Source: Rhizodiscina lignyota | Taxonomy: Eukaryota | Reading direction: 5' to 3' | Length of the DNA: 64,000 bases | Assembly (NCBI GenBank): GCA_010015805.1 | Contig: ML978124.1 | Span: 1,736,001 to 1,800,000 of the forward strand | Part shown: piece by piece, positions 1 through 64,000 of the stretch | Layout of the letters: every line of letters begins with the position of its first letter | How positions within the stretch are numbered: the first letter of the stretch is position 1 | Notes under the pieces: model-generated | Told to the model about the DNA's origin: nothing | Database searches by the model: none | What the model saw: the letters and a program-made list of their open reading frames with translations, nothing else | Translations under genes and position numbers: made by a program

Positions 1-12007: not shown

Positions 12008-12780
12008 ATGGTAAAGGTGACGCCGGAGACATTCGAGACTCCTCTGATTTCGTGAGCTCCCTTAAAAATTATTCTTTCTCATCGAAGTCGATGGCCTAGC
12101 AGCATGCTGACTAGAGACAGGCCAATCGGGTTTAAAATAATCTATGTTAGAGTTGGGTATGCCGCAACGTCGTTCTCCGTCCACAAGTCGCTGCTCTGTC
12201 TCTCCTCTCATGAATTCTCGCGCGTATTGGACAGCGACTCGAGACAGCATGTAGTGCTTGAAGTAGCGGATGCCGAGGTGCGAGTGTTCAAGATGTACAT
12301 GGACTGGCTGTATCAAGGACAGCTACCAGCTCATAGAGTCGACATTCCCTTTGCGACGTCCTGGTTGCACCGTCTGCTCGACTTGTACATCTTTGCCACA
12401 GGGTATCGAATCTCGCAGCTTCAACGTGCCGTTATGGACCAGCTCGTAGGTAGTCGCAAGGTGCCTACTACGGATTCATCATCACAGCCTTCGGCGCTCT
12501 ACCAGCATCCTCGCCAGTGTGCAGATACTTAGTAGACATCTGGAGTTCAGGTGTTGATCCGCTGGACCGAATTTTTCCTCTGGAGATAGAACTTGAAAGC
12601 GAATTTCCAAAAGCGTTCCTCATTCAATTCTTCCGTGAGAAATCCCTGCATACGTGTTACACGGAGGGAAAGAAACCATGGGACGACTTGTGCAAGTATC
12701 ATGATCATAAAAATGAGGAGCAGAAACAAACGTGTCATGCTAAGCGCGGGCCTGCTGTCGCGCGAAAGGAGATGGCTTAG
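12008..12780 (+). pseudogene. BTB/POZ-domain gene (array copy 5) with a 1-nt frameshift
   Basis: Exon 1 MVKVTPETFETPLIS, phase-2 intron 12052-12120, BTB core. The frame changes at about 12468 (cctactacgg). The shifted frame reads YGFIITAFGALPASSPVCRYLVD..CKYHDHKNEEQKQTCHAKR, colinear with the paralogs. Could be a sequencing error. Confidence 0.75.
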
Positions 12781-13982
12781 AAAGACTGCATATTTACGTT
12801 GCAGCTTTCGAATGAGGAAACAACGGACAAAGGAGCACGACAAGAACAATGCTTTGTAATGGAAGTTGCTTTGATGAGACGTGGTACAATTGCTTGTCGG
12901 TTTGCATTGTGCTGGGATCTAGTTTCTTCAACCTGGATACTTCACTTTCCTGAGCACAGCATCGGAAGAGTAGCGTGGTAGTGCAAGAGTAGCGTTTTGA
13001 CGTTGTGCGACGACGGCACTGACTTATGCCGAGACTGCTTGCTGATCTGCAATGAACTGGACGTCCGAAGAGTGGTGCGAGAATCGCATCTCGATTCTTT
13101 GCAGTCAAGGCCCTGGTTCGTGCTGAGACGGCGCGGCATAACGAATTGGTTGGCTTGCGTTGAAAAGAATCAAGCATCGGCGGAATTTGGAGGAATTTTC
13201 TTTTCGTCAGCAATCTTTCGGAATCCGAAGAGGATATCAACTTACACAAAGACTTTCGCTTCTGTTGCAGTGATTGCACGAGAGAGCTAACGTCACGGGA
13301 GAGAAATCGGAAAGATGGAACATTTTGAAGCTCTTGATATCCCTACTTTCACTGATACCCTTACGACTGCTTCTAGCAGCTGTCAACAATCTCCATGTCT
13401 CTCCTCCATGCCCATATTTCCTCCTCGTCCAACCGATCCTCAGACATAAAGGAAAGCTCTGATCGCAAAAGTCTGATTGCAAAGTTTTGATCTCTCCAAC
13501 TCGACGTCCGTAGACTGACCCACCACTCCCGCCTCTAAAGCACACCACACGACTCATCCCCTTGTCCTCCACCATCTTCTTCGCTAAGACCTGATGCTCA
13601 AAGAGCGAATGCACGCACCCCACTGCCACCATCAAGGAAACTCATACAAGAAAGCGAGTGAACGTGAAAATATTACAAGTTGAATAAAGGCAAACCACGC
13701 TGTGAAAAAGCCCCTCACTGGCCCACAATGAAGCAGGGAGGGGTATGCAAGAGACCGCTATAGAAAACACTCTGTGTGAAGCGAGAGTAGAGAAGGGAGA
13801 AATGACGGCCGTGAGGTTCCCAGTGCAGTTTCATGTCCAATAGACGAGCAGCTCTCAGGCCCGTCCAGGCCAGACTACGAAGGAAATAGAAACCGAGTAG
13901 ACGCATTGAACGCGCGTGTGTAGCGTTTCCCTTTCCCCACCCATGTGCAAAAGCAAAAACGCCGGATATCAAAACCAACCCT

Positions 13983-15140
13983 TTAGAAATTCTGCGCAAT
14001 TCCTGAATTGCCCTGTCCCGGTCTCACGCGCGGCTCCTCGATCCTCGTATTCCTCCGTGCGGTGACGTCTCTGACGATGGGCTGTGGCGCACCATACGCA
14101 CCGTTGTCGTACGGTCCGGCTTGATAGTCGCCGTACTGGTCGCCATAGCCATCACCTACGGGAATTGGAGCGTCGGCAGAGTGGTGTGAGTGGTCTCCCG
14201 CAGAGTATGAAGATGATGCGTTCGAAGGACCGCGTCGAATGTCGCGGCCAGCTCCAGCCACTGGCGCGGCACCAAGAGCGCCGATACCATCTGATTCCAT
14301 GGTTTCGCGACGAGTCTGCATGAGTGGATCGCTGGAATGACCGTCTGTCATGGTAGGTGATCCAGGTGAATGATATCCACCAGGTTGACTTGTCGTATCG
14401 CTGACTCCACCTGCCATACCACCAGAGAGCGTCGTCGACGCTTTACGATTGCTCGCCGTCGCCGTCGTGCCACCCCATCCTCTATACCCTGATGAGTCTT
14501 CCGTCATTGCTGCGCCTGTAGCAGCGCCCATAGCAGGCAAGGTGGGGTCGTGATTCGGGTTGTAGCCGTAGTCCTCCATTTCCTTACGCCTCTGCTCTTC
14601 TTCATTCTTCCGATGCTTGCGCTTGCGCCAGAACCAGATGCCGGCGATGACGAGGAGGGCGACTACGACGACGGGAATGACCACGGCGATAGCGGTTGTG
14701 GCGGCTACAGAGAGGCCGCCGCCGCCGCTGGATTTGCTGCCTTTATCTCCAGGTTGAAGTGCAGCGGCAGCGGATGTTGATGATGCAGCGGATGAAGAGG
14801 AAGATGTGCTGCTGTGAGAGGTAGGAACAGTATTAGACTGTGAGAAGGTTTGTGTGACAACTACCGTTTGTGACTCGCTGGGTTGGCCGCTAGAGGCGGA
14901 TTTTGTGACGACGGACGTGACGAGCACGGTTGAGGGTGGGAGTGAGGACGCGGTCTGGGTAGATATCGCGCTTGAAGTGGGCGGCGGCGTCGAAGAAGTG
15001 GGAGGAGGAGTGGAGCTGGACAGAGGGGTGCTAGAGCTCGATATTATAGAAGAGGAGGTAAGGATCGATGAGCTGCTCGACAACGGTGTCGACGACGATA
15101 CTTCGCGTTTCAGGTTAGCGAAAAACAGTGCAACGTCCAT
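13983..15140 (-). CDS. Single-pass Ser/Thr-rich cell-surface protein (Mid2/SKG6-like)
   Basis: ATG 15140 (MDVALFFANLKR), long S/T-rich region, one TM helix (AIAVVIPVVVVALLVIAGIWFW) followed by RKRKHRK, and a cytoplasmic tail ending GIAQNF. Start uncertain. Confidence 0.7.
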   Translation of the reverse strand: MDVALFFANLKREVSSSTPLSSSSSILTSSSIISSSSTPLSSSTPPPTSSTPPPTSSAISTQTASSLPPSTVLVTSVVTKSASSGQPSESQTVVVTQTFSQSNTVPTSHSSTSSSSSAASSTSAAAALQPGDKGSKSSGGGGLSVAATTAIAVVIPVVVVALLVIAGIWFWRKRKHRKNEEEQRRKEMEDYGYNPNHDPTLPAMGAATGAAMTEDSSGYRGWGGTTATASNRKASTTLSGGMAGGVSDTTSQPGGYHSPGSPTMTDGHSSDPLMQTRRETMESDGIGALGAAPVAGAGRDIRRGPSNASSSYSAGDHSHHSADAPIPVGDGYGDQYGDYQAGPYDNGAYGAPQPIVRDVTARRNTRIEEPRVRPGQGNSGIAQNF

Positions 15141-17643
15141 CTTGCTAGAGATGCTGGATGATGGAGAATTGAAGGGCAGGACATACTTGTTGAGTTCGAC
15201 ATGATGGGCAGCAGTAGAATTCCTGAGTGGTTCGAATGGCAAAGTCGAGGAATGTGCTGGTGCGCGTCCGGCTAGTTGGGCGAAGGCTGGCGTGCGGCCG
15301 AGGCCGCTTCGAATAATGTGAGCGAGAGGCAGCTCCCAGGACCCGGCTGAAGGAGTTTGTTGATCGAGTTGTGCGCGAAAAGGGAGGGTAGAGATGTTCG
15401 CGCTGCGTGAGGTGGTGCGGATGTTTGGTGAGGGAGAGAGGGAGTGTGTGGTAGCTATTGGGTGAGTCGGGGCGGGTGAGAGTGGCCTTGGTGCGCTTCG
15501 GTGCCTCAAACCCAATCACAGGCGGTGACCTGCCAAGATTTGATCCTCGTAATCGAAACGTATTGGCCCACTCCGCGCGCTTTCGTGGCCGTGCCTCGCT
15601 TTCGCCCGCACGCAGGAGGCTCGCAGTCGCTGCAATTGTCGTCGGCGAGCAATTCACAGAGGTGAGGAGAAGAGGCCAGGCAAGGTGGAGATGGCGGCAC
15701 TGCAGGGCAGCTGGCGATCGCGTACGTTTCCTTCTTTTTGCCGTCAACGCATGCAGCGAATGGAGGCACGTCACCTACTGCACAACACCAGCGCCAGCCT
15801 TAACATTATTGCTATTGAGGCTGTGCTGCTGCCCTTCCTATTGGCGAGGATATTCATAGCATACGCTCCCCGATGGGTGCCGGTGGCACATGGAACGCAA
15901 ACACCATACCATCTCGAAAGTAACGCTCCTACGCGACACAATCATCGTCGCATTCAATTCAACTTGCCAATTCCTCGTTCGTGATCACCTGCTCTCGACA
16001 TCCGGGTTTCCGGCTTCCATGGATCGTTCCAAGGTTCTTCTTCACACTAAAGCCTGATGGGCCGAAATGAGGCCCGTATCCTCAGAACATGCAACCCCTG
16101 TCACAGCAACCCAAAAACCTTCCTGTTCAACGGGTAAAATTGACTATGATTTCATACAGCTCAATCTCGTATTTAAAACGCTCGATTGACGCTTGCTGGA
16201 ACGCCAGTGCCCGACTCGTTCAGTGAAATCGCCATCACGAGGTAGCATCGGTGCTTAGCAACGATGTAGGAGCTCACCGTAGCTCACGGTGCACCACCCG
16301 CTTACAATTGATGACACGGCTGGCCCTTCAGACTGTCTTGCCTCGTGCCCATCGGTGCGAAATCTACAGGATCAGTATTCCGAGTCTCCATTTGAGGCGG
16401 CCAGCGCCTCATCCTTTGCTCCTTTCTCCCTTCGCCTTCAGAATCGCCGACACTATCGAGTGTGGCAAGTCGCAGCACACTCGAGCATGTCTCGGCCTTC
16501 CAATATTTCGCCCTTTATCGATTTGCGCGTGCCTTTCGCGTCATGGCGCCGCTGCCGAGGCACGCTATCGCCTCCTTTAGAAAGAATAAGCCTTCTCTCG
16601 CGTGCTGGAAAGCCATTCCGTCAGCCACATCGGTTCCGGATTTTCAGCCTCACGATCTTCAGCTCCCCTTGGGACCGTAATGTAACTAGCCTCAAGGAGG
16701 GTATTGCCCACTTACTTGAGAGATATTTTGAGCACACTGTTCTTTACATCCTGTTCATAGAGGAATGAGACAAGAATACTCCCTACATGCATACCTTGAG
16801 AAGGCTTTTCTGCAATTGTTCTTTGTTAACCTTCTCATTCTCGTCATCTGTAGCCCCAAGGGGGCTGCATGTATGCAGTCTTCATCACTCTCACACGATA
16901 ATCTTAGTTCATCTCTATACTGGTATTCTCTAATTTGAAACGCAGTTGCATATTCCAGTTTATCATCTGAAATTTCCTTCTCGGTCTTTGATCTTATTTG
17001 GAGTTTAGACCTCTCCGTCAACCGCAATCCAGCCTTCCAAACTACGCCAGATCCTCGCCACCTGGTTTCGGAGTTCTACCTTTCGGTCCTTGGGGTTCAG
17101 CGGAAGGCTTGACTGTGGCCTGGAAAAGAACACAATTGACAAGGCGCAAGTTAAGGCTGAGGTCACAAATTTTGATGTACATCGCGGCCTCCGAAAATGA
17201 TGAACAGAGAGCTGAACTGAGAACTCGAGAGTATTTGAACCAACCCAACGTACTGAGTAAAAGCAGACTTATGCCCATAGAACGGCATCATATCCACTAA
17301 TATCTATGACGCCGCCCTCTCGTCGTACGTCAAAACCCACCTATGGCCTCTCGGTGAATCTCAAATACCTCCGATTTAATAGAGCTCGAAATATGCTCTT
17401 CAATCGCTTCGCCATTCATCATACTATGGATATAATGAAGTCCAATGAATTCAAAATACTTCCGCTCTGCGCCGTTTTGGGGAAATCTCCCTGGCTGCTC
17501 TTATCATTTAGTGTACTTATTGGAGCCTTGTAGGAGGCCAAGTCGACCTGTTCCTCTTGACATGAGGCTGGCTGCTCACATATGCCGAAACATACGAAAT
17601 TGGATAGCCAACATCTTTTTACGATGCTCTTCTAATTATACCA

Positions 17644-18913
17644 TTACAGAGACTGGAAAATTCTACGCCTTTGTTCCCGACTGTAATCAGAGGACCCAGC
17701 GTTCTCCCACGATCCATAATCAATCATATCCATATTCGTATGCGTAACGGGTACGACCTGCAAATCTTGGATCTGTCTCAATTTATCCATTGCTTCTCTC
17801 CGTCTCTGTTCGCCGAGAGCCTGCGTAGAATTCTGCCACCTTTTTCCGATTATTTCAGGCGCCTCTTCACAGTACTTGTCTAGTGCTGCGATCACCAGGC
17901 GGAAGTTCTGAGATGTGTGATCCTCGAACTGGCACATACCCGCATGGTCCGCATCGAGTCCAGACCTCTCCGTGTCATCGAAATCAGGCGCTGCACTCTC
18001 CTTCTCTACTACGTAGTCCTTTTTGTACCCAAGCTCTGTCTTTCTTTGCTCCCAGAAAAAGAATATCGAGAAATGCTTCATAAGAGGAATGAAATGATCG
18101 GTTATGTTCTGCAGCGTTTCGGACTCCGATTCAAGGGCTTTAACCAGGTTTGAGTCGAATTGGCCGACCAATTTAGGGACGGCAGCTGACGCTATTTTCT
18201 GAAGCATAGCTAGCTGCTGCGCTTTCGATGTACCTCGATGCGGTGTTCCGAAGAAGAGGATGCCGTATGTGCAGGTGAATATCGAGTGGAGATTCTCCAA
18301 TCTTGCGGATTGTCTGCTACTGGAATATGCAAGAGCCTGGAAAGAAACATTGTTAGCTAGTTGGTTATTACTATCTAGGCAGAGATGTCGTTCGTCGCAA
18401 GGACACGGTCATGTCGCCCCACGCACCCTTTTGACGATGATCCCTCCCAGGGAGTGGCATAGGAAGATGATGGGCTTGTCCTGCCTTCGCTCGAGCTAGA
18501 GTCTGCGATAAGTATATCCCTTATCAGCTCTGAGGGGAGATGGGCATACCCTTCGGTCGGCACATAGCTGAGCGACAAGAGTCTGAGCATGATGGTGGAT
18601 GCGGTCCGATGATGGCATCCTCCCCTTAAAGGACGAGATACTGGCGTTGTAACCCCATACCAATACTCGAGCATTGGTGATGTACCTGGGCAGGAAGTCG
18701 GGATGGTGCAACCAGCAAACGTCGTTCTTCTTCGAGGTCCACGTTTTGAGCGCCTCTCCGGTTAGGCCGTGTACAGCAACGATGCTTGTGAAGAAATATT
18801 AGCAACTCCACCAGTTTGCAGTAGCATGAGAGTACTCACTCTACATCTGGATTGGAATCTGCAGGTCTGTACACCTCTCTGATACCGAAAATTGAATCGT
18901 CTGATGGAGCCAT
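17644..18913 (-). CDS. Stand-alone SesB-like / DUF676-type alpha/beta hydrolase with intact catalytic motifs
   Basis: Four exons (introns 18785-18839, 18496-18549, 18337-18426). Spliced protein: MAPSDDSIFG..D|IVAVHGL..CWLHHPDFLP..ARVLVWGYNA..PIIFLCHSLGGIIVKR|ALAY..GILFFGTPHRG..FFFWE..ADHAGMCQF. The nucleophile Ser codon is at 18451-18453. Confidence 0.88.
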
Positions 18914-19484
18914 GAAAGATGTAGTCTAGTAAGCTCAAGAACAAACCAAGTCGAAAAGCACAATTGGACTCGGAGAGACAGCAATACTGGGACGTTATCA
19001 ACTGATTTATTTTCTCAGCCTTGCGTGAAGGAAGCGCCCTCTTTTGCATATTTGAAGTGGCTGTGCCCAAAGGCAACAACAGTCCATTCTCCAATCACGA
19101 CCATCTGGATGAAGCATTCAAGGCTAGAAAGGAAACAGGTCGAGAGCCTGCCAATAGCGTTGAAGCAAACTAGCACGTTTCGAGTTCCACGGGACAGAAA
19201 GCGTAGTGCATCAACGTTGCGACCAAACTGTGCTGTGCCGCATCCCTCATTTCCGCGCTAAAGCTCGTCGTCCTTGGTCACTGTTTGCAATATGATAGGA
19301 CTGTGTTTGAGCTGCAGGTTTCTGTATCCCCTGACTTAATTCACAAAACATGCTAGTAATTATCGCATGTTTCCCATCTATTCAAAGTTTGCCAAGATGG
19401 TTTCTGATTGCGCCATGAGCGGCCTCCGAAGGCCAGGAGGGCGACTTGCTCTATTCTATGATAGTCCGCTCTGCATTAACGACA

Positions 19485-21323
19485 TTACTTTCTAACAGCG
19501 GCTCTGCAGCCATCAGCACTTGAAAGCACGAGTGTCAGCCGCTGTCTTTCCGTCCCCACGGGCTCTACAAGTTCTCCTTCGGCTATTTCTATGGTTGGGA
19601 AGGCTTGAAGGAGCCGTACAACTGTATAATAGACCTCCATGAGCGCAAAATCTTCACCAAGGCATTGCCTCGGTCCTCCACTGAACGGGAAATAGGCCCA
19701 ACCAACGTCCTTCATTTCGCCTGTTTCCCAGCGCTCAGGTCGGAAGATATCCGCATCAGATCCGTAAATATTTTTCTTCCTCGAGTTTACGTATTGTGAG
19801 TAGACCACCAGTTCCCCCTTCCTGACTAGCATTGGGCTGTTTCCATCGGGACCGCCCCCTGTAGGAAGGATTGTGGTTTTCACAGCTTCGCGGTTGTTTA
19901 GCGGTACTGGAGGATAGAGGCGAAGACCTGAGAGGCACTCAAGACGTTAGCAAGATTTTGGCAGCAAAGACACTCAACGGCGCATACTCTCTTTTACCAC
20001 GCAGATAAGGAATGGCATCTTTCTGAGCTGCTCACGAGTGGGATGCTGGGATCCCTTCATTACAGATGCGACCTCCTTGCGCAGACGTACCAATGCTTGT
20101 GGGTGCCGAACAAGCAACCGACTAATTACAGTATGTTAGCTGCCTACCAGTGAGAATCAACTGTATCGACTTACAAGGTCCATGACAGACAACATGCCGT
20201 GGTATCCCTCCCGGCTAACAGTACGTTAAGCAGCTGGTCTCGAAGAGCAGTATCGGATGCCGACTCTTTTGCAACCTGGTCAATGAACCAGGACGAGGGG
20301 TGCGTTGAAGACTCTTTCTCCTCCAACTTTCTTGTCTTGATGTACCGTTCGACGAATCGATGAACTCGGGCGCACGCATTTCGAAAATCTCGAGGGTTAT
20401 AGAAAAAATGGAACGGAGCAATACGGAAGCGCTTTGCCAGGCCCTCTTGAGCCATGTTGAAACTCTCTGCGAACTCTCTGTTCTCGGCATCCTGATCAAT
20501 ACCAGCTCTGAGGCTGTATACGGACTGGCCAAAGAGTAGTGCCGTGGTCGTATCTAGTGTGAGGTTGAAAAAGAGTGGTTGAAGGTCGACAGTGCCATCG
20601 ACGGGCATGCAGGCAATGAGGTTGTCAACATGCTCTGCGAAGTGGTCCAGATTTTGATACTGGATCCGCATGAACTGTTTCCGCAGGAGTTCTCTGGAGT
20701 GCTTCCATGCAGCACCTTCCTGGGTGAAAATTCCATTACCGAGTAGTGGAGCGAAAACGTCAGGTCGGCAGCCGAATCCATAATCTAGCATGGAACCATT
20801 AATTCTACATGTTCAGGAGCTTGGGGGAACGGCAGTAGACTCTCTGATACCGCCAATTCCGTGGTCGCTGATCGTCTGGACTTGCCTTTGAAGTTCGTCG
20901 CCAGTATCGCTTCGACATTTCTTGGATGGAGAATGTGGAAAGCGCGAGGGCCAACCAACAGATACTGATAAAGGTTGTTGCGAGGCTCGTAATCCTTCGC
21001 GATGGAGCATAGGAAAGCTAGGAGGCGACCGTCGGCATTGGACTCCCAAAGCTCTTTTATCCTATCGATACCGAAAGGCCATCGCTTCGGTAACTCAGGA
21101 GGCAGCTGGCATCCATGCTGTCGACCGAAGGCGCGATCAGCCTGATCAACATTAGTGAGAGGTTTTCGAAGTACCGGAGGGTTCTGACTCGATAATCAAG
21201 ATATTGTTTGGAGGCTACAAGAATGATACGCCCCGCGAGGCATATCAAGATAACGAGAAGCAAAGTACGAGCGGCTGAGATTTCAAATATTGCTTGTTTG
21301 TATGTAGCCCAAAAATCTGTCAT
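19485..21323 (-). CDS. Cytochrome P450, CYP52-like (alkane/fatty-acid hydroxylase type)
   Basis: N-terminal TM anchor, [24 protein letters not shown]-helix [13 protein letters not shown], ExxR ([13 protein letters not shown]), FRPERW and heme motif [12 protein letters not shown]. Four introns, including a GC-AG intron at 20785-20885. Confidence 0.92.
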
Positions 21324-21780
21324 GACTTGAGTAGACGAGATGCTCTGAGGCAAGTTGAAAGTTTGGCGCCGAAGAAATTAAGGTAGCGCGGGAGTTCAAT
21401 TTTGAGGTTCCCACCCACCCCATGCCCCTGCCTCGTTTGACCGACATGGTCGCTGTGCTGTGCCGTAAACTTGTGTGATTGAACATGTCATTCGTCGGCA
21501 AGTTTTACAGTCTTCCGTGGTGTGCGGCTTGTGCGCCTTCGTCCCATTTTTGGCATGCGAACCCCTGTTCTCGATGGTCGCAATCAATGGTACACTAATC
21601 AACGGGCCGTTCCTCGAGCGCCAGCGTATCCTTAGTACAAAAGCCTCGACACGCATGCGCCATCTCGTCGTCCACTCCATGTTTTTCTTGTAGCCTTGTC
21701 CTGCCCGCAGCTGTAATCTGCCTTTGAAATGTTCCCTGAGAGAGTTCCGTCCATGGATCCTAGCCTTCTTCGGCGCAAGA

Positions 21781-24700
21781 ATGCCATCGGGTTTATTGTG
21801 CCTTCACAATGTAGATCAGGCCGAAGTATCAACTCGGCAGGACGACTTGGTCGAGTAAGGCTGTTTATCTTGTCTCACCATCGGCATTAAGTCTAATAAC
21901 GCGATAGTATCGTTGCTGTTCACAGCTTGAATGAAGACTCTGTTGAGGCCTGGACTGACGATGCCACTGGAATCAACTGGCTCCAAGACCTCCTGCCGAA
22001 GCAACTCAAAATCGCGAGGATTTTGACTTATGGCTACGATGCCTCGTATGAAACTTTCTTCGGAGCGCATGCTGCTTCAAACATCCAGAGGATCGCTCAT
22101 TCGTTCCTTCAGCAACTACAAGCAGATCGTCGTCTGGAAAAGGCACAGAAGCGCCCGATCATCTTTATTTGCCACGGTCTTGGTGGAGTCCTTGTTAAGA
22201 AGACCTTGATTTTTTCTTCGAGTCGAACAGCGAGCCATGTGCACCACCTGTGGAGTATCTTCTTATCGACATTCGCTATCTTATTTTTTGGAACGCCTCA
22301 CGACCGTGAGGACAAGTCGAACTGGTTCGTCCTTGAAGGTCATTCAGATGCCAAGCAACAACATGACCCTCGAAGCTATACATCATTTTCACATGATCTT
22401 AACTGCTTTCATGCTATCACAGACCAATTTCCGGCGATAGACAAGCGCTTCCGCATGTTCTTTTTCTGGGAAGAGATACGAACACAGACTACACGGTACG
22501 GTAGCAGAGCATATTTCATTGTCGATCAAACATCGGCTGTTCCGGAGATGGACAACATTGAGAAATCTGGAATCCATGCGACGCATTCTGGAATGATTAA
22601 ATTCAATTCCATCGATTCATCGAGCTATCGAACCGTGCTTGATGCCCTTACGAGATATTGTGAAGCTGCACCACGTTTCATTCCTCGCCAATGGGACGAT
22701 GCACTCCAGACGCTGGCACAAATTCGAGCGAGCGAGGCATACGGTCTCGGTGGAGTGGAGTTTGACGTACGAGTTGAACGTCCTCACAGAAGCCTTGAGA
22801 TTGACTTACAAAGAACGACAAATCGATATTTTTACCCCCCACAGGAGCCAACGCCCGGCTTCGTTGGGCGAGAAGAGATGATTTTAGCTCTCCATAGCGC
22901 TCTCTTCCTGCAGAATAGTGGGGGAAGTGCTCGTGGTCTTAGTAGGCGGAAGTCGTTCATTGTATACGGTATGGGAGGGTCTGGAAAGACTGAATTTTGC
23001 TCGAAATTCGCACAAGACTACAGAGATGAGTAAGTTTCTATGCATACGAGCACGAAATATGAGCACCTCTGACAGGTGGCATAGGTACTTTGCCGTTTTT
23101 ACGGTCAGGGCAGCGTCAGCCGAGACAATCAAAGAGTCTTACGCCATGATTGGAAAACTTGGCGGTCTTGAAGCTACTGAGAGCGCGGGAAGGCATTGGC
23201 TCTCTCAATTACGTGAACCGTGGCTACTTATTATTGATAATGCCGACGATCCTTCCTGCGAGCTGAGCAGTATATTTCCACAAGCTGATAGCGCACATAT
23301 CTTAGTGACAACTCGGAATCCAGAGTTTCGTCGCGATGGAACCGTTGGTAGCCTGGAGCTACAAGGTCTCAAAGAAGAGGATGCCCTCCAGCTATTGCTC
23401 ACAAGAGCGGACATATCGAGACCATGGGATGTCTCAACGAGGACTGCTGGCAATTTGATCACGAAGTCGCTCGGGTATCTTGCACTTGCGCTTATCCATG
23501 CTGGAAACTGCATATATCGCCGTATATGTAACTTGGGAGACTTCCTCACGTTACATTCGACATATAGAGCTCGACTACAACAACAGAGAGTATCGACGTT
23601 GGAGTCGCTTGATGACGAGGACATGGTCAAAGTCATTTACTCCACCTTCGATGTGTCTATGGAATTCCTAAGTAAGAAACGAACAGTTACCAGCCAGGAC
23701 GCGTCGGAGCTGCTGAAAATCGTCGGCTTCTACCATTTCGAGCGAATTCCGGTCGACATATTCACTCGTGCTGTGGTCAATCGAGAAAACAGCAAGCAAA
23801 GTACTTCGAGACTATCTATTACATCTAGGCTTTTGGGAGCTATCATCGGTCGATTTGAACCACCCAAGACATTGCCAGGTTTCCTGAAGGACACTGACGG
23901 TCGGCTAAATAAATTTAGAGTCAATCGTGCCATAAGAGAACTGCATTCTTTGTCATTAATCACGTATGATGGGAAAGACGACACTTTTTCCTTACATCCT
24001 TTGGTTCATGCCTGGGCTCGGGACGTCCTGCCAAGCCAGGAAAGGAAAATCTGGGCATATGTTGGCCTGAATACTCTTCTCGAATCCGTTTTGCTTCCTT
24101 CCGGGAAGGTCAGTGAATCAGACGGCGATTTCAACAGAGACATCTTACCACATCTCGACTCATGTCTTCAGGATTCCGGCCATCCACTGCCGGAAACTGC
24201 GATTACTACTGCAGGGTTACAGATGCGCCTCGCCAAGTTCTTCCAACCAACAACGCTTCTCATACTTCGAGATCAGACTCTGAACGCCGCCAAATGTGGG
24301 TACGTCTTCGCGGAACGAGGGGAGTTTGGGAAGGGAGCCATTCACCTCCGCATCGTCAAGGACACCCTAATCACGACGCTCGGTCGGGAGCACGAGAAGA
24401 CCATGACCGCGATGTTGGGATTAGCAGGGGTTTGCTGGGGTCTAGGCAGATTAGAGGAGGCGATTGAGCTTCAAAAAACGGTAGTAGAGATACGCTCGCG
24501 ACGTTGTGGACCCACGCACGAAGAGACACTAATGGCCATGGACCGGTTAGGAAGTTCGTACTGGCTGCACGGAAGATATCACGAAGCCCTTCAGCTCCAA
24601 GAAGCCACAACCGAAGGAATGAAAGCGACGCTCGGAATGGAGGACGCCAAAACGCTTGCAGCCCTGGATAATCTGGCTGTCACCCTGGGCTCATGGCATC

Positions 24701-25413
24701 GTTTTGAAGAAAGCCTACGCATTCATCGTAGAGTTCTCAAGTCTCGACAAGCTTCTCTAGGTCAGTCGCATGTCGATACACTTACAACAATGAACAACGT
24801 GGCTATGGCTTTGCTCGATCTCGGGCATTTAGATGAAGCAAAATCAATGATGACCGACGTACACTCCCAGCGACGAGCCCAGCTGGGCAAGGAGCATCCG
24901 TGGACATTGTGGGCGCTTTGTAATCTTGCGAAAGTGCACATCGAGATGGGATATCTTAGCGAAGCCGAGAAAATGCTTACCTGGGGAGTTGAAGCGGGAG
25001 AGAGGAGCTTAGGTAAAGATCATCTGGGCGTCCTTATGGGTAACGGCCAGCTCGCCCGTATATACGCACGGCAAGGACGACTGGAGGAGTCGGAGAAGCT
25101 CTCCGTATTGACCATTGGGCTCATCGAGAAGTCTCGTGGGATTGCTCATCCGGACACTGTCTACGGATTGTGGAAGCTGGCACAGCTATATGAGCTCAGA
25201 GATGAGCGGGAGATCGCGGTTCAGACTTGCCAGCTTGCTTTAGAGAGAGCCGACATGCGTATCACAAGGAGGCATCCTCTGGCCAAGAAGATAGAAGAAC
25301 TGCTCGGGCGTCTCGATGGTCAAAACAGAGACTTCGCAGAAACTGCAGAAGCTGGGGATGGGCAGAACGCATCAACCGCTCGGGCTCTCATTCCCCGCGG
25401 GCAGACCTGGTGA
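21781..25413 (+). CDS. Fungal NLR: degenerate SesB-like hydrolase domain + NB-ARC + TPR repeats
   Basis: ATG 21781, introns 21855-21907 and 23030-23084. N-domain D|IVAVHSL..ARILTYGYDA..PIIFICHGLGG..FFGTPH. P-loop VYGMGGSGKT, Walker B WLLIIDNADD, ILVTTRN, FSLHPLVHAW. C-terminal kinesin-light-chain-type TPRs (LGxxHxxTLxxMxNLA). Confidence 0.92.
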
Positions 25414-25879
25414 TTGGTGGTGAAATGAGTAATGATTATGGCAGGCTGTTATGATCTTATGAGGGAACAATTAAAGGATTTTATTCATCCATGGACTTCG
25501 TGTACTAGATGCGTGCTGCCAAGCAGCTCATTGCGACCATCAGTTGGTTGGGACATCTTCCGTTGCATATCTTGTCGGTTCGCATGGCTGAGGAGGCCCG
25601 ATGTTGCTGCCTCGTTCTCTTGGACAGCACGCTCTCGGAACGTGTTATTCGCGCGTTTGCGGCGCCGCGTGATCCATAACAATGCAGTTACTGCTAGAGC
25701 TAATGGAACTCTCAGCGAATACTGACTACAACGCCGACCACTGTCTTCTCTGCAGAACAGTTCGAGCCGCTGGAGGATGAGGCACCTGTTACGCGTACTG
25801 TCTGCGTCTGCATAGGAGCCCCTGATGCGGTAGTGGATGAACCGGTTATCTCATATTAACCCTTCTACTATACCATCCG

Positions 25880-28168
25880 TTAAGCCAACGCGATAAGGAC
25901 TCGTTCAGGGCCTGCCTGCTGCCAAGCCAATTCTTGAATCTCCCCAATATTAATTCTGTATGCCAGGTCGCCTTGTCTTTCAATCTGGAGTACTGTCAAT
26001 ATAGCTTCAAAATGAAGTATTTGCCGCCTTCTGATTTGGATGAACTCCCATGTGCCGCAGTCATATCTGGTCTCTTCGGAGCGTTGCCGTATCATGGGAC
26101 CCATGGTTCCGATGGGAGTCCCAGAGCTGTTCCGGATCTCGTATTCGTATTTATCTGCGAACTTGGTATCACTTGGTTGAGCGGTCTTCCTGGCGATACT
26201 GAGAACTGCTCTTTCTGCCCAGAATAAGAGGATATGGCCGCCAGGTGTACGTGCTAAAGCGTTTTGGGAAAGACTGGGAAGCTCAGTTTTGACGTCTTGA
26301 AGTTGCACGCGGTCGTCGCCGTCCGTCGCCGGGACAGTAGGATTAACTGCCCTAATAGCCACACCTGTGTCTTCATTGGCGTGGACATAAACATCTATTG
26401 TGGCAGCCTCGTTGATTTCATCCAGGTGCTCGTTCGTAACTGACACCCAAGCTTCTCCAATCCAGCCCATCCACGACCAGCTGGGAAATTCGACTTGTTT
26501 GTCCAACTCGGTCATTGGCAACGTGCTTTTGGCTGACCTTCTGACTTGCCCAGATCTAGTGCTCCAAGCTAAGGCATCATTCAGTCTGCTCCGCGGAAGG
26601 CCCCATAGCCACTGTACTCCGAATACTCTTGTCATTTCCTGCAGTAGTCCTTCAAAGGCGTCATAAACATCGCCCGCGAAAGTGAAGTGTCGACGAGTAA
26701 AGCGCTGAACAGCCAGTCTGTATCTTCTCCAGAAGCGCTCGTGTGCGTCCTGCGGCTCCGTTTGATGCCGAGCAACTTCCAGTGATAGCTCCATGGCGGC
26801 GCTGTGGAATGGAAATAGTGTCGGTGGGCCATGCTCCATGTACGATTCCTCGCAGAATGTTGTCGTGTTGCATGAGAAGTAGACTTGCTCCGCGGTGAAC
26901 GTAATAACTCTGCGGGACAAGTATCTTTCCTGAAAGGTCCAGCCGCGCGTGTTCCATCTTGTTTCGTCGAGATAATGCACCGGAAACATGCCATTAACTG
27001 GGTTGATCGTCGTCATCAAAGACATGGCAGGTTTTCCCTCCTTTGCCTCCAGAACTGGGACCTCTGCTTGTTCGAACCAGCGGGTGCCCGGTCGCAGGCC
27101 AGGTAGTCCTGATTCTGCGCTTTCACCGGCGGCTGCCACGACGGTAGCAGAAGCACATCCGTAAATAGCGCCCATCGAACGAAGCTGAGTTTTCTTGTCG
27201 ATATCGTCATCCTGGATGATGCAAAGAGCATCAACCCATATGTATCGCAAGCCAAGCTGTCTAGTGAGGTCAATGGCATCCATAATTGTGCGTGAGGCCG
27301 GACGATCTCTCAGAGTCCCAACATCTCCCAGAGCAGTGAGGTTTCCTTTGCGGAGCGTGAGCTTTTGATTAGTCCCCCAAACATAGCTCAGAGCAATATA
27401 TTTCATGTCACCAAGATACACGTGTTTGAAGGATCGAATAGCCATCTCTTGCACGTCGATAAAGCGGATCAAGTCTGCCACAGCTTCCGCACCCATTCCT
27501 CTAGCAGAGTCTTTAGTGGAATTGCAAACAGCTCCATGATCAACCTCGCAAAGTCGAAGCCACTGTCGAAGCCACCCACAGTCGACGGTCAAAGGACGTC
27601 GGCGTCCGCCGAATATTGTCGGCTCCACTCCAGGACGTGTGTCGAGAAAGTCTACGGAGACATCTGCCTGGGTAGAGCCTGGACTGCAAGCTTGGAAACA
27701 GTATTGCAAGTATTGTTTGTGAAGATCCTCCGAATCTTGTACCTTGCCCTGCTCGTTTGTGATGAGGCTCAGTCTACAAACAATGCGAAACCGGTCACGA
27801 TCCGCTTCCTCCGGCGGGTAGAAGACCCCGTAGAAGGTATTTTCTGCTTGCACACTGATCTCGAGGCCGCTCATGCTCCGGCCCTCTTCCGTAAATGGCC
27901 CACGTTGACTGAGTATCTTCCATATCAGGTTGCACATACCGCAGGTCTCTCGTCGTGCCTTTATGCTGCCGAGCAAGCCCAGACTCAACGTCTTATGGCG
28001 ATGGTCATCCTGGGGGACAAGTTGAGGAAACCAGTGCTCGTAGGTCGTTTGATCATTTTTGCGGATGGCTTGAATATCTGACAGAGTAGGACATCTCAAG
28101 GTCTCAAATGGAATGAGTTGACAGAGTTCGCACAAGGCGACAGGTTTGGCTCGGCTTCTAAACGTCAT
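25880..28168 (-). CDS. HET-domain (heterokaryon incompatibility, TOL-like) protein
   Basis: Intronless. Motifs YIALSYVWG, TIMDAI..LGLRYIWVDALCIIQDD, MGAIYGCA, WNTRGWTFQERYLSRR and FPSWSWMGW. N-terminal CxxC pairs. Confidence 0.92.
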   Translation of the reverse strand: MTFRSRAKPVALCELCQLIPFETLRCPTLSDIQAIRKNDQTTYEHWFPQLVPQDDHRHKTLSLGLLGSIKARRETCGMCNLIWKILSQRGPFTEEGRSMSGLEISVQAENTFYGVFYPPEEADRDRFRIVCRLSLITNEQGKVQDSEDLHKQYLQYCFQACSPGSTQADVSVDFLDTRPGVEPTIFGGRRRPLTVDCGWLRQWLRLCEVDHGAVCNSTKDSARGMGAEAVADLIRFIDVQEMAIRSFKHVYLGDMKYIALSYVWGTNQKLTLRKGNLTALGDVGTLRDRPASRTIMDAIDLTRQLGLRYIWVDALCIIQDDDIDKKTQLRSMGAIYGCASATVVAAAGESAESGLPGLRPGTRWFEQAEVPVLEAKEGKPAMSLMTTINPVNGMFPVHYLDETRWNTRGWTFQERYLSRRVITFTAEQVYFSCNTTTFCEESYMEHGPPTLFPFHSAAMELSLEVARHQTEPQDAHERFWRRYRLAVQRFTRRHFTFAGDVYDAFEGLLQEMTRVFGVQWLWGLPRSRLNDALAWSTRSGQVRRSAKSTLPMTELDKQVEFPSWSWMGWIGEAWVSVTNEHLDEINEAATIDVYVHANEDTGVAIRAVNPTVPATDGDDRVQLQDVKTELPSLSQNALARTPGGHILLFWAERAVLSIARKTAQPSDTKFADKYEYEIRNSSGTPIGTMGPMIRQRSEETRYDCGTWEFIQIRRRQILHFEAILTVLQIERQGDLAYRINIGEIQELAWQQAGPERVLIALA

Positions 28169-28843
28169 CGATAATCGGGCGGACCAAGACACCTGTAATG
28201 GAACCTCGGTACGCCAAATTGAGTTCCAGCTTTACATCTGCCTAAAATTTTGCGACCTATTGGTATTATTGGAGGTCGGAAGTTGGAAGGCGGAAATAGA
28301 AGTGATATGAAAGCGTGAACAGGTCCTGAAGGCAACGAGGCAATCGGTTAGAAGGTCGTCCTTGACACCCAATGATCATGCCCCTGGCAGTTGAACAACA
28401 CGAGGCCCCAGTCCGCAGCAACCTATCGATCTCTTGTAGGGCAAAGTGACCGATGGAGGCGCAAACGGTCTGCACATGGTTCGACACTTCGAGTCTTACG
28501 AAAAAGGGCATAAACGCACCGATGTTAAGACGAATTTATGCATCATGGCCTGAAGCTAGTTTCCTGTCGTGTCACCTGCAGCACGGAACGGACCGATGAG
28601 GCTCTGATGGACCAATAATGTGAGGCTTCGGTTTCCACCCTGGTAAATAGGACCAACTGTTGACACTTGGCATGCGTTGGAAGGCTGAGAGGGCGGTCAT
28701 CCATCAGTAAATTATGCGAATTCAAGATATCGTGAATAGCTACGAGGGCCTTTATCAGCGAACAAGTACACGTGATGTTATGCAGGCCGACGCAATGACA
28801 TGCTGCTCTACCTACTCATGAATCTGAAGTTTATACTCACTCA

Positions 28844-29893
28844 TCAGAGTAATCCAGGAATAATAGCCTTCCTCTTCCCCACCTTCTCCCTCCCAAATTT
28901 CTCTACATACCAATCCCACCCGGACAGCGCCCTCGGCAACATCGTCGCGATCTCATTCACCACGAACGTTCTCGCTGGCGCGCACGCCCATCCTCCCACA
29001 ATCCAGAATCCGCACCACTCGATCCACTCGCACAGATAATGCGGATACAGCACGTAGTAAAATAGCCCGTTCTTCGGTAGCATGTACACCTTTTCCACGT
29101 TCTCGACCGGCTTGCCCTCCTCCTTCGCCTTCTTTTCTGCCCGTCTTTGAGCGGCCCGCCGGATTTCGCGCAGGTCATCGTCATGGTACATGTTTGCGAG
29201 AAGGCCCCAGCCCCAGATAACTATGCCAGCTTCGATAGTGTAGAGGCGTCCGGACCAGTCGTTGATTGTGGTAGGCCCATAGCCGGCGAGCCAGCCGCCG
29301 AGTGACAGAGCGTTGAGGAGTTGGAAGGAGATGGCGAGAGCCCAGACCAGAGGATGGATGGGGGACATGGAGGGGTTAAGGACGAGGGGGGAGAGGATGG
29401 CGCGGTAGAGGTAGTGGATTGTCTGTTGGTTTTAGCAGTTGTTAGTTTACGATTCATCATTACGAAGGAGATGCGTCAATCTGCGTGCGCGCGGAGAGCC
29501 TTGCACAAATGCAACGGGAGAAATGTAAAATATCAGAGACGTACAAACATGCCCGCCATAGTCCAATTCGCCCATGGAAGACTCTCAACTCCCAGCTGCT
29601 TCGGTAGACTGTACATGCAGTAAAGTAATGTGAGAAAGCCAGGCGCTTCCATCGTCACCCATGCCCATTTGCCGGGGATGTTGAAGCGCGACTCGATGGA
29701 TGTCTTGCCCATTGGGTAAAACGTCGTTACCCATTGGACTACCGTAACCTGCACGGCATAAATTAGACATTTTGCGGCTGAGAGGGCAAGGGAAGAATGA
29801 GTGAGGGCGTACAACCGGGAATAATTGCCACACCGTGAAGATGAGCTCCCAGTTCTCGCGCGACGGCGGGAGCCAGTTTTGGATTATCGCCAT
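28844..29893 (-). CDS. 3-oxo-5-alpha-steroid 4-dehydrogenase / steroid 5-alpha-reductase-like membrane enzyme
   Basis: PMGKTS..NIPGKWAWVTMEAPG, IHYLYRA, YHDDDLREIR, YMLPKNGLFYYVLYPHYLCEWIEWCG, RKAIIPGLL. Two introns (about 29749-29813 and 29423-29544). Confidence 0.88.
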
Positions 29894-30433
29894 ATTCTAA
29901 GAGACGCAGAATTCTTGAAGAAAAATACACGTCTGAGAGGTTGTGGGATGTAAAAAGACGCGTTGCGGCGTTAATGAGGTTGGAACAAAGTTGAGGCCGT
30001 TGTCAAACATGAATGGGGTGGATGCGTGGATCCATGTCGTCATGAAAGCAAGGCAAGGCAATGCGATTGAAGCGATTGGAAACAGTGGAAACAGTTACAC
30101 CAAGAGTAAGCATCTACTATCACAAAATTTCAACAGACTTCAAGCATTTAATCAATATCGTTTCAAGGCTGAGAAAGTACTTCAATACTAGTAATTAAGG
30201 AGCCACCCCCGCCCATCCCAGAGACCAGAGACCCAAGCTACCCACTCCGTAGCTAATCCAAGCGAAAGTCTCTCATGTGCTCATCATATCATACCAATAT
30301 GCCCGACACCTCATTCCTCGCCGTAAGCACCAGTCCAGAGCAACGCCAGTTGAAATGCCACAAACACGATCCCGCGATGCCGTAGCCAGAAGAAGAAGTC
30401 TAAAAGCACTCTACAACGCCACGCATAAATGCA

Positions 30434-33289
30434 TCACTCATCCACATCCTGCCCCATATCCTCGAATTCCTTCGCAATCTGTTCGTACCAAATTCCATGC
30501 GCTTTCTGGTCTACCTCTCCCATCTTGCCCAGTGTATCGACGATCTCACTGACCTGCGGAACAAACTCCGCCATTCCACTACTAGCAAGGCCCTCTGAAG
30601 CAGTGCTCGCAAAGCGGACACGTTCGCCAGAGCTGCTTGCTGACAGACGGTTAAAAGCGTGTGTCTTCAGACGCTGGAAGAGAACCTTGATAAGTGGGTC
30701 CGTCAACCTGCCTCGCTCAGCCTGCTGCAGCAGTCTCGTGATGGTATTGGCAAGCTGCGACCTTGTGCTTGCTGGCATTGGATGGCCCGACTCAATGATT
30801 GAGAGGAGTCTGGCAGACAGTGACTCGTCCGGATCCAAGAAGCCGGTTTTCAGGGCATCCCACATGCGGCTTGCTTCTGGCTTCCACTGCGATCGAACGT
30901 CTCTCTTCAGAAGATTCTTCGCATTGAGGAAGATAGCGGCGATAGTTGCAATTCGGGCGGATTCAGCGCGGATTCTAATAATGCGAGCTCGATCGAGATT
31001 CAGAGTCTCAGGGAGGTCGTTCTCCTGCAGTGTGGCAGTGGCGATAGCCAGATCGACAAGTCCTCGTGCATAAATCTTCTGAGTCGTTGGACGATGCAGT
31101 GGATCGCGCCTGTCAGATTCCGTGATAACATTTACGGCTGCATCATTCCACCATCGCTTCGTCCGCGCAAGGGTAATTCTCCCCGCGTCGAGGTCCTGAG
31201 CGAACATGCGCTGTTCGTACCCCGCAGACTGCTTGATGAGCGTAGGCGCTGCATTCATCAACAGAAAGTTGGAATAGTCTAGGGAGAGCAGATCGATTAC
31301 GTGCAGAAGGCGGAACAGCTTATCGATCATCTCAGACACGCTGCCAGGTGTCTCCATGTCCTCAGCAAGTGTCTTGACCTGCTCGTCTCGGACGGGAGCG
31401 CACAACTTCGGCAAGATGTTTGCCATGAAGGTGAAGAACTTTTCGTAAGAAAACACGCCTTGCGCACACTGGCGCGAAACGAAATCCGTATCCAAAGTCT
31501 CTGAGATGAGGGTGTGCAACGAATTGCCGGGCTTAAGGAGCTTCAGAAGTTTTGCTCTGATGTTGTCAGCCATAGCAACAGTCCAGGCATCCCCCTCGCC
31601 ATTCTCAAATCCTCGTCGCATGCTTTCACAGATTTCTCTGTTAACGGCATTGCGGAGATTTGAATGTGGCGAGTTATCAATCCTGAACTCCTTGTCGATC
31701 GCCAATTCATGCACAAGGATGCGGTTGTCGGGAAGAATCGAAAAGATTTTTGCAAGAGCCGCTGCTTCTTGGCCTTCGGGAGTAGCCTCACTATCCTGTA
31801 CTGGTGTGACAGAGGTACTGCTCTCAACTGCTGTTTCTTCCGATGACGCTGGAGAACCTTCAAGAGCAGGCCGTGGCCGTACGTCTCCTACAGGACGGCG
31901 TCGGGGACGAGATCGTCTGCTCTCTCGGATGGCTTTCTTAATCAGCATGGTCGCTCTATCAGGCCCTGCCAATTTCTTGATGCGACTGAGTAGGAGCACT
32001 TGGTTGTCACGAATGCCCTCTCGATAGTCGTTAGCGACCTCGCCATCGGTGTAATCTTTTACGGACTGCCAAATAGCATCCAGATTCACGAATGAAGCAA
32101 CCATGGTTTCAATTAGAATGGATGCATCCCGAGCCTTCCAGTCGTTGAAAGCGGTGTTATATGCTGTGTTGGCAAACGAAAGCGTCTCCAACTGGGTCAA
32201 GTCAAGCGAGTATCTCTGACTGGCCATTGCCTTCGTCAAGAGCGCCTCGAATGATATGACGAGTTCCTTAGCCTTGGTGATGAGATCCTTCTCTTGGTCT
32301 CCGTCCTTGCTGCTCAGGACTTCTGCTGGATGCCCTAGCACGAGATACGCAGAGAGGAAGGTTCTGATTGAAGTTTGGCTAGAAGTGGCATCTACGTCAT
32401 CGAGTAGGTTCAGAAGTCGAAGCACTCTTCCGGTGGCAGACAGCACGCGATCCTCGGCAATGAATTGGCCCATTGCTTCGAAGCTCGTCTCCGCCACTGG
32501 GTCGATGGAAAGATTCAAGGCCGAAAACTCATCGAGGATGTTCCTTCTTCGTTTGGTTCTCCAAGCCGCTTGAATTCTCTTCGCTGCAGCATCGCTTGTC
32601 AGAACACGTGTAACTTCAGTAGGCTTTTTCGACGGAGAGCTTGATGTCCGTGGCCGTCTCCAGGTTCTGTTGTACAACAGCCTTCTCTTCTCTGCTTCGG
32701 CTAGCTTCTCTTCCATTTCCAGTCTATAACGCTTCTCCTCAGCTGCCTTGCGTTCTTTCATGTCTTCGGCGACCTTCTTAGCTCTCTTGACCTCTTCCGC
32801 ACATGCCGCAGCCACTTGTGCCAAATGTCTCTCGCGCGCCTTTTGTGCCGCCAGAGCTCTCTCTTCGCTGTTGGATGCTCTTGGCGCGGCCTTAGCCAAA
32901 GCAGCCCGCAATCGAACTTGTTCGGCATGCGCAGCGCGATCTGCGAGACGCGCCTTGCGGCTTTCGATAATGGAGGCCCGGCGCAAGTGCTGAGCCACAT
33001 GGTTGCTCTGACATCCACCATGGAGAGAGCGCGCGGAAGTGTGCGAATGCGTGGATGACATAGAATTGCGGCGAGATGAGGTAGCGGAGGAGCGTCGGCG
33101 GTTAGTAGACGGTCTCCAGAATCGCGCCGCGATACGTGGTGGAGGGGCTGCATAGACGTGATTCGCAGTGTCTGTGCCATTTAAGATCATTCCATCTTCT
33201 TCAATCTCCTCCGGAATGTCGTCATTTGCTGGAGGATCGGGGATATCGATCTTGTCCGGCATTGTTTGTTGATGTTCGGATGTAGACAT
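30434..33289 (-). CDS. Tcp11/Sok1-family protein with IQ-like motif
   Basis: 951-aa ORF. IQ-like AAKRIQAAWR, and Tcp11 hallmarks RTFLSAYLVLGHP, NRILVHELAID, KLCAPVRDEQV, LDYSNF and LPETLNLDRARI. Confidence 0.85.
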   Translation of the reverse strand: MSTSEHQQTMPDKIDIPDPPANDDIPEEIEEDGMILNGTDTANHVYAAPPPRIAARFWRPSTNRRRSSATSSRRNSMSSTHSHTSARSLHGGCQSNHVAQHLRRASIIESRKARLADRAAHAEQVRLRAALAKAAPRASNSEERALAAQKARERHLAQVAAACAEEVKRAKKVAEDMKERKAAEEKRYRLEMEEKLAEAEKRRLLYNRTWRRPRTSSSPSKKPTEVTRVLTSDAAAKRIQAAWRTKRRRNILDEFSALNLSIDPVAETSFEAMGQFIAEDRVLSATGRVLRLLNLLDDVDATSSQTSIRTFLSAYLVLGHPAEVLSSKDGDQEKDLITKAKELVISFEALLTKAMASQRYSLDLTQLETLSFANTAYNTAFNDWKARDASILIETMVASFVNLDAIWQSVKDYTDGEVANDYREGIRDNQVLLLSRIKKLAGPDRATMLIKKAIRESRRSRPRRRPVGDVRPRPALEGSPASSEETAVESSTSVTPVQDSEATPEGQEAAALAKIFSILPDNRILVHELAIDKEFRIDNSPHSNLRNAVNREICESMRRGFENGEGDAWTVAMADNIRAKLLKLLKPGNSLHTLISETLDTDFVSRQCAQGVFSYEKFFTFMANILPKLCAPVRDEQVKTLAEDMETPGSVSEMIDKLFRLLHVIDLLSLDYSNFLLMNAAPTLIKQSAGYEQRMFAQDLDAGRITLARTKRWWNDAAVNVITESDRRDPLHRPTTQKIYARGLVDLAIATATLQENDLPETLNLDRARIIRIRAESARIATIAAIFLNAKNLLKRDVRSQWKPEASRMWDALKTGFLDPDESLSARLLSIIESGHPMPASTRSQLANTITRLLQQAERGRLTDPLIKVLFQRLKTHAFNRLSASSSGERVRFASTASEGLASSGMAEFVPQVSEIVDTLGKMGEVDQKAHGIWYEQIAKEFEDMGQDVDE

Positions 33290-34218
33290 TGTTATGGCCT
33301 GTCTATTGTCTCTTCATTCGAGTGCTCTGCATGCAATAGAACCGTGAATGACTCCTCGGCCAGGCCGCTACTGAGTGCGACGCAACGATTGTGGAAGCCT
33401 CGCAAGTGAACGAGCGGCAGTTCAGTGAAACGAGGCAACAAGTGCTGACGCTTCAATATGCGCATATAAATGAGAAAGTAGAGCGCTTCAAGCTGCGACA
33501 ACGAAGAGAAAGAAGAAATCTAGAAAGTACAAGAGCCCCGGCGAAACGATGTGCGCGAGACAGAAGCGGATGATGTGTGAATGAAGAGGGAAGAGTGGAG
33601 ATGGCTGGTTCGAAGAGTCGCAGACGGCGACCTAAAGCGGTCCCTCTGCGGCGGGAGGCGGGACGAGCTGGCGACGATCCTTCGATCTTCCAGATTGCTG
33701 GAGAGCTTGCTTACAGAGCAACCCAGCTTCGTGAAGATTCGATAATCACATGAAATACGGAAGTGAGGGTTTTTCGTACGTTAACGAATCATTTAAATAA
33801 TGCATGTAATAGACGGCTTGAGCTGATGACGGAGGATTCGTTGTCAGTGCCAGGCAACGCTTGGCACTCTCTGAGCGGCAGGGCAGGGTAGGATAGGTGG
33901 ATTTCCGCTTTCAGCGATGTGAAAAGCTCCGTACCTTTCAGAGACATCATCGAAAGCCACGGGGATCATTAGTGTGAATTTCTTATGAGCCACTCTTGTG
34001 GTCGGAATGTGTAACTTCCCCTTTTAAATAAACTGGAGAAACTTTGCCAAGAGTTAAGACGGTGGAGCGGAAATATCCGCCGGTGGCTGGTCTTGAATCT
34101 AGAAATTTTTGAGTGGGACATCAATCCTCTACTGCAGGACCAAACCCTCCACAATGGCAAATTGCTCACGATAATGGTTCTTTTCAACACTGCCTAGCAT
34201 ATTAGTTTCTCTATTGCA

Positions 34219-36456
34219 ATGGCACCAGCATTCTCTCCCCCAATCTCTACCGAGTCCCATACTCTCTCCGCCGAATCCTTCAAGCAACCTGGTGCCGCTC
34301 CACAGGACCTCCTCGCAGTCCTGAGAAAGAATCCAGATGTCCCACTGCAACCCTCCAAGGTTCTGCATGCAGCTGCCCTCACATTTGCCAAGCAATACCT
34401 CGACCCTCTAGCTTTTGGTGTCAGCAATACCCAATTATCTCGCCAGGCGGTGAATCGGCGGAAACGACGCCGGGCTGAGAGAGGCCAGGAGGAGGAAGAT
34501 GCGTTAAGGATTAAGAGAGTACATCTTGAAGGGTTTGGTGTTGATCAGATATGGGAACAAGCGCGGAAAGTTATCTATGCAGCAAGGAAAGAGGCCGAAG
34601 CTGCTGCTTCCAAAGATGAAGAGGGCGAGGACGAAGACATTGAGTCGGTAAATGGCGATGCCGAAGAGAAAGCAGATACAAATGGCACAAAGACGGTTCA
34701 CTTCGATGAAGATGGATTTGAAATCGGATCAGACGAGGATGTCGAAGAAGACGACATCGACGATGCCGAGGACGATGCCGAAATCTTTGAGGACGAAGAA
34801 GAAGAAGAAGCCTCAGAGGAGGAGTTTGATGAAGAGGCGGAGGATATGGCTTTAGAAGGTGTTGATGATTACGACGAAGACGACTACGATGAGGAGGAAG
34901 CTGGCCCAGCCCAAGAATTCGTCGAGGATCTGAACGGACTGAACGACGGCTTCTTCTCGATTGATGATTTCAACCGACAATCCGAATTTTTAGAACGACA
35001 AGATGAAAAGGGCGATCCAGACGACGGTGCTGCTAGCGATGAGGAAGAAGTAGATTGGGCGGCTGATCCATTAGCTGCTGTCGGATCGAAGCAACTGGGC
35101 ATTAACGGCAAACACAAAGACGAGGAGGAAAGCGACGATGAAGATGAAGACGGCCCAACGTTCGGTGACATGGACATCAACGTTCCTGACGGCGAGAGTG
35201 ATATGGAAGAAGACGACGAATTTGATGATGAAGAGATGGGAGACATGGGCGATCTAGGCAATACGAACGATGTTTTGTATGCCGATTTCTTCGCTCCACC
35301 TGCAAAGAAAGCAAACAAGAACAAGCGCGGTCGGCCGCATCCACATAATTTCCCACAGCAGGATTCAACCAAGTCGCGAGACTCAGCACCACACATCGAG
35401 GGTGCAGATGATGTGGAGCGCACAATGTCTGCAGTGCATCGTGACTTATTTTCAGAGTCAGACGAGGCCTCGGAGGAGGAGACCGAGCAACTCGACCCAG
35501 GTGATCCCAAATCTCGTCGATCAACACACGAACGTCGTCAAGCTGCTCTTGCAGAGGAGATCAGGAAGCTTGAAGCTGCAAACATTGCCAAGCGTGAATG
35601 GACGCTTGCAGGCGAGGCTCGAGCGGCAGACAGACCTTTAAATTCGCTTCTCGAGGAAGATCTAGAATTCGAGCGAATCGGGAAGCCTGTCCCAGTCATC
35701 ACCGCAGAAGTCAGCGAAGATATCGAGGCCATGATCAAGCGACGTATCATTGCGCGCGAGTTTGATGAGGTAATTCGCCGACGGCCGGAAAGCCTTGGTG
35801 GACCGGACGTTCGTCGTGGGAAGATGGACTTTGAACTCAGCGATCAGAAGAGCAAGCAAGGACTCGCGGAGTTGTACGAAGAGGAACATCTTCGACACAC
35901 TGATCCTGCGTATGTTGATGTCAAAGACGAGAAACTCAAGCAGGAGCACAAAGAGATCGAGGGGTTGTGGAAGGAGGTCAGTGGCAAGCTTGATGCGCTG
36001 AGTTCGTGGCATTATAAGCCGAAGCCCACAGCACCACAGCTAGAAGTACGGGTAGATGCGCCTGTGCTATCAATGGAAGATGCTAGGCCTACCGCTGGTG
36101 GCGAGGTTTCTGGTGCTAGTGCTCTGGCGCCTCAAGAAGTCTACAAGCCTGGGGAAGTTAAGACTGCGGGTGAGATCGTCACCAAGGGTGGTTTGCCTGT
36201 GAATCACGAGGAACTGTCAAGAGAGCAGAAGAAGAGACGGAGGAGAAGAGATAAGGAGAGGACGAGGAAGGCTGGTGGGGTGGTGAACGGAAACGCTGCG
36301 TCGAACAAAAAGGAACAAGAACGGAGCAATATAATCAGCGATTTGAAGAAAGGTAGCGTCAAGGTCATTGGAAAGAAGGGCGAGTTAAGAGATGTCGATG
36401 GAAGCAAGGCGAAGAGAGACCTGCGCGCCATTACTGGTGGTGCATTCAAGCTATAA
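34219..36456 (+). CDS. MPP10: U3 snoRNP protein Mpp10
   Basis: Acidic central region. Motifs GFGVDQIWEQ, LNDGFFSIDDFN, WTLAGEARAADRPLNSLLEEDLEFE, LDALSSWHYKPKP, MEDARP..LAPQEVY. Confidence 0.95.
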   Translation: MAPAFSPPISTESHTLSAESFKQPGAAPQDLLAVLRKNPDVPLQPSKVLHAAALTFAKQYLDPLAFGVSNTQLSRQAVNRRKRRRAERGQEEEDALRIKRVHLEGFGVDQIWEQARKVIYAARKEAEAAASKDEEGEDEDIESVNGDAEEKADTNGTKTVHFDEDGFEIGSDEDVEEDDIDDAEDDAEIFEDEEEEEASEEEFDEEAEDMALEGVDDYDEDDYDEEEAGPAQEFVEDLNGLNDGFFSIDDFNRQSEFLERQDEKGDPDDGAASDEEEVDWAADPLAAVGSKQLGINGKHKDEEESDDEDEDGPTFGDMDINVPDGESDMEEDDEFDDEEMGDMGDLGNTNDVLYADFFAPPAKKANKNKRGRPHPHNFPQQDSTKSRDSAPHIEGADDVERTMSAVHRDLFSESDEASEEETEQLDPGDPKSRRSTHERRQAALAEEIRKLEAANIAKREWTLAGEARAADRPLNSLLEEDLEFERIGKPVPVITAEVSEDIEAMIKRRIIAREFDEVIRRRPESLGGPDVRRGKMDFELSDQKSKQGLAELYEEEHLRHTDPAYVDVKDEKLKQEHKEIEGLWKEVSGKLDALSSWHYKPKPTAPQLEVRVDAPVLSMEDARPTAGGEVSGASALAPQEVYKPGEVKTAGEIVTKGGLPVNHEELSREQKKRRRRRDKERTRKAGGVVNGNAASNKKEQERSNIISDLKKGSVKVIGKKGELRDVDGSKAKRDLRAITGGAFKL

Positions 36457-36496
36457 TACAAAGATGAATGATACGTTTACATCAACCGTCACCGAC

Positions 36497-38309
36497 TTAT
36501 TGCCGTCGCGATGCCCTTTTCGTCGTATCGATATACGAAGTGTACATCTTCAAATCTTGCACCTCCTCTGGAGGATCGTACACACTGGTCACGATGATAC
36601 TTGCAGATGCGTTTCCTCCCGCCCAACTGATGAGGGAAGGGAGCAATTGATGCACGAGATCCGCTTCTTCGTCCGCCTCACATTCTTCGATGCGATCGAT
36701 AACGATGAAGAGATTTGATATGCGAGACGCCAGTTGCTCGAAAATCCGCCATGTCTGCCTAAATGTCACGGCCTTTTGGAATCGCCAGGTGCTGCAGATC
36801 TCAGGCGCGTCATACGCTATCTCAGGATGTAGATCCAGTAGTTGGACGAGCAGTTTCCGGATCACAGTTAATGGTGTCAATGGAGCGTTGCCGCGCTGGT
36901 CGCAGAAAGCGAACAAGACGTTCGGAGTCTGTGGTTGCAGTGCGCAGATGATATCTGCAGAGAGCTCAGTTACCCAGCTGTCTTGATTGCCGGATCGTCC
37001 GCCAATCCACAGTAGAATATCTCGACCATCTTGCGACCAGTCGAAGAGATCTTCCAAGACGCCGTTATTCTCCCAGTGATCTTTCTGGGATAGGCGAAAT
37101 TGACGATGGACAATGGCTTTCAGCTCCTCTTCAAACTCCATATCATGCGGCTGCAGGATTTCTTGGAGTGACCTGGCGTGCTTGACCATCTCGAAGCGAA
37201 GGAACTCTTCAGGGCCATGTTAGCGTTACACCACATTTGCACCATAGAGCCACGTACTGCCAGTGTCGGAACTCAGTGTCTCGAGTTTCATGTTCATCAT
37301 CTCCATTGTTGTACTCAGCGCACTATGTTGGCTCTCAAAGTTCTCATACAGCTTTGCTACAACCAAGCCTGTATCGGTCATCATCTTCATCATGTCGGCG
37401 CTTTGGGCGATGTGTCCGGCTTCCTTTAGTGCGTGGAGCTTCGTTAGCTCCAGCTCAATGTCCTTAATATAATCACCAAACTTGTTCTCCGGATGGAGGA
37501 TAACATCTACGATTTTTCCTTTGCTGATCGTTAACATTTTCCAGCGTAATGGATTCGAGAACGGACGGCTCTCAGGTGAACATACTCAATTTTCCACCCC
37601 GATAATATGCTACGGCCTCGTCAAGCAGCCTTTGGATGCCAACGTAGATCTTCACCACAGCTTCCTTCATTCCATTTGTGGGAAACACGTTGCTATAAAA
37701 TTCCATCAGAGGGAGCTGTGACCCTAGAGTTTTGATGTACGAGAGCAAAGACTCTTCCCGCTCCTTCTTCGTAACGACGGCCTTATCCAAGTCAGCTTAG
37801 CTACGGGGGCACAGCACATTCGATTAAACGGACATTGAATAAAATGAAGAGCATTCCAAAGGTTACGGTATACTCCGGCGACTGAGGTATTAGCAGCATC
37901 ACAATGTTCGAGGTTCTGTCAGCGAACGTGCAGAACTCTTCCAGGAACTTGGATGATCGCTGCGCAAGCGCGGGTCGATGTGCTCGTTTCTCTTGCTCAT
38001 CTTGAATGTCTTTTAGCCTTTCGATGATAGTGTGTGGGCTGGTTGATTGTGATAGTAGCTTTGCCTCATCTGGTTCAAGTCTGAGTTGCTCGAGTCGTTT
38101 TCTGGAAACGGCGCATGCTTCTTTTGCTGGCGCGTAGTAGCTGGATTTGTATGAGCAACTTGGTCACTTTTGCGAAATGCCAAATCATATCTGGAGAGAA
38201 CTTACCAGAAATCTATCCCGCGACTATACCATGATGTGGCATTCGAGACTGAGTAGATTTCTGGATCTCTGAGATTGGAGAGTGCCTCATCGGTAGGGCG
38301 CCTCTGCAT
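36497..38309 (-). CDS. Helical N-terminal (DUF7708-like) + degenerate NACHT-like protein with no C-terminal sensor repeats
   Basis: Five exons with canonical splice signals (introns 38141-38205, 37782-37833, about 37520-37585 and about 37207-37258). Spliced protein MQRRPTDEAL..IPQSPEYTVTFGMLFILFN|AVV... The last exon has NACHT-like order: LLWIGGRSGNQDSWVT, VLFAFCD, VIRKLLVQLL, FIVIDRIEEC, IIVTS. Confidence 0.72.
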
Positions 38310-38750
38310 TTTGGGAACCTGGAGGAGTTTGACTCTGCTGTGAACGACTCGGAAAGACCACAATCAGACATTTCATGTCATCAGATGGTCAATGAGGGCT
38401 AGCCGATACGTTGGTTAATCTACTAATGCTTGGAATTGCATCTTAATTTCGTTCAGCCTCGCTCTGCTGCCTATCGTCTTCTAGGACTACCGGGACACAG
38501 CCTCCGCCACAAATTGCAGCCCTGCATCCATCCTGCGAGGAAAGAAATACGTTTCAGCTCCAAGTTCCAACTCATCAAGCGTTGGTATTCTTTTAATCCA
38601 TTATATGTGCGTGCGGACTAAACATTCCTCATTTCCTAATCTGTGATTTTTGCAGACCTTTCTTTCTGCCACATTCAGTCGTTTCGATGATGCGACGCGC
38701 ATAGCCACGAGTACTTTCGGCACCTCAGGACTCCCCGGACTCTCTCTAAC

Positions 38751-41374
38751 ATGTCACCAGTGGAATCGAAGCCTCCCAAAACTGTCTTAACTACTGTGCC
38801 CATAGATGACAGCAGCTCCGATAAAGGTGTGGCAACGCCCGAATCATGTCTTTTGGTGTGCCCAAGTTGCGATAGGCCGGTCCAAGTCCATGTTTCTGTA
38901 AACGTGACGGCAGGAAAAGCGGACGGCCGTCCGCCAGCAAGACCAGCGAGTCAGGCCGATGAGGAGTCGCTGCCAGAAAAGAGAGACGGAACAGAAAGTA
39001 ACGTCACTGGCGAGGCACCAGACCCCACGAATGGCTTGGATAAAGAGCCTGAAGGATCAGACGATGGTACCAGTACAACCACAGAGGAACCAAAACATAT
39101 TGGGTTCGTCCTTGAGTTACCAAACAAAAACTGGAGTCTTGTCGATGAGGATGACTGGGAGAAAGCGTATCAACTCACACCTGGAGAGATGAATGCAGTT
39201 GTTCTGAGGAAATATAGCGTTCCCGTCGCTCCAGGTGGATGCCCCGAGAGCAAATTGACGATTCTTTCACCCGAACTCCAGGAAGCCTTCCGTTCAGTCG
39301 TAAAGTACTATACCGACATCTCGGACGATGGCAGAGATATCCAAATAGCCACCCCTTACGAACCACTTTTCTTCTATTATGATCAAATTGTGGAGGCCGC
39401 AAAAGGCCGCTCCAACGGTGACGGGAGCGTTCCCGCTCGCGACTTGGACGGATTCGTTTACAGTTACACCAAGTGGATCAAGCCAGACCATGATAGGCTC
39501 AAGAAGATGATAGCAGAGGGGAACATAGATTACGATAATCTGTGGGCCCTATTCCGACCCGGCGATATCGTTTTCTCGTTGGACGTCTCCGGGCAGCCTC
39601 GACTATATATTATGGTAGCTTGCGAGTATCGACGACCTCTCCAAAACTCCAACTATCGCAACCCATGGGATAATACTAATTATCCTAGGCTCTGCGCCGA
39701 CCTTTGGTCTGTTGGTTGGGATTGTGTGAATCGACAGTTCGAGAGGCTGAGGATTACCAAGTGCATCAAGTCATTTGCGGGCCTATCCCCAATTTCATCT
39801 CTGCCATTCTATCCACTGAGCCACTACCGTAATGGATCTCAAGACGAGATTGACAAGTTACGCTGCGATCTCCAGACTGCAGGTTATCGGTGGAAAGAAC
39901 TCGTGTCAAACCCGCCTTCGTGCCAGCATTACAACGGGCCTGCTCAGGATGTTACCTCATTACAGACACAACTAGTATGGATCCTCAACCTTGATTAGCC
40001 ACTCTCACTAACCGATTCAGATTGATGAGCGCGTTGTTGTCGATGGAACGGCAACTGCTGCTAATGAAAGGAACAATCCAAGAAGCGGAGGCAATGGTGA
40101 CTACATTAGCAGGCCTCCGTCGCCGACCTTTGAACCGGCGCAGATTACAACTGGAGTTATAAGCGAATCGTCAATGTCTCGCCACCGCGGCGACTATTAT
40201 GAGACCCCAGTTGTTTCAATCAGCAACAATGACGAATATTCGCACTACGATGATCTCGATCCTGAGAAAGACTTCGAGGACCTGCAAGCGCAACTCTCGC
40301 CGCCTTCGATCAGGGCGCACGCGATCAAATCGCAAACCTGGTTCAATATTAGAGTCGCGAAAATCAGCGATCCTACGTGGGCGAAAGAGGCCCTTCAACA
40401 TCTCGTTCTTGCAGAGACTACGAAATCTATGCTCCTCGGGCTTGTGGAGAAGCACAAGAAGAACATGCAAGGTGGTCTGTCCGATGTCATACCGTCTAAG
40501 GGAAAAGTAATTGCCAAACCGGCGAGCAAGCTGTTTTGCACAAGGCTAATTCAAATTGCAGGGTCTGGCGGTTGTCCTTCATGGTCCCCCAGGAGTTGGC
40601 AAGACATTGACTGCAGAGACAATGGCCGAACACGCGCAGAAGCCGTTGCTGCCCATCAACGTTGGCGAATTGACTGCGGAGACGAACATGATCTTCCGCC
40701 TGAGAAAAATCTTTGAGACAGCTTCCAGATGGGATGCTGTGCTACTGCTCGACGAGGCGGACGTGCTCCTCGAGAAAAGGTCATATGAGGACCTCCGACG
40801 AAATGGGGTTGTATCAGTGTTCTTGCGTATGCTGGAATATTTCGAAGGTGCGAGGATTATTCTCTATTGTTTCATTTTCAATGCGTCTGGAAACTGTTCA
40901 GTTAGTCTTGGAACTTTATCATTAATTCTCATCCTTACAGGTATCATCTTCTTAACCACAAATCGGATCGAGACCATGGACGTAGCGTTCCAATCCCGGA
41001 TTCATATCGCAATCAAGTATCCGCACGTCACCCCCGAGTTCCGCCGACGTATCTGGGCAAATTTCATTGAGCGGCTAGACGAAAGAGAAGCCCAAGCTAA
41101 ACGAGAGCTCATAGAGCATCTAGATGACATCCAAGAATGGGAACTCAATGGCCGTCAAATACGAAATGTGTTATCCATAGCCGAATCGATTGCCCTGAAT
41201 AAGGAACGCAGGAGAGGCGCACTCCGTTATAGACACGTCGAGGACGTCGCGAACTCGACATTGGATTTCCAGCATTTCTTTGAGGATTCTTTGAAAGAGA
41301 AGAAGAGCCAGGTTGGAGAGATCTCCGGTAGGGCATTCCAAGAACGAAGAGGCAGGAATTTTCCGATGAGATAG
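38751..41374 (+). CDS. Fungal AAA+ ATPase (DUF7025-type N-terminal region)
   Basis: PYEPLFFYY, IDYDNLWALFRPGDIV, ISSLPFYPL, IDERVVVD. Walker A LHGPPGVGKTLTAE, Walker B VLLLDEADV, FLRMLEYFEG|IIFLTTNR, DVAFQSRIH, LNGRQIRN. Introns 39975-40020, 40507-40561 and 40848-40940. Confidence 0.92.
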
Positions 41375-41584
41375 GTGCGATTAGATGTACAGAGATACCC
41401 TGGCAGCAAAAAAATATGGAGAGCAGATTCTTCTGTTTAGCATTGGAGATTCACTACACTTACTGTACATGGTTTGAGCGGCGATTACTCCACATATCGT
41501 ACAAATCGTTTACGCAGCCCCTTATTCTTCAGGTTATTTATGGCGCTTACCATTTCACCTCACTTCGCATCGCCAAACGGCGCC

Positions 41585-42745
41585 TTAGCGCTGTGGATGC
41601 TCTTTTAACCATCGAACGCGCTCTTCCATGTCCTTCATGAACTTTTTCGATGCCTCAATATGCGGTGTCGCGACCCACCAGCCGTGGGGAACGCCTGTCA
41701 CTGTTAGTACCGCGTATTGGTGTATGTCAGCTAACCAACAGGCTCACCTCTATAAACGACCTTTTTAGTAGAAACGCCAGACTCCTCTCGCAGAAGCTCC
41801 TCATATAACAGTCCCTCATCGCGGACGATGTCCATGCCAGCAATCTGAAAGAAGTGAGGCGGTAGTCCCGCATGGCCCTTGGTAACTAACCGTCAGCACC
41901 ACATTACTCGTCTCATAAGATTGTCATATCACAAACCTTCGGATGGTTGAAGAACACATACAGCGGGCTGTTCAGATCGCCATTGTACGCCTTCCTCCAC
42001 TTCTTTATAGCCGCAATGGTCAGACCTCCTGGGGCATTCGCATTCTTCTCCATACTCTTACATCGCGCTTTGTACTTCTCGGGCATCACTTCCGGCGGAC
42101 AGCAGCTCGGGACCATCAAGTGTACGCCCGTTAGCGGCGGCTCCAGCCCCTCGTCTCTTGCCAGGTGCGCGACAACGTTACTCAGATTCGCGCCAGCGCT
42201 CGTCCCACCGACGATAAAGCACTTCGCCGGGTCAGCGCCGAGTGATCCAGCGTGCGTAGCAGCCCACTGCACTGCATCCCACGCATCGTTAGGGGCGTAT
42301 GGGAAGGGATACTCCGGCGCCAGACGATATTCTACGTTCACGACTATGAAGCCTAGAGAGCGGGCGAGCAGGCGGCAGCTGTGGTCTTCGCTGTTTACGC
42401 TGCCTATGACGAACCCACCGCCGTGAAACATGACGTACAGCGGACATGGCGAAGATGGTAAGGGGCGGGACGGTAAATTTTGAGCTTCATATCGTAACCA
42501 TCGCGGGTGGGGATGGTTTGCTCGTACTCTTCGACGCCATCGGGGGAGCTGGGGAAGTTGAGCAGCGATGAGGCGCGGAGGGTCCCGATTGGGATGTCTT
42601 CAACATTTATGGGCGGTAGATTGAGAGATTTGAGGGCCTTGGTATTGTTAATGCTTATTGTGCAATAGAGTTTTGCCGTGCTAATTACCTCGAGGTATTC
42701 AAGATCGGCTTCGCCATACTCTGACCAATTGGACGATTCGGTCAT
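41585..42745 (-). pseudogene. HSL-family esterase/lipase (alpha/beta hydrolase-3) with a 1-nt frameshift
   Basis: HGGG oxyanion motif, VEYRLAPEYPFP, GTSAG nucleophile, DIVRDEG and GVPHG; three introns. The frame breaks between IYRPAP and PSSPCPLYVMFHGGG at a G run (about 42462-42465). May be a homopolymer sequencing error. Confidence 0.75.
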
Positions 42746-45141
42746 GTTGATCAGCAATGAGACGAAATGCTCTCTTCTCTCTCTTGCTTTCGACAAAGTA
42801 TCGCGGATGTTATCTCACTATTCTGCAAAAGATTAAGAGAAAGAAAAGCTCTCCTTTGCGCTCTACAGATTGGAATAGACTGAAGATGAGCAATCAGTAG
42901 TTGAGGAAACCTACCATACTTATCCTCAGGACGCAACAGGTCAGGTATATCCAAAGTGCATCGTACTCGGGCCCGGCTGAGACAATTCTATCCATGCCTT
43001 CGGAATACCGTCCGGAGCCGTAACTGCTTGCACATCTCCAGCCATTCAGGGGACAAGTTCCACGGTGACCCCAATGCGGCATTTGCGGCGACTTCACAAG
43101 ATTATCAAAAGCAGGTTTCCAGTCGCTTTATGAGGTAGGATAAAGGACCAGAAATGTAGTCTGGAGTCATCAATCACCTCATCAGCGTCCTGCGGCAAAT
43201 TAAACGTCACTGAAGTAGCGTCTAGTCGTATTCGTTTAACCTCCAGCTTCCTCGTTCGGATTGCGTGAGCGGGTCACCGCCCTTATGCGGGAAATTCGAC
43301 TACCTCAATAGGCGCGGAGAGAGAAGTGGCTGATACGTTGACTCATTGTAAGATATTGACAAGGATCATTCCAGACGTTAACGCTTCGTACGCAGTCAAG
43401 CATATTCGCTTAGAAACGAAGAAAGCTGCTGCTGGTCATCATCGTAGAGTGTAGTCAAACGCCACCGGTTCCTGTAGACTTCCACCAACGTGCGAAGACG
43501 CTAGCGAAGACTTTCAAGATTGTCTATTTGTGGCTGTTCGGAGAGGACATGACATGGCACCGGCGAGAAGCTAAGATGGAGAATATCTGGTAGAGAAGGC
43601 ATGAAGGCTTCAAAGGGATAGATAGTTTGAGTAGCTTAAATAGTAGAGATATTACGAAGGAGTCCCCTGCAACATAGGCTGTCAGCCCACCATTTCCGCT
43701 TGACACGTTGATTCCTACAGAAGCATATGCCCTTAGACAGGAGACCTAGTAGAGACACCTATATCTATGTAAATCTAAGTCATTGAGGAGTAGCGCTAGT
43801 ATTGAAAAGGCCCCTCCCGTACTTAAACGCTAAATTGCACGACAGTTCAATCATTAGAAGACTCTCCTTGCAGTTTGCGGACCTGGCAGATAACCTTCTG
43901 AGATACCTGCGCGAGATGCGATTACCCTGAGAGGCGGCCACTGAATAAGTTCATAGCATCGGCAATTCCGCTTAACATGTTGCGCTCTGCTCCATGCCAA
44001 CAACCCTCTTCGCCGCAAAGTCAGACATACGCTTCACAAACTTCAAACGTACCTCAACCAACCCATCAACTTATACAAGGAGCCTACCCACCTCCAACTC
44101 CCACATATCTTTGCCTCCTTACCGGCCTATCCAACCCCCTACTTTCCCCCTTCCCTCGCATATCGCAAAACCTCACAGAAGATATCTCACGTCACACACT
44201 GCCAAGACATCACGCATTCGCAAACACGCACACCAAAACATCAATAACCATATTTTCATTTTCCCTCGCTCTATCCTGGCACTCGCCATCGACACACTCC
44301 CCGCTCGCCGCCTCAAACAAAACTACAAAAGGAGGTATCTATAGAATCGAAGTAAGAGTCAACTTGCACCAGGCGACACGCCTGCTGCATTACAAACTTG
44401 TACCGCAGAAATTGCACCGCAGTGTATTCAACATAGGAAAGAAACTAGCTCGGTGTGACGCGCGCGCGCAGGCGCAGAGGAGAGGGAAAAACTACAAGAA
44501 GGAAGGCTATTCAACGCCAGCCATGCAATTAAACTGAGAAAGCCCGAAACCATGCCATTCCCCCCCATTCCCCCATCAACACCCGCACCGGTTTTTACAA
44601 AGGAGAGATGATAGACAAATGCCGGCGGCGCAGCGGGCAGGAATGGTGTGTTAGCAACTACTACCAAAGGCAACGCAAAAAGTCAAAAAACAAAAATTAC
44701 ATCAGCAATTCAGCTGTCTCTGGTCCGCAGAAAAGCGCAAGCAAAGTCGAAGCCAAAATGTGCAAGGTAAAGAAGCAGTCCCATGCCTGCGGTATCCTCA
44801 GAATTAAAAGCGCTTAAAAGGGCGCGCAAAGAAAAAAAAGTCGAAAAAGACAAAGAAAGTGTATCCGGTCCCGCTTTATCGCCAGTACAGACACGCATCA
44901 ATCGCTCGCCATACTCCTCGCAATACTTTCTGAGAACTGTGTCTTCTCTCCCTCCATCTCCTCTTCTGCCCAGCGCTCATTGCGCTCCATCCACTCCTGA
45001 ATCCTCTCTTCCAGTCCCACAAACCCATTGTCAAAGGTCAAGAAAACCAAATGCTTCCAAGTCAATGTGTTATCCAGCATCGGGCTCTCCGGATCATACC
45101 ACGGCACCGACAGCGCGCGACTCTCACTTCCACTGCCACTC

Positions 45142-48100
45142 TCAAGCGCTCCCTCCCTCTCGACTCTTCCCTCTCCTTCTGAATAGATCCATGACCCTCT
45201 TGGCGGCGGCGGAAGTACCTGAATGGCCGCCATCCTCGTATGCATCGTTAAAGCGTCGGTGAGGCTTCTGAAGTTTGCCTGAGCTTCCACTAGGCAAACC
45301 ATTATCTTGCTCACTAGGATCGAACCCGCTCGGGTATTGCGGAGCGAACGGGAGTGGTTTCTCGTACTTACCTTCATCACGCTGCTGCCTCACTGCTTGA
45401 TCGTTAGTCGTCGCTGTCGCGGTGTTGCTCGTTGTGCGGTAGTAGTCTTGGGGGCCGTCGTAGTACTGTCCGGAGTATTGGAGGTCTTGCTGCTGCTCAG
45501 CTGCTTGTGCGCCAGGAACGCCACGACGACGGTCGAGCGCAGAGTCGTACAAGACAGGGATGGTGCTCTGCGTCGCGGTCGTGCTCTGGCTGGGACTTCT
45601 GCTTGTGCCCTGGCCGAATGCCATTCCGCCTGTTCTCGGCGCCTGCTGTCCTGCGCTCGCGCTCCTCTGCACCGCTCGTTGCTGCTCACGCCTAATCTTC
45701 TCGTACTGCGGATTGTATCCGCCCATTTCAGCGGTCTCGGCCACGGGAGTAGGAGGTTCGTCGTCACGTTTGCCGAAGCCCTTGAAGAGCGAGAAGCGGC
45801 GCGAGTTACGCTTCTCTTTGGGGAATGCGCCATTGCTGTCGTCCGTGTTCTTGCGGCCGAAACTGAAGCTCGTGCGGCGAGAATCGCTGCTGCCTCTCCT
45901 GCCGTCGTCTTGTGGGAGTGCCTGTTTCATGCTCGTAGGCGGGTAGCTCTTGCCCGGCTTGCCCGTTCTTGCCCCGCTTGCTGGATCGTGGCTTGGACGA
46001 TTGCCCTTGACGCTGCCGGTTCGGCCAAGAATCTTATCGGTAATGCCGCTCAATGTGCTTGAGCGCTTGTGAGTGCGGTTTGGATGGTTGTAGCGCGGAT
46101 CGGGAGTTTCTTGCTGATAGGTAGCGGGAAGGCGTTGAGTGCTGAGGCGACCGAAATCTGTGGTCTCTGGACCTGCAGATTGTGGTTCGCGTTGCTGAAT
46201 CTGTTGCACTTGTGACTGTGTCGGAGTGGTGATAGTGTACGGAGTTCCTTTAGGCTGAGAGAAGCGGCCTTGTGCGTTTGTAGCTGCCACAGCTGCGGTA
46301 GACGGCTGACTGTAGGAGTTGCCACGAGATGGGAGACGATTGGCAGTCATGGATCCTCCGGTGGTGGGACGTGAGGTACTAATGGCAGGGGCTGGTGCGG
46401 CTCCAGCGAAGGCTGTGGAGTCTGACGCTGCTCGGACAGCCTCTCGAACGGGACGCGCAGGCGGCGGCATCGAAGTTTGAACTGGTGGAGCTCGTGGTGG
46501 CTGGGCGCGTACCGCTGATGCTCCATCTGTTGGAGGTACCTCTACTGGTCCAGCATTCTCGGGACGAGCTCGCGATCTTGCGGCAGTGGATTGGCTATCC
46601 ACTGGAGCCTCTCCTCTAGCGGTAGAAGATTGCGGAGCAACATACTCGACTTGAACAGTTCTGCGCTTGTTGTCTCGTCCCTTTGCTCTGTCGGCTGCAG
46701 GGTCGTCGACCTGGACTTGGGACTTCTGGAGTCCAACATTGGAGGGAGGCATATGAGATTTGCTTGGCTCGCGAACAGAGGCGCTTCGTCCAAGTTTTGG
46801 TCCGTTGTCATAAGGATCATCTATGCTAGTCACTATCTTCGCCATAGGGGTTAGCAGGGCCATGAACATACCATTATTGAACGCCGTATTTGCAATATCA
46901 GACTGAGTGGTTGTGCTGCTCGTGATGAACTCGACCACATGTGCATATTCACTCAGCCAGCTGTGCCGCGCAACCTCGAACAAGTCTGCACGCTTTCGTG
47001 GGTCGGGTACGAGAATGCGCTTGAGCAGATCTCTAGCATGAGGCGTGACATATTCGGGGAATGTAAGAGGGGTAGAGACGATGTACTTGTACAACAGGTT
47101 GATGTTGTCGCCTTCAGGGTTGGCTGGGTCATCGTCGAAAGGCAAGTATCCTGCAAGCATTGCGTACTTGTAAAATTTAGTAACTGTTAACGCTCAGACA
47201 GTGCTGTTGAATCTTACCAAGATGACACCGCAACTCCAAACATCCACCTTGCGGCCAGTGTACAGCGTATCACTGACAACCAACTCCGGGGCGGCATAGC
47301 ACGGACTTCCACAGCTAGTTTGCATGAGATCACCTCTGCGGTGGCCATCCTCCAACGTCCGGTCCAGACCAGACTTCTTGATGTAGTCCTTGTCGTTGAG
47401 TCTGTACTCAATCTCTTCACCAAGCTCGTCATTAGGATTGAAAGTATTTGCGAATCCAAAATCCGTGATTATAATGTTCCGATTACGGTCCAGCAAAAGG
47501 TTCTCGAGCTTCAAGTCGCGATGCACAATGCCCTTCTTGTGCAAATATCCAACACCGCTCACGAGCTGCGCGAACAGACGTCTAGCAGCGTGGTCTTTCA
47601 GATATCGATGGTTGAGAATGTAGTCGAATAGCTCACCGCCGGATGCGTACTCGAGGATGATGCCAATGTGGCGCTGTGTTTCGACCATCTCATGAAGTCG
47701 AACAATGTTTGGATGCTGAAGGTCGCGGAGGATGTTGATCTCGCGGTAGATCTTGGGAAGACGGCTGGGGTTGGTCTGGAGGTTCTCCTTGCGGATGAGC
47801 TTGATGGCAACTTGAACACCACCATCTCGCTTCCAGCCCATCTTGACTTTGCCGAATTCACCTTCACCAAGTGTTTGACCAAGAACGTAATCACCAAACT
47901 TCATCTCTTTGCGCTGCTTTCCGCCCTTGTCTTGAGCTTTGCCAGCACCACGGCCTCCATCATCAACACCCTCACTTCCCACAAGACCAAGACCAGTAAT
48001 TGGAGTGACGTCAGAGCCCAGTTGCATCGGCTGAGACTCTGCAATCCGTGCTCTCTCACGAGCAACATCTTCTTGTGGATCAGCAACAACAATCCGATTC

Positions 48101-48747
48101 ATGATTGTGCTCTCTTCTCTTGGAAGATCGGTTCCCATGGGTGGTTGGCCAACTGCGTTTGCAGAGCGAGAGTGCGAAGGAGACTGCTTGGTTTTTGTAG
48201 AGCTACTGACGCTCCGCGGACCATCGCGCGATGACTGCTGTCTGCGCCTCGATTGCGTAGCGTTTGCAGCAGCCGCCGCTGACGTTGACTCGTCACGAAG
48301 ATTTGTTGTGTAACCAGCATTCGATGCCTGACCTGTCCGCGGAGACGCACCTTGCGCATCCAGCGGAAGCTGTCCCATCTGTTGCTCCATGGTTGGGGCA
48401 GTTGTGGTGTTTGATTTTTGGGTTGAGGAGGTTCGTTGTGGGGGAGAAATTGGAGGGCCAGCAGAAGACGAGGTAACAAGCGGAGAGGCGTCCGTTGACG
48501 GAGGCAGTGGTTGCGCGCGGGGTGTTAGACTCGAACCGCTCGACTCTACCGGAGATTGTGTTGAAGGTTGCTGAGGTGTGTGTGGTGAAGCGCCATTACC
48601 GGCCGATCTGGGCGCGGGTTTTCTGGAGGAGGCAGGCGAGGTGTTTGAAGCCACGCTGGGCGATTGTTGCGAGTAGTACTGATCTCGAGACTGGTACTGA
48701 CGGTTCGAGAGAGGTGCTGAGCTAGATTGTACCGCGGCCGAAGACAT
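45142..48747 (-). CDS. KIN4: Kin4/Frk1-like (CAMKL) serine/threonine protein kinase
   Basis: LGEGEFGKVK, VAIKLIR, HRDLKLENLL, ITDFGFAN, DLMQTSCGSPCYAAPE, GYLPFDDDPANPEGDNINLLYKYI, KRRTVQVEY and C-terminal AAKRVMDLFRRR. Intron about 47168-47217 and a probable in-frame intron about 46821-46871. Confidence 0.85.
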
Positions 48748-51357
48748 CGTCCGGCGACGCGGACAAGGCTGGATGTGCTCGAGCGTCAACACGGAATGGA
48801 TGGAGGGGTGCTGGTTGAGGCGGAGAGAAGGAGATCAGCGGAAAGGGTCAAGTGGAGCGGTGCCGCGGAGGAGAGGCGGTAAAGGAGCGACGCGAGAGTA
48901 TAGAGGGCGTATTTGGCGAAGGGGGGAGAATTGGATTATGGGATTATGGGGGTGAACGTGAAGCGCAGGCGCCTGTCTTTCACGTGGAAGGATCGTCGTG
49001 CGTTGGCTGGCGGCGGCGGCAGCTCAAGCGCGGGCGAGATGCAGCGAGGGTAATTGGGCTGACCGCGCGTGAGGGCTCTCAGTTCTGCAGCGTGTCGCTG
49101 TGAAGCGGAGGGATTGCTGGCGATGCTCGCAGTGGTGAGCGAGGCTGCAGTGACGCGGACGGGCGGTAGGAGCGACGTCGTGGGAAATTGCGCGCGAGGT
49201 GCTTCGAGTTGCAGTGGGCAGGTGCGAGCGAGCGGTGCAGTCGAGCAGCAGCGGTCGAGGAGAGCTAGGAGGCGGGCGGCCTCTGAGCGGTGCTGCCGGC
49301 GCGATGCACGCCAGCTGGTGCCAGTGTTGCGTTTCGTTTCGCACCTTTGGCCGCTGCGAGTGTTTGGGAGATGCAATGGCAGCGGTGGATAAGGGGCCTT
49401 GGGCGTTGAGCGGGTAGGGTCTAGTCGACTAGAGAGAGTAGGGTGTGGGTGTGCAGCTGCAGAGCAGGCGCAAGCGGCAGCGGGAAGATTTGCGTGTGGC
49501 TGGGGAAGCTGCGCGAGTTTCACAAGTCCCGCGCCTACAGCGGGCCTGCATGTGCTCCACCTGCCACTGTGCTCCGTATACACCATATCAATTCAATTCA
49601 CGAAACACATTTCCTCCCGCTCTACAGAAACAGACGATGCTGCTCTCTCCGCTCCCTCCCCATTCCGTCGTCTTCGCCGTGCCCGCAGTCGTCGGCAGTC
49701 GCGCCTGCTCGCATTGCTACACGCAATTTAAAGCCCATGGCGCGTGGTCGGCAGCAAGTGTCCAAAGGCCGCGTGAATGGAGCCCATGCGCTCTCACAAG
49801 CCACGCGACGACAAGACAACCTTAGAGGCCGCTGTCACCTTTGCAACTTCCCCGCCCAAGCGAGCCAAGCCTGGTCCCCAGCACTCAAGTTTGTTTCACC
49901 AGCTCAGTCTCGCAACCGAATGCGAGTTGAGCTCGCATATGAACGTCTCGTTGCAAAGACGCGCGATCTGCTCGCGTGTAATGGCTACCTCGCGCTGTCT
50001 CTTCTCGATGGTGTGTCTGCTAGTTCCTTGGACGAGCCGGATGCCTGCCCACGTGTTGTTGCTACTGCTGACCTTGGCCCTCGACCGACATGGATGCTGG
50101 GATGAACGAGATTAATTGTAATGCAAACAAACAACAACATAACGTCACCGTTGCCATGCATCTTCTGCAGCCCTGCGAGATGGCAGATCTTGCATAATGT
50201 ATGCCAGGCAGTCAGCATTCCTCCATTGACATGCTGCTTTTCGTGCGCCGCGACTGTCGTGAGTCGCTGGTTATTCTCTGTACGAGGTGGGGTGGTGATC
50301 TGGCATCATGCCCATGCTAGGTTCTCGACGTGGCTTGATGTCAATACTCCGGATGGATTGATTCGATAATCGATAGCTCCCACACAGATCCTAGATGAGT
50401 GGCTCGAGAGTGCCAAAATAGCCAACCCCGATGGATATCGAAAGTCATGCAGCAAACAAGAGATTCGCTCTTCGCCTGTGCGAGAGTATCGTTGAAAGCT
50501 CACAATCACACACCTTAGCCAGTATTTGTTCTGTAGTCACCATGCGCTTCAACAGCTCCATATATCATGGCCACGTGTATCTGGCTCGACGACAACACAA
50601 CTGGTCACCGGTCAAGCTGCAACGCCAATGGGAGAGTAGCCAGCTCTTGCACTTCAAGGCAATCGAAGCTATCTCTGCAGATTTAGTTCTGCCTTCTTTG
50701 GAGTAAGTATCAAGAAAAGACATATCTGTGAAAGTTTGGTTCTACAGTTATTAGAGTATATGTCAAGGCAAGCGAGATGTCTCTGAAAGCTTCGTGCTAC
50801 GTCCTTTGGAGTGTAACTGATGATAGCGACATCCTTGGAAACCTTCTATGCTTCACTGGCTGGAGAGTCTATGCGCTGTACCTGTCCGCCGTCGTGAAAG
50901 CTACGGCCAATCTACTTGTCACTGTCCAGGATTGTTCGAAAATGTATTAAGTAATGTATACTGCATTAAGCTTATCGTAACTTCTTGAAGAGACTAAGCC
51001 AAACGTTTCATGCAATTGGCCGCTATCGAAGGGTATAATACAAGGCATTCTTGGCCTTGAATGCTCATGCCGAACTAGAAGAAAAAATCACCGCAAGACA
51101 ATTGCCAACCAGAATACGCAAGGGACTTGTCCGCTCAGGATGGATCCGCCTAGGCGACAACGATGTCGCCTGAACTCGCCCTGCTTCGTAAACTCCCGAA
51201 CGCCCTGCGCTTAGAGAAAGAAAACCATGTCGAATCATGAGGTCGGTTCCCTTGCGGGAACAACAAATGAAAGTGTACCAAGTGCAGCATCGATGATTAT
51301 TACCGCATCTAAGACCGCGATACTACTATCGTGATTAGTGCTCGCCTAGGGGCGACA

Positions 51358-52621
51358 TTACAGTCTCTTTCCGGGGACGAAAATGAAAAGACAGCAGAGC
51401 GCTGCGTCGATGAGAATGACCGCACCGAGGACCATGAGGCTCCTCTTCGCAATCAGCTTCCGCACGTATGGCTCGCGCATCCGATGAAAGGAGAGGAAGG
51501 TGTACTCGCTGAATCCAAGGAGACCAAGGATCGGGTCGAGCATGTACTGATGAGTCGCGAGAGCGTAGACGCCGACGGTGAAGGGGAGAATCAACTATAG
51601 TGTATATCAGTTCAAGTGCGGAGGAATTTTCGACATGTACTCACCCAGCATCGCGTCAGCCGACCGAAATTCAGGAAGATGAGGATAAATGCAGTCCAGA
51701 ACGCGCCGAACAACGCCAACAGGCCGACGATTAGCCGCAGCATCATGCTTGGTGGCACGATGTTGCCGAGAGCCTTGCTGCGCAGGAAACCGGGGAAAGC
51801 GTCCCTTTCCATGGCCTGGAAGACGTAGTCTTTCGCGTCGTCAAACACTTCTGGATCATCTCTGCCCTGCTCTTCGATCGCCGATGTGATCTGGTTTAGG
51901 ATTCCTTGAGGTAAGATGATCTCGCGCTCAGCGCCAGGAAGCAAGAACGTGTAGAGAACCTTCTCGGCCGATGCGCGAATGTCGGCGCGATTCACTGTGT
52001 GCTGCGGTGAAGATGATATGTTTCCAGGTGACGAGTCTTGTCCTGAAGTGCCGGGTGAATTGGAATTGCTGTTGGCCACGAATCCTGGGCGTGGCAATGG
52101 CTCATGGCCGGACCCAGGTGTGGTGTTTTGAGTTGAGGGCTGGCTGCCTTGGCTGTGCGATGGAGAGTGTCTGCTCTGAGTTTCGGAACGCAGGAATGCG
52201 GAGAGACGCTGCTCTGGTGTGGTCGCAGCAGGTTTTTCTTGGGTGCCCGAGGGGCCTGCGAGTCCACTGTCTGAAGTGCCTTCAAGGCCTGACGACGAAT
52301 GCTTGCTTGCTTTCTCCAATTCCGGGGTATCTATGAGCACGGAACGTCGTAGCTCGCGAACGTAGTGCCGGCAAAGTGACATGTGTTGAGAAACGTCAAG
52401 CCTGTGAAGGAGCAGTCAAATCTCAAAATAGTGGTGAGTTAAGCAGCGCAAACGTACCAAAAGTCAAGATAGTCCACTGAACGCTGTTGGTCGCGCATGT
52501 AGATGTAGAAGGAGAAAAGATCAACAGGCGCCATTGTGCGTCTTGACAGAACCTCAAAAAGGTTCGGCAGACGATTGCGCGCCTGGTCGGGCGTGGGCGA
52601 CGGGGTCGCCATGGCCGCCAT
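51358..52621 (-). CDS. RAX1: Bud-site selection / polarity protein Rax1 (RGS-like domain + C-terminal TM helices)
   Basis: RLPNLFEVLSRRTMAPVDLFSFYIYMRDQQRSVDYLDFW|LDVSQH, GRDDPEVFDDAKDYVFQAMERDAFPGFL, three TM segments, ends VPGKRL. Introns 52402-52457 and 51595-51644. Confidence 0.9.
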
Positions 52622-53528
52622 AGCGATTGATGCGCAGTTTGACCTCCAAAATAGACCGACTCTTCCTTTCGCGGTGTTGCGAGCCCGCCGTTGCCAATTG
52701 GTATGTTACTGCGCGAGCGAATCCAGGGGACGTCAGAGAGGGGTTCGATTCGTGCGCGCAATCGTGAGAGCGAAGGCGATGTCGTTTCGGTGCGACTGTG
52801 AGCGATTGTAGGGTTCGGAAGAGGCAGTGAGAGCAGAATTGGGTGGTTCGAGTGGTTGTGTGTGAATGTTCAGCGGTCGAGGAGTGAAGTTGGCAGCCCT
52901 TTGCTCGGGCTTGGCAGCAACGACGCGAGCGAGCTCAGACACTTCGTAAGATTAAAGTCGGGGAATCGACCAGGGACGGCGCGAGTCGGCGAAACGCGAA
53001 GTGTATTAAACTATCGATTACAATGTTGTATAGAAAGCCGTGACGGTCGTGAGCGAGAGTGAGTGAGTGAAGAGTTGAGGAGAGAAAGGTGAGCGTGGAG
53101 GATCGCGACAGAATCAAGGCGGCGTCCTTGTGGTGGGCCTTGAAATGAGGCATGACCCCCGGCAGCCAATCAGAGGCCGCGCTGGTTGCCATCACTTTCT
53201 GACTCGCCGAAGACCAAATTCATTCGAGAAGCAGGGCGCCCTTTTTCTCCGTATGGCTAACACAGCTTCATGGCGGACGATCCAAGTCGATTTCGACAAC
53301 TTGATTAAAGAGCACCCATTAGGCTTCGATCATCCGTCTTACAACTGTACGTGCAGCCACATCTGCAAAGCCTTGTTAGGCACCAGCAAATGGAAGCCTC
53401 ACAGCGGCACAGCCGCAAAGGACAGCTGTGACTGCTGAGTCGAGGTAGCATATAACTAGTCACGTTTTCTCTCGTCGTCTCACATATTTCCTTCCTTAAT
53501 AAATTTATCATCCTGAAAATTTGCAACT

Positions 53529-54402
53529 ATGGCGTCAAACAATTCCGTCCTACCGGCCGACTTCCTGTCGGGACCGGGGCCTAGGATCGAGGTCAACCGA
53601 ATCGACTTCACCAAAACAGATCTGCCTGAGTACAAGGATAACTGGGCTGTTGTATTAGATAATGTGTTGTCTAAAGAAGAATGTGACTTGCTTGTCAGCG
53701 CTGCAGAAGCCCACTCTGGTGGCGAGTGGGAACGGGCTATGGTCAACGTCGGTGGTGGGATGCAGAGGATGATAACTGATACGCGAAATTGCGGGCGTAT
53801 CATCTGGGACGATGGAGAAGTGGCTCAAAAGATCTGGGCTCGGTGTGAGGAGCATGTACCCGAGATTCAGAAGCTTGATGCTTGGCCGAAAGTAACAGGC
53901 AATGGGCCGATGATGAGAAAAGAGATCTGGGAGATGACGAGGCTGAACGAGAGGTTGAGGTTCCTGAAATACACTTCTGGCGAATACTTCAAGCGTAAGT
54001 AATTCAACTTCCTGTATACACATGCGTATCTCCTACTAAATGTCCATAGCTCACTGCGATGGGATGTATGAGACCCCTGATCACAAAGAGCGATCCTATT
54101 TCACCCTGCATCTCTACCTCAACGACATCACTTCCGACCCCTCCGCCCCCCTGAAAGGCGGTGCAACGACGTTCCATTCGATGGACATGGATCGTCGGTT
54201 TGACGTCGAGCCAAAGATTGGCCGAGTCCTCCTTTTCCAGCACGCATATCTTGTCCACTCTGGAGACGATGTCCTTGGCGGCGTGAAGTTGACGCTGAGG
54301 ACAGATATTATGTATCAGAAGAGCAAGGAGACCTCGACGAAGGAGCCGCCACCAAAGGAGGAGAAGAAAAAGTCGTTCTGGGGAAGCAAGCAACGAACTT
54401 AA
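53529..54402 (+). CDS. 2OG-Fe(II) oxygenase / prolyl-4-hydroxylase-like protein
   Basis: LDNVLSKEEC, RLNERLRFLKY. Intron 53995-54049 restores K-P-H-C-D (HxD). Also TLHLYLND, GGAT, LVHSG and KLTLRTD. Confidence 0.88.
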
Positions 54403-55654
54403 TCCCGTCAGTTAAGAAACGCGCCACCTGATGATTCTCGTCCTGTAGCTCTATCACCATTAATGAGCCAGAGCATCGATATTTATTTTCCTCGTCTTGG
54501 ACCTTCTCATACATTCCTCGATCGTGTGCGAAGCGCTCCGGAAGTCTATGATACGTTCGATCGAATATTCATATAGCAACTTCGTAAAACTCCGACAATA
54601 TCGTCCTAATATTGTAATGAGGCCTCAACCTCGGCCCCGGAATTCCTCTCTTGGCTCGATGGCTTTCTAGCATGCAATCCTTCTCGATGCCGTTGCAGAT
54701 GGAGATTGTCTCGTTTTTAGCAATACCTTAGTTGCATAGTAAGCGGTGGCACACAGTGTGCCGAGCGGTCAAATCAGTGGCACGGAGCATGGAAAAAGAA
54801 GAATCTGCTAAGAATCTGCTTGTCAGATGGAGCTAACGTAGTACTGAAATTTGAAGGCAAAATCTGAAGTAGAAGGCCAATAAGGCTCTTGGCCATCGCT
54901 CACAGCAATACGTAACTGGTGGTGCGCGCGGGAGAGGGTCGGGGCGTCAAGTCAACACTTCAGATTTTCGATCGCATCAGGCATGTTCCCTCGTGACCTA
55001 AGCCGCTTTCTCTCTCCAGCGTCCGGCGTCTCCATCCCGCAGACATCCTACTCCGTACATTCCTCTCTGCCAGTCAGCCGCGCTATCTCAGTAACACGCA
55101 CCTTATCGTTACGGAAAACCCATGACGGTAGGCGCGCCTAGGTGTGCGTTTTCACGGAAATGCCGTCAGTGCTCTTTTTGAACTGTCAAGCGACTCTTTC
55201 AGCACTTTCAGCTGCCTACAATGCCCTGGCGCAGCGTCGCTTGTTGAAAAGCTTTATCTGCCCAACTCTTTAGCCAGTCTGACAGGACCATGTCGCCCGG
55301 GGCTGGAAGCGACCCTTGCGTTCGGTGAGTGCCAAGTGGCCGCGGGCTTCTGCCGAACAAGGTTGGTACAACCGCTGCCGGGCCAGAGAAAAAGCAACGG
55401 GTACGGATGGCTTGAATGCACGATGATGATTAGCGTGGGAGCTGGTGGTCCTGGTCCAGTGATTGTCGTTCGAGAAGGACAGGCGTTGATCTGTCTTGCC
55501 CCACAGCTCACCACCCTGCCACCCGCCTCTGTTTAAATACTGTGCAGATTCTCTATTTCGCTGGTGTTTCTTCTTTCTGTGCAAGTGTCGGTGTGATCGA
55601 AGGCAAAACATTGTCTTGGACATTGAACATTTCTGAGCCCTTTGGCAACCTGTG

Positions 55655-55738
55655 ATGCATCCGTTGCAACTTCAGGACCTCGACAACCTATATTGCTTCT
55701 CCGTCAAGCGCATCGTCCGCTATCGCAAGTGGCGCTGA
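55655..55738 (+). promoter_or_regulatory. Candidate peptide uORF (27 aa, MHPLQLQDLDNLYCFSVKRIVRYRKWR) in the permease leader
   Basis: ATG 55655 to TGA 55736-55738, ending 34 nt before the permease ATG and lying downstream of a TTTAAATA element at about 55532. Confidence 0.5.
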
Positions 55739-55772
55739 ACCATTCGTGATACAAAGAAATCAATAATTCAAA

Positions 55773-57556
55773 ATGGCCTCTGCACTCGCCGGAGCCGAAG
55801 AATTGCGCAGGAACTCTGTGGGCGCAATCGAACTCACTGACGATCATGGCCGAAGGCGGACGGTTCAGCTCGAGGAACTGAGTGCGGCTGATCGTGAATT
55901 GGCAGAGAAGTTTGGTTACAAGCCTGTACGACATGTCGGCCTTTTTTCATGAACCGTCTGACTTAGACATCACTATATAGGTATTCAAGCGCGAGTTCGG
56001 CTATCTCTCCACGTTCTCCTTCGCTGTATCAATCTCTGGTCTGTTCGCAACTGTCGCGACGACCTATGTGTACCCCCTCTACGCTGGCGGTTCGTCATCT
56101 GCAGTCTGGTGCTGGCTGATTTCTGGAGCTGGATGCATGTGTATTGCTTGCTCCGTTGCCGAACTGGTCTCTGCCTATCCAACTTGCGGTGGTCTCTACT
56201 ACACGGTTTCCCGTCTCGCGCCAAAGGAGTATGTACCTGCTATCAGTTGGGTGGACGGCTGGCTCAATCTTCTGGGTCAAGTTGCTGGTATTGCTTCGTC
56301 CGAATATGGATCTGCACAGCTTCTTCTGGCTGCTGTATCCATGGGAACCGACTTCAGCTACCTTCCAACAAATGACCACACCGTTGGTGTCATGGCTGGT
56401 CTTACAATACTCAACGGCGTTATCAACTCACTGCCCACCTACTGGATGGAAAAGATGACCAAGTCATATGTCATCTTTCACGTCTTGGTCCTGGTGACTT
56501 GCTCGATCGCTCTTCTGGCGAAGACGAAGCCGAGACATGACGCCGATTTTGTCTTCGTCTTCCATGACGAATACGCTACGAGTGGCTGGACTCCGGTTGG
56601 ATTTTCTTTCCTTTTCGGTTTCCTCTCAGTCAGCTGGACTATGACCGACTACGATGCCACTGCGCACATCACAGAGGAGTATGTATCTGAATTGCATGGC
56701 CCATTCCCATAGAAGATCTGGCTAACTTCCAACAAGGATCAACGAACCAGAAGTCAAGGCACCGTGGGCCATTTCTATGGCAATGGCATTCACATACATC
56801 GTTGGCTTCCTTTTTAACATTGTCCTTGGCTTCTGCATGGGCGATTACACCGAAATCCTCACATCGCCGATCGAGCAACCCGTCGCACAGCTCTTCTTCA
56901 ACTCGCTCGGCAAAGGCGGTGGCATCTTCTACACCGTATGCGCGTTTATCATTCTCCAATTCGTCTGCTTCACAGCCACACAGGCCCTCGGTCGTACCGT
57001 CTTCGCCTTCTCGCGCGATCGCCTCATCCCGCTCAGCAGGGTCTGGACCATTATTAACAGGCGCACGGGCACCCCGTTGTACGCGGTCTGGATTTCGATC
57101 TTTTGGTGCATCGTTATCAATCTCATCGCTTTGGGTTCATACACTGCCATTCTGGGTATTTTCAATGTCACGGCTATCGCGCTCGATTGGTCGTACGTCA
57201 TCCCCATCATGTGCAAGCTCATCTTCAACAAATTCGAACCCGGACCATGGCACATGGGCCGTTTCTCGGTCTTCGTCAATATCTGGGCTTGCCTGTGGAC
57301 GCTGTTCGTGTCGATCATCTTCATCCTGCCAACTTACAGGCCCGTCACTGCAGACAACATGAACTATGCGATCGCGTACTTGATGGCCATCTTTGTGGCC
57401 GCGCTGACGTACTGGTTTTTTGTTGGCAAGCATTGGTATGTCGGCCCATTGGTCGAGGCAGAGATTGTCGACGAGAACGAACCTACAAAAGAGAAGGTTG
57501 CCGATTCGGATGGCGGTTCGAATGGTGCGCACGACAACAAGGAGGTGCACGTTTGA
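55773..57556 (+). CDS. APC-superfamily permease (UGA4/TPO5/HNM1-like; GABA, polyamine or choline type)
   Basis: FGYKP|VFKREFGYLSTFSFAVSISG, VAELVSAYPTCGGLY, WTMTDYDATAHITEE, AFSRDR, FEPGPWHMG, MNYA; many TM helices. Introns 55926-55980 and 56679-56736. Confidence 0.92.
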
Positions 57557-58401
57557 GTAATCCTTGCAGTATGAGAAACTCACTCGTTTACGCAAAAAAT
57601 CTGGAGGCTTTTTCAGAAAGGACACGAATTCTGATCAATGATTTTAAATATGACTGTACATATCTTCACGCGACATTTTAATATTGATACCGCTTTCTCT
57701 CCCATTTCATCAAGTTCGGCCATATCAGTGTGCCAGTTGCTGCGGAATCTTCTTGCACCCCTCCAATGTTGTAAGTCAACAACAGTAATTAATATATCAA
57801 GGAATTCACCTATAATTGCCTTGAAATGACTTGACCACAGTCCATGTATGTCTGTAGTGGAGCTTGGTGTGCAAGGTTCCGCAAGCCACGTTTACGAGTC
57901 AAGCCTCCCGAACTTCCGCTCACAAAATTTTACCACGCCGATGCAGAGCTATGTGGTCTCCACAGCAGTACTCCGTACATCCCGGCTCTTTCCCCGGATT
58001 CCAGTTGTCAAGGTTGAATGCCTCGCATTTGAGGCTCCGTAGTAGGGATGGTGAAGATTTGTATCGAAAATCTTGTCTGCAGATCATAGCTTGTTGCGGA
58101 TCCCGCAATGTCATACACGCGTTAGACCTCAATCCTCCTCGTACGGGCCTGACGGAGTAATTAGCATCATATTTGAGTCAGAATGTTTCCCCCGGTTTCT
58201 CTTTTACTTGGCTCTTTTCAAATAAGGCAATGTTCATCACCGAATACGGCAGGAAGAGCGCTCAGTTATTTGCCGTCTATCCCGTTGCCCGAGGCTGCCA
58301 CGTGAGCAGGAAATATCTAGGCATTTGGAGTCATCCAGCCCTACCTATACTTAGGGAGCCCCAGAGGAGTACGAGTCTTGGAAACTTGTGAAACCCTCGC
58401 C

Positions 58402-59169
58402 ATGGCAATAGACCTACACCTTCACCAGAGGGGCTTGCCTCTCACGGAGGACGATGAGCTGCCAGCCTACGAGCTTCCGGACTATGAGGCTTCTGAGCTG
58501 CCTACTTACGAGCGGAGTTCGATATCCATTCCCACGATCAATATTCAATTCCGTCAAATCAATCGATCGTTGATATGTCTCCAGTCGGTGGACGAGGACC
58601 AACACCTGAGATATAAAATAATCACGAAGAGCCGGACGCGCATCTTCTCTGGGAAGCCTGACATGACACTCTACGTAGATTCAGCATCCCAGGATATGCT
58701 CGTTGGAGCATTCGAATTTGACAACAGTACCACTCTCCCTTGGTGCCCACGAGCCAATCTCTCAATAGACGTCGCGGGCGAAGGGAACAGAAAGGTTCAA
58801 ATGGAGAGTCGCAACTTTTCGGACTGGTCCTTCACCTGGAACGACGCCAGGTTCATCTGGACCCTGCAAGAGCGGCCGACGTCTCTTGTATTAGTGGATC
58901 GCTCCTCTCGTACTATTATAGCACGCTTCAGCTACAGCATCTACGGCACGACTGCGAACAAAGGAGCGGAGATTGGCGACCTGACCATCTACGCGCCGAG
59001 CGAGCATGGCCTGACCACGGAGATGGTCATCTGCAGCTGCACCATCGCGATCAAGCACTGGTCGAAAATGGGCAGGCACCATCGAAAGGATCTCTGCGTG
59101 TCTGGACGGTATAGCTATGGCTCTGGTGTGACGCTGGCTGTCGGTTACTCTGGTGTTGCCTATACCTAG
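58402..59169 (+). CDS. Hypothetical protein with three N-terminal LPxY motifs and a beta-rich domain
   Basis: Intronless 255-aa ORF with coding-like codon use. Contains ELPAYELPDYEASELPTYE, followed by predicted beta-strands and a terminal helix. Family not recognised with confidence. Confidence 0.7.
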   Translation: MAIDLHLHQRGLPLTEDDELPAYELPDYEASELPTYERSSISIPTINIQFRQINRSLICLQSVDEDQHLRYKIITKSRTRIFSGKPDMTLYVDSASQDMLVGAFEFDNSTTLPWCPRANLSIDVAGEGNRKVQMESRNFSDWSFTWNDARFIWTLQERPTSLVLVDRSSRTIIARFSYSIYGTTANKGAEIGDLTIYAPSEHGLTTEMVICSCTIAIKHWSKMGRHHRKDLCVSGRYSYGSGVTLAVGYSGVAYT

Positions 59170-60436
59170 ATGAGAGATGATGAGAACCCAGGTGCATATG
59201 TGCAACCTCAAAGAAAGATATCAGTGGGCAGGTGGAGCCGGAGAAAACAATTTCCTCCGAAGACGATACTTGGTTGGATGGGACGCCATCTTGGGCGTTA
59301 CCAGGAGACTAGTCTCACGTCGATTAAAGGCAGCAATCCTCGCCCTTAGGCTTTCGGTCGACCCGCGATTCCTTCTTCCCTGAAAAGCAGAACGAAGACT
59401 TCGGCGCTGCTCTCGAGTTCAAATCAATCTCGACTTCGAGTTACAACTTCCCTCTCAAAATCGCCGCAGCCACACCGCGCCTTTCAATCTCACAACTTCA
59501 ACCTCAACAACAATCTTGTAGCGCTGTCATGCAGCACTCTCCCAGCACTAAGGTTGGCGCAATAGACGCCGCCTCCAACAGCTCCAGCGGGGCTGTCGAT
59601 ATGAATGGCTCGGTCTCTGACGCTACTGTTTAGTAAGGTCATATACACCACACATGAAATGCCGAACGTGGGAGTTACCAAGTGTAGGCACATCCCGAGC
59701 CCATCACACGGATCGTAATTGACGTTATGTAGTCCCCCAATGTGCTTGAGGGAGGGTCGACTCGAAGCGCGGCTGAACTCGGACGACGCCATATCGTCTT
59801 CGAATTTAGACAAATACAACGCCACCGCTCTCGCCGAGATCTATAACGGTGAATAGAGTGACATAGTAACTGCATGGTGGTGGCGGAGGATTCAACTTTT
59901 CCTTCTCGCACCGCTTGCGTTCTATCTTCGCAGCTTTCCGGCTTCCTGGACATTCATGGTTTCTGGGCTTCTTAATGGCGTTGATGATGGTGCTGGCAGC
60001 GGCGCTGCTCTCTTCTGTCAAATTTAGCAATCTTCCCCTTCATATAGTGACTGCGGAGAGTTAGTCTCTTTGCGGTTGCGAGCCTTTGAAGAGTTACCTC
60101 GACCACAAATCTTGTGATTTTTCAATATAATCACTTCGCAACACCGTCTTTCCTATCAACATTCAGGTCATATGTCCTTCGTTGCCTCGGTGTAAAACGA
60201 AACAGATCGGCCGGTTGCGAAGTGATTCTGCTAGCTGCACGTGCGCAAACTACCTTTTGAAGAATTCCTTCCGTATTTGATGTTGAGATTCTTCAACACG
60301 CAGGCACAACACAAAACCCCCACCACCTGGGACTTCTCAACTCCTTCTCTTCAACGATTTGCGGCGCGTTTCCACTTTCTGCCGAGAGCTACTCCATAAC
60401 CTCACCACGCTTTGCGATATTCTGTGCCCGTTCGTC

Positions 60437-61222
60437 ATGGCGTCTCACGACACTGAGAAGAAAGAATGCCCACTAATCGCTAAGATGGTACCTACAAAGT
60501 CTGCTTCACCTATGAACCACACAATGTGCTACTAACGCAACAATAATAGTGCAATGTACGACGCGATCGTCACGGTCGAGGTTACGAACAGATCAGAGAC
60601 TAAGAGTTTCTTCCTCCACGAAGGCCTGCTCTGTCACAACTCCTCATACTTCAAGGCGGCCATTAATGGGGGCTTCGCTGAGAGCAGCAAGCGTGTGATT
60701 CCACTCAGCCGCACAAGTATCAACGTCATGGAAGCTTTCCAGATGTGGCTCTACAATGGGAAGCTGTTCGGTGGGGCAGAGGATATGGGTTACACGTTCT
60801 TGTTCCAAATATGGGTCTTTGGAGATATGCTTGGTGTTCCGGGCCTTCAAAACGCAGCGATAGATTCAGTACACAAGAAGATTTCGACAGGTTGGTCAAT
60901 CCCGTCCCACAGGATCGACTACGTCTATCAGAATACACCATCAGGTTCAGCGCTGCGCAAGTATGTGGTGGATATGGTCGCCTATACTTTTTCCGACCTT
61001 ACTACTTGGATCACACATTGTGAAACACTCAAGTGCGACATCCCTCAACAGTTCCTTTGGGATCTCCTTCGGATTAGAAGCAAGTCCAGTGAGTTCAAGA
61101 CGCTAGGCAAGGAGGAATACGCAAAAATCGACACTTGCAAGTACCACATCCACGCGCCACCGACCACCGGACAGCGCGAAGTAGATCTCGCGAGAGCTAA
61201 ACAATCCTCAACTGCCTCGTAA
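60437..61222 (+). CDS. BTB/POZ-domain protein (dispersed, more distant relative of the array)
   Basis: FFLHEGLLCHNSSYFKAAINGGFAES, FQMWLYNG, WVFGDMLG..LQNAAID, CKYHIH. Probable short first exon from ATG 60437 with acceptor at 60549; the donor is weak, so the start could be 60554. Confidence 0.8.
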
Positions 61223-63138
61223 CGTCAATTCGATTCGAAGAAGATCTTCTTTCCAGCAGTCTCCGAAGAGCATCTCCCCCAGTGCCCACCGTAGTCGAAC
61301 AACGGTACAACACCTGAAGAAAGGAGGGGAACTGCATGAAAATCGGAAGCGCGATGCCACTCACACTATTGCAATGCGTTGGACGGAAATTGAAAGGAAC
61401 TGATTCACAGATTGAGATTTTCACTGCTTTCGACACCATTGGCGTGGATCATACTGTTCGGCGTCTTCAAGGATGGGGAGCTGCAAACAGCTACACTGCA
61501 CCAGCGGACGAAATTTCCCATTCGGATACTTGCTAGCAGCTAATCAATAGACGGATAGATAACTTAAAGGTTTGAACTCGATTCTGGTACTCTTTAGAGT
61601 TGGTTGGAAGCTGCAGAAGCCTAGGCGCACTCTAATTATGATTAGAGCAAGCGACGAGTCCTTTCACTTTGCTCACCCATTTGACAGGCGTGTCCCAGTG
61701 GAAGTTGAGTGATCATCTTGTGAATATGATACTAAGGTCTGTGAATATCAATTTCGGAACAATGCAAATACTCGATGCATAACTCGAAATTAATACTCCT
61801 GTGGCTATGGATTACTTTTATTTAGCCAATATCCTGAATATACGATAATGCCCAGCACCAGTCCTTCAGATTACTTCGCACACGCGGACGCACCTCCCAC
61901 ACACACTTCTCCTGTAAATTCTGCATGAAAGAGTCAGCTGTTACAATTGCAATTCAGCTGGCCAATGAGAAGGTGCAGGGATGCTGCTTCACGTGTTGAC
62001 GCGACGGATGGCTGGCACGTCACCTGTCAACCTTGATGCTCTTACGCGCCGCTAGTTTCACTATCAGTTGCTATCAGTTGCTGCAGAAAGGGTGCTTGAA
62101 CGACCTGATGCATATCGCTCTCTTCAAATCTCCATTCTGAGCGGTTCTCTGACATCATAGTGGGGAAATCGTCCCAATCGTTCCCGTCCTGACACGCGGC
62201 TGGCAGATGTGGAGCGATCACCCAAAGCCTCAGAAGCCGACAAGGCATGCGACTTGCGTTGCACTATTGCATACCACGCATCTGTCAGAGCTAAAGGCCA
62301 TAGAAAACCGTTTTATTGTATCCAATGGACACCATAAGCTTTGACCGAAGCGAAACTCCCGAGCCGTCCTGCAGCCCCTCCATCCACACTCGGACACGAC
62401 GAAAATGCATGAATCTTCACCATGGAACCTCCATGACTTCGAATGGCAATCATATGCAGCTTGCCAAACCCTGGGGTGTCACTTCTTCCGATTTTGATCT
62501 CTGATCTTTAACATCCCAGGTTCAAATCTGCGATCTCTTTCTGGCATTCGATCTCACTCCAGACCGTGAGGCCCAAGCTCATAAGCGTGGTAGTTATCTG
62601 GTCCTCAATTGTACAACCACGGGAGATCAATGGCTCGCCTACACTCTCACAAGTATCCGAGTGCGAGCCAATCACTAGGAACAGGTGAGGCAAGTATGCA
62701 TCTCACTAGCGCTTCGTTCCTAAATCTGGATCATACATGGTCACCGGGCATGCCGCCGTCGCCTATCTCTCACAACCTTTTTTTTTCCGTCTATACTTTT
62801 ATTTTACAACTTGAGGTGTGCGATTTTCGACTTCTTCCACACCAATAAACCACCGAACCTTCTTGCTCGCTCTGAGCCTCACTCCCAGACCTGGCCTGCC
62901 CACGTTCACCACTTGAGGACTGCACCCCTCTTAACTACCTACGTGCCGTACCAGCCAAGTCTCCTTCTATTCGCCAGACTAAAGAGCTTTAATAGAGGAA
63001 AGTTTTACAAGGCTCTCCTCCTCCAAGCTCGAGAAGTTGGATTCCCACATATCAAACGACTCAACCCTTAAGGGTTCGCCGTCTCCCACACGTTCGGCCC
63101 CCGGTACGCAGTATCTAAATTCTCAACCACGGGCAGCG

Positions 63139-64000
63139 ATGTCAGGCGAGTCGTCTGTACCCGGAGCAACTGGTAAGATATCCGCTCCCCAACTTCAGCT
63201 TCAGAGACATGCTGACACGCTGGAAGCACACCGAGCATCCGTCTCCGAGCCGGAAGCGACGCCGCGGCCTCCACCTGACGCTTCAAGGTCTGGCAGAGAA
63301 TCCGCACAAGCAGGAGGTGTAATCGGCCCGCTCGGCTACAATGGCGAAGACACGGAAGAGAGGGAGCGCCATCTACGATTCGGTCCGCCGCCCGACGATT
63401 GGAGAAGTTATTGGGATCGAAAACGTCATGAACGCGATTGGTATCCCGAATATGACGGCCCACAGAGGTATCCTGGAGACTACTACGATCGCCCACGCTC
63501 ATCTGGTATATACAGAAGTGGTAGCATGAGGGAGCGAGGCCCGCATGTCGTATACAGACCTGGAAGGTATTCTGATGGGCCTGGAAGGTATTCTGATGGG
63601 CCTGGAAGATATTCTGATGGGCCTGGAAGGTATTCTTATGGACCTGGGGATAGGGAAAGCTTTGATCGCTATCGGGAACGCCGTAGCGTGCCCCCACCTA
63701 AGGTGCCAAAGGAGGATGCGGAAGAATTCTATGATAGCGAGGAGGATTATACATACAGCAGGAGAGGTGGAGATGGAGGTGTTAGAGGAGGCGGCCGCGG
63801 CCCACCTCCGACAGAAGGGTCTTCTGAAGAGCCCATGAGGTATGTCTTGAGACGGCTAATCACATGAAATGGTTGATTGAAGTTGACGTTTTGGACAGGT
63901 TGCCCTGGATCGGCTGGTTGAATGTTGTTGCTAAAGGCCGTAAGTCATTTCCCAACGAATACCAGCCGCACTGTACTTAATAGTCGCTTTAGACTTCATA
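63139..64000 (+). CDS. 5' part of a probable aquaporin (MIP family) with a long disordered N-terminus; runs off the window
   Basis: After intron 63840-63898 the frame reads RLPWIGWLNVVAKG, followed by a GTAAGT donor at 63940. This resembles the RLPW..WM....KNHFVA segment preceding TM1 of fungal aquaporins. No NPA motif lies inside the window. Confidence 0.6.
63559..63647 (+). repeat. 21-bp coding minisatellite, 4 copies (PGRYSDG)
   Basis: cctggaaggtattctgatggg x2, cctggaagatattctgatggg, cctggaaggtattcttatgga. Confidence 0.95.

What the first reader, a model, noticed from the sequence alone, without database searches (positions are those of the whole stretch)
17644..25413. Candidate undescribed NLR module: active hydrolase + CYP52-like P450 + NLR carrying a catalytically dead paralog of the same hydrolase
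Seen: three tightly packed genes, hydrolase(-) and P450(-) divergent from NB-ARC/TPR NLR(+), with 457 bp between the P450 and NLR ATGs. After splicing, the stand-alone hydrolase and the NLR N-domain align end to end: QLxADRRLExxQxxPIIFxCHxLGGxxVK, SSSR, SIF, ILFFGTPH, FFFWE, YCExAP..W....Q.L...R..EA. Both have an intron at the same D|IVAVH position. The stand-alone copy keeps HGL and CHSLGG; the NLR copy has HSL and CHGLGG. Established: SesB-like hydrolases are fungal NLR effector domains, and known two-component fungal NLR/effector pairs (NWD2/HET-S, sigma and PP motif systems) couple through amyloid motifs. No such motif is apparent here. Inference: the activated NLR recruits the active enzyme through a pseudo-enzyme/enzyme interaction (loosely like cFLIP/caspase-8 or EDS1-family lipase-like heterodimers). 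The co-located P450 would make or modify the lipid substrate or product, giving an NLR-triggered lipid-chemistry defence or signalling cassette.
Basis: partly seen in the sequence, partly recalled or inferred. Interest (0 to 1): 0.88.

Follow-up and report, generated by a model that had tools for sequence, protein, structure and literature searches.

The report
Conserved fungal NLR–lipase–P450 gene trio
A fungal immune-receptor-like gene whose front end is an inactive copy of a lipase-like enzyme sits beside the active copy and a cytochrome P450, and the same three genes are neighbours in fungi of five classes, which points to an old, unstudied working unit.

Summary
The window comes from Rhizodiscina lignyota, by 100%-identical database proteins. 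It carries three genes:
- a 4-exon DUF676/SesB-like hydrolase with CHSLGG;
- a 5-exon P450;
- a divergently transcribed STAND/TPR NLR whose N-terminal 300 residues are 39% identical to the hydrolase (E 2e-65) but read CHGLGG.

Both copies share a phase-2 intron in D|IVAVH.

**Ser loss is ancient.** Among the 120 best long relatives, 108 have Gly at the nucleophile position. Only the 10 most distant have Ser.

**The two domains are sister clades.** A 246-sequence tree gives an NLR-borne clade (132 leaves, no Ser) sister to a stand-alone clade (42 leaves, 40 Ser).

**The neighbourhood is conserved.**
- Locus tags place NLR and hydrolase 1-3 genes apart in 7 of 7 comparable genomes.
- NLR and P450 carry consecutive tags in 12 of 14.
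- Six gene models fuse P450 to hydrolase.
- Five classes of Pezizomycotina are covered.

So the module is real and old. The proposed enzyme/pseudo-enzyme docking remains an inference: complex prediction gave only weak support (0.40, control 0.00). The dead domain keeps the putative catalytic His and Glu, so ligand sensing is a serious rival. I found no description in the papers searched.

The parts
17644..18913 (-). Stand-alone DUF676/SesB-like alpha/beta-hydrolase gene. Exons: 18913-18840, 18784-18550, 18495-18427, 18336-17644. The deposited model P0121 instead splices out of the last exon to a short 3' exon that begins near 17423.
   Evidence: Hand model with GT..AG introns. Identical to P0121 except the C-terminus. 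Pfam DUF676 28.2 bits against a cut-off of 20.3. AlphaFold model pLDDT 85.3 with an alpha/beta-hydrolase fold.
18451..18453 (-). Codon of Ser118, the nucleophile in L-C-H-S-L-G-G of the hydrolase.
   Evidence: It lies between strand 112-117 and helix 119-132 of the model, which is the nucleophile elbow. Invariant in alignment A2 of 40 stand-alone homologues. Ser in 40 of 42 leaves of the stand-alone clade.
19485..21323 (-). Cytochrome P450 gene, 525 aa. Exons: 21323-21189, 21141-20886, 20784-20175, 20121-19988, 19927-19485. Motifs AGRDTT, ESLR and [10 protein letters not shown] are intact.
   Evidence: Hand model; the second intron is GC..AG. Product identical to P0241. Pfam p450. Orthologues are 60-82% identical over exon 3, and sources name them alkane hydroxylase / P450 52A13.
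21324..21780 (.). 457-bp divergent intergenic region between the P450 ATG and the NLR ATG. Candidate shared promoter.
   Evidence: Coordinates of the two ATGs. Promoter function is inferred, not tested.
21781..25413 (+). NLR gene, 1174 aa, equal to P0001. Exons: 21781-21854, 21908-23029, 23085-25413.
   Evidence: 100% hit to P0001.
21781..22748 (+). N-terminal hydrolase-like domain of the NLR without the nucleophile Ser (about residues 1-305, intron 21855-21907 included).
   Evidence: 39% identical to the hydrolase, E 2e-65. AlphaFold model pLDDT 92.8 with an alpha/beta-hydrolase fold. No Ser at the elbow.
22176..22178 (+). Codon of Gly115 in I-C-H-G-L-G-G, at the place of the nucleophile Ser.
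   Evidence: Invariant in alignment A1 of 62 orthologues. Gly in 108 of 120 listed long hits. Gly in 93% of the 132-leaf NLR clade, which has no Ser at all.
22968..22991 (+). Walker A / P-loop G-M-G-G-S-G-K-T of the STAND NTPase.
   Evidence: Read from the sequence. G379, G381, G382, G384 and K385 are nearly invariant in A1.
24394..25218 (+). TPR sensor region, with 42-residue units.
   Evidence: Pfam TPR_12 136.5 bits and TPR_10 109.1 bits. Internal unit identity is a mean of 22% and a maximum of 33%. Orthologue identity is a mean of 46.9%.
19228..19240 (+). 13-mer CTGTGCTGTGCCG, about 320 bp upstream of the hydrolase ATG. One of only two copies in the window.
   Evidence: 2 matches with up to 1 mismatch in 64 kb; 0.09 expected; 0 of 100 shuffles reached 2. 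The pattern was chosen post hoc.
21453..21465 (+). Second copy of the same 13-mer, about 130 bp upstream of the P450 ATG, in the same orientation relative to both minus-strand genes.

Best explanation
**Shown.** This is one copy of an old three-gene module present in five classes of Pezizomycotina. Its parts are:
- (i) a free, catalytically equipped DUF676/SesB-like serine hydrolase;
- (ii) a strongly conserved P450 of the fatty-acid/alkane-hydroxylase kind, lying just upstream of the hydrolase on the same strand;
- (iii) a divergently transcribed STAND-NTPase/TPR receptor whose N-terminal domain is the sister paralogue of the free hydrolase.

That N-terminal domain lost the nucleophile Ser (to Gly) at the origin of its clade and has kept the rest of the fold ever since.

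**Inferred.** The ancestral receptor carried an active hydrolase domain, as the Ser-keeping outgroup NLRs do. After duplication, catalysis was left to the free copy. The receptor-borne copy became a regulatory pseudo-enzyme that couples receptor activation to the free enzyme by paralogue pairing. This would resemble a receptor-tethered 'prozyme', or the lipase-like heterodimers of the plant EDS1 family. Oligomerisation of the NTPase would gather and switch on several hydrolase molecules. The P450 would oxidise the acyl chain that the hydrolase releases or needs. The output would be a local change of membrane lipid, or a lipid signal.
For: **Paralogy.** 39% identity, E 2e-65, and a shared phase-2 intron.

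**Ser loss is clade-wide.** 108 Gly, 10 Ser and 2 gaps among the 120 listed long hits. G115 is invariant in 62 orthologues.

**Tree.** FastTree, 246 sequences, 275 columns.
- NLR clade: 132 leaves, 0 Ser, support 0.988.
- Stand-alone clade: 42 leaves, 40 Ser, support 0.938.
- The two together: 0.977, against 72 Ser-keeping outgroup leaves, 44 of them long NLRs.
- IQ-TREE -fast on 72 of the 246 recovers the same three groups, with SH-aLRT 99.1, 68.9 and 98.8.

**Synteny from locus tags.**
- NLR and hydrolase are within 1-3 tags in 7 of 7 tag series present in both lists: Xylaria longipes g4859/g4861, Scytalidium g8230/g8228, Letrouitia 406/404, Penicillium angulare 1735/1737, Lecanora helva 5565/5562, Pseudogymnoascus 09320/09321, Bathelium 2432/2434.
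- NLR and P450 have consecutive tags in 12 of 14 series.
- The full trio is seen in Scytalidium (8228/8229/8230) and Letrouitia (404/405/406).
- By hand count, 43 of the 120 listed NLR hits have the same 'longest contig' length as a listed hydrolase or P450. These include contigs of 12.7, 18.4, 31.3 and 32.7 kb.
- Six deposited gene models run P450 into hydrolase in the window's order.
- The classes were checked by taxonomy look-up.

**Purifying selection on the dead domain.** H116 99%, T-P-H 97-99%, W-E 96-98%, S-A 97-98% and the His of the D-H motif 97%.

**Complex prediction of NLR 1-310 with the hydrolase.** Weak support: score 0.40 (runs 0.39, 0.40, 0.42), best of 3 controls 0.00, partner pLDDT 81, runs agreeing in at least 98% of contacts. 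The tool's calibration for its mark is 51 of 78 solved complexes and 2 of 108 mismatched pairs. At scores of 0.60 or under, only 5 of the 78 solved complexes reached it, together with all 4 mismatches that passed.

**Shared upstream element.** A 13-mer upstream of both minus-strand genes, with 2 copies in 64 kb.
Against: **No direct evidence of binding, activity or phenotype.**
- By the tool's own calibration, a complex score in this range is more often wrong than right. The alignments were not used. Close paralogues can also score from fold likeness alone.
- The dead domain keeps its putative His and Glu at 96-97%. A pure docking module would not need them.

**Features that do not fit a typical immune receptor.**
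- The P450 is far better conserved than the other two genes: 60-82% against 30-61% (NLR) and 43-65% (hydrolase). It may have a general metabolic role independent of the receptor.
- The TPR region is as conserved as the rest of the protein and has no highly similar internal repeats. This is unlike the fast-evolving fungal NLRs tied to non-self recognition.

**Limits and exceptions in the synteny evidence.**
- In Aspergillus hiratsukae the listed NLR and P450 tags are far apart (005580 against 007026).
- In Verruconis gallopava a second, HET-fused NLR (PV09_06055) is not beside the listed P450 (PV09_07816).
- Only the best 120 of 231, 349 and 1106 hits were visible, so absences could not be counted.
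- No fungal genome DNA other than the window could be read, so gene orientation elsewhere is known only from the six fused models.
Confidence: 0.45

Rival explanations
1. Ligand-sensing pseudo-enzyme. The Ser-less domain keeps an intact pocket and binds, without turning over, a lipid made or trimmed by the neighbouring hydrolase and P450. The receptor would then be gated by a metabolite of its own cluster, or would report on flux through it. This is comparable to alpha/beta-hydrolase-fold receptors such as GID1 and D14/KAI2, or to small-molecule binding by the EDS1 family (comparison recalled, not tested).
For: - Only the nucleophile is gone. The His of the D-H motif (97%), the Glu of W-E (96%), the H before the elbow (99%) and T-P-H (97-99%) remain in 132 clade members.
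- KAI2-type receptors are among the Foldseek hits of both models, although at generic TM scores of 0.38-0.42.
- The conserved, non-hypervariable TPRs fit a conserved, possibly endogenous cue.
- Tight linkage with two lipid-type enzymes.
Against: - The oxyanion-loop glycines have relaxed in the NLR clade: column 33 is Gly in only 68%, and column 36 is Gly-to-Glu in 75%. The pocket is therefore not untouched.
- No coordinates were available, so pocket geometry could not be inspected.
- No ligand is known.
Confidence: 0.25
2. Integrated decoy or guard. The dead domain mimics the free hydrolase, which is the real target of a competitor's or parasite's effector. Binding of the effector to the mimic would trigger the receptor, as in plant NLRs with integrated domains.
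For: - The domain is a paralogue of a neighbouring, active, conserved enzyme, and is itself inactive.
- Integrated decoys have been proposed for Sordariales NLRs (PMC12258605, passages seen).
Against: - The domain sits at the N-terminal position, where fungal NLRs carry effector or signalling domains. The TPRs already supply a sensor.
- One-to-one conservation over five classes, without signs of diversification, is unlike an arms-race interface.
- Loss of the Ser would prevent capture of covalent serine-hydrolase inhibitors.
Confidence: 0.12
3. The receptor's N-domain is a self-sufficient, non-catalytic effector (for example membrane binding). The hydrolase and P450 form an ordinary lipid or wax-assimilation gene pair that has stayed next door for regulatory reasons, such as a shared divergent promoter, with no protein-level coupling.
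For: - The P450 is much more conserved than its neighbours, and sources name it as an alkane or fatty-acid hydroxylase.
- The divergent 457-bp promoter region could by itself hold the P450 and NLR together.
- The complex prediction is only weak.
Against: - It does not explain why the neighbour is the sister paralogue of the receptor's own domain.
- It does not explain why Ser loss and the presence of the live copy go together across five classes (tags).
Confidence: 0.12

Closest known systems
SesB-like (SBL) alpha/beta-hydrolase N-terminal domains of fungal NLRs (Dyrka et al. 2014, PMC4986451; Wojciechowski et al. 2022, PMC9815663; passages read)
   Same: The same domain family (DUF676 / SERAC1-like lipase fold) at the N-terminus of an NB-ARC-type/TPR receptor. 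[quoted passage not shown]
   Different: The passages I read treat the domain as a predicted lipase/esterase effector. The word 'catalytic' has 0 occurrences in both papers. Here a whole widespread clade lacks the nucleophile and is paired with a live paralogue and a P450.
Two- and three-gene NLR/effector clusters coupled by amyloid motifs: NWD2/HET-S, and the sigma and PP motif systems, including the sesA/sesB/het-eN locus (details of the latter recalled; the reviews PMC12881547 and PMC9815663 were read in passages)
   Same: A receptor gene sits next to the gene of the protein it is thought to control. Part of the receptor's N-terminus is homologous to part of the neighbour.
   Different: The shared element is not a 20-40-residue amyloid motif but the entire globular enzyme fold. 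The NLR starts directly with the fold, and the hydrolase C-terminus is not conserved. A P450 is a third conserved member.
Enzyme / dead-paralogue pairs: trypanosomatid 'prozymes', cFLIP-caspase-8, and ABHD5 as a Ser-less alpha/beta-hydrolase co-activator of ATGL (the ABHD5 abstract was seen; the rest is recalled)
   Same: A conserved, catalytically dead paralogue kept alongside the active enzyme. In ABHD5 the fold is likewise an alpha/beta-hydrolase without its Ser, and it regulates a lipase.
   Different: Here the dead copy is fused to a STAND NTPase receptor, and heteromer formation is unproven.
Plant EDS1-PAD4/SAG101 lipase-like heterodimers in NLR signalling (recalled)
   Same: Lipase-like folds whose catalysis is dispensable, pairing with a paralogue and working with NLRs.
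   Different: There is no sequence relationship beyond the superfamily fold. In plants the lipase-like proteins are separate from the NLRs and sense nucleotide-derived signals. No P450 is involved.

Membership tests
Fungal NLR (STAND NTPase with N-terminal domain and C-terminal repeats) | Central P-loop NTPase with Walker A and Walker B | tested here: met
   GMGGSGKT at residues 379-386 and LLIIDNADD downstream. The P-loop glycines and Lys are nearly invariant in 62 orthologues.
Fungal NLR (STAND NTPase with N-terminal domain and C-terminal repeats) | NOD recognised as NB-ARC by Pfam | tested here: inconclusive
   P0001 scores NB-ARC 14.0 bits against a cut-off of 23.5, and NACHT 22.6 against 26.7. 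Clade members P0102 and P0094 pass NB-ARC at 46.9 and 32.8 bits. DUF7779 is weak, at 19-22 bits against 27.
Fungal NLR (STAND NTPase with N-terminal domain and C-terminal repeats) | C-terminal superstructure-forming repeats | tested here: met
   TPR_12 136.5 bits and TPR_10 109.1 bits.
Hypervariable (allorecognition-type) fungal NLR | Highly similar internal repeats and little orthology between species | tested here: not met
   Eight 42-residue units are a mean of 22% and a maximum of 33% identical to one another. The TPR region is a mean of 46.9% identical across 61 orthologues. Full-length orthologues are found in five classes.
DUF676 / SesB-like alpha/beta-hydrolase | Profile match and alpha/beta-hydrolase fold | tested here: met
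   Hydrolase: DUF676 28.2 bits against a cut-off of 20.3. NLR N-domain: no DUF676 hit (Abhydrolase_6 E 0.095), but E 2e-65 to the hydrolase. Both models fold as alpha/beta-hydrolases, with Foldseek E 2.5e-08 and 2.7e-05 to esterases, lipases and thioesterases at TM 0.4-0.5. A profile search of PDB sequences gave 0 hits.
DUF676 / SesB-like alpha/beta-hydrolase | Nucleophile Ser in the sm-x-S-x-sm elbow | tested here: not met
   Met in the stand-alone gene (Ser118, invariant in A2). Not met in the NLR domain (Gly115, invariant in A1). The NLR domain is therefore a member by descent and fold, but not an active serine hydrolase.
DUF676 / SesB-like alpha/beta-hydrolase | Catalytic His and acid | tested here: inconclusive
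   Candidates are His257/His251 (D-H motif) and Glu222/Glu213 (W-E, after the strand at 216-222). They are conserved at 96-100% in all three clades. Their assignment to the triad rests on topology and conservation. No coordinates were available.
CYP52 family of P450s | P450 fold with heme-thiolate motif | tested here: met
   Pfam p450 hits on two exons, E 2.3e-19 and 4.7e-14. [16 protein letters not shown] and ESLR are present.
CYP52 family of P450s | More than 40% identity to a named CYP52 (nomenclature rule, recalled) | not tested
   No named CYP52 sequence was at hand. Only source-given names of orthologues are available: 'P450 52A13', 'n-alkane-inducible', 'alkane hydroxylase'. The nearest solved structures are CYP97A3, CYP46A1, CYP3A4, P450 BM3 and CYP4B1.
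Amyloid-motif NLR/effector pair (HET-S/NWD2, sigma, PP) | Short N-terminal motif on the NLR repeated at the C-terminus of the neighbour | tested here: not met
   The NLR enters the hydrolase fold after 24 residues. In the A2 consensus the hydrolase C-terminus has no conserved positions beyond the long helix. No amyloid-motif profile was run.
Enzyme / pseudo-enzyme paralogue pair | Dead paralogue under purifying selection, co-inherited with the live one | tested here: met
   together with the locus tags.
Enzyme / pseudo-enzyme paralogue pair | Physical heteromer | tested here: inconclusive
   Weak support only: score 0.40, best control 0.00, with the calibration counts given in the For line.

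The most novel reading that the evidence does not exclude
Filamentous ascomycetes possess an ancient, vertically inherited NLR signalling node. In it, a lipase-like pseudo-enzyme fused to the receptor senses or controls a lipid mediator, such as an omega-oxidised acyl chain, made by its two neighbour enzymes. This would be a fungal counterpart of the plant EDS1-family/NLR partnership. It would also be the first conserved fungal NLR with defined enzymatic partners, and possibly a regulator of lipid homeostasis or danger signalling rather than of allorecognition.
Probability: 0.2. Interest if true: 0.9.

Novelty: new variant of a known kind. Interest (0 to 1): 0.78.

Why it matters
Fungal NLRs are numerous, fast-evolving and almost all of unknown function, and SesB-like domains are assumed to be active lipase effectors.

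This finding changes that picture in three ways.
- One widespread SesB-like/TPR receptor lineage is a conserved orthologue group rather than a fast-evolving family.
- Its 'effector' domain is catalytically dead.
- It has stayed linked to the live paralogue and a P450 across five classes.

That gives a concrete, genetically tractable three-gene system. By the source names, it is present in Penicillium, Aspergillus fischeri and Chaetomium globosum. It can be used to ask what a fungal NLR does and how it talks to its effector without amyloid motifs. It also cautions against counting all SesB-like NLR domains as enzymes.

Tried and rejected
**Genome and neighbour data that could not be obtained**
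- Whole genome of the window: none is held. Paralogue counts in this genome could not be made.
- Metagenome scan with the P450 as query: one distant P450 locus (24% identity), of no use for synteny.
- The listing of cluster members, asked for accession-order evidence of adjacency in JGI-tagged genomes: the database is switched off.
- Earlier findings of the scan: not open.

**Expression**
- No RNA holder was listed, only one contig-level run of unrecorded kind, shown as '?'. Read laying was therefore not used. Introns, including the GC..AG one, and the hydrolase 3' end are unconfirmed by RNA.

**Phylogeny**
It was replaced by -fast with SH-aLRT.

**Pfam and gene models**
- Pfam on single exons of the hydrolase gave nothing. 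The whole protein was needed.
- My first NLR acceptor site (23076) was rejected in favour of 23085.

**Ideas rejected**
- A conserved Cys two residues before the elbow as a substitute nucleophile in the NLR domain. It is equally conserved (96-97%) in the Ser-bearing stand-alone clade.
- The HET-domain gene downstream of the NLR as a fourth member. Two relatives have a HET domain fused after the TPRs, but it is only generically similar to the window's HET protein (31% over 88 residues).

**Left undone**
- A mirror-tree or partial-Mantel test of co-evolution. Relatedness alone would produce a signal.

**Literature**
- Searches and passages read turned up no mention of Ser loss in SesB-like NLR domains or of a P450 neighbour.
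- 'NB-ARC' + 'cytochrome P450' + 'DUF676' returned 0 papers.
- Supplementary tables of PMC9815663 (N-terminus annotation, neighbour lists) and of PMC4986451 were not opened and could hold relevant rows.

Full report
**What is in the window**

The region holds three intron-bearing fungal genes. I built their models by hand from the sequence and checked them in scripts.

- **Hydrolase (- strand).** Four exons: 18913-18840, 18784-18550, 18495-18427 and 18336-17644, with GT..AG introns of 55, 54 and 90 nt.
- **P450 (- strand).** Five exons: 21323-21189, 21141-20886, 20784-20175, 20121-19988 and 19927-19485. One intron is GC..AG. The 525-residue product is letter for letter the database protein P0241.
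- **NLR (+ strand).** Three exons: 21781-21854, 21908-23029 and 23085-25413. The product equals P0001, 1174 aa. My first acceptor choice added three residues and fits the orthologue consensus worse.

The 100%-identical database entries are named by their sources as proteins of Rhizodiscina lignyota, a Dothideomycete. The deposited hydrolase model (P0121, 327 aa) differs from my read-through model (356 aa) only at the extreme C-terminus, which is not conserved among homologues.

**The observation**

- BLASTP of the hydrolase against the NLR gives 113/288 identities (39%), 212 bits, E 2e-65.
- In both genes the first intron interrupts the Asp codon of D|IVAVH after its second base. The hydrolase has two more introns that the NLR lacks.
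- The hydrolase reads IVAVHGL, LCHSLGG and DADH. The NLR reads IVAVHSL, ICHGLGG and HATH.
- The P450 and NLR start codons are separated by 457 bp.
- Pfam finds DUF676 in the hydrolase (28.2 bits, cut-off 20.3), p450 in the middle gene, and strong TPR_12/TPR_10 in the NLR.
- The NLR's NTPase has clear Walker motifs but is below the Pfam thresholds for NB-ARC and NACHT in this protein. Related members pass NB-ARC.

**Is the Ser loss a quirk of this genome? No.**

A search with NLR exon 2 among longer proteins returned 231 significant hits, of which the best 120 were listed. After alignment to a family HMM, 108 have Gly at the nucleophile position and 2 have a gap there. Only the 10 lowest-scoring hits have Ser; these are more distant NLRs, such as the Histoplasma 'LipA and NB-ARC' proteins and the Pezizomycete proteins.

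In an alignment of 62 full-length orthologues (30-61% identical to the window's protein), H114, G115, G117 and G118 are invariant.

Among the 120 listed stand-alone homologues of the hydrolase, 39 have Ser and none has another residue. The other 81 are truncated models that lack that part. Ser118 is invariant in an alignment of 40 full-length ones.

**Relationship of the two domains**

I built a FastTree tree (LG+gamma) of 246 hydrolase-domain sequences over 275 columns. The sequences came from the three searches and from an index-free search of 1.84 billion representatives. Sequences with more than 40 gaps were dropped, as were P0001 and P0121, which duplicate my own models.

| Group | Leaves | Residue at the nucleophile position | FastTree support | SH-aLRT on 72 of 246 (IQ-TREE -fast) |
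|---|---|---|---|---|
| NLR-borne clade | 132 | no Ser (124 Gly) | 0.988 | 99.1 |
| Stand-alone clade | 42 | 40 Ser | 0.938 | 68.9 |
| The two together | 174 | – | 0.977 | 98.8 |
| Outgroup (44 are long NLRs) | 72 | Ser-keeping (68 of 72 Ser) | – | – |

(FastTree values; IQ-TREE values.)

So the neighbour gene is the sister paralogue of the receptor's own N-domain. The duplication predates the split of the classes listed below. The Ser was lost at the base of the receptor-borne clade. The direction of the duplication (domain escape from an NLR, or capture by one) is not settled, because the root is not known.

**Conservation of the neighbourhood**

No fungal genome DNA other than the window could be read, so I used the locus tags and contig lengths that the sources attach to the hits.

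*NLR and hydrolase.* All 7 tag series present in both lists are 1-3 tags apart:
- Xylaria longipes g4859/g4861
- Scytalidium lignicola g8230/g8228
- Letrouitia 000406/000404
- Penicillium angulare 001735/001737
- Lecanora helva 005565/005562
- Pseudogymnoascus V502 09320/09321
- Bathelium 002432/002434

*NLR and P450.* Consecutive tags in 12 of 14 shared series: Scytalidium, Ciborinia, Myotisia, Mollisiaceae, Cladophialophora chaetospira, Penicillium IBT 16267x, Emydomyces, Exophiala bonariae, Letrouitia, Squamulea, Alectoria and Bacidia.

The two exceptions are:
- Aspergillus hiratsukae (005580 against 007026);
- the HET-fused second NLR of Verruconis gallopava. Another V. gallopava NLR does lie on a contig of the same length as the P450's.

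*Further points.*
- In Scytalidium (8228/8229/8230) and Letrouitia (404/405/406) the P450 is demonstrably the middle gene.
- By hand count, 43 of the 120 listed NLR hits share their 'longest contig' length with a listed hydrolase or P450. These include contigs of only 12,682, 18,354, 31,277 and 32,654 bp.
- Six deposited gene models (Myotisia, Talaromyces atroroseus, Naviculisporaceae, Dirinaria and two Squamulea) run the P450 into the hydrolase domain. The heme motif comes first and the hydrolase domain last, which is the order and strand seen in the window.
- Taxonomy look-ups place these genomes in Dothideomycetes, Sordariomycetes, Leotiomycetes, Eurotiomycetes and Lecanoromycetes.

The limits of this evidence are that only the best 120 hits of each search were visible, and that genomes lacking a partner could not be counted.

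**What kind of receptor and what kind of dead domain**

The TPR region is as conserved among orthologues (mean 46.9%) as the NTPase (46.2%) and the N-domain (44.1%). Its eight 42-residue units are only 22% identical to each other on average, with a maximum of 33%. This is not the repeat-shuffling, hypervariable type described for allorecognition NLRs (PMC4986451, passages). It suggests a conserved cue.

Both hydrolase-type domains fold confidently as alpha/beta-hydrolases (pLDDT 85.3 and 92.8). Foldseek gives only generic resemblance to esterases, lipases, thioesterases, monoacylglycerol lipase and KAI2 (TM 0.4-0.5, 10-18% identity). A profile search of PDB sequences finds nothing.

In the receptor-borne clade, everything that is conserved family-wide survives except the nucleophile:
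- the His before the elbow, 99%;
- the two Gly after it, 99%;
- T-P-H, 97-99%;
- W-E, 96-98%;
- S-A, 97-98%;
- the His of the D-H motif, 97%.

By strand topology, the Glu of W-E and the His of D-H are the likely acid and base of the triad. This is an inference; no coordinates were available.

The oxyanion-loop glycines have relaxed. One is kept in only 68% of the clade. Another is replaced by Glu in 75%. The Asp before the His is mostly Thr. The Cys two residues before the elbow is equally conserved in the live clade, so it is not a replacement nucleophile.

**Mechanism**

*Shown.* An old, co-inherited trio in which the receptor carries a selectively maintained, Ser-less sister copy of the neighbouring enzyme.

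*Best inference (about 0.45).* Division of labour after duplication. The receptor-borne copy acts as a regulatory pseudo-enzyme that pairs with the free enzyme and so switches it on or concentrates it when the NTPase oligomerises. The P450 works on the same acyl chain.

The single complex prediction allowed gave weak support:
- score 0.40 (runs 0.39, 0.40, 0.42), best of three controls 0.00;
- partner pLDDT 81, and runs agreeing in at least 98% of contacts;
- by the tool's calibration, the mark was reached by 51 of 78 solved complexes and 2 of 108 mismatched pairs;
- at 0.60 or under, it was reached by only 5 of those 78 solved complexes and by all 4 mismatches that passed;
- the alignments were not used.

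This moves the odds only a little.

*Main rival (about 0.25).* The intact His/Glu pocket binds a lipid made by the neighbours, making the N-domain a second sensor.

*Weaker rivals.* An integrated-decoy reading, and a 'linked but independent' reading.

A 13-mer, CTGTGCTGTGCCG, occurs only twice in the 64-kb window. One copy is about 320 bp upstream of the hydrolase ATG and the other about 130 bp upstream of the P450 ATG, in the same orientation (0.09 expected, and 0 of 100 shuffles with 2). The pattern was picked post hoc, so this is only a lead for co-regulation.

**Comparison with what is known**

[quoted passage not shown] Clusters of an NLR with its effector gene are known where short amyloid motifs couple the two.

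In the passages I read, nothing mentions loss of the catalytic Ser or a P450 neighbour. These were from Dyrka 2014, Wojciechowski 2022, the 2025 Sordariales study, and the 2023 and 2025 reviews. Targeted full-text searches found no such paper. The supplements were not opened.

The nearest functional analogies are dead-paralogue regulators: ABHD5, whose abstract was seen, and prozymes and cFLIP, which are recalled. The plant EDS1-family lipase-like heterodimers are also close, and are likewise recalled.

I file it as a new variant of a known kind: an NLR/effector gene cluster that is coupled through a whole dead enzyme domain and includes a P450.

**Verdict**

- Observation: confirmed.
- Module hypothesis: strongly supported.
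- Docking mechanism and lipid chemistry: plausible but untested.
- Interest: 0.78.

Noticed in passing
window 25880-28231 (-): A HET-domain ORF (Pfam HET, E 1.3e-32) lies tail-to-tail 467 bp downstream of the NLR stop. Two relatives of the NLR (P0102 from Verruconis gallopava, and P0094) carry a HET domain fused after their TPRs. That HET domain is only generically similar to this one (31% over 88 residues).
   Followed up: partly
window 19228-19240 and 21453-21465 (+): Identical 13-mer CTGTGCTGTGCCG, found only at these two places in 64 kb. The copies lie upstream of the hydrolase and of the P450 respectively, in the same orientation. It is a candidate shared cis-element, but the pattern was chosen post hoc.
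   Followed up: partly
window 7744-11763 (+): Three successive ORFs with BTB/POZ domains (E 3e-13, 6.8e-09 and 6.1e-06) lie upstream of the cluster. This is a small tandem family.
   Followed up: no
window 20785-20885 (-): The second intron of the P450 uses a GC donor (GCAAGT...TAG, 101 nt). The spliced product equals the deposited protein, but no RNA data were available to confirm the intron.
   Followed up: partly
window 17400-17760 (-): The 3' end of the hydrolase gene is ambiguous. The deposited model splices to a short exon encoding its last 7 residues, which begins near 17423. Read-through instead ends at 17644. Homologues are not conserved here.
   Followed up: partly
proteins P0126 and P0148: The Seiridium cardinale and Rosellinia necatrix homologues of the hydrolase (352 and 341 aa, no P450 domain) are named 'putative cytochrome P450' by their source. 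The name was probably carried over from fused P450-hydrolase gene models.
   Followed up: no
window 28844-36456: The flanking genes look ordinary: a steroid 5-alpha-reductase-like ORF, a Tcp11 homologue (E 1.8e-110) and Mpp10 (E 1.1e-99).
   Followed up: no
window 4001-6000: G+C falls to 35% in this 2-kb bin, against 47-60% elsewhere in the window.
   Followed up: no

Follow-up and report, generated by a model that had tools for sequence, protein, structure and literature searches.

A sensor-less, nucleotide-blind NACHT-like protein and its conserved AAA+ gene neighbour: a possible NLR-derived module of filamentous ascomycetes

Background

Fungal NLR surveys define NLRs as proteins having an NB domain plus repeats, and canonical members join an N-terminal domain to a NACHT or NPHP3_N core and to ANK, TPR or WD40 repeats. 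In nwd2/het-S-type pairs the NLR is intact and repeat-bearing, and signaling is by short amyloid motifs. Among plants, RGA5/RGA4 and RRS1/RPS4 are head-to-head sensor/helper NLR pairs, and in plant NLR pairs one partner is independent of its own P-loop. Torsin and LAP1/LULL1 combine an active AAA+ protein with a P-loop-fold partner that cannot bind nucleotide; Torsin, which has no arginine finger of its own, borrows one from LAP1/LULL1. The sensor-plus-helper concept for head-to-head plant NLR pairs is set out in passages of a fungal NLR survey (PMC12258605), which also give head-to-head NLR-NLR pairs as rare in Sordariales (13 of 225 two-NLR clusters) and state that one orthogroup was left out for lack of systematic C-terminal repeats. 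Fungal two-gene clusters of an NLR and an effector, such as nwd2/het-S, are the subject of two further papers (PMC3321046, PMC4344463), and sections of another (PMC9815663) attribute to Goodbye-like domains a four-helix-bundle core in common with the membrane-attacking HeLo/MLKL domains.

Here a pair of adjacent genes of Rhizodiscina lignyota, located within a 64-kb stretch of genomic DNA (termed here the window), is analyzed from its exon structure, domain profiles, structure models and conservation across fungi. One gene encodes a NACHT-like protein with a destroyed P-loop (termed here the dead NOD), the other an AAA+ ATPase. The pair is read, at a little under even odds (roughly 0.45), as one conserved, co-inherited, NLR-derived module of filamentous ascomycetes, in which the AAA+ protein would serve as an ATP switch in trans. 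No account of such a pair was found in the searched literature.

Results

The minus-strand gene (36497-38309) encodes a sensor-less, nucleotide-blind NACHT-like protein of 525 residues in five exons (38206-38309, 37834-38140, 37586-37781, 37258-37518 and 36497-37206), with its start codon at 38309-38307 and its stop codon at 36499-36497. Its splice sites were read and mapped, and the spliced product corresponds to the annotated 525-aa protein P0001, to which it is 100% identical over the last exon and with which its junction residues agree. The plus-strand gene (38751-41374) encodes an 809-aa DUF7025-AAA-AAA_lid_13 ATPase in four exons (38751-39974, 40021-40506, 40562-40847 and 40941-41374, with the ATG at 38751), as established by reading splice sites, by Pfam searches of the exons and by exon-by-exon matches to related loci. 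Between the two start codons lie 441 bases (38310-38750), a presumed shared promoter. Mapping of start codons, exons, splice sites and motifs shows that an earlier note on this DNA had correctly given the coordinates and anatomy of both genes, including the 441-bp spacing between two divergent multi-exon genes. The same 64-kb window contains a HET-domain gene (25883-28231) as well as NLR-like genes.

The N-terminal domain of the dead NOD (residues 99-240; 37406-37950 on the minus strand, a span that includes two introns) matches DUF7708 above the Pfam cut-off (E 3.8e-32) and is all-helical in the predicted structure model; its nearest Atlas clusters are DUF7708, Goodbye and NACHT_N (scores 0.93-0.94). 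To judge from profile and embedding, this domain belongs to the Goodbye-like superfamily of fungal STAND proteins. The NPHP3_N or NACHT-type P-loop core (residues 345-497; 36584-37042, minus strand; Pfam E 5.4e-14) scores 53.1 bits, where the cut-off is 24.8, and covers positions 14-163 of the 164-position profile, and its strands in the model are residues 354-360, 385-390, 455-460, 491-497 and 510-516. When residues ~298-517 of the model were compared with known structures by VIA-align, the matches were to Avs3 (Z 12.7, rmsd 3.6, 187 aligned), Cdc6 (Z 12.0), the STAND structure 6mfv (Z 10.9), MalT (10.3) and Apaf-1 (9.4); Foldseek, run on the full-length model, found nothing at E <= 1e-3. As modeled, the core has a STAND/AAA+-type P-loop fold, and by profile it is NACHT-related; the NPHP3_N score and the Avs3 and Cdc6 matches support the NACHT relationship that the earlier note had proposed.

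What remains of Walker A, LLWIGGRSGNQDSWVT (36968-37015, minus strand), has Asp in place of Lys and Gln in place of the preceding Gly, the register being taken from alignment with canonical NLRs: GGRSGNQDS occupies the columns of GxPGxGK[ST] without matching that motif. The Walker B-like segment LFIVIDRIEECEA (36674-36712, minus strand), likewise placed by alignment with canonical relatives, has an Arg right after its Asp and retains its acidic residues, D460 and E463-E464 of IVIDRIEEC aligning with canonical D..DE. The protein ends, at residue 525, only 9 residues past the final strand of the modeled core; a helical lid and winged helix are absent from the model after the core, and Pfam detects no C-terminal repeat family. 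Because the convergent Mpp10 gene has its stop codon at 36456, just 40 bases from that of the dead NOD, there is no room for C-terminal repeats. The tripartite NLR architecture is likewise missing in 22 homologues. On each of these points--a Walker A without GK[S/T]; a surviving Walker-B-like remnant; and a protein that stops after its NTPase core without winged helix or repeats--the earlier note's description, made from the letters alone, agrees with the alignments, the model and Pfam.

Within the plus-strand protein, DUF7025 (39498-39827; Pfam E 1.1e-17) lies inside a larger, confidently folding N-domain (in the model of an orthologue, P0026, most of residues 95-365 have a pLDDT of about 85-96), whose structure matches are weak (chromo/PWWP-like barrels, Z 5.2-5.4). 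Together with the AAA match (Pfam E 7e-16) and the fungal AAA+ lid, AAA_lid_13 (41033-41290; Pfam E 8.6e-11), this gives a Pfam architecture identical to that of the DUF7025-AAA-AAA_lid_13 family of Ascomycota, a large family for no member of which a described function was found in the searched literature. Alignments to NVL and VAT place the catalytic motifs within 40583-41002 on the plus strand, a span that contains an intron (40848-40940): Walker A, GPPGVGKT (40583-40606); the region of a shortened pore loop 1 (40664-40696); Walker B, LLLDEADV (40742-40765); sensor 1, TTNR (40949-40966); and the SRI arginine, QSRI (40985-41002). With the residues taken to be those of AAA+ proteins generally, Walker A, Walker B, the sensor 1 Asn and the Arg of the second region of homology are all intact and are conserved in orthologues, as a complete AAA+ module--the earlier note's description--would have them. 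That description does not extend to pore loop 1, where AAA+ translocases have an aromatic-hydrophobic-Gly motif whose aromatic residue grips substrate: both in the window and in orthologues the loop lacks an aromatic and falls two residues short of its VAT and NVL counterparts, GELTAET--NMIF aligning with the KYyG and KWvG loops of VAT across a two-residue gap and containing no such motif.

The pore loop bears on one alternative, namely that the dead NOD is a substrate, and that an AAA+ hexamer threads, disassembles or degrades dead-NOD oligomers as a negative regulator. The nearest solved relatives of the AAA module are D1-type and classical AAA proteins (NVL, VAT, p97, Rpt and Msp1); its closeness to the classical-clade unfoldases and segregases among them (p97, VAT, Rpt and Msp1) favors this alternative, and the basic C-terminal tail that follows YIDT, which is conserved throughout the dead-NOD family, might provide a handle. 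The shortened, non-aromatic loop speaks against it, however, as does the fact that the best sequence matches--NVL, VAT and p97 D1--are D1-type rings, most of which serve assembly and not threading. This alternative is hence considered unlikely, and the remodeling by the AAA+ protein that the earlier note envisaged is, if read as unfolding, doubtful on account of the missing aromatic, which suggests not a processive unfoldase but a switch or platform that acts as an oligomer.

Linkage was counted in 12 metagenome loci (7 lineages at 90% nucleotide identity) that have at least 1.5 kb of upstream flank. The AAA gene adjoins the dead-NOD gene in all 12: head-to-head in 11 and, in the remaining one (L018), downstream and tail-to-tail, so that adjacency survives a change of orientation; at locus L019 the 5' end of the AAA gene is at the contig edge. 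The adjacent locus tags OQA88_3452 and OQA88_3451 of Cercophora sp. LCS_1 correspond to the pair, and Immersiella caudata and Cercophora newfieldiana each have both proteins, on equally long contigs. Starting instead from the AAA N-domain, searches made independently of the partner gave 12 homologues, 5 of which tie to a dead-NOD locus. (Of the 22 named dead-NOD homologues, 19 had no neighboring gene in view, and the same was true of 7 of the 12 AAA homologues; moreover, the searched protein databases are incomplete for the AAA gene, since neither protein search returned the window's own AAA protein.) Unlinked homologues in other genomes, which the earlier note held would count against it, were seen neither among the 12 loci nor in Cercophora sp. 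LCS_1.

It is about as improbable as the substrate alternative that the two genes are merely neighbors, that is, that they have a promoter region or chromatin neighborhood in common and yet function in unrelated processes. DUF7025-AAA genes are numerous enough in ascomycetes that some adjacency is possible by chance, but the AAA neighbors form one orthologous set, as indicated by exon-by-exon matches and by N-domain searches that gave just 12 homologues. Moreover, whereas the pair stays adjacent in every informative locus, in the window and in Cercophora, and even through the reorientation in L018, the other neighbors all differ: the window's flanking Mpp10 and hydrolase genes occur in none of 21 metagenome loci, and the Pfam content of the flanks varies between lineages. 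The intergenic distance in related loci ranges from 313 to 1485 bases, and no k-mer shared across these intergenic regions was found; because L018 has no shared promoter and the gap in L011 is ~1.5 kb, co-regulation through one promoter is not obligatory. Pairwise distances in one protein are correlated with those in the other (r 0.85, a value reached by 1 of 5000 permutations), which is expected from co-inheritance and therefore is no proof of co-evolution. Because they stay neighbors in distantly related fungi, the two genes probably act as one unit.

The pattern GGxSGNQD[ST]W recurs in all 22 short homologues (471-572 aa), which come from five classes of Pezizomycotina: Dothideo-, Sordario-, Leotio-, Eurotio- and Geoglossomycetes. 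None of these sequences departs from W356, G358, S361, G362 or W367, and conservation of Q364 and D365 is 90% or higher; the motif is likewise conserved in all 21 metagenome loci, none of which has GK[ST]. The dN/dS of the NOD exon is 0.05, 0.14, 0.15 and 0.23 in four pairs of related lineages. By these sequence measures, purifying selection on both genes is strong (dN/dS 0.05-0.23), and the lost Walker A is not decay, its replacement motif being maintained. One haplotype (L016) has an in-frame stop within the P-loop codons and another (L017) is frameshifted; the dead-NOD gene may be dispensable, or these lesions may be assembly errors. Within a wider clade, where the P-loop could be aligned in 125 of the 150 representative matches listed, 92 of the aligned matches are non-canonical, all of 645 aa or less, and 33 are canonical, of up to 1372 aa. 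Among the matches listed, the residue after the Walker B Asp is Arg in 76 of 83 non-canonical relatives but Gly or Ala in 31 of the 33 that are canonical. All five distant full-length members tested have the DUF7708 + NPHP3_N architecture.

This conservation weighs against a het-type allorecognition or toxin/antidote system, which the earlier note had offered as a parallel and under which the dead NTPase would act as a toxin or as an incompatibility factor and be neutralized by the AAA+ protein in matching genotypes. Tight linkage and divergent transcription fit such a system, as does the relatedness of the N-domain superfamily to cell-death domains; the window's HET-domain gene (25883-28231) and NLR-like genes, and a HET gene ~7 kb from the pair in L014, also point toward it, but mean little in fungi so rich in HET and NLR genes. 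The dN/dS values of 0.05-0.23 give no signal of diversifying selection, key motifs, the P-loop motif among them, are nearly invariant over five classes, and same-lineage contigs from different samples are 98.7-99.8% identical, the pair no less so than its flanks (a weak test, with 3-4 contigs per lineage). Such a system thus seems quite improbable. Finally, the view that the dead-NOD gene is an NLR pseudogene in decay, next to an intact gene unrelated to it, as the resemblance of its missing Walker A Lys and missing C-terminal half to a truncated relic might suggest, is refuted by the same replacement motif recurring in 22 homologues of equal length and by dN/dS of 0.05-0.23, the frame moreover being open and matching the annotated 525-aa protein.

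Discussion

The dead NOD has the N-terminal superfamily of canonical fungal NLRs and, by profile, the same NOD family; alignment with them is column for column both in the LLW..G strand that precedes the P-loop and in the hhhhD..[DE]EC frame of Walker B. Unlike them, it lacks GK[ST] (Lys being replaced by Asp), has Arg rather than Gly or Ala after the Walker B Asp, has no lid, winged helix or repeats, is short (no more than 645 aa versus up to 1372 aa among the matches listed) and has a conserved AAA+ neighbor. Like plant NLR pairs, this is a divergent pair with a short common intergenic region and a working NTPase in one partner; unlike them, the working partner is not an NLR but a classical AAA+ protein with a DUF7025 N-domain, and neither a sensor nor an integrated decoy is present in the dead partner. 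With nwd2/het-S-type clusters it has in common an NLR-type protein and a functional partner encoded by adjacent genes; it differs in having an ATPase as that partner and in showing no evident amyloid motif or sensor. A likeness to Torsin and LAP1/LULL1 lies in the pairing of an active AAA+ protein with a nucleotide-blind P-loop fold, though the families are unrelated and the AAA+ protein here retains its SRI arginine.

If the pair is indeed one NLR-derived module, the dead NOD, itself without a sensor, would be unable to switch its own assembly state by nucleotide, and an ATP-dependent switch would be supplied in trans by the AAA+ partner. The partner would do so by binding the dead-NOD protein, most likely via the AAA N-domain, and thereby would set whether the Goodbye-like domains stay apart or come together. 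Because Goodbye-like domains have a four-helix-bundle core in common with the HeLo/MLKL domains, the output is likely, by analogy with canonical fungal NLRs, a regulated response of the membrane or cell-death type. Between lineages the dead NOD diverges more slowly than the AAA N-domain (p-distances of 0.35-0.57 versus 0.54-0.71), which fits a sensor role for the latter but also fits weak constraint. A bolder proposal, and an unlikely one, is that of a split NLR: in this large Goodbye-NACHT clade of Pezizomycotina, nucleotide-blind and sensor-less, switching would have passed to a separate AAA+ ATPase, whose fast-evolving DUF7025 N-domain would be the sensor, the AAA+ ring the ATP-driven assembly platform and the dead NOD an adaptor that clusters an MLKL-related death domain.

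Conclusions

At least 92 sequence clusters of NACHT proteins are repeat-less and P-loop-dead and would therefore fall outside repeat-based NLR censuses. A member of this clade that is locked to one AAA+ partner across fungal classes provides a concrete, testable two-gene system, which bears on how a NOD may work without nucleotide, on the role of Goodbye-like domains and on the purpose of the DUF7025-AAA family. The pair would parallel, in fungi, the sensor/helper logic of plant NLRs, with a different kind of helper; and the split NLR, if true, would amount to a eukaryotic signalosome for immunity or cell death that combines two different P-loop lineages.

Gene structure of the pair

Translation of the region under the standard code, with introns and splice sites positioned by eye, resolves the minus-strand gene of the pair (the dead NOD, named for its lost Walker A motif) into five exons (38206-38309, 37834-38140, 37586-37781, 37258-37518 and 36497-37206). 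The last of these is 100% identical to the annotated 525-residue Rhizodiscina lignyota protein NA57DRAFT_74446 (termed here P0001), and an alignment of homologues indicates that the junction residues of the five-exon model are likewise those of the annotated protein. The divergently transcribed partner comprises four exons on the plus strand (38751-39974, 40021-40506, 40562-40847 and 40941-41374) and encodes an AAA+ protein of 809 residues; 441 bases separate the two start codons. Splicing of the pair is based upon the annotated model and upon homology. Because the exon models and the 525-residue annotated match agree, and given the 441-base gap, the coordinates and anatomy that an earlier note had assigned to the pair are correct.

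Three of the four dead-NOD introns (2, 3 and 4) end in AAG; within intron 3 (37517-37586) the in-frame AAG, which the annotated protein uses, is preceded at a distance of 5 bases by a CAG whose use would shift the frame.

Domains and fold of the dead NOD

The dead NOD matches two Pfam families: DUF7708 (E = 3.8e-32) and NPHP3_N (E = 5.4e-14; 53 bits versus a cut-off of 24.8), the latter of which supports the earlier description of the protein as NACHT-like. An AlphaFold2 model built from 22 homologues (mean pLDDT 72.8, and 80-94 across most of residues 280-520) predicts an all-helical N-terminal half followed by a five-stranded alpha/beta core. When this model was compared with 48,161 chains using VIA-align, the predicted core grouped with STAND and initiator-type AAA+ proteins, namely Avs3 (Z = 12.7), Cdc6 (12.0), the TPR-STAND protein 6mfv (10.9), MalT (10.3), CED-4 (9.7), NRC2 (9.6) and Apaf-1 (9.4), so that the description of a P-loop NTPase core is upheld by fold. 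A Foldseek search with the whole model returned nothing at E ≤ 1e-3 and only generic P-loop ATPases; PADLOC returned no match, and the sole NCBIfam match, to RlmH, is at chance level (E = 0.0045; 16.8 bits versus a cut-off of 242).

The modeled chain stops 9 residues past the last core strand, and the protein has no winged helix, repeats or lid. There is, in fact, no room for any of these, because only 40 bases beyond lies the stop codon of the convergent Mpp10 gene (34198-36456, plus strand; E = 1.1e-99). At the other end of the protein, the Atlas clusters nearest to the N-terminal half carry DUF7708, Goodbye and NACHT_N (scores 0.93-0.94). The extreme N-terminus of the family (38280-38309, minus strand) conserves a [RK][RKQ]x[ST]xxxL[DE]xL motif--RRPT in the window and RRST in many homologues--which we take to resemble a basophilic kinase site.

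Conservation of the lost P-loop

In a profile alignment, the sequence GGRSGNQDS of the dead NOD aligns with the GxPGxGK[ST] of canonical relatives, such that the lysine is replaced by aspartate and the preceding glycine by glutamine. A search restricted to proteins longer than 420 residues found 23 homologues, which span five classes (Dothideomycetes, Sordariomycetes, Leotiomycetes, Eurotiomycetes and Geoglossomycetes) and of which 22 are 471-572 residues long and contain both a DUF7708 and an NPHP3_N-type domain. The remaining homologue, P0015 from Diaporthe ilicicola (1128 residues), contains glycoside hydrolase family 3 domains and is probably a fused or merged gene model. Within the 22-sequence alignment W356, G358, S361, G362 and W367 are invariant; conservation is 90% or higher at Q364 and D365 and at the DR in the Walker B region.

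The same pattern recurs within 21 metagenome loci carrying dead-NOD homologues: GK[ST] is absent from all 21, and only L016 and L017 lack an intact replacement motif. The former has an in-frame stop within the P-loop-remnant codons (L016:9440-9442; L012-L016 lineage) and the latter has lost the motif to a frameshift; these are either natural null alleles or assembly errors. A decaying pseudogene is excluded, inasmuch as the motif is kept across homologues and dN/dS for the NOD exon falls within 0.05-0.23 (0.05 for the locus pair L009/L011, and 0.14, 0.15 and 0.23). As judged from these sequence comparisons, the altered P-loop has been maintained and is not the outcome of decay.

More distant relatives were obtained through an exhaustive representative search with the dead NOD, which found 219 clusters at E ≤ 1e-3; the counts that follow pertain to the 125 with the P-loop aligned among the 150 clusters listed. 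Among these listed matches, 92 of 125 lack GK, each being at most 645 residues long and many being fragments, and an arginine follows the Walker B aspartate in 76 of the 83 non-canonical matches for which that column is aligned. The other 33 listed matches are canonical, extend up to 1372 residues, and have glycine or alanine after the Walker B aspartate in 31 cases. All five of the distant full-length non-canonical members tested combine DUF7708 with NPHP3_N. Loss of the lysine together with gain of an arginine beside the Walker B aspartate suggests a pocket that the protein may itself fill. One fungal NLR survey mentions recurrent non-canonical P-loops in its set, and non-canonical P-loops are the subject of supplementary table S1 of PMC4986451.

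The AAA+ partner

The partner matches DUF7025 (E = 1.1e-17), AAA (E = 7e-16) and AAA_lid_13 (E = 8.6e-11) and has a Walker A, a Walker B, a sensor 1 and an SRI arginine, all of which are conserved in orthologues. Among proteins of solved structure, NVL, VAT and p97 are closest to it in sequence, chiefly through their D1 rings; fold searches retrieve p97, Rix7, ATAD1/Msp1, FtsH and Rpt subunits; Foldseek with the whole model yields generic classical AAA matches; and in NCBIfam and PADLOC the AAA+ module matches IetA, TRIP13, RFC and Pan weakly, far below NCBIfam cut-offs. An ATPase of this kind might thread and dismantle the dead NOD. This is unlikely, however, in view of pore loop 1, which in alignments lacks two residues relative to VAT and NVL and contains no aromatic residue, in the orthologues as in the window.

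The N-domain is predicted with confidence in the orthologue P0026 (pLDDT of about 85-96 for most of residues 95-365; whole-model mean 58) and, searched within the whole model, has weak matches only, to chromo/PWWP-like barrels (Z = 5.2-5.4). In the Atlas, DUF7025 is a large unnamed ascomycete family. A CxxC near the N-terminus (38859-38873, plus strand) is kept in most orthologues, its surroundings being poorly conserved and predicted to be disordered. Complex prediction pairing residues 30-525 of the dead NOD with the N-domain of the AAA+ protein (residues 110-408 of exon 1), run twice without alignments, gave 'no answer' (score 0.00), a result that counts neither for nor against contact.

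Linkage of the two genes across fungi

The 21 metagenome loci were found using three dead-NOD peptide patterns, a selection blind to the AAA gene, which was then located by tblastn with AAA orthologues. It lies upstream and on the opposite strand at L001, L002, L003, L004, L006, L009, L011, L012, L013, L014 and L016. At L018 (3018-5739), whose dead-NOD homologue is more divergent (39% identity), the AAA gene is downstream and tail-to-tail; this locus keeps the adjacency without a shared promoter. The nine other loci are uninformative, since their sequence reaches less than 1 kb beyond the match on its upstream side; at one of these, L019, the AAA 5' end (89% identity to L004) is found at the contig edge. 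The AAA gene is therefore linked in 12 of the 12 informative loci, which represent seven lineages at 90% nucleotide identity, two of them (L009 and L011) closely related.

Annotated genomes provide further instances: in Cercophora sp. LCS_1 the dead NOD (OQA88_3452) and AAA (OQA88_3451) have adjacent locus tags, and in both Immersiella caudata and Cercophora newfieldiana the contigs of the two proteins are equally long within each species. Immersiella caudata has two dead-NOD paralogues (P0006 and P0008) on different contigs, and one AAA partner was found. In the reverse direction, 5 of the 12 AAA N-domain homologues found tie to a dead-NOD locus, these five being the ones whose context is seen. 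At related loci 313-1485 bases separate the two genes. Distances among the dead NODs and among the AAA+ proteins correlate (r = 0.85, a value reached by 1 of 5000 permutations), as co-inheritance predicts.

Conserved synteny was rejected as the cause of this linkage: the Mpp10 and hydrolase genes that neighbor the pair in the window occur in 0 of the 21 loci, and flank Pfam content differs. The linkage outlasts all other synteny. That the two genes are mere neighbors is, given this pattern, improbable. A comparison of seven intergenic regions revealed no convincing shared promoter motif: one k-mer exceeded the threshold at each of k = 6, 7 and 8 (shuffle means 0.1-0.3, maxima 2-4).

Other genes in the window

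Genes of non-self-recognition type are abundant. In the plus-strand ORF at 2439-3749, a canonical NPHP3_N domain (E = 1.3e-39) accompanies PigL_N (HeLo-like N), making this the N-terminal half of an ordinary NLR; it runs towards a sequence gap, the stretch of N at 4802-5386. Another plus-strand ORF, rich in TPR_10/TPR_12 (21900-25410), resembles an NLR C-terminal part and adjoins a HET-domain gene (25883-28231, minus strand; E = 1.3e-32). Six BTB/POZ ORFs lie within 6609-12529 and 60536-61219, five of them clustered inside 6 kb.

A possible two-protein switch

Searches of the literature by family name (DUF7025, DUF7708, AAA_lid_13) and accession (PF22942, PF23232, PF24809) found no paper, and such a pair is described neither in the available portions of NLR surveys nor in what was retrieved for Goodbye-like/NACHT proteins with AAA, which was general NLR surveys. 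The supplements of PMC4986451 and PMC12258605--the latter with a table of 13 head-to-head pairs--may list members.

An allorecognition or toxin/antidote pair, as the earlier note had envisaged, is very doubtful in light of the strong conservation. The simplest reading, to which we tentatively assign a probability of about 0.45, is that the two proteins form a single unit. The NOD, which is maintained although nucleotide-blind and sensor-less, bears the Goodbye-like domain; the AAA+ protein, which is intact, has an N-domain specific to it and lacks a gripping pore loop, would stand in for the NOD's lost nucleotide switch, acting in trans; and it would govern the assembly of the Goodbye-like domains.
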